Source: Laetmonice hystrix (Eukaryota). Taken from it: a DNA stretch of 64,000 bases. The translations under genes were made by a program, and so were the position numbers. Location of the stretch: positions 16,678,001-16,742,000 of the forward strand of contig OZ249442.1 in the NCBI GenBank assembly GCA_965235115.1. The letters run 5' to 3'. Under the pieces are notes generated by a model. It was not told where the DNA came from, ran no database searches, and worked only from the letters and a program-made list of their open reading frames with translations. Positions 1 through 64,000 of this stretch are shown here, piece by piece. How positions within the stretch are numbered: position 1 is the first letter of the stretch; every line of letters starts with the position of its first letter.

Positions 1-472
1 AAAATTTTTGTGTTTCTCAATGTTCACGTCATATTCCCCTGTTGGAAATGGGATAATAATAGTGCAGACAAAACCCAACAATTTCAGAATCAAAATTTAT
101 CACTTGAGTTAATCAAACATACCGGCTATATTTGCTACATGTACTGAGGCTGTCCTGTCTCCTGTCCATGCCCTATTTATGAAGAAAAGAAACATATATC
201 CTTACCAGGAAAACTGGAAATAACATGCAGGTTGTCAAATATCTTTTTCTTAAACATAAAAACATTTGTTATAAACATGTAGAAAAACAATCTTACCTTT
301 TTATCAAAGAAATCAAACAGTTGAGTTGATCAGTAGTTTTCTGAGTTTCTGCTTTGCTGAACATGAGTTGTTGCTGGAGATAGCTGATTTGTTCCCTCAG
401 GACTCGATTCTCACTCCCTGCACTCCGAGCCCGACTACTTCCTCCAGCACTGTGTGCACGGTACCGACTCAT
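1..472 (-). CDS. Unidentified coiled-coil protein, 5' part only (continues beyond the window start)
   Basis: Manual splice with GT-AG boundaries and consistent phases: exons 472-297 (ATG at 472; the exon opens at an acceptor at 480), 172-123 and 38-1. Translation MSRYRAHSAGGSSRARSAGSENRVLREQISYLQQQLMFSKAETQKTTDQLNCLISLIKRAWTGDRTASVHVANIAGEYDVNIEKHKNF..., with heptad-like ENRVLREQISYLQQQL. Family not recognised. The true start may lie further upstream. Confidence 0.6.
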
Positions 473-1739
473 CTTGATCACTAAATATTTACACAAAATC
501 CCATTAAAGTCATCATTGGGGTTACATCATGAAACAATTCACCAATCTTTACTTCTTCTACAGTTAAATAAAAAGAATAATAATATTCAAATTTTTAATC
601 TGACAGTAATTTGTCTGGCACTACCACAGTGCACAAGCACAACCTCAAGGCTGTTGCAGTCCTGAGCAAGTCTTCTCAGTTATTCTGCCAGTTGCCAATT
701 CAGTGAAGTCCTATACATGTACTACAGTTTAGTGGTACCGTACTGGGTTCTACACTTGTGAAAGCTTTTATGTCAACAATTTCTGTATGCTTGACTATTG
801 GAATGACAATATTGCTTGAATAAGTGTGGATGTACTGTTCCATAGCTCTATCTAATTATCTGTTTGGATATTTTTTAATATAAATTTTAAAAACCTGAAA
901 TCTCAAGATTGGGTGTGCATATTTCTGACCTCCATTAGTCTATAAGTAGGTTGTGGTAAAGCTTGCCCTGTAGGCCCCTATTGCTGTAAGCAATACCCTT
1001 GCTCTCTATAAAAATTGATTTCATGCTCAGTGGAAGAAGTTTAGTACCAAAACGAAGGCTGCAAAGTTGCGATAATCATAACATTTGGATCTCCAAGAAT
1101 CACTGCATCAGTGCATGGGCATGGGGCACTCGACAACTAAACGGTGTTCTGCAAGACACCGTTTAGAAACTGAACTAATCAAGACTAGGCAAAGGTTAGT
1201 TTTATTTTTGTCTCAAATAATTATTGGGTGTTATTATTTAGGTGATAACTGGATAGTCGGCTATTTAGCCGTAGCCGGCATAGGATTGACTTGAGTAACA
1301 TGACCCCACCATTTGCCGGCTAAATATACTGCCGTGTTTTTTTCATTTGCCGTGGTGCCCCTCGACAGTCATTATAGTAATGCTGTTGTGCCTTCATACA
1401 TCAAACTCAAAGTATATCCAAGGGTAAGGCAAACATTACCGTAAGTTCCGTAACCGTGCCCTGGCCTGGCCGGCTGTGCTGTACCGTGTACGTGGCTGTG
1501 CGCCGACCCTGTGGCTGTGGCTGTGCCTGTGGTGTGGCTGTGCAGAGCAGAGGCGGGCAGACGGAGTGTGCCGCCCGTGCCGTGGGCGTGGCTTGAGTTG
1601 GCCAATGAATTTCGAACCTGCCAGAGACTGGTGATCCTAACACCTGCCCATTAGGTCAACTACCTTTTTATCAGAGTTTTACTTTTAGTTTAGATCTACA
1701 TAATTCTACGTTAACTTACACAAATCAACCAAGTTTGGA

Positions 1740-2314
1740 ATTTCCGCCCGCTTACGTCGCCATGTTGTTTATATTGGTTACGGGATGATGGGATTTCGTT
1801 GGCGAACCCCCTTTCATTTTTTAATATTGTATTAAATATCCTTCCGTTCTGATAAAAGTTCCTTTCCTGAAGTAATATTAGATAGGAAAATGATTGGTAA
1901 GACCTAGACCACGATCTCTGCTCTCTGCTTTGCCTTGCCTTTGAAACACATGATCTCGTGATGGCGATATGTTCCACACTCCCGGCAGAGCCCTGTCGCG
2001 TCTGGTAACATTCGGGACTCCCTCGGGCCTAAAGACTGCACACAGCTGTAATATATTACTACGCTGACCGTTGTGTGGCCTTGTCCACCGCGCCTCAAGT
2101 AATAAAATTGTTCTGCAATAATCGATACTGTTCAAATGTGCTTGCGAAATTAAGATAAATTACATGCATTCGTAATAATATCGTCTGCTTAGACCCCACG
2201 CTGCTGGGAAACAGGCCATAAACTATCTAGGTCAAAAAAACAGGGTCAGCTTTCCCAGAAGCCTGTGGCAACAGAGACCAAATTCTCGGGCGAGCCACAG
2301 TGACAGAATCCAAA
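1740..2314. promoter_or_regulatory. Probable bidirectional promoter between the minus-strand coiled-coil gene and PDCD6
   Basis: A minus-strand AACATGGCGAC|GTAAGC (ATG plus donor, 1763-1756) faces away from the PDCD6 ATG at 2315. YY1-like AANATGGCG motifs occur at both ends. Two TTTCCCAG (ZNF143/Staf-like) motifs lie near 2203-2211 (- strand) and 2251-2263. No TSS data available. Confidence 0.45.
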
Positions 2315-9680
<7,366 letters not shown>

Positions 9681-10628
9681 ATAAAGATGGCAGCACTGTA
9701 GCCTGTAATGTGCCTGTCCCAGCTTACAAAAGGACTACTGCTTGTCAGATATTCTGAAATGCTGTAAAAACAAAACTGTGCTCTAGTATGTCAAGATGTG
9801 AGATGTGATTTTATTATCGACGGTTTACCATTCAAGTGAAAGACTTGGATGGGCTGAGGGTGGACGCAGTCCTCAATGTCTCTGCACTTAACTCGCATGA
9901 AAATGACCTGAAGGTTTTGAACCTGTGCCAACTAACAGACATGTTAAATCAAGTGTGCAATTCTGAGCATCATTTTCTCTGTACAGAAAATACTGTGACA
10001 TGTAAGTTCCATGCCACGCCTACACACATATGAAGTGATGAAGACTGCTATGCTAGATATTGGCTAAATAAGAGACTGAATTAAAATATGAAAATCGAGC
10101 CGATAGACACTTGTCTTGTACGTCACAAATGCATAAACCTCTAGCTCAATCCCTTTTAACGCCAGGAAAGGGGGGTGTCATGTAATTGTGTCGCCACCAA
10201 GGTTTTTACTCATTTCGGCTCCCCATTTCTTTTACAAAAAATGTATTGACTTGATATATATACCTGCACAAAGATGGTCATGAATGGTTATGAATGTTTT
10301 AAAATTGAGATGTGAATAATGTTGATATTTTTGATAGTCCTGTCTCTGCTCTCCCCATTCTCCAAGTCGGGGGGGGGGGGGGGGGCGGGGGAGAAAATGC
10401 TTGAAATTGTTAAAGGGGTTTTAGATGAAGGATATAATATAATTAGGTACAAGAGTAATTGTTTAAGCAATTAAGGGTTGAATGTCACCTTTATAGTTAA
10501 GACCAAAGCAGGTCCAAGTATGGAAACTCACAACTTTGTACGCCATTTCACCATGCATGTATGATGTATGAATATTTTTGAGGTAGACCAGTTGGTAGAA
10601 ATCACAGATAAAACCGTCACACTGATTG

Positions 10629-10686
10629 ACTGTGACCCACACTTAGTTACTGTGACCCACACTTAGTTACTGTGACCCACACTTAG
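10629..10686. repeat. 20-nt tandem repeat x3 (ACTGTGACCCACACTTAGTT)
   Basis: Three consecutive near-identical copies read directly. Confidence 0.9.
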
Positions 10687-11560
10687 CAATGTAATTACAA
10701 ACAAGCTTTATTTCTAAGAAAGGAGGTGTTTGCGACGGAATCCTTTGTGATTTGAAATATATTTTGGTGATTTTTCTCGCCCCAAAACGTTGCTGTTTTA
10801 TATAAGACCTGGCAGTTTTCTGTGTAGTATTTCAGTTTCTCTGTTAGTGGTTGTAATAAGCTGACTGGTGATGGGAGGAGGATGCGTTCAGATCAGAAAA
10901 TGCCAATAGTTTTATTTTCTGCCGCGTTCAACTGAACCCCCAAAACATGGGAGAGGTGGTTCTTTGGTTCGATGGGTTAGTACGGTGTGACAGGTTGAGA
11001 CTTGACGACCGATTGATGACACCTGTCACGTCTGACGTACGTCAGGGTGAGATGTGTTTCAGGGTGCATTTTGTGATGGTCACATCTTCAGCTTGTCGAA
11101 CTTTGAGGTTAAATATGTCAAAATCTGTTAATATTTTCAAGTTGATATCTCAAATAGTCATCAACATGCCATGGTACAACAGTTTCAGCGCTACTCTCAT
11201 CTTACGATATCCAAAATAAAAACCTAGAAAAGAAGAACTCAGTGTTTCACTGTTTGCCTTGTGCCTGTCTATACAGTCCTGATTGTCATCCTCATCAGCA
11301 TGACACCAAGTATTATTTCTATGCGGAATATGCCACAGACCTATATACATTGTAATTGAAATAAATTTGAGAAACAATGACGCAACTGTTCTGCAAAATT
11401 TCGAATAGACCTTTAGCCCACATCATGCCATATCTACAGTAACTGTGACGTGGATATTAACAATGAGAAACCATAGAGTTCTTTGTTACGTCTAAATAAT
11501 AGTACATTATCATAGAACGTCTATGACATAACTATGTGATGTGAGAAACTGATAAGGGAG

Positions 11561-11853
11561 ACCTCTAGTGGCAACCAGTAACACATTCTAGGCTACTGCT
11601 ATCGCCATCTAGTGGCATCGGTGGAGGGCGCCTGGCCGCGTAATATCCTAGAACTAGGCTTAGTTCTATGGTTTTTATGTATTTCGGGGCACGCTTCCAT
11701 GACGTGTTGTTGGGTTTCTTCTTCTTCTTCTTCTTCTTCTTGGCCACCCCCCCCCCTCTGCAGATCAACCTTGTCAGTGTCGGAGCCGGAAACCAGCTCA
11801 GTGATCTGTGTCTGGTCACCATCTGGTCAGTGTCCATACTCACCAGGTGGCGC
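11561..11853. promoter_or_regulatory. Cluster of CTCF-like motifs between PDCD6 and the ITPR-like gene
   Basis: ACCTCTAGTGGC 11561-11572, CGCCATCTAGTGGC 11603-11616 and CACCAGGTGGCGC 11841-11853 resemble the CTCF core CCASYAGRKGGC. Motif match only. Confidence 0.35.
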
Positions 11854-12426
11854 CAGTTATTTCTGCAGAGCGCGAGTGTGATCACCATCCATCTCAGACT
11901 GGGGCGCCCTCTCTCTTGTCTGGCACATGCCAACAGAAGGCGTAATGCATCACGGCCTCTAGCCTCTAAAATGGTGTTTTCAGAAGCTGTTGAAGATCAC
12001 AGTTCATAATTAGGCCCCAATTTGACATTCCACTCTACACCCTACGACAAGGACTGTATCAATTATATTAGCCATAGGCCTATATTATTAGCCTATTAGG
12101 CTATATGACCTTGGTCGCATTCAAGTAGCCTAGCCGGCTTTCATAATTTATAGAGTCTAGACCCTGCCATGACACGTCAGCATAGGGGGCCTAGAGAGTC
12201 AACTCGTGCTTGGTGAATCCATGACCCACCATCTTACAACACGAAAATTTTACGGAAGTTCTCCGTATTTCAAATAAACGGCAATTTTTCGTGCAGTGGA
12301 TTCGCCTCTGCATAGGCACGCCATAAAGGGGTGGATCCTAGATTTTGGGAAGGGGGGCGTTAAAGGGGGGGGGGATTTGCTTAGCCCGGGGGTTTGCATG
12401 GTCAATACAGAAAGTTCTCAAAAAAG

Positions 12427-12564
12427 NNNNNNNNNNNNNNNNNNNNNNNNNNNNNNNNNNNNNNNNNNNNNNNNNNNNNNNNNNNNNNNNNNNNNNNNNN
12501 NNNNNNNNNNNNNNNNNNNNNNNNNNNNNNNNNNNNNNNNNNNNNNNNNNNNNNNNNNNNNNNN
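12427..12564. other. Assembly gap (138 N)
   Basis: Run of N immediately upstream of the ITPR-like first coding exon. Confidence 1.
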
Positions 12565-12644
12565 CTAGTTATTTGCCGTTTATGTTAAGTATAGGCCTAC
12601 GTATAGGTAGGCTACACTGCGGTCACCAGAGAATCACCAGCAAC

Positions 12645-15600
12645 ATGACCACGTACATGTGCATGGGTGACTTTATATGTCTTTACTGTGAAAATACTAA
12701 TGGATACGTTTACAGCGATCAAACAAGGTCAGTATAAATTTACAGACGTATTATCTATTGTATATACTTTTAGTTTATGATAATTTAAGATATGTAACGA
12801 ATCTTCGGTTTACATAATTATTCCATGTCTCTGCAATATTCAATGGCATGCAGGTGCGGAATTCCAAAAGTTTCCAGTATAGTTTCCGCTCAATGAACGC
12901 GAACATTTCAATCGTAACCAATATGGAGATGTTGGAATAATTATTTTCTCTTAGCGCGGCTCCAACCCCGAGATCTCGCCCTGAAATAGCTGAAATACTG
13001 CTGACTGGGCGNNNNNNNNNNNNNNNNNNNNNNNNNNNNNNNNNNNNNNNNNNNNNNNNNNNNNNNNNNNNNNNNNNNNNNNNNNNNNNNNNNNNNNNNN
13101 NNNNNNNNNNNNNNNNNNNNNNNNNNNNNNNNNNNNNNNNNNNNNNNNNGCTTACAATCTCTACTCGCCCCACTATGCCGAATAGATGCATGTAAACGCG
13201 GCCAGTGCAGTTCATGTTGTACATATTTTGTTTACAGCCCCACATTTAGCTTTTCCCCTTCCCCCAGATTAGGGTCAGGTGGGGTGATTAATAAGGATAG
13301 GGCATGGTTGCCCTGATTTGGTGGACTATACTCGTGTTAACAGGGCATACATGGTTGGTTGGATTTCTAACCCTCACGTCGAGGACAGTCAGAGTTCCGA
13401 ACCGCAGGTATTCAAATTGAAAGAGGGCAGTTTTCAATAATATTATTTATTTATAAAAAAGAGTCTATATTTACCCAGTTGCCCGTGTATACTGGGAACA
13501 TTGCAAGGTACCAATCCTAATGCCATAATAAAATGTTCCACAACAAGAAGCCGATTGTCATGTTTGCAGCCCATTGCAATAAATAAAAGTGAGGTTTACC
13601 GTTTCCTAGGCTATCGAAAATGATCATCTTTGGTTACTGCTTACACACTGAAAACATCAGCATTGGTGGTAGTACATGCATGGGTAGGAATAATACGGCA
13701 ATCGATTTTCACACTGTATTTCTTTAACCACTCGCAAAACTAAGAAAGAGGGAAGAAGAACAAGTAGAAGTATGGTGTGTTGTTCTTTCAGCTCGGTTTT
13801 CGACGGATTGTTTGTATACACGGGTCAGGACAGGGACGAACCTTTGGGAGTTCCCAACGTTCACGGTAAGTTCTCCCGGATAGGTTTGGTACGAAAGCCC
13901 AGAAGGCTCATTTGAAATTAAAATTTCGAAGTTGCAATCGTGGGGGTGGGGTGATAAAGATGACGAGAAAACGAAACCGGCCACTGCTGAGAGGCAATCC
14001 TACGAAGATGTATAAGGGCCATGGCCAAAAAAAAATCACAAAAAAGTCTAACCCGTACAGGGGCGGATCCAGCTTTTTCCGTTAGGGGGGGGGGGGGGGT
14101 TCAACGTGTTTAGGGGTAACACAGACGTGACTGTACGAGCGCCGAAGGTGCGAAGTCTGCAAGCGCTGAAGGCGCGAAGCCTTCTTAGGGGGGTCCGTGG
14201 GCATGCCCCCCGAAAAATTTTGAAATTCCAGGGTTAATTTGTTTCAATCCGATGCATTTTGGAGCACAAAATAAGCTATTCAATGACCAATGTGACCAAG
14301 GGCAAAAGGGCCAACAGCATCTTTGGTTATAGGATTAAATCCTGCCGAGCGTAGCGAGGCAAACAAATTTTTTAGGTGGTTTTTATCTTGCGACTGAAAG
14401 AAAAAACTTCTAAATTATAATGTTAAGTTAAAATGTGTGTATCTGCAAAATTTTAGGGGGGGGGGGTTCGAACCCCCTGAACCCTCCCCCTGGATCCGCC
14501 AGTGCCGTACGTACGACTTAGTAACCCGTACGTACGACTTACTAACCCGTACACACGTACTAACCGGTACGTACGACTTAGTAACCCGTACGCACGACTT
14601 AGTAACCCGTACGTACGACTTAGTAACCCGTACGTACGACTTTTAGTAACCCGACTCTTTGTGTTCACTGTGAAAAAAGTCTAACCCGTACGTACGACTT
14701 AGTAACCCGTACGTACGACTTAGTAAGTCGTACGTACGGGTTACTAAGTCGTACGTACGGGTTACTAAGTCGTACGTACGGGTTACTAAGTCGTACGTAC
14801 GGGTTACTAAGTCGTATGTACGGGTTACTAAGTCGTACGTACGGGTTACTAAGTCGTACGTACGGGTTACTAAGTCGTACGTACGGGTTACTAACTCGTA
14901 CGTACGGGTTACTAAGTCGTACGTACGGGTTATACTTTTTTGTGATTTTTTTTTTGCCATGGCCCTAATACAGCTTCGTACAATCCTGATGGTATATGCA
15001 AAGATGATTCTGCAATCGGACACTCCACCACTTCCGCCTCGCTCCAGTTGTCGCCTTTTACGAACAGCCAATCGAGGTACCCCGAGGGGAATAAGGCTGT
15101 CGCGTCCCGCCGTCCCGCCGCCACGCCCCTTCGCCCCGTCGCCTCGGCCCGTCGCCCCCCAAAATATAGGCCGAATCGTAAAGGGTTGGAGGATGGATAG
15201 CAGAATGCTGTATTTGTTTCGTTAGACAGAACCATTTTATTGTTAACCACCTGATTTTGTTCATAACTTGGAACAGTGTCAATAGAACCAAAGTGACCGT
15301 GACTTCGCACGACAGTAAGCACACACCTCATCAGGTTAGGCTAACCATTGTAATCAAACCCGTTCTTATCGGGCGTTACTAAATACCAACAGATTTGGAA
15401 AGAAACAGGCCACTTTATTATGTCGTGAACTATTGGCCCATAGATATTATGGCCTTGGGTCGTATGTACACAGCAGTGTTATCCTTATGCCCCCGTGACA
15501 CTTGCACGACAGTGTCACGAATAACCCCTCATTGGTGCGTGGCTATGCGTGAAGGTATGCTTGGGTTTTCGGGGTCAACTGCGTGAAAATGCCGCCGTGA

Positions 15601-18600
15601 CACTTGCACACATTTTTGTCACGAAGTGTCCTGTAGCCCGGGAATGAATGACGATCGCTTTTGGAAGTTTATAAATGCACAAATTCCAAAGGGAAGGGAG
15701 GAACATTCTTCGGAAATACATGGAATATATAGTATTGGTTGTATAGAATACATTTTATATCAATGTGTTCCTTTCTGCCTAGAAACTCAACTGTACCCTC
15801 TACCCTAGTGGGCGAAAAGCAACACATTGAGAGCTTTTTATATACCAAAGCGAAAGTGCTAATTAGAGGCTACACAAATAAACATTTATTCACCTTAATT
15901 CAGAGGGTTTAATGGGAACTGGAAGATTAGGTCTCCTCCTCTAAGGCTAAGCACTCTTTGTAGATCTATAGTGTAGAATATTATGGCTTGCTATCAGAAG
16001 AACTGCTACAGCAATAAACGTCTGCGACGGGGAGAGGGAGGGGGGTACATCGTATACTGACCAGCGGTATCCAAAATGCGGGTTTGTATCTTGTACAGTA
16101 TACTACACCTCCAAGTGGAGGAGTACATCAGTCATGTACATAAACCGCTATCCTTGTTTTCTTGTAAAAGCCACCAAGGCTCTATTTTCGCAGATTTAAT
16201 GGGCCCGCCTTATTTAATTGGCCTAGGTTTCCACCAAGGCTTGCTCTCTTCATAACTCTTTTACCTGTTTATTTTCGTTTTTCTTCCTAGCCATCACATT
16301 CCAGGTGTCGTCTCAAAATCGGTACAAACTGACAAAGCGGTACCGCCGCTTGGTGGAGCAGTATGGAGAAGAACCAGACGACACGGAAATCCAGAATATC
16401 ATGGATGTTGCCAAGGTAACGATAATGAAACTTGCCTTCTTATATTGGGTGCGGGGGGGGGGGCGTAGATATGTTATGACTAGGGCGACTCACTTTCTAC
16501 GCATGGAGGCATTCATTAATGAGGATTCGACGTGGATTCGGAGTTCCACAAGTATATTGAGACCGCTATCTGCATTATTTTTGCCTTTAACATATTTTGT
16601 AGAATGCTGCCAAGACAGAGACACAGGACAATGAGACTGAACAGGCGCGACTGCAAGGCAAACTAATTCGGTATGGCGACACCATTCAGGTCAGCCTTAA
16701 TTGTTTCTCCCCACACCACGTCGAGACAAACGAGTTCACCATGCAGACTATTAAGGAATGAACTCTCAATTTTTTTGCAGATAGCAGGATAAATAAAAGG
16801 AAACCCAGCTAGAAGTTAACTTTTATTTGTGTCTATTTACTGGTAAAAAAGAAAAGAAAAACGATAATAATATACCATTATGCCAAAATGGCGAAATAAT
16901 TAATTCGAGTGAGACGCTTCCTTCAAAACTGGTCCAAAATGTTTATTTGGAAACACCACCTCCTATAGCTTGATCTAGTATTCTGCGTAGATTGACGACC
17001 ATGCGCCCGATCTCGAATGTCAATCTTGTTGCGCTGCACCAGAGACACTCTCTCGCAGCACCACCAGTGTCCCCATGATTTACGTTAGAGACACTCTCTG
17101 GCAGCACCACCAGTGTCCTCATGATTTACGTTAGAGACACTCTCTGACAGCACCACCAGTGTTCTCATGATTTACGTTAGAGACACTCTCTCGCAGCACC
17201 ACCAGTGTCCCCATGATTTACGTTAGAGACACTCTCTGGCAGCACCACCAGTGTCCTCATGCATGATTTACGTTAGAGACACTCTCTGGCAGCACCACCA
17301 GTGTCTTCATGCATGATTTACGTTAGAGACACTCTCTGGCAGCACCACCAGTGTCCTCATGATTTACGTTAGAGACACTCTCTGGCAGCACCACCAGTGT
17401 CCCCATGATTTACGTTAGAGACACTCTCTGGCAGCACCACCAGTGCCCTCATGATTTACGTTAGAGACACTCTCTGGCAGCACCACCAGTGTCCCCATGC
17501 ATGATTTACGTTAGAGACACTCTCTGGCAGCACCACCAGTGTCCCCATGCATGATTTACGTTAGAGACACTCTCTGGCAGCACCACCAGTGTCCCCGTGA
17601 TTTACGTTAGAGACACTCTCTGGCAGCACCACCAGTGTTCTCATGATTTACGTTAGAGACACTCTCTGGCAGCACCACCAGTGCCCTCATGATTTACGTT
17701 AGAGACACTCTCTGGCAGCACCACCAGTGTCCTCATGATTTACGTTAGAGACACTCTCAGGCAGCACCACCAGTGTCCTCATGCATGATTTACGTTAGAG
17801 ACACTCTCTGGCAGCACCACCAGTGTCCCCATGATTTACGTTAGAGACACTCTCTGGCAGCACCACCAGTGTTCTCATGATTTACGTTAGAGACACTCTC
17901 TGGCAGCACCACCAGTGCCCTCATGATTTACGTTAGAGACACTCTCTGGCAGCACCACCAGTGTCCTCATGATTTACGTTAGAGACACTCTCTGACAGCA
18001 CCACCAGTGTCCTCATGATTTACGTTAGAGACACTCTCTGACAGCGCCACCAGTGTCCTCATGATTTACGTTAGAGACACTCTCTGACAGCACCACCAGT
18101 GTCCTCATGATTTACGTTAGAGACACTCTCTGGCAGCACCACCAGTGTCCTCATGATTTACGTTAGAGACACTCTCTGGCAGCACCACCAGTGTCCTCAT
18201 GCATGATTTACGTTAGAGACACTCTCTGGCAGCACCACCAGTGTCCTCATGCATGATTTACGTTAGAGACACTCTCTGGCAGCACCACCAGTGTCCTCAT
18301 GATTTACGTTAGAGACACTCTCTGGCAGCACCACCAGTGTCCTCATGCATGATTTACGTTAGAGACACTCTCTGGCAGCACCACCAGTGTCCTCATGATT
18401 TACGTTAGAGACACTCTCTGGCAGCACCACCAGTGTCCTCATGATTTACGTTAGAGACACTCTCTGACAGCACCACCAGTGTCCTCATGATTTACGTTAG
18501 AGACACTCTCTGGCAGCGCCACCCGTGTTCTCATGATTTACGTTAATGTTCTGCAGTTGCGGCATGTATTCACAAACAAGTTTGTTCACGTGAGCTCGAC

Positions 18601-21600
18601 GGACACCAGCCGGGTTGACAAGAGCAAAATGATGGTGAGTGACACAACAACAAATTGATTATGATGACAGTGGACGATCCAGGATTTTGATAAGGGGGGC
18701 CACCTAATAAGAAATGTAGCCTCGCTATACGCTCGGCATGATTTGATTGTGCTATTAACACACTTCTAAATGTTTTATTTTATTCAAATACTATATTATT
18801 CAAATATAGCCATAACATCATCATAAAAAAGGAAGGAAAATCTAAGGGGGCCGGGCCCCCTGGCCTCTGGATCCCCCAGTATGATGATGATATAATGATG
18901 ATGTTGATTATGAAAAAAATGGGAAAAAATAATAGGAAAGAAATACTGAAAATGGTTGTGTGCGTTTCTATTGCCAGGTTACACTTCAAACTTATAGCTC
19001 AAAACACGCACAGTTTCGAATTTTGCCGCGATACAAGGTGAAAACAGAAGGTGAACTGGTGAGTACAGGATTAAAACACGAACACCGCCGACCAACCAAT
19101 GATTAGTTAAAATGACTTTAGGTTTTTATAGTTGGTTAAAAAGACTACATCTGGCAAAAACAAAAAAAAATCCATCAGTGAGAGGTCATAATATGCTTCC
19201 GTATACCTTAAACACGAGTGTTTGACTACATTTGAACTGTACGTAATTTTACTCCACAGATCGAGATATATGATCAAATCGTTTTTGAAAGTGTCAAGTC
19301 GCCGGAAATCTTTCTGCACGCCAGTGAGCCCTATCGAATAAATCGATTTACCATTGGGTAAGGTAACATTGGAACAGAAAGAGTACAACCATGCTGAAGA
19401 GACCCTATCCGGTGTAATGCATTCATTAAAGTCGAACAAGGGGGTGTCCATGTAACGCTAGGGAAGTTCACTGCAAGCACAGAAGCTTTGTGATAGCAAT
19501 GATCACCATCTCCTTTGTGGGTATTAATTCTCCTCTTTCGTATATAACAGATAACTTTCAGACCGGGACATGCAGATCCAGGGTTGTTCAAAAGGACAGG
19601 GGACCGCTTTTTTTTTAGCAACTTTCCTCCTTTTTTCTTTTCACATTTTCCTTACTTCGCCTTTGAAAATAAATCCGATATCATTCGAAAGTTGCTTAGA
19701 CTCATCCTTTAACGGAAACCCGTTTTTTTTATCAGCTTTCCCTGCTTGATTAACTTTTCGAATTCTCGGATCGACTCCTGCCAGGTACGTTTGTTGTGAG
19801 CGCGCCAGGTATAGGCCTACATGTCATTGGCATTGCTATCTTTTCCAGATCTGAGTTAAATGTTGGAATTGAACGTGCAGGTTTCACATGGGTGCATCGT
19901 TACCGTCCTAAAGTCGACAAACAAAATATCTTACACGTAAGTGTATCGTTATACCACGTGATTAATTTTCTTGACTTTTAATCGGCCTACTGCATACACA
20001 TCAGATTTTGATATTACAGCTAATGAAAGAATATCACTGCAAATACTGTATTTCACATCAATCTAAACAAAAACGGAAATCCATTTAATTTGATCCATGG
20101 AAAAGACCAATAACACCAGCTAAACGTTCGGCATTGTTAACGGGTAGGCCTATTATCTTTTGTCCAATTTATCAAAGGACCGAGACAGCTATTTAGGAGA
20201 ACAGACAAAGTTGATACACAATTGTGGCCGTTACACTGCCGATAGGTTTTACGCCCCAAATAGTAGCCTATTATAATCACTATGTATAAAAAAGATAAAC
20301 ATGTGTTATCCAGTCGAAATAAGTGTTCTGTTCCTTTTGGTACCGTTTAGGGCAGTGCTGTCGTGCGACTATTTCACAAGGATCTGGAGGCCTTCCTGAC
20401 GGCCGAGGGGGTGTTCGGAGAAGAACCTACGGAGGAAGGTGAAGAGCTGCTCTCAGTTATCTTGTTCAAATCTATGGGACGGAATGTGCTTTCCGGTTCA
20501 GTAACTGACACAGATAACTGACAAACTTTCTCCAAGAGGTTTATGGTAGCCGCACTTACTCTTTCAAACAAAAACTAAATTCTAGTTACTATAGGCCTAT
20601 AGATCTATAGGCCTATAGTAGATCTATAATATTTGCACATTTCTGACAAAAAGTAACTACTAACATTTTAAGACCCCTTATATAAAAGCTATAGGCCTAT
20701 AATTATGTTAATTGTTAACTTGTGATCTGATTGACATTTTTTCGTTGTCTTTCTAAATATATAGTCCACTTACGGATTCGTGAAAGGCTTCCGTCGGACC
20801 CGCGGACATTATACAACCCCAAGTCGGCCATCACCTACTGGCAGGTAGAATCGGCGACCAGTGTCATCGACGGTGGCGCCATCAAGTGGGAGAATTCGAT
20901 AAGGTTCCGTCACATGACCACGAGACGGTATCTGTACATCACGCCCAACCGTAAGGTGGCGCTGACCACAGACGGCCGCGACCCGCAGACAGTTTTCCGG
21001 ATACATTCTCTGTCGCAAGTATGTGCACAAGCGCGTGTCGGGGGGTGGGGGGGGGGGGGGTCCGGACACCCCCCCCCCCCACCCCAGAGCATAGAATGAT
21101 GTTTCTTAAGATTCAATGGAATAACGTGGAACGAACAATTGCGAAACATTCCCGCCGTTTTGAGCGACGAATCCACAAAATATAGGTTAATGCCCTAAAA
21201 TGGCCCCTAAATTCGGGAAATCGCGTCTCAGAGCTTCTAATTTTAAATAAAATACTGAGCCCCCCCCCCATGTTGAAAATCTTGGACACATGCATGTTAC
21301 ATCTCATAAAAAACGGAAGTAGCCCAATGTGAATCAATTTTTTCCCATACACATGAAAATAAGCCTATTAGGCCTACCCCTTTTCTCCGATTTCCGTCTT
21401 TGCCTGCATGGCCAAAGTGTAGGCCTAGATCTATGCCAGCGTATTCAGAAACATTACGAATACGGCTGAGACACTGATAGCATCTTTCAGTTGGCTCATG
21501 CTGATACAGATCATAGACTCTATGACTCTTAAATAGGACATTTCTGTTGGTTAACCACCAGAAACCAGAGCAGATGGAGATAAGTTACGGCAGCAATGGT

Positions 21601-24600
21601 CGGATTGAGCACGTTGTTTCGGGTTGTTGGCTTCATGCACCAATAGGTAGGTCACATCATTAGAGGGACAGATTAACTGGATGGACCAGTTCCCCTTTTT
21701 CTTTTTTCCTGCTTGAAAGGTTCACACACATCCCACAACACCCCCTCCCCCTCCCAGGGCTGTCCAAAGTTGAGGCTGCTTGGTGCTCAACACGCGTAAA
21801 TCTGCGCACCAGAATTACCAACCAGAAACACTTGGTCGCCCACGTGGGCAAGTAAGTGTCGCCCAACAGAACATTTGCTCTCACAACTACTTTTGCTTTT
21901 TTCAACAATCATTCTGGGCCCATTTTTGTGTCAGCTGTTCTAAAAATTATTATTTTATAAACTGAGCTGCTTGACAAATGATCAGGATGTAAACAAAAAT
22001 ATGTGTACACAAGAACGGCTGTTAGGTTTACGGAATAAGGGCGCATCTAAGACACAGAGAGACAGGGAGTAAGATACATATAGGCCTATATTCATTTTAA
22101 AGTTTTGTCACTCACTTTTTTTCTTGTCGCATTTGTGTCACTGTTGTCGCTCCATGGCGCGACATAGCGACAAATGGACAGCCCTGCTTCCCCGAACCTA
22201 ACACCCACGTTGGCGCACCCGAGATCCACCCCTGCTAGTGCTATAGTCACCCAGATCTTTCTGCACGCAAGGACGACCATGCGTGGAATAGCCTGGGCTT
22301 ATAATTAATCTTCATTCTGAAAACCTGTACTCACAAGAGTTTACACGGGGAGGGGGGGGGGGGTGGGTGGGTGCATGCCCTACAGCCTCAAAAGGCCCGG
22401 CACCGGTCCCAGTAAGAGCCGTTGCTTTAATATAACAGTAATGATAAATTTGCCGTCACAAGGTAAAGTAGCGGGTAAACTCGACTACAGTACTAAGATT
22501 GTATAGGCTTATAGGGTTGCTGTCACAGGGGCCTCCCATTTAACTTCAATGTCGAGGAGGGAGGAGAAGCAGAGAGATTTATTGAAGAAAAAAATCCCAG
22601 CTCCAATCACATGCACTGCGAATCTGGGAGCAACAATCTGGGTCCTGTTATGGTTGAAGAAATCTGTTAAATATTCAAAGACGTTACCCAAACCAAAGTG
22701 TAATAGTTGTGATGCTGTAGATAAAGGTACTGAGAAACTGTACAGTATATATTCAAGAAACCGCTGCTTAACATCAGTGGTAATATCGTCAATCCTGTGG
22801 TATGAATGAAAGTGGAACACTGGTAGGGGTCTATGTAACATAAAGCGATCAACCCTTATCTCCTGAATTCATATTCATTACATTGATATTCTATTCCTGG
22901 TTATCTTTCTAATAGGCCTACATGATGTTATTTTGTGTTTTGTAGACGCGGATTATAAGCGTCAGCAGGGTCGGGTGGAGAAGGAAGATTCGTTAGACTG
23001 CCTTCAGTGGGACGGTGCTAGTCTCATCAAGGTTGGTATGGAGGGCTGTGTATATAGGCCTACAGGTAGAATCTAGTAACCATCGAAATTAGGAGCCATT
23101 ATGAGTACATTGTACGTGTACAAGTTTTGACCCGTATAGGGCGCGAAGTTAGTGGCTATCTAAATTAGTACATGATACATGATATGAGCCTTCCAATGGA
23201 GCTGTTCACAACTTTATAAACTATCGGATGATTATTAATCAAGGGTGCCATATTGTGACTAGCGATTTTCATTATTTTAGAGAAAATCATGTATTTGGTT
23301 TTATGGTTATGGTTTTATGGTTTGGTTTAAGGACAAATTATTTGCTTTAACCATTCAAAAATCTCCGGATTTACAACTTCCATTAACGAATCTAGATCGG
23401 GACCTGAAAAGAATAAACTACTATTATCTGCAAACATAATAAGTTGACATTTAGTGGACACTTTATGTAGATAATCTATACAGATTAAGAACATTAGAGG
23501 TCCTAAAATTAATCCTTGTGGAACACCTGTTGTAGTTAGTGACTCCTCGGAAAGAAAATCATTAAATAATTGTACTGTAAACGATTTGTGAGTTGTTTTT
23601 TCTAACCACAACAGACTGGTACCTCTAATTCCATAGTGATATAATTTATTTAACAGTATTTAAATATTAACTGTATCAAAAGCTTTACTGAAATCGAGAA
23701 ATATACCCATAGTGATAAAATTATTTGCAAAAGAAGTGGTTATGGTGTCATTAAGTGCATTATAAGTGCAAGTTCGGTGGAATGGCTCGCTCAAAATCCA
23801 AATTGGTATTTATAGAAAAAGTTGTGGTATTTGAGGTAATTATATAATCTTGAGTGCATAGTCTTTTCCAATAGTTTTGAGAGAAGAGGTAGTATATAGA
23901 TTGTTCTTTTGCACATTTCAGCAAGGTGATTTTGACATGGGCTGGTTGTTTCTCAGTTCGGCGTTCGCATAATAGTAGCATTTTACGTGGTGTCTTCCAG
24001 ACTGTAGGCCTATGGCACAGTGCCATTTGGCGATATGGCATTAGTTACTACCATGCACTGCCAGGAAGAAGGTACAATAGATACTGGTGTATGGATACAT
24101 CATTAGGAGGCCGTACTAGAGTATAGAGGTTAAAGGTGGGCAGAAAGAATTGAGGGCGCGTTCTTAATTGTTGGGGCTGACTTGGGAAAGTACTGCTTTC
24201 CCACCTTCCTTCCTACCTACCAGCACACCAATGCTCATTATAACCAGCGATCCTGTAGCTGCGTAACTACAAATTAGATAAACACGTTAAATATAAATTA
24301 CATTTACAGGTTGTTGGCAGCTCCTCTCGACAGTACCCAGACGCGTTTACGGTTCAGAAAGTTGCTGAGAAGGAATGGAACCATTTCAATTACGTGGCTG
24401 GCATGATACCGTTCATAAAGGATCTCACAGAATGTGTGAGCACCTTACATTTCGTTAATATGCGGTCATTATATGCCGGCCCGCTGTCATGACACAAGTA
24501 TAGACCTATCCTATATTGTTTTGTCATCGGTCATAATCTTTCCAAGATGATTCTCCTTGATTTTGTCTCCTTGATGTCGACTTTGTTCTCACACTTCAAG

Positions 24601-27600
24601 ATCTCACGGGCATGAAAATATAAATCACTAGTTGAAAACATTTAATGGAAGGTAACACTAACTGTAACAGTCATGGATGTAACTATTTCAGGCTCAATTC
24701 GTATTTATTGAGTATAATGTTAAATCGGATTTTACTTTCCAGCGAAAGGAAGGAAATGACACTATGAATGCACGACAAACGTTACGTATAATTGCGGTGA
24801 GTATTTATGTTTGAATTACTTTTGACCTTATTTGACAAAGAAAAAATAAGTAATTTACGAGTAATGCAAGGCATACTTGAGTTGCGTCGAGGTCCGTTAA
24901 ATGTTGTGGGGTCGATATGTGCATGAACATTATGTGTTTCAAGTCATAAAAAAGACTAGTAGGGGATAGTCGAGTTGGAGTGGTGTGTCTATACGCTTTA
25001 TTAAGTTTATTGCGTAGCCGAGTTTGAGTAAAACCACTGAAACCCGTTGCAGACTCTGAAATCACTTCGGAACTTCGTCATGCCGGATGGTACTCCAATA
25101 AAGGACCGCCAGAAACTACTACGAAATCTTCGGGTGAGTATAATACAAAAAGGCCATGGCTGCTGCCAAAGTACTTTGGGTGGAAGACCACCAAAAGACT
25201 ATTGCCAAAGTACCAATCAAAATACAGTATTTGTACTTTGGCAGCAACTAGCCTCTCTCACAAGAGTCAGGACTACACATGTCAGCCAGTTGAGGTCTCT
25301 TCCTTACATAAACAGCATTCTGATCCTGCTTGTACAGTTCAAAGCTGTCGTATGTCGGGAACGTGTCACCGAGCTTCATCTACGTCCTAGACCTACTCAG
25401 ACGTCTTGGCGCCAAAAATTCTAGGTCGTATGTAACGAAGCTTCTGATTGGTACTTTGACAATAGCGTTTTGGTCGTCTTCCACCCAAAGTACCTACTTT
25501 GGCAGGAGACACTCCGATAAAAAAAGAGTCCGCGAGTAGTGCGTCGAGCCGTATTGACATGCGTTCAGAAACGGACGCGATGGCCGTTCGGCCGGGAGTT
25601 TCTCATACCGAAGGTAAAGATTAAAGATGAGGATGTAATCAATAATTGCGAGTACAATACTCATATATTATCACCAATGTATAATGTCACGGTAAGCATG
25701 ACATCCGCGGGTAAGGAGTTGGCATGGAGGTGGACGACGCTACGGTGGTGGATTACCGTTGAGTATTTTTCCAGGGACAAAGACAGCGACGTTGTTTGAT
25801 TTCTGCGGTTATCTGACGGAATTTTTTTTGTCTCGTTTTCTTTTTAACGTAATCAACCAACATTTATCTGAGTGTTCATTACCAAAGTTCTCTCTCGTGA
25901 TAATGTCCAGAGTTATGTTGGTATTTTTGTGTGTTTTAGTTGGTGGATGTTATGGTAGACCTTCTGGAAACACCAATAACAGAGGAGCTGAAGGACTTTT
26001 CTCATCTTTGTGAGGTCAGTGTCTCATCTTTGTGAGGTCAGTTCCCAACTTATAACAATCACTTTTGAAACAAACCCATCGTGCTAAATTTATGTGTCTT
26101 TGGAGAAATCTGAAGTCTAATATAGGCCTTATATCGATCGTCGAAGGATATTCGATCATTAGTTATACATAGAGTCTATGTTTCCTCCTGCACACTTGGT
26201 ACTTCCTTTTCATGATTGTTGATAAACAAAGTAAAATTGAGTATTTAAGCAGGTTATTTAAGTATTCCCGTATTTAATGTATTCCCGTACATTCCCCCTG
26301 GGATTGCAGGTGTTCCGAGCCGTGTACGAGGTCCTCCACTGTTACACGATGGGACGTAGCAAAAAGAACGCCCTCTACTTTGCTCACTATATCCCCTTCT
26401 TCATGACGCAGCTCTTAGCTAAGGTATGGCAGCGGGGTGGGAGTGTTGGTTAGGGCGTGAAAGAAAAATATAGAAGAAGAGAAGGAAAAAGAAGAAGAAC
26501 AAGAACCCCCGTCACTTTAATAGCTAATGTAAATTAGAATGCATGATTGGGCTGTTTCTAGTCTGAATACTAGATGTCTTACTTAGATTATCGTAACGGG
26601 TTGTGCTGTCGTTTTGATAGGGTGGAGTTGGTATCCAGTGTTGTCGGATGCTCATCGATATATTGCGGGACAATCGGAAGATTATCGATCGCTTTACGCC
26701 ATCTCAACTTGATCAGGTTATCGGACTTCTCGGAAAGCAAAAGGTACAGTCGTTCAAAATATATATTCAAACACAGTGAAGGACCAAAAACGATAGACAC
26801 ACGTGTAAACAAGATTTTTTTTTCATTCCGTGACGGCTCCATACTATGCAACCTTTCTGGACAATTTTTTCTGTTTCCCAGCACCATATATACCTGGAAC
26901 TTCTTCGAGTACTCAGCGTTTGTCAGAATATTGCCATGGCAGAAAACCAGACACAGATTGCTGTGAATCTATTGCAGAAACAAAAGGTAAGCTGTAAGAG
27001 GTATAGGTCTTACGGAGGCCGATTTGATATAATTTACGTAGCCTACATAGGCTAGAGCGTAACTAATCTTCTTCTTCTGAAATTATATTCAGAAAAGCAC
27101 AATTTCATGTATATGTTAAAATAACTACATAACTAAATGTTCTTAAACGTGAATGAGATTTTTGCCCTGTGCAGGGATCTATGTACCATATTGAATTAGG
27201 CCAGGACGTAGGGGAGCCAAAGGAGTTGATCTATGTATCCATTAACAACAGGAAACGTTGGATTCCACTTCACAAATTCGCTTACGTGAGTCAGGTTTTG
27301 TAACAACACCACATTGGAACAAGAAATCTAAATAGAATCATTAAATTTTTGTAGGTCAACATGTTATAGTCAGCCTTCCCTTGGACATTAAAGGCATTTA
27401 CTCTTGCTATCCGAATAGCAGAGAAATTGAGAATTTATAACGTTTCGTTTAATATATACAGCTAGATTCTGACGGAAACATCTAATTAAATTTTAGTTGT
27501 GCATCAGGTGATTTCTTTACTTTTCAGAAGAGTAACGTGGAGCACGATGCAGATTCCTACAAATTTCTGGAAACGCAGCTGGCCTTATACAAAGACCTTT

Positions 27601-30600
27601 GCTACGTATGTAGATATGTAGATTTAAAAAGGAAAAAAAAATCATTATTGCGAATGGCTGGTCGTGATGTTACTGTCACAGATAAAAGGGAGAGCCTCGT
27701 TGTGAAGTTCTTGAACTCTTGAACTCATTCCTATCGTCTCGAAAATAAAGGCACCCCAAATACATCTGATTAACATTATTTGTTGGCGCCACTAAGCCTC
27801 CTTTGCTTTATGCTGAGTCTCTTTCTTCTACAATGTTTTAATCATATTTATATTCAATAAAACTTTTATTGTTGTTGAAGATAACGTGGGGTTTCTGTTT
27901 ACCGTTGAGAGACATATTTTTTAAAACTGCCCCCTCGTCCTGAAAGTGTTATCAATAGGGTAAGGCTGTCTGTTTATGATCAGGGTCGGAACAGTAAGGC
28001 TATCGAGGTAATAACCCGTAACCGGGAGTTCTTCACCTGGGAGGTGGCCTTCCTCGGCGTCCGCTCGGAAGTCCTCCCAGACCGCATGAGGGCCACTTTC
28101 TGTGACCTTCTCATAGGTAAGCATAGGTCTTTATATACCTGTCTGGTTATCTTCGAAACACTTGTGAAACAGGTCTTTATGTACCTGTCTGGTTATCTTA
28201 GAAACATCTGTAAACAGGTCTTTATATACCTGTCTGGTTATCTTAGAAACATCTGTAAAACAGGTCTTTATATACCTGTCTGGTTATCTTAGAAACACTT
28301 GTGAAACAGGTCTTTATGTACCTGTCTGGTTATCTTAGAAACACTTGTGAAACAGGTCTTTATATACCTGTCTGGTTATCTTAGAAACACTTGTGAAACA
28401 GGTCTTTATGTACCTGTCTGGTTATCTTAGAAACATCTGTAAAACAGGTCTTTATATACCTGTCTGGTTATCTTAGAAACACCTATAAAACAGGTCTTTA
28501 TGTACCTGTCTGGTTATCTTAGAAACATCTGTAAAACAGGTCTTTATATACCTGTCTGGTTATCTTCGAAACACTTGTGAAACAGGTCTTTATGTACCTG
28601 TCTGGTTATCTTAGAAACATCTGTAAACAGGTCTTTATATACCTGTCTGGTTATCTTAGAAACATCTGTAAAACAGGTCTTTATATACCTGTCTGGTTAT
28701 CTTCGAAACACTTGTGAAACAGGTCTTTATGTACCTGTCTGGTTATCTTAGAAACATCTGTAAAACAGGTCTTTATATACCTGTCTGGTTATCTTAGAAA
28801 CACCTATAAAACAAGTCTTTATATACCTGTCTGGTTATCTTAGAAACACTTGTGAAACAGGTCTTTATATACGTGTCTGGTTATCTTAGAAACACCTATA
28901 AAACAGGTCTTTATGTACCTGTCTGGTTATCTTAGAAACACTTGAAACACAGGTCTTTATATACCTGTCTGGTTATCTTAGAAACACTTGTGAAACAGGT
29001 CTTTATACCTGTCTGGTTATCTTAGAAACACTTGTGAAACAGGTCTCTATATACCTGTCTGGTTATCTGGTTGCCGCACCAAACTGATTCTTTGGATTCA
29101 TGGAAAAAGGAGGGCACAGGTCACTGCTGGGTTACCAGCCCCATCAAACGTACCGAGTCAATATAGGCCTATAATCTCTCTCCCCCGCCAGGTCTGTTTG
29201 TGGATGTCGGTGACAACTATTCCATCATCGAGGTTGCCTCCAATAACTTTGTCTATGACGAGGTGTACGTGGATGAGAGCGGCACCAGGGCGAGCGATAA
29301 CGTGAGTCTGAGCTAACTTAAACGGGGTTCTCCAAATATTTCTATCATACGGGTTTCCTTCTCTCAATGGGATACAAAGCTTCTCTTATTAGTATAATTC
29401 ACTATGTAAAGTATACTGAGATGTGTTACCTTTGTGTACAGGTGCCCCATGATCTCGACTCGCACTTCCCCATGATGCGGGTTTGGCTGTTTGAGTTCTT
29501 CGACCGACACCGGTGCCTGGCCGCGTCAGAACCTAGCAGGAACATCCTCATAAAAGAGGTACGGAACCTAGGCCGCATCCAATTAGGGGTTAATATGGAA
29601 TATTAGACATATTCCTATACACTTTCCCCATTCCTGTGCTGCCAGGTCCTGCGGCTAGTGACAACCTTCATCAAGTATGGCTTCTTCGGCTCAACCCGGG
29701 AGATGGACGCCATCATAACTCCGGTCATCCACCTCATAGACGGCCACAGGGATGTCCCCTTCCCACCGGACAAGGGCACAGGTAGGCTCCAGGGATGTCC
29801 CCTTCCCACCGGACAAGGGCACATGTAGGCTCCAGGGATGTCCCCTTCCCACCGGACAAGGGCACAGGTAGGCTCCAGGGATGTCCCCTTCCCACCGGAC
29901 AAGGGCACATGTAGGCTCCAGGGATGTCCCCTTCCCACCGGACAAGGGCACAGGTAGGCTCCAGGGATGTCCCCTTCCCACCGGACAAGGGCACAGGTAG
30001 GCTCCAGGGATGTCCCCTTCCCACCGGACAAGGGCACATGTAGGCTCCAGGGATGTCCCCTTCCCACCGGACAAGGGCACAGGTAGGCTCCAGGGATGTC
30101 CCCTTCCCACCGGACAAGGGCACATGTAGGCTCCAGGGATGTCCCCTTCCCACCGGACAAGGGCACAGGTAGGCTCCAGGGATGTCCCCTTCCCACCGGA
30201 CAAGGGCACAGGTAGGCTCCAGGGGTGTCCCCTTCCCACCGGACAAGGGCACAGGTAGGCCACAGGGATGTCCCCTTCCCACCGGACAGGCGCACACTGA
30301 CAGGTATAGGCTCCAGGAATGCCTTCTTCCCACCGGATTAGGGCACAGGTATAGGTCACAAGGATGCCCCCTTCACACCGGACAAGGGCACAGGTATAGG
30401 TCACAAGGATGCCCCCTTCCCACCGGACAAGGGCACAGGTATAGGTCACAAGGATGCCCCCTTCCCACCGGACAAGGGCACAGGTATAGGTCACAAGGAT
30501 GCCCCCTTCACACCGGACAAGGGCACAGGTATAGGTCACAAGGATGCCCCCTTCACACCGGACAAGGGCACAGGCGGGCTCCAGGGGTGTCCCCTTCCCA

Positions 30601-33600
30601 TCGGATTTAGACTACAGGGGTATCCCCTTCCCCCCACCAAGGGCACAGGTAGGCCATAGTGATACATATCCCCCTACCTGACGGGTTTCTAGGCCACAGC
30701 TGGGCCCAGTTGGATAAAAGATTTCAAGTCCACTCTAAAAGCATTTTTTGTATCTGTCCTCATGATGTTTCAGACTATTCGAATGAGCAGAAGGTCATCG
30801 TGAGCGAGTGGAGAAAGGCAGAGAGGTACAAGCCTGGCCCAAACACAGCCGCCATGATCGAGGCCAAGATCAGGTACGAGAGAAAGACACCATTCTCATG
30901 GGCAAAATGTGGGGCACGCAGAGATGTCAAGAAAAGGGAGCTGAAACACAGAAAATATAACTTTACGTTAATGAGGGGATAAAGTAGATTTTGGAGGTGC
31001 CTTCATGTTCAAGGCGATACCAACGCCACCTACGGGAGATAGACCCCTATTTGTTGGTATGTTTATCAGGAAAAACCTTCCTGCTAAAAAGTAAACTTTG
31101 TACTATTCTGCTGTTTTTCAGAGGACTGGATTTGATTGACCTGCTACTTGTGAAAGAATTCAACCTAAACATCCGGGTAAGAGAAAATCAAAAATCGTTC
31201 TGACTTTCGTATAGCTAACACTATTCACCGGTAAATAGGTGCTACACTACGATATATCGATACGAATGTCAAAATATCGATGCAAATCGATACACACAAG
31301 AGCCATCATAAGGGTAGCTATACCAACGAGGCCTTCCTTCCACGTTAAGAAAAAAACATTTACTTAATTCACATTGCCAAGAAGCATATCAATAAAGAAT
31401 CACGTTTTAAAAATCAAGGGCTGTAAGTATATCGTTTCACGCTTCATTACTAAAAAAATCAATAAATCTATTTAATATTTTCAGTGAAATATTGTAAGTT
31501 GGGAAAACTTCATATTTCAGTACTTTGTATCGGTCTTCAAAGATCTCGAGCAGCGCGAACTGCAAGGCAAGAAAAGACGGAAAAAGCTCGGTCGGCTTCT
31601 ATACAACTCATTCGACACCAATACGATATGGTAGGTTCTAGCTTGTTTAAAACTTCTTAAATATTCTGTATGTTACATCATTTTTAATCTTTCTGCCACT
31701 TATGTAGGTGCTTCGAGCCAGTATTGTACATGCAGAGGTTATTCAGATCTGATTTAGAAACGAGAGCAAGCTTGTATTTCATGTCGTTTGGCTTTGTGAC
31801 ATCAGGAAGAGCTCGAAACTCCGAAAACGGATCTACGCCTTCCTGGCAGTCATGGAGAAGGCGGAAGTGATCAATTCGACTCTCACAGATATACTCTTCG
31901 TAAGTCATGCTGTCTCAGTTTTCAAATGTTTATGTATTGCGACAGTTCACGTTAATCACTAAATGCATGTCAAAGCCATGATAACATAATGTTCTGCCAT
32001 CACTATATGGGTGATACTATGCAAAAAAAAAAAAATTGCCACGCACTAGCAATTTTTAAAAAGGCTCTGTCCTTTGACTTGAGAATGGCAGGCAAATTAC
32101 CAGCTGTATACAATATATTCTAGTACTTAACGGCCTTAGATGAAGCAGTTTAAATTTTTACTGACACATCATTGATAGACGTTGACATTTCAGGATCTGA
32201 CGAAATACAAGTCGGATGAAATGATCAGGAAAACGTTGTCCATACTTAACAAGATATTTTCCATGAAATCCGAGTTATTTCGGGTAGCGGAGAGGACTCA
32301 GGTGAGTCTATGATCCTCCTATCGTCATCAGGTCCCAGTTCGTAACAAAGATCTTGCTTGAACTTGAGCTTAACGCTTCTGATTGGCTGGTCTGCTTAGA
32401 CCAGCCAATCAGAAGTCTGCATGTGTACACGTATGTCTGCCAGCATGTGCTGAAGTACTCATGTCTGCCGACAGGTGCTGAAGTCTGTTCAGTCTGTACG
32501 GGTCCACCGGGACGCTCTGCGGAGTATGGTTGTCCTTACTCGGCTCAGTAAGAGTAAACTCAGTGAGGAAACAGTCCGCGAAATGGTCGCCATCCTCGAC
32601 AACTTCACCGAGTACGCTGGTTGATTCCTATTTATGTAAACTTAGGGCACACTACATATCAAAATTTTATTTTGAGGAAGTGAAATATAGACATTATGTC
32701 ACAATTGGGTTTCGTATCTTTCTTCAGATTATGTCACGTTCCACACAAACCACACCTTTCACATCCCGTTGGCCAAAACATCCTTCTAAATAATGGTCAG
32801 TACATTACCGAGGTATAGTAGGCCAAGTAGTATCATTTTCACAGACCGTCTCTATATTATCATAGAATGTTAAACTCAGTGTCCTTTATTTATATGTCAG
32901 AGATCTTTGTCGCCCATTGGCAAATGATCTATTAGTCATGACCAATTATTTCCATTAAAGGTTTGTTGGGCCTCCTTCTACCGTTGGTGACGCAAGAGGT
33001 TGACACAAACCTACAGGTAAAGTTATCCCCTTCCACGGTGATGGTGGTTAAGTACCCCCTGTCGTAGACCCCATCATGGCCCACTCAAGGAAGACAGGGA
33101 CGTCTTCATATTTCTCCAACATATTCGATCGACTCTACCCTCAGCGTTTTTGGATTTTAAACCCGGAACTCCCAACAGTCCCCTTTTGATCATTTAAAAT
33201 ATTTTTACAAGTATTTGAGGCTGGTAATTCCCCTTCCTCTTTGCTGTAACGTGTGTTTGGGGACCTGCTCCCATCCCCTATGATGTATCATTTCCCCTGT
33301 CAATGCTGTCCCCAGGATCAGTGTGTTTGGGGACCTGCTCCCATCCCCTATGATGTATCATTTCCCCTGTCAATGCTGTCCCCAGGATCAGTGTGTTTGG
33401 GGACCTGCTCCCATCCCCTATGATGTATAATTTCCTCTGTCAATGCTGTCCCCAGGATCAGTGTGTTTGGGGACCTGCTCCCATCCCCTATGATGTATAA
33501 TTTCCTCTGTCAATGCTGTCCCCAGGATCAGTGTGTTTGGGGACCTGCTCCCATCCCCTATGATGTATCATTTCCTCTGTCAATGCTGTCCCCAGGATCA

Positions 33601-36600
33601 GTTCGCCATCTCGGAGAGGGTGATTGGGACGGGACTCAGGCTGCTACGGTTTCTTACCCAGCATAACGGCTTCGTCCAGGAGTTTCTCATGGATCGCATC
33701 GAGGAGCTGCTCAGTGTACAGTGCTGTGGGGCCGAGCAGGCTTTGGCCTTGCACGAGGTACACTGCTCAGTGGCGGGAGTAGTAGGGAGGCGGACCGGCA
33801 CCCAGTAATTTATGACAATTTATGACAATTTATGCATATATTTGCGTAAAGTATCACAAATACCTGGGGTGCCGGTCAGCCTCCCTACTACTGGCGGTTT
33901 AAGGAATGTTTTAAGGGGTAGGGGAGCCAACCATCGAGAAAAACTCACGGCCCTCGAAATAGGGGATTTCTCCATCCTAATTATAGCATCACCCGGATTA
34001 AATGGATCCTCCCGTGAGTGAGGGGTTGGAGCTGGGGAGGCCCTGGGAGTTGGACATTTGCCGTGCAGCCATAATTTTCGTTTGATGTAAACCTTTTTTT
34101 CAAATATATATACAACCATTATGGACGTTGAGGCTGTCAATAGACAGAGAGGACGCTTGTATACAGTCTCTGTGTTACTACCAGGTGTTCCGGGGGAAGA
34201 CAGTTCATTGTCTCCGACTACAGCCACAACACATCCAGAAGATCGTCAGGCTGGCGGGACATTACCAACAACGGGCGCCACAGTTTCTCCAGGTCGGTTT
34301 CTGACTGACTCAGCCAAACATTCTGGTTTTTCCTGATGTATTTTCATTTTGTTCACATGAAATATATTTGGCATGTTTTCTTGGTTATATCTACGTATTT
34401 CGCCTATTTCTCCGCATGGGCTCCGTAGTTATAGTGTAACCACAATATGCTCCAAAACATCCAAAGTAAAGGCTGACCACACTAATTGCGCGGTCTCCTG
34501 ACGGAATATGTTGTATAGTTACTCATGGGTGTGATGAAAATGGACGTGACGGGAACGCTGCTGAAACGTAACCAGCACCTTGTGACAAAAAACATCATGG
34601 AAAATTACAAGTCTGTGGCCTACGTCATGAACATGGAGCCAATGCACAGGTCAGTACTCAAAACCTGTTCACGTAAAAAAGTACATGAATTATATTCATC
34701 AATCAACCACCGAATGCTATAGGCCGACTTGCATTTTAGTCGCTATGCCAAAGAATAAAAACACGCAACGGGATGAGGGTCCTTGACTAAGAGAAAGTAT
34801 GGAATTCGATGCCGGGCGCATGAATACGGCACGATATCGACTTTCCCGGGTCAAGGAGCCGAATGCCTTTACGTGTTTATTATATACGCTTGGATTATCT
34901 TTAATTTGAGGAAAACAATAATCAACGACAAATTTCCGCATTTATTAACTTTTATCTATACATGTATTTTATCCGCGGGGCCACGGGACGGGGCGGTTTG
35001 TTAAGTGGATACCCTCCCCCCATTTTTTCTACACGGTGCTTACAAAGTGGTAGCAAACCGAGGGGGTGGGGCCTGGTATTGGAACAGTCTAGCGTAATTT
35101 AATAATACACCGTATGACCCCCCCCCCCCCCCCTGAATGGTACTGGCAGATAGAATGCGCATATAATAACTGGCATAATGCTATATTCTGATAGTGGTAT
35201 TGAAATGTGAATAGTAAAATGTATCTCCTTGGCGTGTGAATTGATTCAGGCTTCGAGTAATAATCGGCAGTGAGGGACCCGAGCATCAGACCTACTATGG
35301 GTTTCTGGTTGCCCTCTTGGCAACCTGTGCAGAGGTAGGCGTTGCTTCTGTTGTTGTTGATGTGATTGTTGCCGTCGCTACAGCTGCTGCGGCTGCTGCT
35401 GAGCTGGTGCTGCTACTGCTGCTCTCTGCTATGTTATGATATAAAATAATGAGGTGACCCAAATGATTTCATTCAGATTGTCGTTATATTAGGTTTGTCG
35501 CGTTTCGATACCACATAAACAGTGGCGGCTCCAGCCCGTTTTAGTTGGGGGGGGGGGGCTCTGGGGTGGCTATAAAATTTGAAGGGAAGGCTAGGACATG
35601 ATGAGATACGGGCATGTTCCTTTTGTTGGTCAATAATGTTGGGGGGCCAGGGGGTGCTTAGGGGTGGCTAGAGAAAGTTTTGCAAGCCCCTCCCTGGCGC
35701 CGCCACTGTACATAAGTTTCTTCGCTCTCCCAGTAGATTTTACCCTAATTGTAAATCTGTCATTAAAACATTTTCGGATTTCCATGTCACCCGTGCCACA
35801 GGTGGACATGTCGCATTTAGATGTTTTTTTTTAATCATTTCTATACAGGTGACAATTAATTACACAGTTCCATAAAAGATAGGCCCGTATCCTTGGTTAC
35901 TTTCCCCATTGTTACCTTATATTTGGCTGTGTGCCTGTTGATTATAGGGTGAGAGTCAATACGTGGAGAGTCTGTGTCAGACGCTCATGTCACTCGACGA
36001 ACTCTTCCTGGTTCTCAACAATCGTAATGTGGCTATCGGCCACAAGGTGGCGTTCGCGCGGTACCTGGTGTGGGCTTACATGCGGACAGGTCGTAGCGCT
36101 GTGGAGAGCGGTGTCGATGAGCTCTCACACGATGAGTAGGCCTACGTTCTCTAGCTTATTAGCTTAGGACATTAGAACTGGATTGAATAGGAGGAGGATA
36201 TAATGTAAAGGGCAAGTCCCTTCTTGGAAAGGGTCAGTGATCGAAAGGTCAAGGGTGAACTCTGGCCCGTTATATCTACGTTCAAGTTAGTTCAAAATGA
36301 AAAGAGGATATAGTCCAGTTGAGTTTTTGTTAGTTGTAAAAAGCATACATCGCTACTATTTTTAGGGGCGGTTCCAGCAATTTAGAATAGGATAAACAGA
36401 AAATTCGACCCAAGGTGGGACAGCGAGGTTGACCTTGGATGACCCTGGTTTGATTGTGTTGTCTGAAGTGTTCAGTAATTTAAGAAAAGGTTTCTGGTTT
36501 TGCAGCATGATGTGGAAGCATATCAGGATCATCTGGACACTTCTCCGAAAACATAACACCGGGCATGCTGATGTAGACAAAGTCAAGCCCAGCGAGGGGC

Positions 36601-39600
36601 ATAGTCGGTAAGAAAATCTTCCTACATGCAGAACACTCAAAGCTTGCTCAACAGAGACGTTTCGGTCTCTATGCGGAGACCAGGCACATAACCATATTAA
36701 ATCGTTCAGTTATATTAAAGGTATTAACCCCTTGATCTTTCCTTCAAAAAAGTGATTTATGTTTTTCATACTCTTTTATATCTGGAGAACCTCCGATTTT
36801 TATCCACCTTCGCAGCATTTGGTCAGAATGTCTAAAACGAACCATGTTAGCTGATGTTTTCCTTTATGCGGCCAGCGTGAAACATCACGAAGTCGGACAG
36901 TGTGCAACTAAAAAAATGAACTGAGCCCCCCTCGCTCCTCCTAATGTATGTTAAAACCGCCACATTGAAATGACCTCGGGTATTCCTGTCCATAGGCTCG
37001 ACATTGAAGACACCACAGACAGTCCTGCTTCAAACGACACTGACTCCCTCGCCTTGTACATGCTGCGTGCTGGGTTCTTGGTCCTACAGGTAGATATATA
37101 TATAAATCTCTGTGTTCAGCTCGTTACCGCCACATTCAGGAAACCTGCATTGGGAAACTTTATAGGCAATTGACGTTGTTCAGCAAACCTTTTGGGTTTT
37201 TTTTGCTTATTCTGCAAAAAGGAATGGAACGTAAATTTCGGGAAAACGTGGAGAATTATCATCGAGTCACTGATGATAGCATTGATTTCTTTCAGTCATT
37301 CTTTGATAAGTTTTATAAACCGAACAAAGATATCTACCCTGAGGAGATCGAAACGCTGAACCGTTTGGCGACCGTCATCATCGTAAGTATCACGTGACAC
37401 CAGGAAATTGATGTCCCCAACCGGAAATATGAAGTTCGCACAGTTCTGCTAAAAAACAATTCAAAAGCAAAGGCCGCCATAATATGCCAGTCTGGATCGT
37501 TCAATGGATCTTTTTTTGTAAAATTAACGTTCCAAAGTATTTAAATAGACCGAAAGACCGAATAGACAACACTATCTTTATCACCAAAGGCATGAAACCT
37601 ATATGGATCTTTTTAAATGACAGCCATTTGCGGAGACAGCGGGGCACTCCGCAGAAAATCACGGCCAACTCCAGGGGATGGTAGCGTGTATGGACACGCT
37701 CTTCCGTCGACTACATTTGTCTAAGTCGGTAAGTTGTTTTCACTTGGTAGATGTAACAAATGGTTGCCACCATAGGGTTATACACATTGATAAGGGTTCC
37801 AGTTACATGCAAAATGTATGGAGAATATGATTATCCCATTTCGATGTAAAACTAAATTAAAATATCTCATGAAAGATCATCTTTATCTAATGCATGTACT
37901 CTTTTTTTCCACCCATCCCTGACTGATGAAAGGTTCTTGAAAATGTCTTCGATAGCGCCCGGTTCTATTCAACCTTAAGTGCATTGGGCTCCACGTTAGA
38001 TTCTGCGGTAGGTGTGCCGCTTCCGAGAAGTTTCAAGGAAGCTTTAATTTCAACAGTGCATGGCCAATTCATGAATAGAAAACACAACAAACATGTAATG
38101 TTTAAAAACTCTATATTAATTTTAAAAGGGCCCGTTACTTAAAAAGATATTCGTTTTTAGCCCTTAGAGCAGCAGGATCCATATGAACTCGAACTGAACG
38201 AGAAGTTGCATAATTTCGGGTACCAGATTGCAAGATTTCTTGAAGGCAGAAACACGATATGCGCCCAACTCGGAGGGAAAACTCATGGCAACGAAAGGCG
38301 TAAGTCATGTATTTTTGTATTGCCTTCCAACTTATTTTTTCCTCATTATATTGATTTCCAACTTATCTTTCCAATTTTGTATTGATTTCCAGCTTATCTT
38401 TCCAATTTTGTATTGATTTCCAACTTATCTTTCTAATTTTGTATTGATTTCCCACATATCTTTCCAATTGTATATTGATTTCCAGCTTATCTTCCAAGCG
38501 ACCTAGAAGTGAAGTTCCCGCAGGGTGTCGAGTTCCAGACCCATGTGCAATCCTTTGGTAACTGTCGTGGTAAAGCCATCATTGACAACCGAGCCTACAA
38601 ACTCATCGATCAGCTCGAGTAAGTAAACGTCACGTCACCAGTAGCAACCGTACTGCCGGTTTACTATACGGAGGGGAATTTGTTTTCTTATTTAGAGGCG
38701 AAATTTTATTCTATTCAACGAAATAAAAATTTAAAACGGTATTCATTGGGGGGGGGGGGGGGGTAGTGAAAGAGAATCGTTATGGAACAGTAATTGTCGT
38801 ATGGGGATTTTAATTCCCCAAATGAAGTACCGCTGACCGCCCGATTTCTCGTCTCTGTAGAATCTCCGCCCGTAAATTGGCAAAGAGACAAACCGTTGTA
38901 GACGACACGTTAGACATCCGCTGTCTGCAGATCCTACGGGCTCTCATGTATAATCTCATCGTTCAACTTCCGGAGAACTGGGGCGAAGATGTTTCCAAAC
39001 ACCAACGGTAACAGCCAGCTTTCCTTCCTATACTTTGAGATATAGAGTGCGGTCGATGTAACGGGTGCTATTTTATCATTGACTGCGAAGTCTGATTTTC
39101 TGCTGATAGTTTGAACTATGTAGAACAATTTTACGCCGTGTTTAGTGTTTCATCGTGTTTATGGTGACAGGATACTTGACGACGTGAAACAGCTCCAGGA
39201 CATGATGGTTGAGTATGATGTGGTGAGAAAGGTCCTACCATTACTGGAGAGGATTAACTTGGCCGTTGGTCTCCAGGTTCTTAGCTTCATAGACCTTCTT
39301 CTTTTCAACGCCAACAGAAATGGACAGGTCGGTCAATGAGCTCTAATTCTGTCTGTTGCATTGCTTTGTTTGCTTGTAATTGGTTGTCGTTTGTATTTTT
39401 ACGGAGTTACGTACTACAGAAGTGGCATTGTTCATGCAGTAAACGTCAGTTTCTTCTTTATGTTTCTCGTTAATCGTAGGAGGCCATGCTGCGATATTTC
39501 AAAGCCACGGCAGAGGAGGTGTTCTTCTTGTTCCTGCGTGCCCGGATACATGACGCTGTCACCGCCGCCAAGGAGAGGTTCGTATGTCTGCTCTATACTG

Positions 39601-42600
39601 ACCACATTCTGGCTAATATTCTCGTTTGTGACTGAAGGGAGAAATGAGATACACATTTTCCAGCATACAGTGTCCAAGAGAGCACGCCAGCATACGCCAT
39701 CTGAGGAATTAGGAAATGTAAGGCGGACAGCCTATATTACTTCATGATAATCGTCTGAAATTAAGAACCTGTTGATCCATATGAATAGTCTAATGTAAAA
39801 ACATGCTTGCCCGGGAAGATAATAACATTCAGAGCTCGTATGAAAGGTTTCAGGCGTGTCTAATCATCATTCAAACAATTTTTATTAAACACAGGAGGTC
39901 CATAGAGTTACAGAAGAAAGAAATGGCAAAACTTGAGAACAAGACTGGAAAAAATACGACCAGCCTGGAGAACGAGTCTTCACATACGACCTCTTCGCCA
40001 GGACAGGTAGCTGTGATACACATAGCAAAACTAAAGGCAGCTAGGTCGGTCGTTTTCCCCAGGAACTCCAGTTCTATCCACCAGTTAATCTTACCGTCAC
40101 TGAATCATTTAAACCGATTCGATCCAAATCTGAAAAAAAGGAAAATGCTCCTTTTGCAGGATTCTTTAGCACTAAGTTTTGTAGATATAACATATGAAAT
40201 ATTTACAGAAACACGGGAATTGGAACCTGGATAGAAAAGCAAGAAAGAAAAAAAGCCTAGCACCCTTCTTCCATCGAATGGTTCATAACCGGCTGCTGGT
40301 GGCAAGGGCGCCCAGCGAACGCCTGGAAGAGGTGAGGTATATTAGAGGCAACCCCTTTTTATCCCTAGTTATAGGAACTGGTTAATAAGATATGAGAAAT
40401 ATATCCATAACAGTACCCCCCAAGAAACAACTAAGGTCTAAATCAATACCCCAAAAGCAATGCATGGAGGTGTTTGGAAACAGTCACCAATGTTGACCGA
40501 ATTAGAAAGATTAAGCACTTTCTGGGGGGGGGGGTCGCTCAATTATTCCCGGGCTACAGTGTGGAGAGAGGCACTCCTCCAGTAATCAGGAAAACATGCC
40601 TGGTTGTTGAAATATTATTATTGGTATGCCATCAGGTCGAGGTCGAGTTGGTTACGTCACCCCTGAAGCCCGCCGTCGTCGAGGACGACGTGTCTCCATT
40701 AAACGGAAGCCAGGACGGATCCTCGGCTGTTCTCGCTCTCCGAGTCATGGCGAGACTTTGTGACGGACAGTACAGTATGGCGCAGGTACAGAGCTAAATG
40801 TCCCCGGAAACAAAATTATCCCTGTCAGTGTTCTTTGTTGTTGCTGATTTGTTCTTGTATGGGCGACATGGCACATGTTCACTGACTTTTGTGAATATAT
40901 TAACATATTTACTGCCTATCAAGACCAACAAAGGTAGTTTTATCAGATGTTCCAAGCGTTTCGTATTCTCTTTGACAGACATATCTACGAACTCAGCCAG
41001 ACAACCCTATTTCCGTCAATCTAGTCGCCGAATTGATTCGTTTTCTTGGCACTCTCTATACGCACGTCCGAGGGGACAGCATCGGTTTGGCTTGTCAAAT
41101 CTTCTCCACCATCAACGAAATCTGCCAGGTAATGTAAAGTCAAACAAATCAGGGTTATACGATAACGTATAGAGCGTAGCGTGATTCGATGATTTGGGAG
41201 ATGGAAGACGCGGTGAGCCAGCCGTCTAGCGACCACATGATGAATACCATTTGAGAACATCGGATATGACAAAGGGATGACGAATTCCCATCCCATATAT
41301 TGCTGTATGATATTGCCTCTACTACAAGTGAACGCAGCCTGTTATATCATTTTGTCTGTCCGTCTTAAGGTGTCCCATCCTTTCGCCAATATTAATTTTC
41401 TGCCCCAATGCGTTGAACTGCTATTGGTCGTCTATTGTGTTTTGGAGATTCCAAACGGCTCCAATATACGACTCCAAAGGCATGGGGTCACATGCCAAAA
41501 TTACTGCAAGATTGCAGCTTCCTTTAAGCCCCAATTTAGGATAGTACTGTGTTGTGCTTTAAGGGTGGTGAGCTACTCTTTGCAATATGAACTAACTATA
41601 TCGCGGTTTTTGGTGTTTGTAGGTAACTAGGTCAGTTGTTTTAATTTCCAGGGCGTCCAGGAAAACCGTGCTGTGGCATTAAACAACAAAATCATCGACT
41701 ACATCAATTTCATCTTCCGAATGCCCTCGTTCCCAGATTGTGAGCCAGAAGAGGTAGGTAGGCTACCGGAGCAGGTAAAATTCCAATGCCACAAGCGTCG
41801 GGAAGTCAGAATGACCCAGTTAGGGCGCTATTTACCATGAAAGTAGACATATCTATTAAAAGGGACAAAGCAAATATTCGTTTTTGACAGGTGATTGAAC
41901 TAAAGACGGAAATGGGGAACATCCTGGTGTCTCTCATCGAGGAAAACGACGTAGCGTCGCTGCAACTCGCCAAGGTAAGCCAGCGGACAGGGGATTGGCA
42001 AAACGTAGGTCCGACTTGTATTGCACTTAATTTATCAAAATGTCAAAAAAAAAATCAAACTCTGAAGGTTAAGCATCGAGCAAGTCCTCTTTTGTCAGCT
42101 CTCTATTTTGCCCCCCCCCCCCAAAAAAAAAATTCAATTTCCCTTTCCTGAACGTTATCCTGAACGTTATAGACTCTAATGAACATCCATTGAAAGTCGG
42201 CCGACCATAATCCATTACTGTTTACTGTAGTGTATACATGTATACATGTGTCTGACAAGTGGGCCTCTTTTGTCACTATCAGGAGATTCGTGACACGGTG
42301 GACACGAAAGCCCTGGTTGGACACTTGGTGATGGTCCACAGCTTGGTCACAGTAAGGGTCGTCACATAGGACATAGACATTTCACATATTATCGCCCAGT
42401 AATGTTAAAAATACCATCGTATCAATTGTATAAAATTCTCATTTAAGGATTAAAAAACTCCTTCGGTCTTCACAGTAGTTATTTTGGTTTTCGTCCGAAA
42501 AAATAGAAACTGTATAGGTTTGTCTCTAGTTTAGGCCTACTTGAAAATAGGATGAACACGTGACTCCCGGTGAGGATAGTGGTTTGAAATATGTTTTTTT

Positions 42601-45600
42601 GATGTTGCGAAGACATTTGTCTAGGATTGCGAATCATAGTGATTTCTATAATGAATTCTTTGTTTGCAGGGAGGAAGAGCTGACCCCATTCGATTGATAT
42701 GTGGAATCAACTCGACGGAACCGACCGAATCAAAAACAGGAATCTTCTCAAATAAAGTACGTCTCTGTTATCTTAGTTATGGACGGTTCATATATCGCAT
42801 TGCTAATCAACATTAAAAGAGACAGAAATAAAACTTAGTGAACGTTTGTCCTGACATTTTGGAATCCTTTATTTTAGGCGGACATAGACAAAGACTTGTT
42901 TGAAAGCGTCAACAGCTTTGGCTTCCTGTGTTACATCATATTGGCGCGGCTCTTCGATATCGACAGAAAACTGGAGAAGGAAGGTATAGAAAACAACAAA
43001 AGGATAGTTCCACTTTAGACCAAATCAAGAATAGTACGATCTAACTTAAATGGACTCAAAAGTTTTATGAGTTTGGCATTCTTATTTCCTTGTACCAAGA
43101 CAACTCAACTAGGCCTACAGTACAGTACCTTTCATCCGCCGGCAAATGTTGCAAAATAAACCCTCTACTCAGATCTGGGCCCAGCATATCGAAAATTCTC
43201 AACTTGCGTAAAGCTTACTTAAGTAAACAACAGTCTTCTGATTGGCTGGTAAGCTTTACTCAAGTTGACAATTGTCATTACTTGCACTGTTAAATAACGT
43301 CAACCGGTTTCCTTTTCTAACATCATGCGCATGTCTCCCTCATCTTAACTCTCCAGTATTGAAGACGCCAAAAGACAGAATAGCCTTCCGTCACTTCCGG
43401 GACCAGTGTATGTCTGTTGAGGTCATTAAGGACGAATGTATACAGAAGGTTCATTTCCGGGTCAAAGAAAGAGTAGGTTGAATTGTCATTAATTCCGTAA
43501 CAAGGCATCAACAAACTAAGCAGGCTAGAATAAACAATATCACCTGAGATTCATTAGAAGCCTAATTAAGGGTTTGCTATCCACTCAGTTAACTCCCATC
43601 CCTTCATTGGACCCGCCCCTGCTTCACTCCAGCTAAGGGATGACACAGTACATCATCTCCAGAATTTGTGAGTTAATGACAAACGTTTTCTCCTGGGTTT
43701 CCGTTAAATTTTCTCTGGGGTCTCCTCTTCCAGGACCTGCTCCGCGAGGAGGTAAAGGAGGAAGTCAAGTGGAACATTGACCGTACCTCTCCGTCCAACA
43801 AACTGCGTGCCCTGCTCGCCTGGACTAAAGACATTCTCAAGGACATCAGTTATCAGAAGAGAATTCTAAGCAACCCTTTCCCCAAACAGTTAGCCAAGAG
43901 ATGGTGTGTAGCGTTTGCAAGAAGAGTTTTTTTTAAATGGTAACAGGGCGTCGGAAGCGGGATAAGACCAATAATTAGGCCAACTGTTGGCTATGATGAG
44001 GTCATGTTGGCTATTGTTCATGCTGTTTACATGGGTACGTGCCCTAATATATGTGCGTCTCCGTTTCGAACAAACATGCTTATTTTTTATGAAACCGTTT
44101 TCACGTCTCCATTTCCCTATATTTCCATTTCTTGATCGTTTTTTAACTGATTGAATTTGGAAAAGATGGGGAAGCTGACGACTTCAGTTGCATGATGTAT
44201 AGGAAAACTGAATACGATAATGGATGATTGGATCCGCATAACCTGGAAAAGGCCAATGGGGCATAGTATAAAAACACATGGAAACGGCACTTTAACATAC
44301 ATTTCAAGATATGGAACATATGCAGTTGATACGTAATTTCCTGAACTGCTTTGGTTCCATTGAACATAATGTTGAACGGTATACTTTACAACTTTACAGG
44401 GCCATCTGGAACTACGCGTGCATCCTACTGTCCCTGCTCATCCAAGTGATGATGCTCGCCACGTGGTATGCCCCGATGTACTACGCCGACATTCCCACGA
44501 ACGCCACCCAGTTACCACCACAAATGACGCAGTGAGTTGCAAATTCAGTCTTTAGGCGTCATCTGTGACGTCCATGAACGTTGACAGAGCGGTGGGGCGC
44601 CCGGAACCCCATTACCACCTCACTGTCTGTGGATCATGCCCTGATGACGGTCTCCAGGCTCTGAGAGCAGTATTTATGTTTCTGAGATAGAGAGAGACAG
44701 TCAGAGCGAGACAGAGAGAGACAGAAAGAGAGGCAGGGAGAGAGGAGAAGAGAAATGTTAGACCTAAAAAGATCCCTTTCCGGCACGCGAACCTACCTAT
44801 AAAACTGACTGGAGGAAGGAATATCACACATTGTAACCTTAAGTCATTGCTTAAAAATATCTTTACAGACAGACGCCGCGCATTGAGTGGGACTTATTCC
44901 AACTCGTACTTTGGATCGTTGGGGCGTGCCATAACCTCTGTTCGCTCATGTTGTTTATATCCTATCTCCTCCTGAGGCACCCGGCACTTCCCAACGTATC
45001 TGGATTGGGGGACAAGCTACGGTATGTAAATCTAATCTAGCATTAAAAAAAACAACTTAAAAAGAGGTTGATAGAATTATCTACATCAATATCATCTTCT
45101 TTTTTGGGAGGGGTGTTACAAATTGATCAGTGTACTTCTTGTATTTGTGTATAGCAAGTTATGTAAAACGACGACGGAGGAGGAAGATGACCCAGCGCTA
45201 GCAGGTCCTGTCGCCAAAACCGTCAACTCCCGTCTTCAGGCCAAATTGTTCAGCGCCACTACTCTCTACTACTTGGTGCGCACAGTTGGCTTTCTTTCCA
45301 TTCGTCTCTTCACGTATTGTCCCATACAATGACCCTTTCTCTATCCTTTCCCACACCCGCTCCGTTTTCTTGGCACCGATAGGGTTGTCAGGCGTTGTCA
45401 GGCAGCTCAAGAATTGCAGGGTGAGGACACAGTACGCTAAAAGCATGACGATACCGCCTCATGTCGGCGCTCTTTCTCTCTCTGTCCACAGTTACTCATG
45501 GCTCTCTCATTTGCTGGGACATTCTTCTACGGATATTTCTTTGCCTTTCATCTGGTAAACATCGTTGCCAATAATGAGCTGTTGAAGGGCGTGATCAAGG

Positions 45601-48373
45601 CGATTACTCAGAATGGTAACACACGTCGCTAAGCGATCTTTGTAGTTTTTGTTTTAAAAGATTTGTTATGTGAAAATGTGGTACAATGTATATACATGTA
45701 ATTCATGGTAACTTAAAACCCAGGAAAATTTGGTCGGAAGTAAATATCTATCCGAGCCTAACCTTATCCCTAACCCCTAACACCGGTCCCTAGACCTCCG
45801 AAAACATATCCCTCTCCCTCTCCCTGACTCAACCCTAACCCAAACGTTTCGTGGCGAAGTTACCATGAATTAATAAAGGAAAATGTGAGTACCACTGAAT
45901 GAGCTTTAAAACGCTAAAAATGAAAATTCCAATTGCATATTGCATGGCTCTATTTAGTTGAAGGTTTGGAACCTTATGCGCCTTAAAGTAACTGCTATTA
46001 CCTTACACATTGTTTTTTAAGGTAAAACATGTCCCGCTAGTTTCTGACGCCTCTAAATGTTGATTACACATTGAACCACCCGCAGGTAAGTCGCTGCTGT
46101 GGGTGATGATAATGGGGCTGATTATCATTTACTTGTACGGCTTGATCGGGTTTGCCTTCCTGCGCCCAATCTTCAATCCAGAGGAGGAGCTTTACTGTAA
46201 CAGTCTGGCCCAGTGCATCGTGACTGTTCTACGGTACGGAGTCGTCGGAGGAATCTCCGAGGTAGGTTGGCCCCCATAATCAGGGCCGGATCCAGGGGGG
46301 GCGTGGGGGGCGTACGCCCCCCTATTTTTGGCAGAGTAATGATTTTTTAGACTGGAATTTTACCAGTATCTTTGCCCCCTGACAGTTCTTTTCTCAGATG
46401 CCGGGAAAATGCATCTGACAAACATGAATTTTCAAATTTTTCGGGGGGAGGTCCCCCAGACCCCCCCTTGGGCTTTGCGCCTTCGGCGCTCGCAATCTTC
46501 TCCAGGGGCTACGCCCCCCCTTTCTAAGAATCCTGGATCCGGCCCTGATAATAGAACGTGTTTAACATTTATAGAAAATACTTAAGTAATGAATGAATGG
46601 ATTGATTAATTAAAAGACGGGTGAAAAGATAAATATTTCTTCCAAAAGGTTTTGAGTAATCGTGTTTCTGCTAGAAGACGACTCATGTATATGTAAGCAC
46701 CTGTCGGTAGTGTCTTGCTAAATGTAGTAAAATTTTGTTATTTAATTCAGAAAATAGTGACTTGTAAGCCCAAGAGGGCTGGGTGAGACTTGTATAGTAC
46801 AATGTTCTGAGAGCGACAGTATACGACAACCTATCTATCTATCTGTATGGTAAGAAACTGTTTGTGGTCCTCCACAGACCTTCAGGATGCACGATCTTCA
46901 GAAAAACTTCCAGACGTTTGGGATGATGACGGTCTATCAACTGACGTTCTTCATTCTCTTCACGACAATCGGTCTCAATATAATCTTTGGTATCATCGTG
47001 GACACCTTCTCCGAGCTGAGGGACCTCAAGGTTTGTCACATGGAGCGATTAAAGCTTTTAGCACGTAAACTGTTCAAAATGTAGACTTTATTCTGAATCA
47101 TACCATGCCTGTTACTGTATACTGACCAATGTTTGTTTTTTCAGTGGATGGCCGAGAAGGACATGAGAGACACATGTTTCATCTGTAGTCGGGACAGCTA
47201 CGATTTTGAACATGAAGGCCTGGTACTTCTGAAACATATTTTTTACAGAAGTCTGTGGAGAACTGGTGTTGTTTTAAAGGGGCATGATATACAAATGTAT
47301 TTATAGACGTACACAAACTATTTATAGATGTTCGTCACAGGCTCCAGCGAGCATTTATTATGTGTTCATTTATTATGTGGCAGGGGTTCATCTACCACGT
47401 ACAACAGGAGCACAATATGTGGGCTTACGTCTTCTACTTTCTCTACCTAAGTCAAGTCAAGCCCAACGATTACACATCAATTGAAAAACACGTGGCCACC
47501 CTGGTAGGATATGAGTAAATGTATTACATTTCGTGGGAGCAACTTATTACCTCGGATTAATTATTTTGAAAGATGGCACATCAGAGTTCTCTGTAGGGTG
47601 TTGTCTCGTAAAATGAACGTTCGTAAAAGGGGGGGGATTAAAAGTTGTGTGAGTCAAACCCCCACCCTGTCCGTCCACGCCCCAATACAAAAAAAAACGG
47701 AACTACGAGCTCTTCCAGAAGAAGTCGGAATATACATGTAAAAAAATTCTCTTATTTGCAGTTGAAGCGGAAGAACTTTTCCACTTGAATACCGAATGGT
47801 ACATTTTGCTATAGGTCTATACTATAAATTCACCCCTTACCTTCTAGTTGAAGCAGGACAAGCTGGACTTCTTTCCACTAAATCGAGCGCTGTGTCTATC
47901 GTATGTCAATGACAGTAGTCAGGACTCACAACTCAACAACCTCATGCAAACTTTGCAGGCCATTAAGTCCAAACAGGACGAGGACGTAAGTCAAAACTTA
48001 GATACATTTGAGGTTGTTTTGCTGATGTGCGAGTAAACTACTGGGCTAGCCTCTAGCTCAGAACACTCAACATGTGATTAATGATTCTTTAATGCCGGGA
48101 CCTGTGAACCATTAAAGAGGATTGTTTTTAAAACAAGCATTCCCAGAGATCCATCAAATCGACGTCATCTCTTTTCGAACAGTTGACAGTCGGAAGGAGG
48201 TAATCTTCAGAAATTTTCTCTCTCGACTGCAGGAGCAGAGAAGAAGCCGCGAGGCCGAGCGACAACGTCAGGCAGTGTGGCAGGAACAGTTCCGGTTCCT
48301 CCACAAAACGCGCTCGTCCTCCCTGAGAACCGAAGACGCGTTGAGCAGCCACGACGGCGAGTCAACAGCCTAG
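12645..48373 (+). CDS. ITPR: Inositol 1,4,5-trisphosphate receptor-like Ca2+-release channel (divergent ITPR/RyR superfamily member), 68 coding exons, 7659 nt, ~2552 aa
   Basis: Manual splice, all GT-AG, phases continuous from ATG to TAG. Exons: 12645-12727,13792-13865,16291-16415,16603-16689,18557-18634,18978-19058,19260-19357,19849-19936,20351-20438,20765-21018,21562-21646,22946-23031,24310-24435,24743-24796,25053-25133,25940-26014,26310-26423,26621-26743,26882-26986,27175-27285,27528-27605,27984-28116,29192-29301,29442-29558,29646-29781,30774-30873,31122-31176,31521-31630,31806-31899,32194-32301,32475-32611,32728-32795,32961-33016,33596-33757,34185-34292,34519-34649,35250-35334,35948-36135,36506-36607,36996-37089,37296-37382,37624-37728,38161-38299,38486-38618,38861-39007,39171-39327,39480-39577,39895-40006,40209-40331,40636-40785,40979-41128,41652-41753,41891-41974,42283-42351,42670-42756,42878-42983,43357-43472,43734-43903,44400-44531,44869-45021,45155-45275,45492-45615,46086-46261,46878-47030,47145-47222,47384-47503,47848-47985,48233-48373. 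Hallmarks: N-terminal MCMGDFICLY and QNRYK (suppressor domain); MIR motifs VVRLFHKDLEAFL and IRFRHMTTRRYL; KDRQKLLR; RIH/armadillo LATCAEGE and NEICQG; S6 LNIIFGIIVDTFSELRD; C2H2 zinc motif CFIC...HVQQEHNMWAY; C-terminal coiled coil. Confidence 0.93.
13012..13149. other. Assembly gap (138 N) in ITPR-like intron 1
   Basis: Run of N. Confidence 1.
14016..14965. mobile_element. PIF/Harbinger-type MITE with inverted arrays of 21-nt subterminal repeats
   Basis: TAA|GGGCCATGGC...AAAAAAAATCACAAAAAAGT(C/A)TAACCCGTAC termini ending GCCATGGCCC|TAA, i.e. a 3-bp TAA TSD. Internal ACCCGTACGTACGACTTAGTA repeats switch orientation at a hairpin centre near 14723. Confidence 0.8.
14058..14504. mobile_element. 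Nested 447-bp MITE with CAG(G/T)GGCGGATCCAG-type TIRs and a 5-bp TSD
   Basis: CCGTA|CAGGGGCGGATCCAG ... CTGGATCCGCCAGTG|CCGTA, inserted into the first 21-nt repeat of the outer element. Confidence 0.8.
17041..18544. repeat. Minisatellite, 46-nt unit (50 nt where CATG is duplicated), ~32 copies, ITPR-like intron 4
   Basis: Unit AGAGACACTCTCTGGCAGCACCACCAGTGTCCTCATGATTTACGTT, head-to-tail with no spacers; ends 12 nt before the exon 5 acceptor. Confidence 0.97.
18668..18881. mobile_element. Degenerate MITE of the CAGTGG..GATCCAG family
   Basis: CAGTGGACGATCCAGG ... CTGGATCCCCCAGTA, flanked on both sides by TGATGA. Confidence 0.5.
23300..23910 (-). mobile_element. Decayed non-LTR retrotransposon (CR1/L2-group-like) reverse transcriptase fragment
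   Basis: Across frameshifts and stops the minus strand gives ILPLLSKLLEK...YQFGF*ASHSTELAL, GIFLDFSKAFDTVN..LLNKLYHYGIRG, TGVPQGLILGPLMFLICID and LIMFADNS, which are LINE RT motifs. Confidence 0.88.
28130..29070. repeat. Minisatellite, ~44-46-nt unit, ~20 copies, ITPR-like intron 22
   Basis: Unit TACCTGTCTGGTTATCTTAGAAACACTTGTGAAACAGGTCTTTATA with variants; starts ~15 nt after the donor at 28117. Confidence 0.97.
29747..30600. repeat. Minisatellite (12 x 43 nt plus ~7 diverged ~45-nt units) made from the 3' end of exon 25 and its donor site
   Basis: Unit CAGGGATGTCCCCTTCCCACCGGACAAGGGCACA(G/T)GTAGGCTC; unit 1 overlaps the coding sequence and the real donor at 29782. Confidence 0.96.
33252..33601. 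repeat. Tandem repeat 5 x 70 nt containing the exon 34 acceptor site
   Basis: Unit TGTGTTTGGGGACCTGCTCCCATCCCCTATGATGTATCATTTCCCCTGTCAATGCTGTCCCCAG|GATCAG; the last copy holds the functional acceptor (exon starts at 33596). Confidence 0.97.
35519..35709. mobile_element. MITE with ACAGTGGCGG TIRs
   Basis: ACATAA|ACAGTGGCGGCTCCAG ... CTGGCGCCGCCACTGT|ACATAA (direct-repeat flanks). Confidence 0.65.
38349..38498. repeat. 31-nt tandem repeat x~5 overlapping the exon 44 acceptor
   Basis: Unit TATTGATTTCCA(A/G)CTTATCTTTCCAATTTTG; the last copy supplies ttccag|CTTATC (exon starts at 38486). Confidence 0.9.
45701..45870. mobile_element. 170-bp MITE with 14-bp TIR, TA flanks and internal CCCTAACC motifs
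   Basis: TA|ATTCATGGTAACTT ... AAGTTACCATGAAT|TA; internal CCTAACC/CCCTAACCC motifs. Confidence 0.6.
46281..46547. mobile_element. 267-bp MITE with perfect 15-bp TIR and 5-bp TSD
   Basis: ATAAT|CAGGGCCGGATCCAG ... CTGGATCCGGCCCTG|ATAAT; inserted 19 nt after the pore-exon donor. Confidence 0.85.
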
Positions 48374-49142
48374 AGCGGCTGGTCGCATCTCGTCTGCTAA
48401 CTTCTGACGTCATTCGCTGACTGAGCTGTGTCACGTGACTCGCTTGCCTCAGACGTCGTCGGTAGCGTCGCTCTACGTTTTATTACGTGTCACTGGACCA
48501 GTGACACTGGTTCAGTGTCACTTTATACTCTTACATCTTAATAGATTCTCTAAAGGTTAAAATAATAATAAGAAAATTTCAGGAGATTGATATTTAGGGG
48601 AAAGGTATTTAGGTACATAAAATTCAATGTACGGATCAAAATACGTCAGGAAAGGCCACTTGCAAAACACGTGTAATACTGACATATTAAATCCAATACA
48701 ATTCGCTTGAAATTTATACAAATTAATGGACTGCTTAGGTAAGCGGATTGCGTGAGACTGAATAGGTTAGTGTATGATACACATATAATTGACGAACACC
48801 ACGCATGCGCGGCTTTCCACAGACAAACAAGGAGGAATCCTGCTTGGTTGGCAGCCTGGCTACGATCTGCCTAGCGTTTATTCTGAAGTATTAAAGTACA
48901 ATGTATGTACTGATCGGAACCCGGCCAGCCAGCTTCTCCACTCCAGGTGGTGGTGCTGGGGACTTCATTATTGGCGTTATCTGCCACATCGCGCAATGCG
49001 TTGATGGTTTAATTATTATAAATACAAATGTATACATCAAATTATTATTCCCGTTTTTACCCTCTGTATTCTCCAACGTGGTTCACGGTCCTGTTTGAGT
49101 GTTCAGTTCAAACAGCTGATTTCTTATCTAATTCATTCTACA

Positions 49143-52100
49143 TTAGTTATGTTTTCCGTTCTGAAAATGTATATGACAGTTACAGTTGGCGCTAGAGCTG
49201 CCAAGACTCAGCACGGGCTTTGGGTCATCCGAGGCATCCGGGCGGTACATGGTTTTCGCCGGTAGAGGGCGTCCGAGGTGTTGACCAATAGAAAGTCCAA
49301 CGTTACGCGGGACAGAATCGAGCACCTCACGTCGCAATGTGAAACCTTTCATTTCGTCGTCTGGATCCATGGGTCGGTATGCCGACATTGGGGCAAAGAT
49401 CAATGGATCTTCATGAACGAGAGTCTGAAGTCGCCGTTCCCATTTCTAGTTCAGACCACGAAATGAAAGAGACGATCGTCTGTATATTTTCATGTAGGAT
49501 GCGAGCATTATAAGGCCTAAATATAAAAAATACAAGGACAAGTTATCAGGCATCTTTTGACGTCTTACCTCCAGGATTCGTTTGCAGTCGGCGGGTTTGG
49601 CAAAGTCCATGCCAAAGGCGATATGAGGCGACAGGACGTCAAATCCCACGAAATGTAGAATATTGTTCTGCAACGTTGAATTATTCACAGCTTTACAGAA
49701 ATATGCATACTGTATCTTAGTTTTATTATTAGTCTCAGGCGCAGATCATTGAAGTTACTTACAAAATGAAATACATCATTATAATTCTTTGCTTTCAATC
49801 ATTTGATATATTTTGCCGCAGGATTGAGATTTAAGAAGGGTATTGAATGAACTTTCGGGCATTGAATAAATTTCTCCGTAAAGTCACATTTTTAGAGTGT
49901 AAATATCATTATCGATGATGAAGTTTCCAACCTGTAGAGGCCAGAGAGAGACCTCGATATCTCCATTTGGCCCCGACTCCGTGTACCACCCCAACGGGCC
50001 GCCCATCGTCGTCGAGAGCATTGCTCTCTTACCCTATGCGTCAAACAAAACATGTAAAGACGTAACATCTTGCTTTTGTTTTAAAGACTGAGATTACATT
50101 GGTACCAGACATGACACCTTGGTGGGAGAGGAGGGGTTGGGTTCGGTCCTCAACGGTGCAAACGATGAATATTCAGAGGGGCCTTCAAAAATAATCCTAT
50201 CAAATATCGGATTTATACTTGTAATACACATCCAAAGGCCTGAGGAAACCTTTTTCTGATCTATTAGAATGTTACATCGTTCCGGTGACACTTTCATTGT
50301 GCGAATCACGTAGCGTTGTTGCCATGGAAACCAAGGACTGATTGAACGTTATGAAACGCCGCATGAAATATTTCTGCCATGACCAACCAATTCCAGTTTA
50401 ATCGGACTACCTTGAAATGCCCCTTGTCGAACATGTTGTCGGGACCGAAAGCGAAGCCTTGCATGAAGACGCGGTCAATCCAACCCTTGAGGATGGCGGG
50501 GAACCCCATCCAGTACAGAGGAAACTGGAAAATGACCAAGTCGGCGTCCTCCAGTTTCTTCTGTTCCTCCAGGATGTCCGGCGCCACTCGACCCTGCTTC
50601 CATGATATTCGAGTCTCCTGACTGTAACGGAAGTTGGCCGCGTCATTCGGTTCGCCTTCAAACAAATGTTGAACGAATATGTTAAAAGTGACCATAAAAA
50701 GATATAAAAGAAGCAAAGCGGAACATCTTAAAAAGAAAAGCTTCGTAGTCATTTTGATGGAAAGCAGTAAACACCTCTGTTTCCTGGGCCCAGTTTTTTT
50801 GTTTACTTTTCCACCGTGAGCAAGGGTGAGCTGAGCTGAGCAAGGGTGAGCATGAGCTCATTCTCACCGTTTTCGTGGTTTTTTGGTTTGCTTTTTCCCA
50901 TAAGGCGTGCTCATGGTGAGCAAGCTCGCGGAAAAACACCCGAAAAAACGAAAACAGTGAGCAAAACGGTGAGCATGCGCTTCTGCTCACCCTTGCTCAG
51001 CTCAGCTCACCCTTGCTCACGGTGGAAAAGTAAACAAAAAAACCGGGCCCTGGTAGTCGCAAGCATTAGTCAGTTGTCCAGACATCCACCATTGCAACAG
51101 AAAGGAGTGTAGGTGACTCGTTTTTGATTTTCTTAATATATTTTGGGCAAAGGGACATCCTATATACCGTCACTTAGCCGTTTCCTTCATTTTGGGGGTT
51201 GAAGTGTCACTTTTACCGCAACCTCCAAAAGGGTTAGCCGATGCATGTAACTGGTTGCAATACAGTTATATACTATGTCTAAAGCAGGGCTAAATTGAAG
51301 GTGGTGCATACAGGCTTGAGTGACATTATCAACGTGAAAGGTCCCAATTTGAATGGACCATAACCAACATCCAACAATATATCGGCCTCTTTTGCTGGAT
51401 GGCAGGGAAGACCGATTCGACTGCCTGGAAATCGTTACCCATGCAGTTCCATGATCCAATTGGTGAGGTCCATGCATATTTGGCCTCACTTTGAACACAT
51501 TTTGTCGGGGGCCTGTCCGGGGCAGGCAGTGGGATGACGTCGCAGAAATATTGACGTCCATGGTCAGAGGAAATCCTAGCACCATGCACTCCGCTCAGGC
51601 GACCCGCGGCATCATGTACAACCTGGCCATAGATTAAAATGGCAGTGGGCAACTATGTAGTGAACCTGTTGCATCTATCACGGCAACACGAGAGACAATT
51701 GTAGAAACATCTGTAATGACACCTGATCTTTTCATTCGTCTACAAATAATATTTCATGCAATGTCCACCAGTTGTACACATACTAACGACACCAACCCAG
51801 CTCGTGGTGCGGAGATCGACCGGTTGTGGACTTTAGACGTAGTAGGCCTATCCAAATACACCTATGCACCCAGTGTAAAGACATAATAATAATTCAGCGT
51901 ATGATATTGTTAAAGTAACTGTTTCCTTTGAACTGAGGCCAGAAAATCACATAGGCAAAATAGGCCTTCTTTCAAGACAGCTAGCCTAAACGTTTCAGTG
52001 TGGTCTATACCGCATGCACTGAAACATAAAACCCTGGGCAATGACCTTGCAGTATCGATGTAAATGCAGAGAGACCAGAGACTGTCAGGACGAACGCCGG

Positions 52101-52298
52101 AGTAGAGCAGCCTTAATTTCAGCCGTCTGTACCTGTGATGTCGTGTCTTCCGAGAACCGGGTTGAATCGCATGGCGTACAGGTCCGACACGACGACATTG
52201 TGACCTTGCCCGTTGAGGGTACGAACTGTCAACTCGTTGATGGCGCTGTTGAGAGATGTCTTCTCCGAGTGGGCAAATATGACGAGTACATTCACCAT
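49143..52298 (-). CDS. NQO1: NAD(P)H:quinone oxidoreductase (NQO1/NQO2 family flavodoxin-fold reductase), 304 aa
   Basis: Exons 52298-52133, 50655-50411, 50033-49932, 49667-49569, 49445-49143(TAA); 915 nt in frame. MVNVLVIFAHSEKTSLN..VSDLYAMRFNP; DADLVIFQFPLYWMGFPAILKGWIDRVF; GKRAMLSTTMGG..NGDIEVSLWPLQNNILHFVGFDVLSP; NQO1-type tail GLSIGQHLGRPLP. Orthology to NQO1 versus NQO2 is uncertain. Confidence 0.93.
50787..51049. mobile_element. PIF/Harbinger-type MITE (263 bp) in NQO intron 1
   Basis: CTG|GGCCCAGTTTTTTTGTTTACTTTTCCACCGTGAGCAAGGGTGAGC... mirrored at the right end as ...AAACCGGGCC|CTG; TIR ~65 bp, 3-bp CTG TSD. Confidence 0.8.
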
Positions 52299-53134
52299 GG
52301 TCTACGCAGATCTAGTCACCCACCGCCTGCCAAACGATGAACGCCACGTTTCAAACTGGCGCAGTGAACGACAACGGCGTCAACGACACATATAACTTTG
52401 ATGGCACAGGGCCGTATCGGGGGGGGGGGGGGGGGGGGGGGGGGTGTCTGTAACCCTCCTTGGGTCCAGCCTTAAAAATAATTTATCGATTTATCGATTT
52501 TTGTGAAATAGGCCTATCTAACCTTTACCGGAACAGCACCAGTGACCTGAAACCATCACTAGGGACCGTGTAGGAACGATATGTGTGTCAGGGCCTCCAA
52601 CTGTATGTCCGATTCGTCTGCATGGTCCTGATTCCTAGACTACTAGATCTAAGTCTAAAAAATAATCTTAACATGGCAATCGTCTTCAAGGCAGCGACAC
52701 GCTTTTATTGCATCCCCTTCAAATTCCTCCTGTGGGTAAAAGCGACTGTCTTTTGCAAACCCATTGCACCAGTGGCCATGACAATCGACAATAGTTATAG
52801 GCGGTTAGACGCCAGTGTATAGCATTTATCAGTGAAGACGTCATAGGTAGGACAACCACTGTTATTCACCTGTACTGTCTGTCCTACTTTGTACTATTTT
52901 TAGTAATTTTAGCCTCTGCTGATCAGTGCTATTGATAATACCGATAAAGGTTCTACTGACATCTACCGGGAGAGACTGGTACTTCGTAGGTAAGTAAGTA
53001 GGCCTACATGTAGGCCTACTATAATTATATCAGGTTTGAATCGTTGGTAATAAACCGTAAATACAGTTCTGGTGCAGGCCAATGCCTGCCATCCTTCATT
53101 GTGATTTCAAGTTGAAGGCTATAGGCCTAAGTCG

Positions 53135-53574
53135 AAGTCAAAGTCCAACTAACTCGAAGTTAAAAAGTCCAACAGGCTGATACTACGTAAAATCTAATGT
53201 TACCATGTTAATCCCTAGCTGTCATCGATTTAGTGGGGGTAGATGTAAGGGCAATATAACTCCTGTTGTCAAGCATACTGCTGTTGCTAAGCAACAACAC
53301 TATAAAGCGGCCTACCTAGGCAACATCCAAGATGGCTCCCGATCTCCCAAATTAACACTTATGGTCCCCGAAAAGCCAAATTTCATGCTTTTATCACAAA
53401 GTGCACACTTGGTCCATATTTCTTGGCTTAACCGCTGTACTATAAGTCAAGGTCAAAGTCCAACCCGAAGTCGAAGTCGAACTCCAAGTCCAAGTCGAGT
53501 TTCATCTCAGGAATCTCATACGTTCGTCAGTGAACGTGAGCTGGGGTCAGCGTGCTGGAGCTCTAGTGACGTCA
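53135..53574. promoter_or_regulatory. Dense cluster of TF-motif matches (RFX X-boxes, HNF4-type DR1, TATA, YY1, CRE)
   Basis: AAGTCAAAGTCCA 53135-47; GTTACCATGTTAAT 53199-212; GTTGCTAAGCAAC 53283-95; TATAAA 53301-06; CTACCTAGGCAAC 53312-24; CAAGATGGC 53328-36; AGGTCAAAGTCCA 53450-62; TGACGTCA 53567-74. Motif matches only. Confidence 0.4.
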
Positions 53575-53804
53575 TTTGTCCTAGTTGGATCCAACACCAT
53601 TGGCCCCCTAGCGGAGACCGCGGAGGGTCTGGGATGTATGAAGCGGCCATTCCCCAAGGATTTGCAAAAAGTCGTGTGAAGCGGCATCGCGCATGAATAG
53701 ATGAGCAGCAAATAGTCGAATTTCCCCCTATACGCACCTGTAGGCACATAGTTCTAATCTAATTTCTCAACTTAGGCCTACCTATATCCTTCTCGAATTT
53801 CCGA

Positions 53805-53933
53805 NNNNNNNNNNNNNNNNNNNNNNNNNNNNNNNNNNNNNNNNNNNNNNNNNNNNNNNNNNNNNNNNNNNNNNNNNNNNNNNNNNNNNNNNNNNNNNNN
53901 NNNNNNNNNNNNNNNNNNNNNNNNNNNNNNNNN
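53805..53933. other. Assembly gap (129 N)
   Basis: Run of N. Confidence 1.
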
Positions 53934-54247
53934 GCCTCCTTGTATAACGTTTTAATGCTAAACCTTGCGTGCATGCAGAGGGCGCTCATGCTAGTACCAA
54001 AGTTCCGAAAGCTAAAGAATACTCACATGTAGGTGTATCTTAGCCCCCCTAACTAATTAAAGCGAAAAGACGAAAATTCTCGATGCATGGATGAGAGCAT
54101 TTTATTTTCTACAGGTTGTTTCTATAGCAATAGTCTGAGGGATAACACTTTGAAATTTTACCTGTGGTAGGGGCAGGGGGGGGGATCAATGGATGAGCCT
54201 CGAGGGATAATGTGTCACCTTAAAATAACCATGGGGCTCATGCATGA

Positions 54248-56277
54248 TTAAACTAACTCATGGGTCAGGTTGGGCGTCTGGGTTTCAAACACAGGTTCCT
54301 CCTGACCCATCATAGGTCCCTCTGACGCCAGATGCTCGTGACCCTTCCTAGTACCCTCTGACGCCAGATGCTCGTGACCCATCATCGGTCCCTCTGACGC
54401 CAGATGCTCGTTAACCATCACAGGTCCCTCTGACGCCACATGCTCGTTAACCATCATCGGTCCCTCTGACGCCAGATGCTCGTGACCCATCATAGGTCTC
54501 TCTGACGCCAGAAGCTCGTTAACCATCATCGGTCCCTCTGACGCCATATGCTCGTGACCCTTCACAGGTCCCTCTGACGCCAGATGCTCGTGAACCATCA
54601 TAGGTCCCTCTGACGCCAGATGCTCGTTACCCATCATCGGTCCCTCTGACGCCAGATGCTCGTGACCCTTCACAGGTCTCTCTGACGCCAGATGCTCGTG
54701 ACCCGTCATCGGTCCCTCTGACGCCAGATGCTCGTGACCCGTCATCGGTCCCTCTGACGCCAGATGCTCCTGACCCATCATCGGTCCTTCTGACGCCAGA
54801 TGCTCGTGAACCATCATAGGTCCCTCTGAAGCCACATGCTCGTGACCCGTCATCGGTCTTTCTGATGCCAGATGCTCGTGACCCGTCATCGGTCCCTCTG
54901 ACGCCAGATGCTCCTGACCCATCATCGGTCCCTCTGACGCCAGATGCTCGTGACCCATCATAGGTCCCTCGCCCATCATGGGCATCTCTGAGCTCATGAC
55001 CTTTTCTTTAGAGATGGCGCCGACTTCCTCGGACAGCTTTTTGTTATCTTCAAATGACGATTCCTGGCTGTCTTTGGGTGATTCGTTCTCAAGCCTTTCC
55101 TGTCTGTCCTCAGATTTCTCATTAGACTGCTCATCACACTTATGGTGCCCATGGTGTCCCTGATGTTGGTGGTGCTGGTGCTGGTGTTGGTGGTGACGGT
55201 GGTGGTGGTGGATTGGATGACGTCCTTCATGGTCAGCATTGCCTGGAGGTGTTAAACCAAAACGTTTATCTTTGATTGACTCCGGTTCTTCGGTCAAACC
55301 AGAATGCATGGCTTTGATTGACTCCGGTTCTTCGGTCAAACCAGAATGCATGGCTTTGATTGACTCCGGTTCTTCGGTCAAACCAGAATGCATGGCTTTG
55401 ATTGACTCCGGTTCTTCGGTCAGACTAGCGTGCATGGCTTTGATTGACTCCGGTTCTTCGGTCAGACTAGCGTGCATGGCTTTGATTGACTCCGGTTCTT
55501 CGGTCAGACTAGCGTGCATGGCTTTGATTGACTCCGGTTCTTCGGTCAGACTAGCGTGCATGGCTTTGATTGACTCCGGTTCTTCGGTCAGACTAGCGTG
55601 CATGGCTTTGATTGACTTTGGTTCTTCGGTCAAACCAGAAGGCATGGTCTGGATGGGCTCCGGTTCTGCAGTTGGCTCTGAGTGACCGACCTTGATCGGT
55701 TCCATTTCTGGTGTAGGTTCGAGCCCTTGCATCTTTGCGGGGAGAACAGACTTGAAGGGCCTCAGGTCGTGGGCTGTAAGAAAACGACATGCGTTAAAAT
55801 AAAAAGGTTGCAGCAAATTCCTGATTGTCAGGAATTTTGAAAAGTTTTGAAAAGAAACTGCTATGTGATCCAAGTTTATATTAACTTGGTGTCGTGCAGG
55901 CGTTGCTGGAAGAAAATCTATTTGACATGAAATTCTCGCACAAAATATAAAGGGAGAAATTCTGTGATAGAATATGCGTTTTACTGCAAGTGATCGCGTT
56001 TGCCAATTTGAAACAAAATCAAATGGGGAACACTGCAAAATAACAGTAATTTCTTATCCATCCATAAAAGACGATTTGTAACATTCTTGATACGATAATG
56101 TTAGAAAAGTGGAGATTCCTACTTTACAGATGTTGTGACATACTTTACAAATTTCCGAATAATATAAGACTACTGCATAGTGAGCCTACACTTACCGGCA
56201 TGCTTTTTGTGAAGAGGGTGGCAGTTTGTCAGAGTCACAACGACAAGAATGACCGTCAAAGCATCTCGAAGCAACAT
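54248..56277 (-). CDS. Secreted His/Met/Glu-rich tandem-repeat protein, 535 aa, uncharacterised
   Basis: Exon 1 56277-56196 encodes a signal-peptide-like leader MLLRDALTVILVVVTLTNCHPLHKKHA (donor G|gtaagt). Exon 2 55773-54248 (ttttcttacag| acceptor, matching phase 1) is open for 508 codons: 9 x 14-aa (S/A)(G/S)LTEEPESIKAMH, a poly-His/Gln tract, an acidic linker, and 18 x 12-aa EGPMMGHEHLAS. Confidence 0.85.
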
Positions 56278-57542
56278 GGCCTTAATTTGAGAAGGTTTTC
56301 CCGAAGCAAGTACTTCAAGTTTAAAAGCTGCAATGATTAAAATGATAATATCAATAACAGAAGGGGGGATAACGGTGGCCTCCAAACCAACAATAGGCTA
56401 CATCGACCTTGGACCTAAAACTTCTTAGTGTGCGGGTCCACGGACTAGCACGTGCGCAATGTTGACTTATTGAAAATCCGTTTGTTCAATATGTAGGCCT
56501 ATACTTTTTCCAGTATCGTGGGTAAGTAAATTTTTATCTTTCAATATAACCGGAGCATAATCCTAAAATCAAATTATTCCTTAAAGGTAGGGCCGAAATG
56601 ATTCATCGATAAATTGGTGTATGGCGATATTTTGTGTCCGCTAACGACGAAGGTCAAAATATCGATACAGAACGCCCAAGAGTAATCACATGGGACTGGA
56701 CCCATATTTTCTCCTAGTTTTTGTTTTTTTTACATCGAATATCCAGTTCCGGTGCACATTAAGAAAGGGTGTTTCGAAAGTCTAAAGAGTCACACGTTGA
56801 AATCCCTGAAGGCGGAGTCACGGCCACATATTCGTAGTTAACACGCTCGGGGAAATATATTCAGAATGTGGGACATTGTTTTCATGGCTTGACAGCACCG
56901 GTGTTTGCGAGAAAGTAATGGGGGTCATATATTGCTAAAGCATAGCTCCATCCCTGGTGGCGAATATATATAGATCCACGGGGACCTGCACAATGTCTAA
57001 GACAATGCCCGTTGCATTTTTTAGACGTCAGTGGGGAGCGACACAAAAGGCAGAACAAGAGAGCGTCTTACCATAGACAGGCCAGCCAGGCCCTGCCACC
57101 AGCACCCTAATTTGCATATCAAATGGCTCTCAAGACATGCACGTGCCTGAAATGTGAAGAAGGCACTGGCCTCGCAATTTGGCTATGTGACTGTCAAAAT
57201 TGCTGTTTATTTCCATTAAAAGGGATTCTGGACACAAAATGTGTTTCAAAATTAACTTTTATTGTTTACGTTAAACGCGCAGGGGCCCGATTTTGCCCAT
57301 AAAAAGTTATGTGTGGCAGAGGGGCAAGCGGACTGAGCCCCTCTGCATTATGGGAGATTGCCCCTGCCTTTCCTCCTGATTATTTTATAGTATTGATCAC
57401 CAGACACGTTTTCCCGCTAGAGGTCGCTCGAAAAAAGGATCTGGACACAAACGCCTATCTAGGCGTGGCGATCAAGGCTGACACGGTGACCGTGATAGAA
57501 AACGATCATCGGCGCTGATTGCGGGATCTGCGGCGGGATCTG

Positions 57543-57793
57543 GGCCCGGTTTCTTGGTGGAGCTTGAGCTGAAATTCTTGGCTCAAGCTCAAGGATTTGG
57601 AGCTTGAGCCAAGGATTCTCGGCTCAAGCTCAAATTTGGGTTTCACAGTCAGACGGCCGTTGAGCTTGAGCTTGAGCTGGGACATGACTGTGAAACCCAA
57701 ATTTGAGGTTGAGCCGAGAATCCTTGGCTCAAGCTCCAAATCCTTGAGCTTGAGCCAAGAATTTCAACTCAAGCTCCACCAAGAAACCGGGCC
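57543..57793. mobile_element. PIF/Harbinger-type MITE (251 bp), nearly fully palindromic
   Basis: CTG|GGCCCGGTTTCTTGGTGGAGCTTGAG... / ...CTCAAGCTCCACCAAGAAACCGGGCC|CTG; TIR ~110 bp, CTG TSD. A lone right-end copy occurs at 63361-63375. Confidence 0.85.
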
Positions 57794-59501
57794 CTGGTCT
57801 CCTGCTCTAAATGCCGCTCCGCGAAGCGAGAGAGTCTGGTGACCCGCCTATAGCCCACATCCAAACAGGGGAAGGCAGGTTAGGGTGCTGACATCTGGTG
57901 GAATCAGCCCGCAGATGTATTTGTGTCCTGTCCGTATATCCAGCTGGCGGGTATAGGACTGGTGGCCGAGTGTGGTCCTGGCTGGCATTTAAGGCGCCCA
58001 TATTTAGTGAAACGATAGCCATCACCCTGTTCATGACAGACTCTGTAAAATCACCTTTTTCGACTGAGTTCTGACACTGCCTGGACGCGATGTGTTTTCA
58101 TTTACCTATGACCAATCACCTGTAGAGACGCCAGATACGAACGTTAGGACTTGGACCCTTGAAGAGTCAGACCAATCCCTGATTTGTTGGTTGTTCTCAA
58201 TTTTTCTTGCTCTCGCCTCCGATTCATCAAGATCTGGGAGGGGCTGAATGAGCCGAAATAATGTGGCCTATCACCAAAACGATGTTTGCGGACATATCTC
58301 CTGTCGGACATAACTAGCCGTTCGGACATATCTAGCCGGAACACGCCCTCTGTTTTTTTCCTTCAATTTTCTTTCAAACTTAAACCCATTTAGTTGGTCC
58401 CGAGCTAGCGTAGGAAAAACATTTCGCTGCCTGGCTATATGGGTCGACCGCATGCATAGACAACTGGGGCGCCACCTGGCGAATATGACACTATGAAAAT
58501 CATCGTGTAGAAGCACAAGTGTAAGCCTATACGAGTATATATTTCGTTTCAGTCCTACCTAAAAGCCCGAACCAAAAGAACAAATTTGTTTAGGAATGGT
58601 TACCGCCTAAAAAGTTAGACTACAACAGTGTATAGCATAATTAGGTGTTAATGACTGGTATACTTACTGTAGGCGACTTTTGTTGTATTCCAAACCAGTT
58701 CAGCAGGCTGTAGGTCGATGGCAATGACAACAAGTCAGGATCACGCGTTTATATAGCCATGCGAATTTCTAACAGCTGTTTGAATGTCACGTATCTGTAT
58801 GTATATAACATCTGTCAGACATGCCTGAATTAACGTGTCTTTATTAACAGGTGTCAATACTGCTCAACCATGACTAATTCTTTGCAAGAACATGAAACAT
58901 AAAAACGTAACATCAGATATACAATAACAGCAAACGGTAGGCCATATATATGTTCTATTTCTACTTAGTTTTATTCCTTTATGATTTATGAGGTAAATGT
59001 GACCATCACGGCCGCAACTCTTGAATGGTATGTACAAATCTAGCAAGTCGAATATCGGTGAAACCTGTCTTGGGACCACTGCCTCGTCACACAGAGTTAT
59101 TAACATGCAAAAACCCCAGGTTCTCTATATATACCTATAAATCTACCTAAAACTTTTATTTGTTAATAACTATAGGAGGTTCATCTGTAACACTTCCCCC
59201 AGATATGCCATATATCAGGTGTCAGCTATACTCGTAGAAAACAAAGCTGACTGAATTTGTCTCATGATATCATAGTTTTCTTTCTAAATTCTTTTGGCTT
59301 TTTGACAAAGAATTTTTCATCCAGTTTGAATCAAAATGAAATCAAATTAATACAACTCTTATTACTATTAAGGCCATTCACGATTATCTCTTAGTGCAAT
59401 GACTCCAAAATGAAGTTAATGAAATTCAACATTCCAGTTGCCTGTTGTCGCTTTGAAGCGGCCGTCATATACGTACACACCTGGTTGATGACAAAATCTT
59501 T

Positions 59502-59667
59502 GACCTGCATGGTCTATAATACCTACACCAGGGAGAAACCTGCATGTCCCGCACACACCAGTGGCATCTCGCCACTAATCTTAGACCTGCATGGTCTACA
59601 ATACCTACACCAGGAGAAACCTGCATGTCCCGCACACACCAGTGGCATCTCGCCACTAATCTTAGAC
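59502..59667. repeat. Tandem duplication, ~83 nt x2
   Basis: GACCTGCATGGTCTA(T/C)AATACCTACACCAGG(G)AGAAACCTGCATGTCCCGCACACACCAGTGGCATCTCGCCACTAATCTTAGAC occurs twice. Confidence 0.9.
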
Positions 59668-60051
59668 ATCTTGTCAACAACGCCATTCAACGGTTCGCGT
59701 GTTTCAAAATGTACACTCTGTGGGCTGAGTCCTACTATATTTCATGTTTCTCTCATACGGGCAGGTGCATGGTTATCATATTTACACATCATATAGCTAG
59801 GGATGAAAGGTATGTTATATCTCGGAGTTATATATTCGGGCTGGGACTTTAACCTTCTTTATTTGCAGGCTCTTCGGCAAGCTAAGGGAATGATTATACA
59901 GCAAAAACCGTTTATTGGGTCGGGACTAAGGACCTGGGGGAAAACCACGTCTTACGAACATCAACCGACCTCAAAACGCTATTATACATTGACTGATTGT
60001 TTCATGTTATATTATAAGGCTGTTATGTCACAACCTTGTGGCAACGCATGA

Positions 60052-60430
60052 TCTCAGCCGTTAGTGGCGGGAATCACGTACTGCGAGACCTATGGGCTTC
60101 GTTCACGCCAGCCTTTCCTATACTAATGTATCTCAGCCGTTAGTGGCGGGAATCACGTACTGCGAGACCTTCGTTCACGCCAGCCTTTCCTATACTAATG
60201 TATCTCAGCCGTTAGTGGCGGGAATCACGTACTGCGAGACCTATGGGCTTCGTTCACGCCAGCCTTTCCTATACTAATGTATCTCAGCCGTTAGTGGCGG
60301 GAATCACGTACTGCGAGACCTTCGTTCACGCCAGCCTTTCCTATACTAATGTATCTCAGCCGTTAGTGGCGGGAATCACGTACTGCGAGACCTATGGGCT
60401 TCGTTCACGCCAGCCTTTCCTATACTAATG
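60052..60430. repeat. Tandem repeat with alternating 79-nt and 72-nt units (A-B-A-B-A; 151-nt higher-order period)
   Basis: Unit TCTCAGCCGTTAGTGGCGGGAATCACGTACTGCGAGACCT[ATGGGCT]TCGTTCACGCCAGCCTTTCCTATACTAATGTA; B lacks the bracketed 7 nt. Confidence 0.93.
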
Positions 60431-60813
60431 TGCTGGCACCTTTATTCCAAGCAATTCTAGTTGACGCTCATTTTACACATTGCATGTTAAAAAATTGCTC
60501 ATAATTTGGCATCTCCAATTTAGAATGAAGAAATCATCGTGAAGCACGTCTTCATAGACATGCAGCATCTGCTGTCACTTCAGATTGGGTAGACTTTCAG
60601 TTGATCAACTTCAATCTGTTATATTTTCTGTGGCCTCTTCGGAATCCAATGCCAATCAGAAAGTCTTTACTTAGAGCTGTCAGCAAGTAAATCCTTGGTC
60701 ATGGCCTATCAACAATGTCTATATCATAATATCCGAAATGGTATTACATCGAGCTCTGTGGTGAACCAATATATGGTTGGGCTTAAATCATTCAAATCAA
60801 TATAACGTCCTCT

Positions 60814-62500
60814 TCAGATGTCTTCGTCCTTCAGCACCAATTCACGGGAGTCTCGCACTCGACTGTACGCTGATGACGTGGACACGGCCATAATGCTGTC
60901 ACGGGAGTTACACCCACGCCTCTTTTTCAAAACGAGTCTGTAGAGCAGAAGTCCCGCGAGAAGTGCGATGAGAAGCCCTAGAATGACCCCGAGACCGATG
61001 GCGAGAGTTCGGGGCGAGGGCTGTGACGGGAGAGGGTCACAGCGGAAGAAACTCATATTGGTGTCGTAAACAGCCATTCCGAAAACCTGACTCGGTTTGG
61101 CACATCTGTAGGATAAAAACGAAAATCGATATGTTTGTTTAAGTTATATTTATCAAATCATTTCTAGGGAAATGTACGCAGGGGGCGGGGGCCGGGGGGC
61201 CGGGGGGGCGGGGGGCCGGGGGGCCGGGGGGCCGGGGGGGCGGGGGGTACGTGTGGCGAATTAATGAAATGATTTTAGTAGCTGTAACTGTAGATCAGGT
61301 AAGTCACAGGTAAGGTGTCACTTACTTTACATAAACTGATTTACCGGTACGGCTAAAGTATGGAACACACATGCCCAAAACAGGTGTATGTTTGTCCAAT
61401 CGAATAAACAAGAATATAAATGAAAAAGTCTTGTTTTAAGGACTTCTCCCTACTTACGTCAAATTTCTACCCAAATTCCATTTGAGTATTTCCTTCGACC
61501 GAAGCCATACCGTTTGGCAGTGACAATTCCACGGGTTGTTGGTGACACGCAGTTTGTTAGTCAGGCCAAACGGGAGAGCGTTTCTGGGCAGCGACTCCAG
61601 GCGGTTGTCGCTGAGATCAAGGTCGGTCAAGGACGGCGTATTGCGGAAGGCGAGCTGATGTATGTCGCTGATTAGGTTCCCACGGAGGTGTAGCTTGCTG
61701 AGTCTGGTCAGACCCTCAAACGTTGAATGGCCTATACTAGTCAGCTCGTTGTAAGACAAAACCAAGTCATCTAATGAGGACCGTCTTGGTGAAGGAAAAC
61801 GCGTTAATTCTTTAATTCTGTTCAAAGAAACATCCAGGGTACGGATATTCGGAAGGGGCTTTATGAACTCCAGTGTTGTGAGTCGGTTTCTGGATATGTT
61901 CAAATATGCCAGAGGGCTATGGATGTCGAAGGCCGTGGGGGACACTTCATATATCCGACAGGCTGAGACGTCTAGCGTGTCAATCTGAGGCAGAGTGTGC
62001 CCACTGAAAACATTGCTACCGATTTCATAGAGAGGGTTTCCTCTCAGATGTAGCTGTGTGAGAGAACGCAGCCCAGAGAATGTTTCTCTCCCCAACTCGG
62101 TAATACCGTTATACGTCATACTCAACGTCTCCAAGTCTCGCAGCTCCGTGAAAGCGCCAGCATCAATGACCCGGATGTTATTGTTGTCAAGATGGAGGGC
62201 CTTGAGGCTCGAATAAGGCACGTTGCCCAGGGTGACAATGTTATTGAATTTGAAGCGCATTTCAAGGAGGTGTGGGAGGTCGTCTGGTACGGAGGTCAGG
62301 CCGGTTCGGAGGCACGTGACAGAGTAGACCTGATGCTCCTGATCGCCCGTGCACGTACAGTTATGGGGCATCATTGCAGGACACAAATTGGCGTCTATGC
62401 CGGACATGAGGCTTGCCAGAGTTACCATGACAACGATCGAAAAGCTGAGCAGATCGTTCCATGGTAGACACGTCATCGTCATACTCTCTACGGCCACCAT
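60814..62500 (-). CDS. Leucine-rich-repeat type I transmembrane protein (signal peptide, LRRNT, ~11 LRRs, LRRCT, TM, short tail), ~444 aa
   Basis: Exons 62500-61458 and 61105-60814(TGA), phase 2 junction. CPAMMPHNCTC..VTC (LRRNT); repeated LxxLxLxxNxI; NPWNCHC..NLTCAKPSQVFG..FRC (LRRCT); TM LAIGLGVILGLLIALLAGLLLY; KKRR stop-transfer. An upstream exon ending at 62663 (ATG 62698) could add 16 aa in frame. Confidence 0.9.
61181..61247 (+). repeat. G-rich (GGGGGCC)-like repeat in the LRR gene intron
   Basis: gggggcgggggccggggggccggggggg... with about nine G-runs of 5 or more. Confidence 0.85.
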
Positions 62501-63604
62501 CGCCGGCTTTTCCTGTTGATGAGAAACAACGTCGAAAATGTTAGGATGGACATTTCTTCGATACCAAAGTAACTCAAACATGCAATTTACATTCAGGTAA
62601 GTATACACAGATAAAACAATGACCATATTGCCTATGATATGTGTTCGCTCCCCAGACCCTACCTGATTTTTCTTTTCCAACCTCATACGGAAACACATGA
62701 CATTTTTACACCAACAGAGACATGCGATCAGGCGGAGAATTGGGAGGGGCTGGAGCGAAGAGAGAAGTCAAGAAGAAAGATTATTCTGGCAGACAAACAG
62801 ACATCCTTGCGACCGACTCGATGGGTCCGATGTCGGGCTTGGTGTCGCTATGGCGACTGCAAACTCCCAAACGGCAGTAAATCGACCGCTCCCAACGGCA
62901 GGCGTCACTTTGAACAGCGGGCGCTCCTCTCTTATAGTATACATCAGCCGAACTATAGGCTACGCCCCTGGAGCTATACGTATACGGACCCGTCAATATA
63001 TAGCCTGAAGCTCACGCGACATAAATGTGGGAATGCTCCTCTTTCACAGGTTGCCTCTTCAAGGCTATCAACCAGCCTTATATATTTTATAGCCTCCGGG
63101 AGAAATCGGCATTCGTTCTGGCTTGTTCTAACGACTTGCAATGGCTCAAATATGGCTAATGAGCGGGCTGATTCTATCGACTTGCATTGGTAAATATAGC
63201 TTATGGAGAGTAAACTATATAAGTACTATTCTAAGTAGAGTGCGGCTCAGTCGTCCCGTGGACAAAGACCTGGTTTTTCGGTGACGCTTGAGTCGAAAGT
63301 TACTTCTAATGAAGTGACTCGAGGCTTGAGCGGTAATTTTCGACCCCCCCCCCCCACCCCCAAGAAACCGGGCCCCGGTCGCCTTTAACATATCGATGGT
63401 TCAGTCAATTTTCACATAGATGAATGAATAGAATCGTTGCAACAGGATCCATAATCATTATGTTTGTCCTGATTTCTTCTTGATACCTGACAAAAAAAGG
63501 ATGATTCAGATGGTGATCCCCTAAACCCCACGTCCCACGTCTAGGCCGTCGACAAGGGAACCAATTTTCCAACAAATGCCTGCAATGATTCGCAATCCTG
63601 CATG

Positions 63605-63980
63605 TTCACACCTCTGGAAGCATCAGGCGCGGAATGGGCTCTCACCTTCCTCCCACCAACTGCTTTCCTTTACCAGACGACGTGTTGGGATCCCAGCCTT
63701 CACACCTCTGGAAGCATCAGGCGCGGAATGGGCTCTCACCTTCCTCCCACCAACTGCTTTCCTTTACCAGACGACGTGTTGGGATCCCAGCCTTCACACC
63801 TCTGGAAGCATCAGGCGCGGAATGGGCTCTCACCTTCCTCCCACCAACTGCTTTCCTTTACCAGACGACGTGTTGGGATCCCAGCCTTCACACCTCTGGA
63901 AGCATCAGGCGCGGAATGGGCTCTCACCTTCCTCCCACCAACTGGTTTCCTTTACCAGACGACGTGTTGGGATCCCAGCC
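63605..63980. repeat. Tandem repeat 4 x 94 nt
   Basis: Unit TTCACACCTCTGGAAGCATCAGGCGCGGAATGGGCTCTCACCTTCCTCCCACCAACTGCTTTCCTTTACCAGACGACGTGTTGGGATCCCAGCC starting at 63605, 63699, 63793 and 63887. Confidence 0.96.
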
Positions 63981-64000
63981 AGGAAGGAAGAGCTTTGATA

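What the first reader, a model, noticed from the sequence alone, without database searches (positions are those of the whole stretch)
46232..46261. Non-canonical selectivity filter RYGVVGGISE
Seen: pore helix and loop QCIVTVLRYGVVGGISETF, between intact S5 and S6. Established: ITPRs have LRSGGGVGD and RyRs VRAGGGIGD, and these Gly and Asp residues set Ca2+ permeation. Here the best match is VGGISE with a 2-residue insertion (or GVVGGI without one). Inference: ion selectivity or conductance differs from canonical channels, although all other channel hallmarks (S6, zinc finger) are intact, which argues against a pseudogene.
Basis: partly seen in the sequence, partly recalled or inferred. Interest (0 to 1): 0.7.

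Follow-up and report, generated by a model that had tools for sequence, protein, structure and literature searches.

The report
Divergent pore loop in IP3R-like channel
The odd pore motif is real, but it belongs to a large, little-studied sister family of the IP3 receptor in which a shortened, non-canonical pore loop is the rule; this gene's own change is the loss of one acidic residue in that loop.

Summary
Exon 46086-46261 (+) encodes S5, the pore helix and ...CIVTVLRYGVVGGISE. It ends at a strong donor (GAG|GTAGGT) and joins in frame to the S6 exon at 46878. Genomic contigs from three runs agree; no RNA run exists.

The gene (about 12.6-48 kb) is not the canonical IP3 receptor. That gene lies elsewhere in this genome (C13) and has GGGIGD. 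The window's gene belongs to a large clade found in choanoflagellates, sponges, Trichoplax, hemichordates, molluscs, annelids and others. I think this is the "IP3R-B" family of Alzayady 2015, but I could not read that paper.

Early branches of the clade keep GLLSGGGLGE. Trichoplax and bilaterians have a loop two residues shorter, usually GLIGD[LM]F[DE].

The gene-specific change is Asp to Gly at loop position 5. The genome has at least nine such paralogues. The window's five-gene subclade has G, N, D, K or Q at this position, and its loop evolves faster than its flanks. One orthologue fragment from another assembly keeps RYGVVGGISE exactly, which is weak support.

Most likely this is a working low-charge pore subunit. 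Its function is untested.

The parts
12645..47994 (+). IP3R-like gene (non-canonical, B-type clade); about 43 homology-supported exon segments
   Evidence: Colinear tblastn matches to full-length homologues from 12645 to 47994. Single exons hit Pfam MIR and RIH_assoc above the curated cut-off.
45492..45617 (+). S4-S5 region exon (...FAFHLVNIVANNELLKGVIKAITQNG); the 5' boundary was not refined
   Evidence: 74% identical to a mollusc homologue; conserved in all paralogues.
46086..46261 (+). Exon encoding S5, a short luminal linker, the pore helix and the 8-residue pore loop
   Evidence: The exon end is at the same position in homologues of many phyla, whose gene fragments read on into the intron as V = GTn.
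46238..46261 (+). Pore loop GVVGGISE (family norm GLIGD[LM]F[DE]; canonical GLR[SN]GGG[VI]GD)
   Evidence: MAFFT alignments with intermediate forms from sponges and Trichoplax.
46250..46252 (+). Codon GGA = Gly at loop position 5. This is the gene-specific change, where 41 of 54 distinct family loops with Gly at position 4 have Asp or Glu.
   Evidence: Paralogue L015 has GVVGDISE.
46259..46261 (+). Codon GAG = terminal Glu of the loop, aligned with the Asp of canonical GGGxGD
   Evidence: Position 8 is acidic in 46 of 54 distinct family loops with Gly at position 4.
46262..46877 (+). Intron between the pore exon and the S6 exon; holds a MITE (46276-46552) and a second polymorphic insert (46667-46843)
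46878..47030 (+). S6 exon (TFRMHDLQKNF...TTIGLNIIFGIIVDTFSELRDLK)
   Evidence: Aligns to S6 of IP3R1-3 structures at E about 1e-5; Pfam Ion_trans, below the cut-off.
47145..47222 (+). Exon with the C-x2-C half of the C-terminal zinc finger (WMAEKDMRDTCFICSRDSYDFEHEGL)
47384..47506 (+). Exon with the H-x4-H half of the zinc finger (GFIYHVQQEHNMW...)
47848..47988 (+). C-terminal exon (LKQDKLDFFPLNRALCLS...)

Best explanation
The exon encodes the pore of an intact, selectively maintained paralogue of the non-canonical IP3R-like family (B-type). It is most likely a subunit of a tetrameric intracellular cation channel.

In this family the canonical 10-residue loop (GLRxGGGxGD) lost two residues before Trichoplax and bilaterians diverged. 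In most bilaterians it became GLIGD[LM]F[DE], with two acidic residues per subunit. The window's gene sits in an annelid-type expansion and has replaced the inner Asp with Gly (GVVGGISE). It keeps only the outer Glu, which aligns with Asp2551 of IP3R1 and Asp4899 of RyR1.

Inferred: the pore still conducts cations but carries half the fixed negative charge of its relatives. It should therefore hold divalent ions less tightly, giving a different Ca2+/K+ selectivity, conductance or divalent block. It may act alone or mixed with Asp-bearing paralogues.

Shown: anatomy, family placement, loop homology, and conservation in one orthologue. Not shown: expression, channel activity, gating ligand.
For: - Exon structure and sequence. 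DNA reads agree.
- Family: 335 proteins at E<=0.001 (78 at E<=1e-10) for the exon, nearly all of the listed matches with non-canonical loops that end at the same exon boundary. Named full-length homologues come from molluscs, annelids, brachiopod, nemerteans, flatworm, hemichordates, amphioxus, Trichoplax, sponges and Salpingoeca.
- Loop series and the 2-residue deletion.
- Tree with loop columns removed: the B-type clade is separate from canonical IP3R (100/99*) and from this genome's own RyR (SH-aLRT 99). The 8-residue-loop clade has 99/95*. The window lies in a starred 5-gene subclade.
- The canonical IP3R (GGGIGD) and RyR (GGGIGDE) exist elsewhere in the same genome, so this gene is an extra channel type.
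- The window's terminal branch is 0.089 against 0.48 for its sister paralogue.
- An orthologue fragment from another assembly is 88% identical over the exon, with RYGVVGGISE and the exon end unchanged.
- Literature: GGGXGD lies in or near the filter, and its Asp supplies fixed negative charge that concentrates divalent ions (PMC2995152). The equivalent Asp in IP3R2/IP3R1 is implicated in ion selectivity (PMC13503717).
Against: - No RNA evidence exists for this gene.
- No member of the animal B-type clade has been recorded, to my knowledge. From memory, the Capsaspora B-type protein did not release Ca2+ in response to IP3 (Alzayady 2015, not readable here).
- In canonical IP3Rs, changing a filter Gly gives a dead pore (PMC7939385). 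A loop this different could therefore mean a different pore architecture or no conduction at all.
- Within the 5-gene subclade the loop is only 40% identical against 69% for its flanks. In the mainline genes across phyla the figures are 86% against 71%. This fits relaxed constraint as well as it fits specialisation.
- Conservation of 10 residues in one orthologue at 12% divergence would happen by chance about 28% of the time.
Confidence: 0.6

Rival explanations
1. Relaxed constraint. After lineage-specific duplication the pore loop of this subclade drifts, and position 5 no longer matters. The Gly is a neutral variant with no distinct permeation, or the subunit is a redundant or regulatory partner that contributes little to the pore.
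For: Position 5 is G, N, D, K or Q in the five genes of the subclade. Their loops are 40% identical against 69% for the flanks. Other family members also lack an acid at this position: Lingula GLIGAIFD and Owenia GLTGILFE.
Against: The terminal acidic residue is kept in all five genes. The window's gene has a very short branch, 0.089. Its loop is unchanged in the one orthologue found. The pore helix and S6 stay highly conserved.
Confidence: 0.28
2. The B-type proteins, this one included, are not ion-conducting channels of the IP3R/RyR kind. The reshaped loop closes or re-purposes the pore, and the protein acts as a scaffold or sensor.
For: Single Gly substitutions in the canonical GGGXG give dead pores (PMC7939385). 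From memory, the Capsaspora B-type protein gave no IP3-evoked Ca2+ release.
Against: S5, the pore helix, S6 and the zinc finger are conserved across phyla, and in the mainline genes the loop itself is more conserved than its flanks. That is hard to explain without a pore function. From memory of canonical structures, the S6 gate residues also appear kept (LNIIFGIIVDTF against LNLIFGVIIDTF).
Confidence: 0.08
3. Pseudogene, or a wrong exon: the real mRNA uses another exon that supplies a canonical filter.
For: No RNA data are available to confirm splicing.
Against: No canonical-loop coding potential exists between the neighbouring exons. Donor and acceptor are consensus-like. The exon boundary is shared across phyla. 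About 43 colinear homologous exon segments were found, with no stop inside any recognised exon. An orthologue keeps the exon.
Confidence: 0.04

Closest known systems
Non-canonical IP3R-like family, probably the 'IP3R-B' family of Alzayady et al. 2015 (Mol Biol Evol 32:2236; recalled from memory, paper not held). NCBI names the animal members 'ITPR1/2/3-like'.
   Same: Placed inside this clade by the tree. Shares the 8-residue loop, the exon boundary right after the loop, the S6 motif TTIGLNIIFGIIVDTFSELRD, a short S5-pore linker and the domain set (MIR, RIH_assoc, Ins145_P3_rec, Ion_trans).
   Different: Loop position 5 is Gly instead of the family's Asp or Glu, and positions 2-3 are VV instead of LI. 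It belongs to a lineage-specific five-gene subclade whose loops vary.
Canonical IP3 receptors (ITPR1-3; the invertebrate single IP3R)
   Same: Overall architecture. S6 aligns to residues 2510-2549 of IP3R2. C-terminal zinc finger and IP3R-like C-terminal tail. Alpha-domain basic residues equivalent to R506, K508, R511 and K569 are kept.
   Different: Loop GVVGGISE against GLR[SN]GGG[VI]GD. About 50 residues of the luminal S5-pore loop are missing. Only 39% identity to this genome's own canonical IP3R over the channel region. Separate clade. Y567->S, R504->K and R568->K in the ligand site.
Ryanodine receptors
   Same: Same superfamily, with a short S5-pore linker.
   Different: RyR has GGGIGDE. 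This genome's own RyR (C3:20.62 Mb) keeps that motif and falls outside the B-type clade.

Membership tests
Canonical IP3 receptor (IP3R-A / ITPR type) | GGGXGD pore-loop motif | tested here: not met
   The loop is GVVGGISE, two residues shorter. The motif is defined in PMC2995152 and PMC3194816.
Canonical IP3 receptor (IP3R-A / ITPR type) | Groups with canonical IP3Rs in a tree of the channel domain | tested here: not met
   This genome's canonical gene (L022, GGGIGD) and two canonical-loop proteins lie across a 100/99* branch from the clade that holds the window's gene.
Canonical IP3 receptor (IP3R-A / ITPR type) | IP3-coordinating residues of the binding core (R265, T266, T267, G268, R269, R504, K508, R511, Y567, R568, K569 of IP3R1; list recalled from memory) | tested here: inconclusive
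   Read through the P0161-to-IP3R1 HMMER alignment and MAFFT. K508, R511, R506 and K569 are kept; R504->K, R568->K and Y567->S. The beta-domain stretch (LRIRER against LRTTGR) cannot be aligned with confidence, and single-exon searches failed.
Canonical IP3 receptor (IP3R-A / ITPR type) | Domain architecture: N-terminal Ins145_P3_rec/MIR, RIH, RIH_assoc, six-TM channel, C-terminal zinc finger | tested here: met
   MIR and RIH_assoc above the cut-off; Ins145_P3_rec and Ion_trans weak on single exons. Homologues carry all five Pfam families. C-x2-C...H-x4-H is read directly from the sequence.
Ryanodine receptor | GGGIGDE loop and RyR-specific TM region (RR_TM4-6) | tested here: not met
   PF06459 hits only C3:20.63 Mb in this genome. 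That gene has GGGIG|DEIE and lies outside the B-type clade.
Non-canonical IP3R-like (B-type) clade | Placement inside the clade; shared 8-residue loop; shared exon end after the loop; S6 motif ...TTIGLNIIFGIIVDTFSELRD | tested here: met
Non-canonical IP3R-like (B-type) clade | Identity of this clade with the published 'IP3R-B' family (sister to RyR, lost in vertebrates) | not testable with these tools
   The paper is not in the library. Three clades without an outgroup cannot show which two are sisters. The taxon range (Salpingoeca, sponges, Trichoplax, Lottia, Saccoglossus; no vertebrate among the named full-length matches listed) fits my memory of the paper.
Functional ion channel | Expression and cation conduction | not testable with these tools

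The most novel reading that the evidence does not exclude
Trichoplax and bilaterian B-type IP3R-like proteins are a distinct class of intracellular channel with a shortened pore loop that puts an Asp inside the filter. The annelid-type expansion (at least nine paralogues here) makes subunits with two or three, one or no acidic residues at loop positions 5-8, or even a Lys at position 5. These could assemble alone or together to set Ca2+ against monovalent selectivity. The window's GGISE subunit would then be a conserved low-charge version, for example a poorly Ca2+-selective or counter-ion channel.
Probability: 0.2. Interest if true: 0.65.

Novelty: new member of a known kind. Interest (0 to 1): 0.4.

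Why it matters
IP3R and RyR pores are treated as defined by GGGXGD, even in protists (PMC3194816). Here a whole animal branch of the superfamily has replaced that motif with a shorter acidic loop that is then kept across phyla, and one worm lineage is varying it again. None of these channels appears to have been recorded. The window's gene and its Asp-bearing paralogue differ at one loop position, which gives a natural pair for testing what that Asp ring does. For genome annotation, these genes should not be named ITPR1/2/3-like as if they were IP3 receptors with the usual pore.

Tried and rejected
- RNA support: the look-up of sequencing runs found only three genomic runs of one sample. Read laying confirmed the DNA but cannot show splicing.
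- More orthologues: a word-index search with the window's exon gave one hit. Its DNA could not be fetched because the sample file is too large, so no dN/dS. The same search with the L015 paralogue's exon found nothing.
- IP3-site residues from single exons against solved structures: too weak or no hits. Replaced by a transitive alignment through P0161.
- P0138 and P0146, used as canonical-loop outgroups, lack the RTTGR, RQKLMR and YRKN motifs. They are not typical animal IP3Rs and are useless as ligand-site references.
- Alzayady 2015 could not be read by DOI or PMC id. Full-text searches for 'IP3R-B' found nothing about its pore.
- The organisms behind GCA_013332975.1 and the ENA assemblies could not be identified.
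- Tetramer model with pore radius: not run. No complex job was sent.
Full report
**Observation**

window:46232-46261 (+) reads CGG TAC GGA GTC GTC GGA GGA ATC TCC GAG, which translates to RYGVVGGISE. It closes exon 46086-46261. That exon begins after CCGCAG and encodes KSLLWVMIMGLIIIYLYGLIGFAFLRPIFNPEEELYCNSLAQCIVTVLRYGVVGGISE. The donor is GAG|GTAGGT. The next exon starts after CCACAG at 46878 in phase 0 (TFRMHDLQKNFQTFGMMTVYQLTFFILFTTIGLNIIFGIIVDTFSELRDLK).

Further exons give WMAEKDMRDTCFICSRDSYDFEHEGL (47145-47222), GFIYHVQQEHNMW... (47384-47506) and LKQDKLDFFPLNRALCLS... (47848-47988).

Contigs of three genomic runs of one sample cover the exon. They show one synonymous difference (46094) and none in the motif. 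No RNA run holds the locus, so the splice is supported only by consensus sites and by comparison with other genes. Between 45618 and 47145 no frame can encode a canonical loop.

**What the gene is**

Full-length homologues match colinearly from 12645 to 47994 in about 43 exon segments. No stop lies inside any recognised exon; a few of the matches cross stops where they run on into introns. Single exons reach Pfam's cut-off for MIR and RIH_assoc. The pore exon aligns to S5 and the pore helix of solved IP3R2 and IP3R3, and more weakly to RyR. About 50 residues of the canonical luminal loop are skipped (query 2-34 matches 2368-2400; query 34-55 matches 2452-2473). The S6 exon aligns to IP3R2 2510-2549 at E 8e-6.

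**Family**

An exhaustive search with the 58-aa exon found 335 proteins at E<=0.001, 78 of them at E<=1e-10. Nearly all of the best 150 carry non-canonical loops that end exactly where the window's exon ends. The many single-exon fragments read on as V..., which is the intron's GT.

Named full-length members come from molluscs, annelids (Owenia, Dimorphilus), Lingula, nemerteans, Macrostomum, hemichordates, amphioxus, Trichoplax, sponges and Salpingoeca rosetta. From memory this is the 'IP3R-B' family of Alzayady et al. 2015. The paper is not held, so that identity is a lead and not a test.

**Loop homology**

Aligned with MAFFT, the loops after the Gly that ends the pore helix are:

| Source | Loop |
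|---|---|
| Canonical IP3R of this genome | GLRNGGGIGD |
| RyR of this genome | GVRAGGGIGD |
| Choanoflagellates and sponges (B-type) | GLLSGGGLGE |
| Trichoplax | GFLSGFHE |
| Hemichordates | GLIDGLQE |
| Most lophotrochozoans | GLIGD[LM]F[DE] |
| The window | GVVGGISE |

The Trichoplax and bilaterian loops are therefore two residues shorter than the canonical loop. The sponge-to-Trichoplax comparison (...GLGEAL against ...FHEAL) ties the last acidic residue to the Asp of GGGxGD.

The total distance from the pore helix to S6 equals that of human IP3R3 (29 residues by my count), because the linker after the loop is two residues longer.

Read this way, the window's last five residues, GGISE, are closer to canonical GGIGD than the family norm GDLFE is.

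**Tree**

With the loop columns removed (210 columns, IQ-TREE):

- The B-type clade is split from the canonical-loop proteins at 100/99*.
- Adding this genome's RyR leaves a B-type clade of 62 rows at SH-aLRT 99.
- The 8-residue-loop sequences form a 99/95* clade.
- Lophotrochozoan genes fall into an 'H[HR]G...' group and an 'R[YF]G-LIGD' group.
- The window's gene lies in the second group, in a starred 5-row subclade: (window GVVGGISE + L017 GVVGNIAD, 99/96*) with (L015 GVVGDISE + (L001 GGAGKLTD + L002 GGTEQLPD)).
- The window's terminal branch is 0.089 against 0.48 for L017.

**This genome**

The S6 exon finds 11 S6-like exons in the 627-Mb assembly. Reading around them gives the following genes:

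| Place | Loop or note |
|---|---|
| Window (C7) | GVVGGISE |
| C1:38.57 Mb | GVVGDISE |
| C1:38.60 Mb | GVVGNIAD |
| C6:8.80 Mb | GMIGDIDE |
| C6:6.93 Mb | GLVGDYDE |
| C6:7.19 Mb | GLIGDIFE (mainline type, 83% identical to Owenia in the pore exon) |
| C6:8.99 Mb | GLLGELFE |
| C10:13.10 Mb | Two alternative pore exons and two alternative S6 exons |
| C10:6.78 Mb | GLIQGLYD |
| C13:4.59 Mb | Canonical IP3R, GLRNGGGIGD |
| C3:20.62 Mb | RyR |

The window's gene is therefore an additional channel type, not a damaged IP3 receptor. Earlier notes of this scan call the animal an annelid-like worm. The pairing of C6:7.19 Mb with Owenia and of C6:6.93 Mb with Dimorphilus in the tree fits that.

**How constrained is the loop?**

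Among 54 distinct family loops with Gly at position 4, position 5 is Asp in 35 and Glu in 6. Position 8 is acidic in 46.

Loop identity compared with flank identity:

| Set | Loop | Flanks |
|---|---|---|
| Mainline genes across phyla | 86% | 71% |
| The 5-gene subclade | 40% | 69% |

The loop is under strong constraint in the mainline gene. It is either relaxed or diversifying in the expansion that holds the window's gene. All five genes of the subclade keep the terminal acid.

One orthologue-like fragment from another assembly (P0272, ENA ERZ26222911) is 88% identical over the exon. It keeps RYGVVGGISE and the exon end. At 12% divergence, ten unchanged residues are expected by chance about 28% of the time, so this is supportive but weak. 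Its DNA could not be fetched, and the L015 exon found no orthologue.

**Mechanism**

Established knowledge:

- GGGXGD lies in or near the filter. Its Asp (plus a Glu in RyR) gives fixed negative charge that concentrates divalent ions and shapes conductance (PMC2995152).
- The equivalent Asp (D2502 of IP3R2, D2551 of IP3R1) is implicated in ion selectivity (PMC13503717).
- A Gly-to-Ser change inside GGGXG kills the IP3R2 pore (PMC7939385).

Inference: the B-type loop is a different filter design. Most family members carry two acidic residues per subunit, while the window's protein keeps only the outer Glu and has Gly-Gly before Ile. I expect a cation-conducting pore with lower fixed charge than its paralogues, and so weaker divalent binding. 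Mixed tetramers with Asp-bearing paralogues could grade this. None of this is measured.

**Gating ligand**

A transitive alignment (window to P0161 by MAFFT; P0161 to IP3R1 by HMMER) shows that the alpha-domain basic residues are largely kept. KDRQKLLRN corresponds to NRERQKLMRE 503-512, and SKKN corresponds to YRKN 567-570. The changes are R504K, R568K and Y567S. The beta-domain stretch cannot be aligned safely. Whether IP3 is the ligand stays open.

**Verdict**

The motif is real and the gene looks functional. The finding is best described as a lineage-specific member of a known but unstudied IP3R-like family whose non-canonical loop is a family trait. The gene's own novelty is one residue, Asp to Gly. 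Interest is moderate.

Noticed in passing
window:46276-46552: MITE-like element in the intron after the pore exon. It has 21-nt terminal inverted repeats (46276-46296 and 46532-46552). Read depth over it reaches about 58,000. Some contigs join 46275 directly to 46548, so the insertion is polymorphic.
   Followed up: partly
window:46667-46843: A 177-bp stretch is skipped by contigs in all three runs (joint 46666->46844), while a repeat of about 450x depth maps there. This is a second polymorphic repeat insertion in the same intron.
   Followed up: no
G000:C10:13101686-13103691 (-), loci L010/L011/L020: A paralogue has two tandem S5-pore exons (ending HRGLIVGTYE and RRGLIDGLFN) followed by two tandem S6 exons. 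These are candidate mutually exclusive exons that would swap the whole pore module of one channel gene.
   Followed up: partly
G000:C6:8984500-8994400 (-), locus L019; also L017 and L016: More than 20 tandem 83-bp copies of the 3' end of the S4-S5 exon (TFHLLNIVHNSNLLQRVIRAVTQNG plus a donor) lie before the pore exon. Smaller arrays occur in two other paralogues.
   Followed up: no
L001:10927-11157 and L002:10581-10796: In the related genes of two compact assemblies (ENA ERZ21781341 and GCA_013332975.1) the S6 and zinc-finger exons are fused (intron loss). Their pore loops are GGAGKLTD and GGTEQLPD, so one has a Lys where the family has Asp.
   Followed up: partly
G000, whole genome: At least nine B-type IP3R-like genes, plus one canonical IP3R and one RyR. 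Four of the B-type genes lie on C6 and two are close neighbours on opposite strands of C1 (38.57 and 38.60 Mb).
   Followed up: partly

Follow-up and report, generated by a model that had tools for sequence, protein, structure and literature searches.

Is an open reading frame assembled almost wholly from tandem repeats a real gene, and if so what would its product do? The question is raised by a locus on the minus strand of the window, a 64,000-nt stretch of DNA from the worm Laetmonice hystrix (assembly GCA_965235115.1, contig OZ249442.1, positions 16,678,001 to 16,742,000). A first-pass annotation of this DNA had described a leader exon followed by a single long exon of four blocks, coding for a secreted, modular protein rich in His, Met and Glu. 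Both exons are present in the sequence as described, and the joined 1608 nt (exon 1, 56277-56196, 82 nt; exon 2, 55773-54248, 1526 nt) read in frame to a TAA stop, giving a predicted product of 535 amino acids. The four-block layout of the long exon also proved correct, with the arrays, the His/Gln block and the acidic linker all as quoted (Table 1). The predicted donor is CCG/GTAAGT and the predicted acceptor TTTTCTTACAG/CC, where the slash marks the exon boundary, and the ATG of exon 1 has a purine at position -3. A run of N lies near the gene, at ~53.8-53.95 kb.

Table 1. Features of the predicted two-exon gene, in window coordinates and in the order of transcription
Feature	Position	Strand	Remarks
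Exon 1	56196..56277	-	27 codons + 1 nt; ATG context AAGGCC
Signal peptide (predicted), MLLRD-ALTVILVVVTL-TNC	codons 56277-56221	-	followed by HPLHKKHA
Predicted intron, phase 1, 422 nt	55774..56195	-	GTAAGT...polypyrimidine tract-CAG; 5 SNPs
Exon 2 start, N-terminal region of the mature protein, Pro/Glu-rich and without repeats	55640..55773	-	single copy in own genome
Array A, 8 x 14 aa (A/S)(S/G)LTEEPESIKAMH + one 11-aa unit	55271..55639	-	42-nt minisatellite
K-R pair in I-K-D-K-R/F, candidate proprotein-convertase site	55262..55267	-	only Lys-Arg pair in the protein
His/Gln block, DHEGRHPIHHHHRHHQHQHQHHQHQGHHGHH	55142..55234	-	CAC/CAT/CAG microsatellite
Acidic Glu/Ser/Asp/Lys linker	54992..55141	-	single mature Cys, six S-x-E, one N-E-S sequon; single copy
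Array B, ~19 x 12 aa, consensus GHEHLASEGPMM	54308..54991	-	36-nt minisatellite
C-terminal non-repeat tail, GQEEPVFETQTPNLTHELV, + TAA stop (54250-54248)	54248..54307	-	
AATAAA	54101..54106	-	sole polyadenylation hexamer within 258 nt past the stop; 142 nt downstream

Tandem Repeats Finder reports 9.5 copies of the 42-nt unit at 55270-55667 with 94% matches, and 18.7 copies of the 36-nt unit at 54299-54970 with 88% matches. Array A had been read as nine 14-residue repeats; the array stands, and the count is corrected to eight full 14-mers plus one unit of 11 residues. Five of its 42-nt units are identical, and the tryptic peptide expected from it is AMHASLTEEPESIK. For array B the earlier description was of 18 12-residue repeats carrying paired Met and H-x-H motifs. 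Here too the array is confirmed, but the motifs are less regular than that, H-x-H being kept in 12 of the ~19 units and the Met pair in 11-12 of them. Positions E3, A6, S7 and E8 are invariant, while H2, M11 and M12 vary most (substituted in 6, 4 and 7 of 18 units, respectively). Both periods are divisible by three, and the two arrays share one frame with a spacer of 93 codons. Of the two Cys in the whole protein, Cys19 belongs to the leader and the other follows the His block, so that the latter is indeed the only Cys of the mature chain.

How strong is the case that this is a gene? Two minisatellites and a His microsatellite might have fallen into one frame by chance behind a fortuitous leader, leaving a young or non-functional open frame with little or no transcription. 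Minisatellites of 36-42 nt with several open frames abound in this worm's genome, the five identical units mark the arrays as very young, and the 420 nt upstream of the gene contain no TATA box. A search of RNA runs matched the stretch to DNA-type contig sets alone. When these three sets, all from one sample, were compared with 55670-58000, their contigs crossed the intron unspliced, and thus the sets represent DNA. The leader is intact in both haplotypes of the DNA contigs, the one allelic difference in it being a conservative L>I change at 56247. Nor does sequence variation speak for selection. Codon-level variation between the repeats had been taken to support a real gene, but the distinct variants from unit to unit comprise 8 synonymous and 15 non-synonymous changes against an expected synonymous share of 22% (P = 0.12). 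This looks neutral, and the variation among units is therefore not selective evidence for a gene; it is compatible with a non-functional frame, as is the fact that the putative ligand positions are the least conserved. Set against 22 SNPs in 1045 nt of non-coding sequence, the single SNP in 186 nt of coding sequence is a deficit that is not significant (P = 0.24).

A chance origin must, however, account for several features that are jointly improbable. The 158 non-repeat codons are all open, for which the chance is ~3e-4. Under a codon-usage model trained on 4154 codons from the HSP70, tubulin and LRR open frames of this genome, the score of the non-repeat part is +0.14 bits per codon, the best of the six frames and higher than that of 99.7% of random segments of the window. 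Array B is open in the proposed frame only, all other frames being closed, and ~28 repeat units are read through without any frameshift or stop. The combination of an ATG, a hydrophobic core and a GTRAGT donor occurs once in 128 kb of strand, and that one occurrence is exon 1. The donor of this nearly unique signal-peptide exon is the consensus GTAAGT, in the phase required; the exon lies 422 nt upstream and is matched by a good acceptor, and one AATAAA is found at a suitable distance beyond the stop. On balance we consider that the locus is probably a real gene, and that a non-functional open frame, which deserves to be kept in mind, is rather unlikely.

Does the protein have relatives? Its non-repeat parts and the DNA of the locus are unique in the 627-Mb genome, only the DNA of the His/Gln block recurring elsewhere, and a locus that is unique in this way is neither a transposon nor a dispersed satellite. 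The whole protein gives 109 matches in its own genome, which were rejected as paralogues; they stem from further minisatellites with several frames open. A word-indexed search of 5.8 billion protein clusters returned no relative. When 1.84 billion representatives were searched exhaustively with phmmer, 389 matches came back; among the 150 of these that are listed, each is to array A or array B alone, with few reaching into neighbouring sequence, and none has the His/Met composition. The matches inspected are unrelated repeat proteins, for example with a Cys-rich lectin-like end or with Gln/Pro repeats. No Pfam-A family reached its gathering score with a significant stretch. The sole Pfam row above the cut-off, UBA_Crd2 (31 bits), was set aside, since none of its stretches passes alone and the score is a sum over repeats. 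The ESM Atlas contained no usable relative, and a search of the literature found no described His/Met-rich worm protein. The first-pass remark that no family could be recognized thus holds in Pfam, in both protein collections, in the ESM Atlas and in the worm's own genome. An orthologue was not found, so conservation contributes no evidence here, and finding a homologue nowhere in the protein libraries searched is also what a non-functional frame would give. Judged by these sequence comparisons, the gene is lineage-restricted.

The composition of the predicted protein is unusual in its balance of residues. It has ~60 His (11.2%), 44 Met, 86 Glu (16%), 7 Asp and 8.0% Gly, neither Tyr nor Trp and four Phe, and Ser, Thr and Pro together make up only ~22%. 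The candidate ligand motifs number 9 MxxH, 1 HxxM, 10 MxxxH, 8 MH and 20 HxH. Once the 19 leader residues are removed the mature protein would be ~57 kDa with a pI of ~5.4. The prediction of secretion stands up well: the leader has a clear hydrophobic core (11-residue Kyte-Doolittle maximum of 3.0), T-N-C precedes the probable cleavage point, and the splice phase is correct. So does that of intrinsic disorder, since the charge-hydropathy plot classes all the blocks as disordered and 60% of residues are disorder-promoting. The product had also been called pH-switchable, and the calculated net charge agrees, going from ~-56 at pH 8.1 through ~0 at pH 5.5 to +12 at pH 5. If the gene is real, we think it very likely that its product is secreted and disordered. 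The pattern of a neuropeptide or peptide-hormone precursor is absent, as the repeat units abut without basic pairs and there is one K-R in the whole protein.

Could array B be folded after all? A regular β-solenoid can be drawn for it, with nine-residue MMGHEHLAS strands, three-residue EGP turns, and ladders of Met and His running along one face. This is the pattern seen in the best single-sequence AlphaFold2 model, where array B has a pLDDT of 80-88. Yet it appears in just one model of five, the other four averaging a pLDDT of 40-44 across the full chain, and Foldseek finds no match among solved folds (best E = 0.49). The charge-hydropathy plot, too, places the array with disordered chains. 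A control is provided by a nonsense antisense translation of array A, which yields the same strand-turn pattern, again in one model of five, with a pLDDT of up to 73. AlphaFold2 is known to give confident yet unrealistic β-solenoids on repeat sequences (PMC11795689). Because a nonsense repeat folds in the same way, we regard the modelled solenoid as a probable artefact, and a genuine one as very improbable indeed.

What function might a secreted, disordered chain of this kind perform? The earlier suggestions included biomineral and adhesive roles. More broadly, the protein could be a component of a hardened, adhesive or mineralized material, such as jaw, tube cement or skeleton, in which it would be cross-linked or condensed through its His residues, after the manner of Nvjp-1, the squid histidine-rich beak proteins or acidic biomineral proteins. 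The secreted, His-rich and repetitive character of the product and its pH-dependent charge suit such a role, and the linker has six S-x-E motifs. Motifs of this kind are phosphorylated in secreted matrix proteins. A first comparison is with the nereid jaw proteins Nvjp-1, which binds zinc, and Nai11527 (PMC9465683, PMC13120676); like these, the present protein is predicted to be a secreted, disordered, His-rich worm protein with pH-dependent behaviour. However, Nvjp-1 and Nai11527 are 29-36% Gly, and a composition of the Nvjp-1 type combines Gly of ~30% or more with His of ~16-27%. At 8.0% Gly and 11.2% His the present protein lies outside that range, and it is Glu-rich, strongly anionic and Met-rich, without homology to either. 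The squid histidine-rich beak proteins provide a second comparison, being also secreted and disordered with His-rich repeats and a charge set by pH, and aromatic stacking is reportedly needed for their phase separation (PMC6884462). For this they employ Tyr or aromatic stacking together with Gly-rich pentapeptides, whereas our protein is polyanionic and lacks Tyr and Trp.

The absence of Tyr and Trp means that DOPA, dityrosine cross-links and aromatic stickers are unavailable, and with only four Phe the proposal of an adhesive, sclerotized or coacervating material is weakened. A biomineral matrix loses ground for a different reason, the 86 Glu against only 7 Asp. Moreover, a chain that is strongly anionic at seawater pH should remain soluble unless loaded with cations, and no similarity to proteins of such materials was found in the libraries searched. 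An adhesive or jaw-type material is therefore unlikely, given the missing Tyr and Trp and the low Gly, and for hardened, adhesive and mineralized roles taken together we would call the prospect improbable.

A real secreted, disordered protein could instead have a role that does not involve metal, as an immune effector or opsonin that attaches to microbial surfaces and takes up a fold on contact, as a precursor from which cutting at K-D-K-R would free a cationic, His-rich antimicrobial fragment, or as a hydrating polyanion resembling mucus. The SpTransformer (Sp185/333) proteins of sea urchins offer the model for the first of these. They are disordered proteins encoded by small two-exon genes in which exon 1 is a hydrophobic leader (PMC5491942). 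In both systems exon 2 encodes the mature protein, complete with repeats and a His-rich region, so that the plan of the worm gene is the same. The His block would be strongly cationic below pH 6.5 (+12 to +16) and is placed directly past the dibasic site, and residues that vary from unit to unit would suit a non-metal binding surface. But the SpTransformer genes are a clustered, diversified echinoderm family of ~50 with a Gly-rich region and RGD, while the worm gene is single copy and Glu/Met-rich; its product lacks RGD and a Gly-rich region and has no sequence similarity to them. As for the mucus-like reading, the Ser, Thr and Pro content is not mucin-like. We regard a non-metal function of any of these kinds as a minority prospect, more unlikely than likely.

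The reading that we favour, tentatively, is of a real, single-copy and lineage-restricted gene whose product is a secreted, disordered and multivalent binder of ions of the Cu/Zn type; it is the most likely of the readings. Given a real secreted and disordered product, a metal-related physiological role has about an even prospect, or slightly less. The analysis shows directly how the sequence is built, that it has coding potential, that the locus is unique, how the calculated charge behaves and that relatives are lacking in the libraries searched. The expression, secretion, cleavage and metal binding of the predicted product are all things that we infer, and the metal binding in particular is argued from the chemistry of His and Met and by analogy with SilE and CTR1. 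SilE is a disordered periplasmic protein that acts as a ‘molecular sponge’, binding Ag+, Cu2+ and Zn2+ through MxxH and HxxM motifs (PMC5008109). The predicted worm protein resembles SilE and PcoE in that it is exported, disordered and without Cys ligands, with His and Met repeated at i/i+3-4 spacing. The likeness is purely functional, as neither Pfam nor phmmer reveals sequence homology to SilE or PcoE. SilE is bacterial, far shorter than 535 amino acids, and its four imperfect motifs become helical when metal is bound; in contrast the worm sequence is an animal gene, with two long and near-perfect arrays, Pro or Gly in every unit, and a far more acidic character. The ectodomain of CTR1 has His-Met clusters that bind Cu(II) and Cu(I) (PMC8867124, PMC9117721), and shares with the present protein the placing of His and Met clusters beside acidic residues. 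In CTR1, though, the segment is short, has MxM and MxxM motifs and belongs to a membrane transporter, whereas here the protein would be soluble with adjacent Met pairs occurring ~12 times.

Under the favoured reading, simple sequence would have expanded three times behind a signal-peptide exon to form the gene body, twice as an in-frame minisatellite and once as the His/Gln microsatellite. Outside the cell, whether in mucus, body fluid or a secretion of gut or gland, the product would bind or buffer Cu/Zn-type ions in a multivalent manner and with low affinity. In array B the candidate ligands are those of M-M-G-H-E-H, with MxxH, MxxxH and HxH spacings, and others may be provided by the M-H of array A, by the poly-His/Gln block and by the carboxylates of the 86 Glu. 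The ~60 His titrate near pH 6, and this is what would bring the charge from its strongly negative value at seawater pH to around zero at pH 5.5. Such a shift implies that inside an acidic secretory granule the chain would compact or associate with itself; after release it would be expanded and metal-avid. K-D-K-R is a candidate cleavage site, and cutting there may leave the acidic array A on one fragment and the His block with array B on the other. One observation counts against a metal role: it is the proposed ligands H2, M11 and M12 that vary most in array B. A more specific version, in which the protein is an animal counterpart of the SilE/PcoE sponge, with ~20-30 His/Met/Glu sites that would take in Zn or Ag as well as Cu(I)/Cu(II), strikes us as distinctly unlikely. 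Its load would be taken up or released as the net charge flips near pH 5.5, and it would serve an extracellular role in a sediment-dwelling worm, as a protein recently invented by minisatellite expansion.

If the locus is not expressed it is merely another open minisatellite frame. If it is expressed, it would represent a new composition class among the disordered, His-rich proteins that marine invertebrates secrete, strongly acidic, Met-paired and aromatic-free, and distinct from the Gly/His/Tyr materials that have been studied to date. It would likewise offer a clean case of a secreted protein built almost wholly by recent in-frame growth of minisatellites. The 12-residue unit is short enough for synthesis, so that the binding of Cu, Zn and Ag and the pH switch are directly testable, and a positive binding result would be relevant both to metal tolerance in animals of the sediment and to bio-inspired metal-binding polymers.

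The locus is probably a real, expressed gene, to judge from the coding features of its two predicted minus-strand exons. Exon 1 ends in a consensus donor (CCG/GTAAGT), and the acceptor side, a polypyrimidine tract and CAG, lies 422 nt downstream of it. The predicted splice is in frame, in phase 1, giving 1608 nt that would encode 535 aa followed by TAA. By residue, the predicted protein is 16% Glu, 11% His, 9% Ser and 8% each Met, Pro and Gly, and it has neither Tyr nor Trp. The first-pass annotation had described the exons, arrays, His block and linker accurately, and its observations are confirmed, while its interpretation is supported in part only. The repeats need some correction. Array A is indeed a repeat array, but its nine 14-aa units are eight full units and a truncated one, and the H-x-H and paired Met attributed to array B occur in only 12 and 11–12, respectively, of its approximately 19 units.

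Features of the predicted gene and its surroundings (nucleotide positions in the window; residues of the predicted protein)
Feature	Position	Strand	Description
Exon 1	from 56277 (ATG), 82 nt	minus	encodes MLLRDALTVILVVVTLTNC-HPLHKKHA
Exon 2	55773-54248, 1526 nt	minus	
42-nt array	55270-55667		9.5 copies, 94% matches (Tandem Repeats Finder)
36-nt array	54299-54970		18.7 copies, 88% matches (Tandem Repeats Finder)
Signal peptide	residues 1-19		MLLRD-ALTVILVVVTL-TNC
Non-repeat N-terminal region	residues 20-72		Pro/Glu-rich
Array A	residues 73-195		8 x 14 aa (A/S)(S/G)LTEEPESIKAMH and one 11-aa unit
Dibasic site	residues 195-198		K-D-K-R
His/Gln block	residues 208-238		poly-His/Gln; underlain by a CAC/CAG microsatellite (Tandem Repeats Finder)
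Acidic linker	residues 239-288		Glu/Ser/Asp/Lys; sole mature Cys
Array B	residues 289-516		about 19 x 12 aa, consensus GHEHLASEGPMM
Tail	residues 517-535		non-repeat
Frame antisense to array A	55239-55685	plus	148 aa, units MALIDSGSSVKPEC/MALIDSGSSVRLAC
High-copy region	57074-58000		just upstream of the gene
LRR-only open frame	61454-62698	minus	414 aa, ATG to stop uninterrupted, LRR_8 E = 7e-51
Flavodoxin_2 / NAD(P)H-quinone-reductase-like (NQO-type) open frame	50306-50752	minus	E = 1e-21

Is this a gene or an open minisatellite? The question matters because the L. hystrix genome is full of 36–42-nt minisatellites open in several frames. Many such repeats of 30–45 nt, at loci L003-L010 on several contigs of the assembly, are open in 2–4 frames simultaneously over hundreds of codons, and thus long repeat open frames alone are poor evidence of genes here. 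The 109 matches of the 535-aa protein in its own genome are of this multi-frame kind and unrelated to the gene. At the present locus the periods of both arrays are divisible by three, and a single frame is common to the arrays, the 93-codon non-repeat spacer, the 44-codon N-terminal part and the 19-codon tail; no second open frame spans array B in any of the frames. That 158 non-repeat codons should be open has a chance of about 3e-4 at the stop-codon frequency of the window. In a codon-usage model trained on 4154 codons from HSP70, tubulin and LRR open frames of the same genome, the proposed frame gives the non-repeat codons +0.14 bits each, the best score of the six frames. This is higher than 99.7% of random window segments of equal length, a comparison that partly duplicates the open-frame argument because stops occur in the random segments. 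Leader-type exons (an ATG, an open stretch coding for a hydrophobic core and a GTRAGT donor, in that order) were also sought on both strands across the 64-kb window. With thresholds set when exon 1 had already been seen, exon 1 is the single candidate, its phase matching the long exon; looser rules give 7–9 candidates in 128 kb of strand, 1–2 of them in phase 1. There is a purine at –3 relative to the ATG and one AATAAA 142 nt 3′ of the stop. Across the 627-Mb assembly the locus has no second copy, and only its His-coding microsatellite recurs.

The alternative is a young open frame devoid of function. No RNA was found: the only runs covering the stretch are three contig sets from one sample, and since these cross the intron unspliced they are DNA. 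They resolve two haplotypes about 1–1.5% apart, with one conservative L>I difference in the leader exon. Single-nucleotide differences number 1 in 186 nt of coding sequence against 22 in 1045 nt of non-coding sequence, which is not significant (P = 0.24). Five of the SNPs lie inside 32 nt 5′ of the ATG (56281-56309), and within 55670-56900 the haplotypes also differ by a 6-bp deletion at 56494. Differences between repeat units are synonymous in 8 cases and non-synonymous in 15, where 22% synonymous is expected (P = 0.12), so the earlier argument that codon-level variation supports a real gene carries little weight; the variation looks neutral, which fits the young open frame, as does the failure to find RNA. 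Yet that reading must explain away the coincidence of open frame, codon score, leader exon, in-phase splice and AATAAA, and we consider it rather unlikely.

At the sensitivity of the searches used, the predicted gene is an orphan, in keeping with the initial failure to recognize a family. Pfam gives no true match, a word-indexed search of 5.8 billion clusters nothing, and the ESM Atlas only noise-level scores; no paralogue of the non-repeat parts occurs in the same genome. Exhaustive phmmer against 1.84 billion representatives returned 389 matches. Each of the 150 listed aligns to only one array, a few extending into neighbouring sequence, and none combines more than 8% His with high Met; those inspected are unrelated tandem-repeat proteins. 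A minus-strand locus elsewhere in the genome (L002, G000:C5:6428854-6432528) has a 401-aa open frame in which about 19 x 12-aa DHIKLEGPDDCS repeats precede non-repeat sequence, and it adjoins a same-strand C2H2 zinc-finger open frame. With array B it has only E-G-P and one His in common, and it is not a paralogue.

The neighbouring features provide no functional hint. The LRR frame lies on the gene's own strand, some 5 kb upstream, and consists almost wholly of leucine-rich repeats; the flavodoxin-like frame probably represents a single exon of a nearby gene. The high-copy region is a dispersed repeat or transposon fragment, with a summed DNA-contig depth of about 1,000–68,000 compared with about 30–50 on unique flanks, and contigs with many small joints and loose ends. 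Elsewhere the genome has at least 52 tubulin-domain matches (C11:20.67-20.70 Mb, C8:7.81-7.84 Mb and C10:4.19-4.38 Mb), many of which score identically and sit in tight tandem clusters; this points to large arrays of tubulin genes, recently duplicated.

The signal peptide was assigned by rule: its n-region is charged, the hydrophobic core spans 11 residues (Kyte-Doolittle 3.0), and T-N-C precedes the likely cleavage point. The mature chain would have 516 aa, about 57 kDa and a computed pI of about 5.4. With a His pKa of 6.3, calculation puts the net charge at about –56 at pH 8.1, –16 at pH 6, about 0 at pH 5.5 and +12 at pH 5, which bears out the suggestion of a pH switch; the His block on its own shifts from +1 to +16, and array B from –30 to +2. 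The predicted disorder also holds, as a charge-hydropathy plot classes every block as disordered and 60% of residues are disorder-promoting. In single-sequence mode AlphaFold2 gives low-confidence helices for array A, and for array B a solenoid of 9-residue strand and 3-residue turn (pLDDT 80–88) in one of five models. A true β-solenoid is nevertheless very unlikely. Foldseek finds no solved counterpart, and the control, the nonsense antisense frame of array A, yields a similar strand-turn model in one of five (pLDDT up to 73); that frame is a by-product of the repeat and ends with it. Such artefacts of AlphaFold2 on repeat sequences have been published (PMC11795689), and the predicted fold is therefore given no weight.

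Side-chain chemistry is the only functional lead. The consensus unit of array B contains M-M-G-H-E-H, generating MxxH, MxxxH and HxH spacings beside two Glu; array A units end in M-H, and the middle block reads as a classic poly-His/Gln stretch. The candidate spacings parallel those of SilE, a disordered periplasmic sponge in which His and Met at i/i+3–4 are ligands for up to eight Ag+, six Cu2+ or five Zn2+ (PMC5008109), and on the outer face of CTR1 His-Met clusters next to acidic residues bind Cu(II) and Cu(I) (PMC8867124). The favoured reading, from these parallels, is that the protein would act outside the cell, binding or buffering Cu/Zn-type ions at many low-affinity sites, and would carry a built-in charge switch. 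In an acidic secretory compartment the chain would be near-neutral, and hence compact or self-associating; in seawater-like fluid it would be expanded and polyanionic. Cleavage at the candidate K-D-K-R site is possible. The proposed ligands are however the most variable positions of array B, with substitutions at H2 in 6 of 18 units, at M12 in seven and at M11 in four, while E3, A6, S7 and E8 are invariant. This counts against a strict site-by-site metal role. A sponge could tolerate such degeneracy, but neutral drift or a non-metal binding surface fits equally well.

A secreted disordered protein with some non-metal role we likewise consider rather unlikely. Its best-documented parallel, SpTransformer (Sp185/333) of sea urchins, shares the two-exon plan of the gene here: the first exon encodes a leader, the second holds both repeats and a His-rich region, and the SpTransformer protein is disordered (PMC5491942). 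In contrast, the roughly 50 SpTransformer genes form a clustered family and have a Gly-rich region and an RGD motif, and none of these features is shared by the locus described here. A structural, adhesive or biomineral material, as first suggested, is distinctly improbable. Tyr and Trp are absent, whereas aromatic stacking is reported to drive phase separation of the histidine-rich beak protein (PMC6884462); Gly is low compared with Nvjp-1 and Nai11527, Glu takes the place of Asp, and the negative charge is large.

Genomes of this kind commonly encode orphan secreted repeat proteins. The predicted protein is best grouped with a known class of marine-invertebrate proteins that are secreted, disordered, His-rich and built of tandem repeats. 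Within that group it would be unusual in being strongly acidic, Met-paired and without aromatic residues (Tyr/Trp), and in having been made almost wholly by recent in-frame repeat growth.
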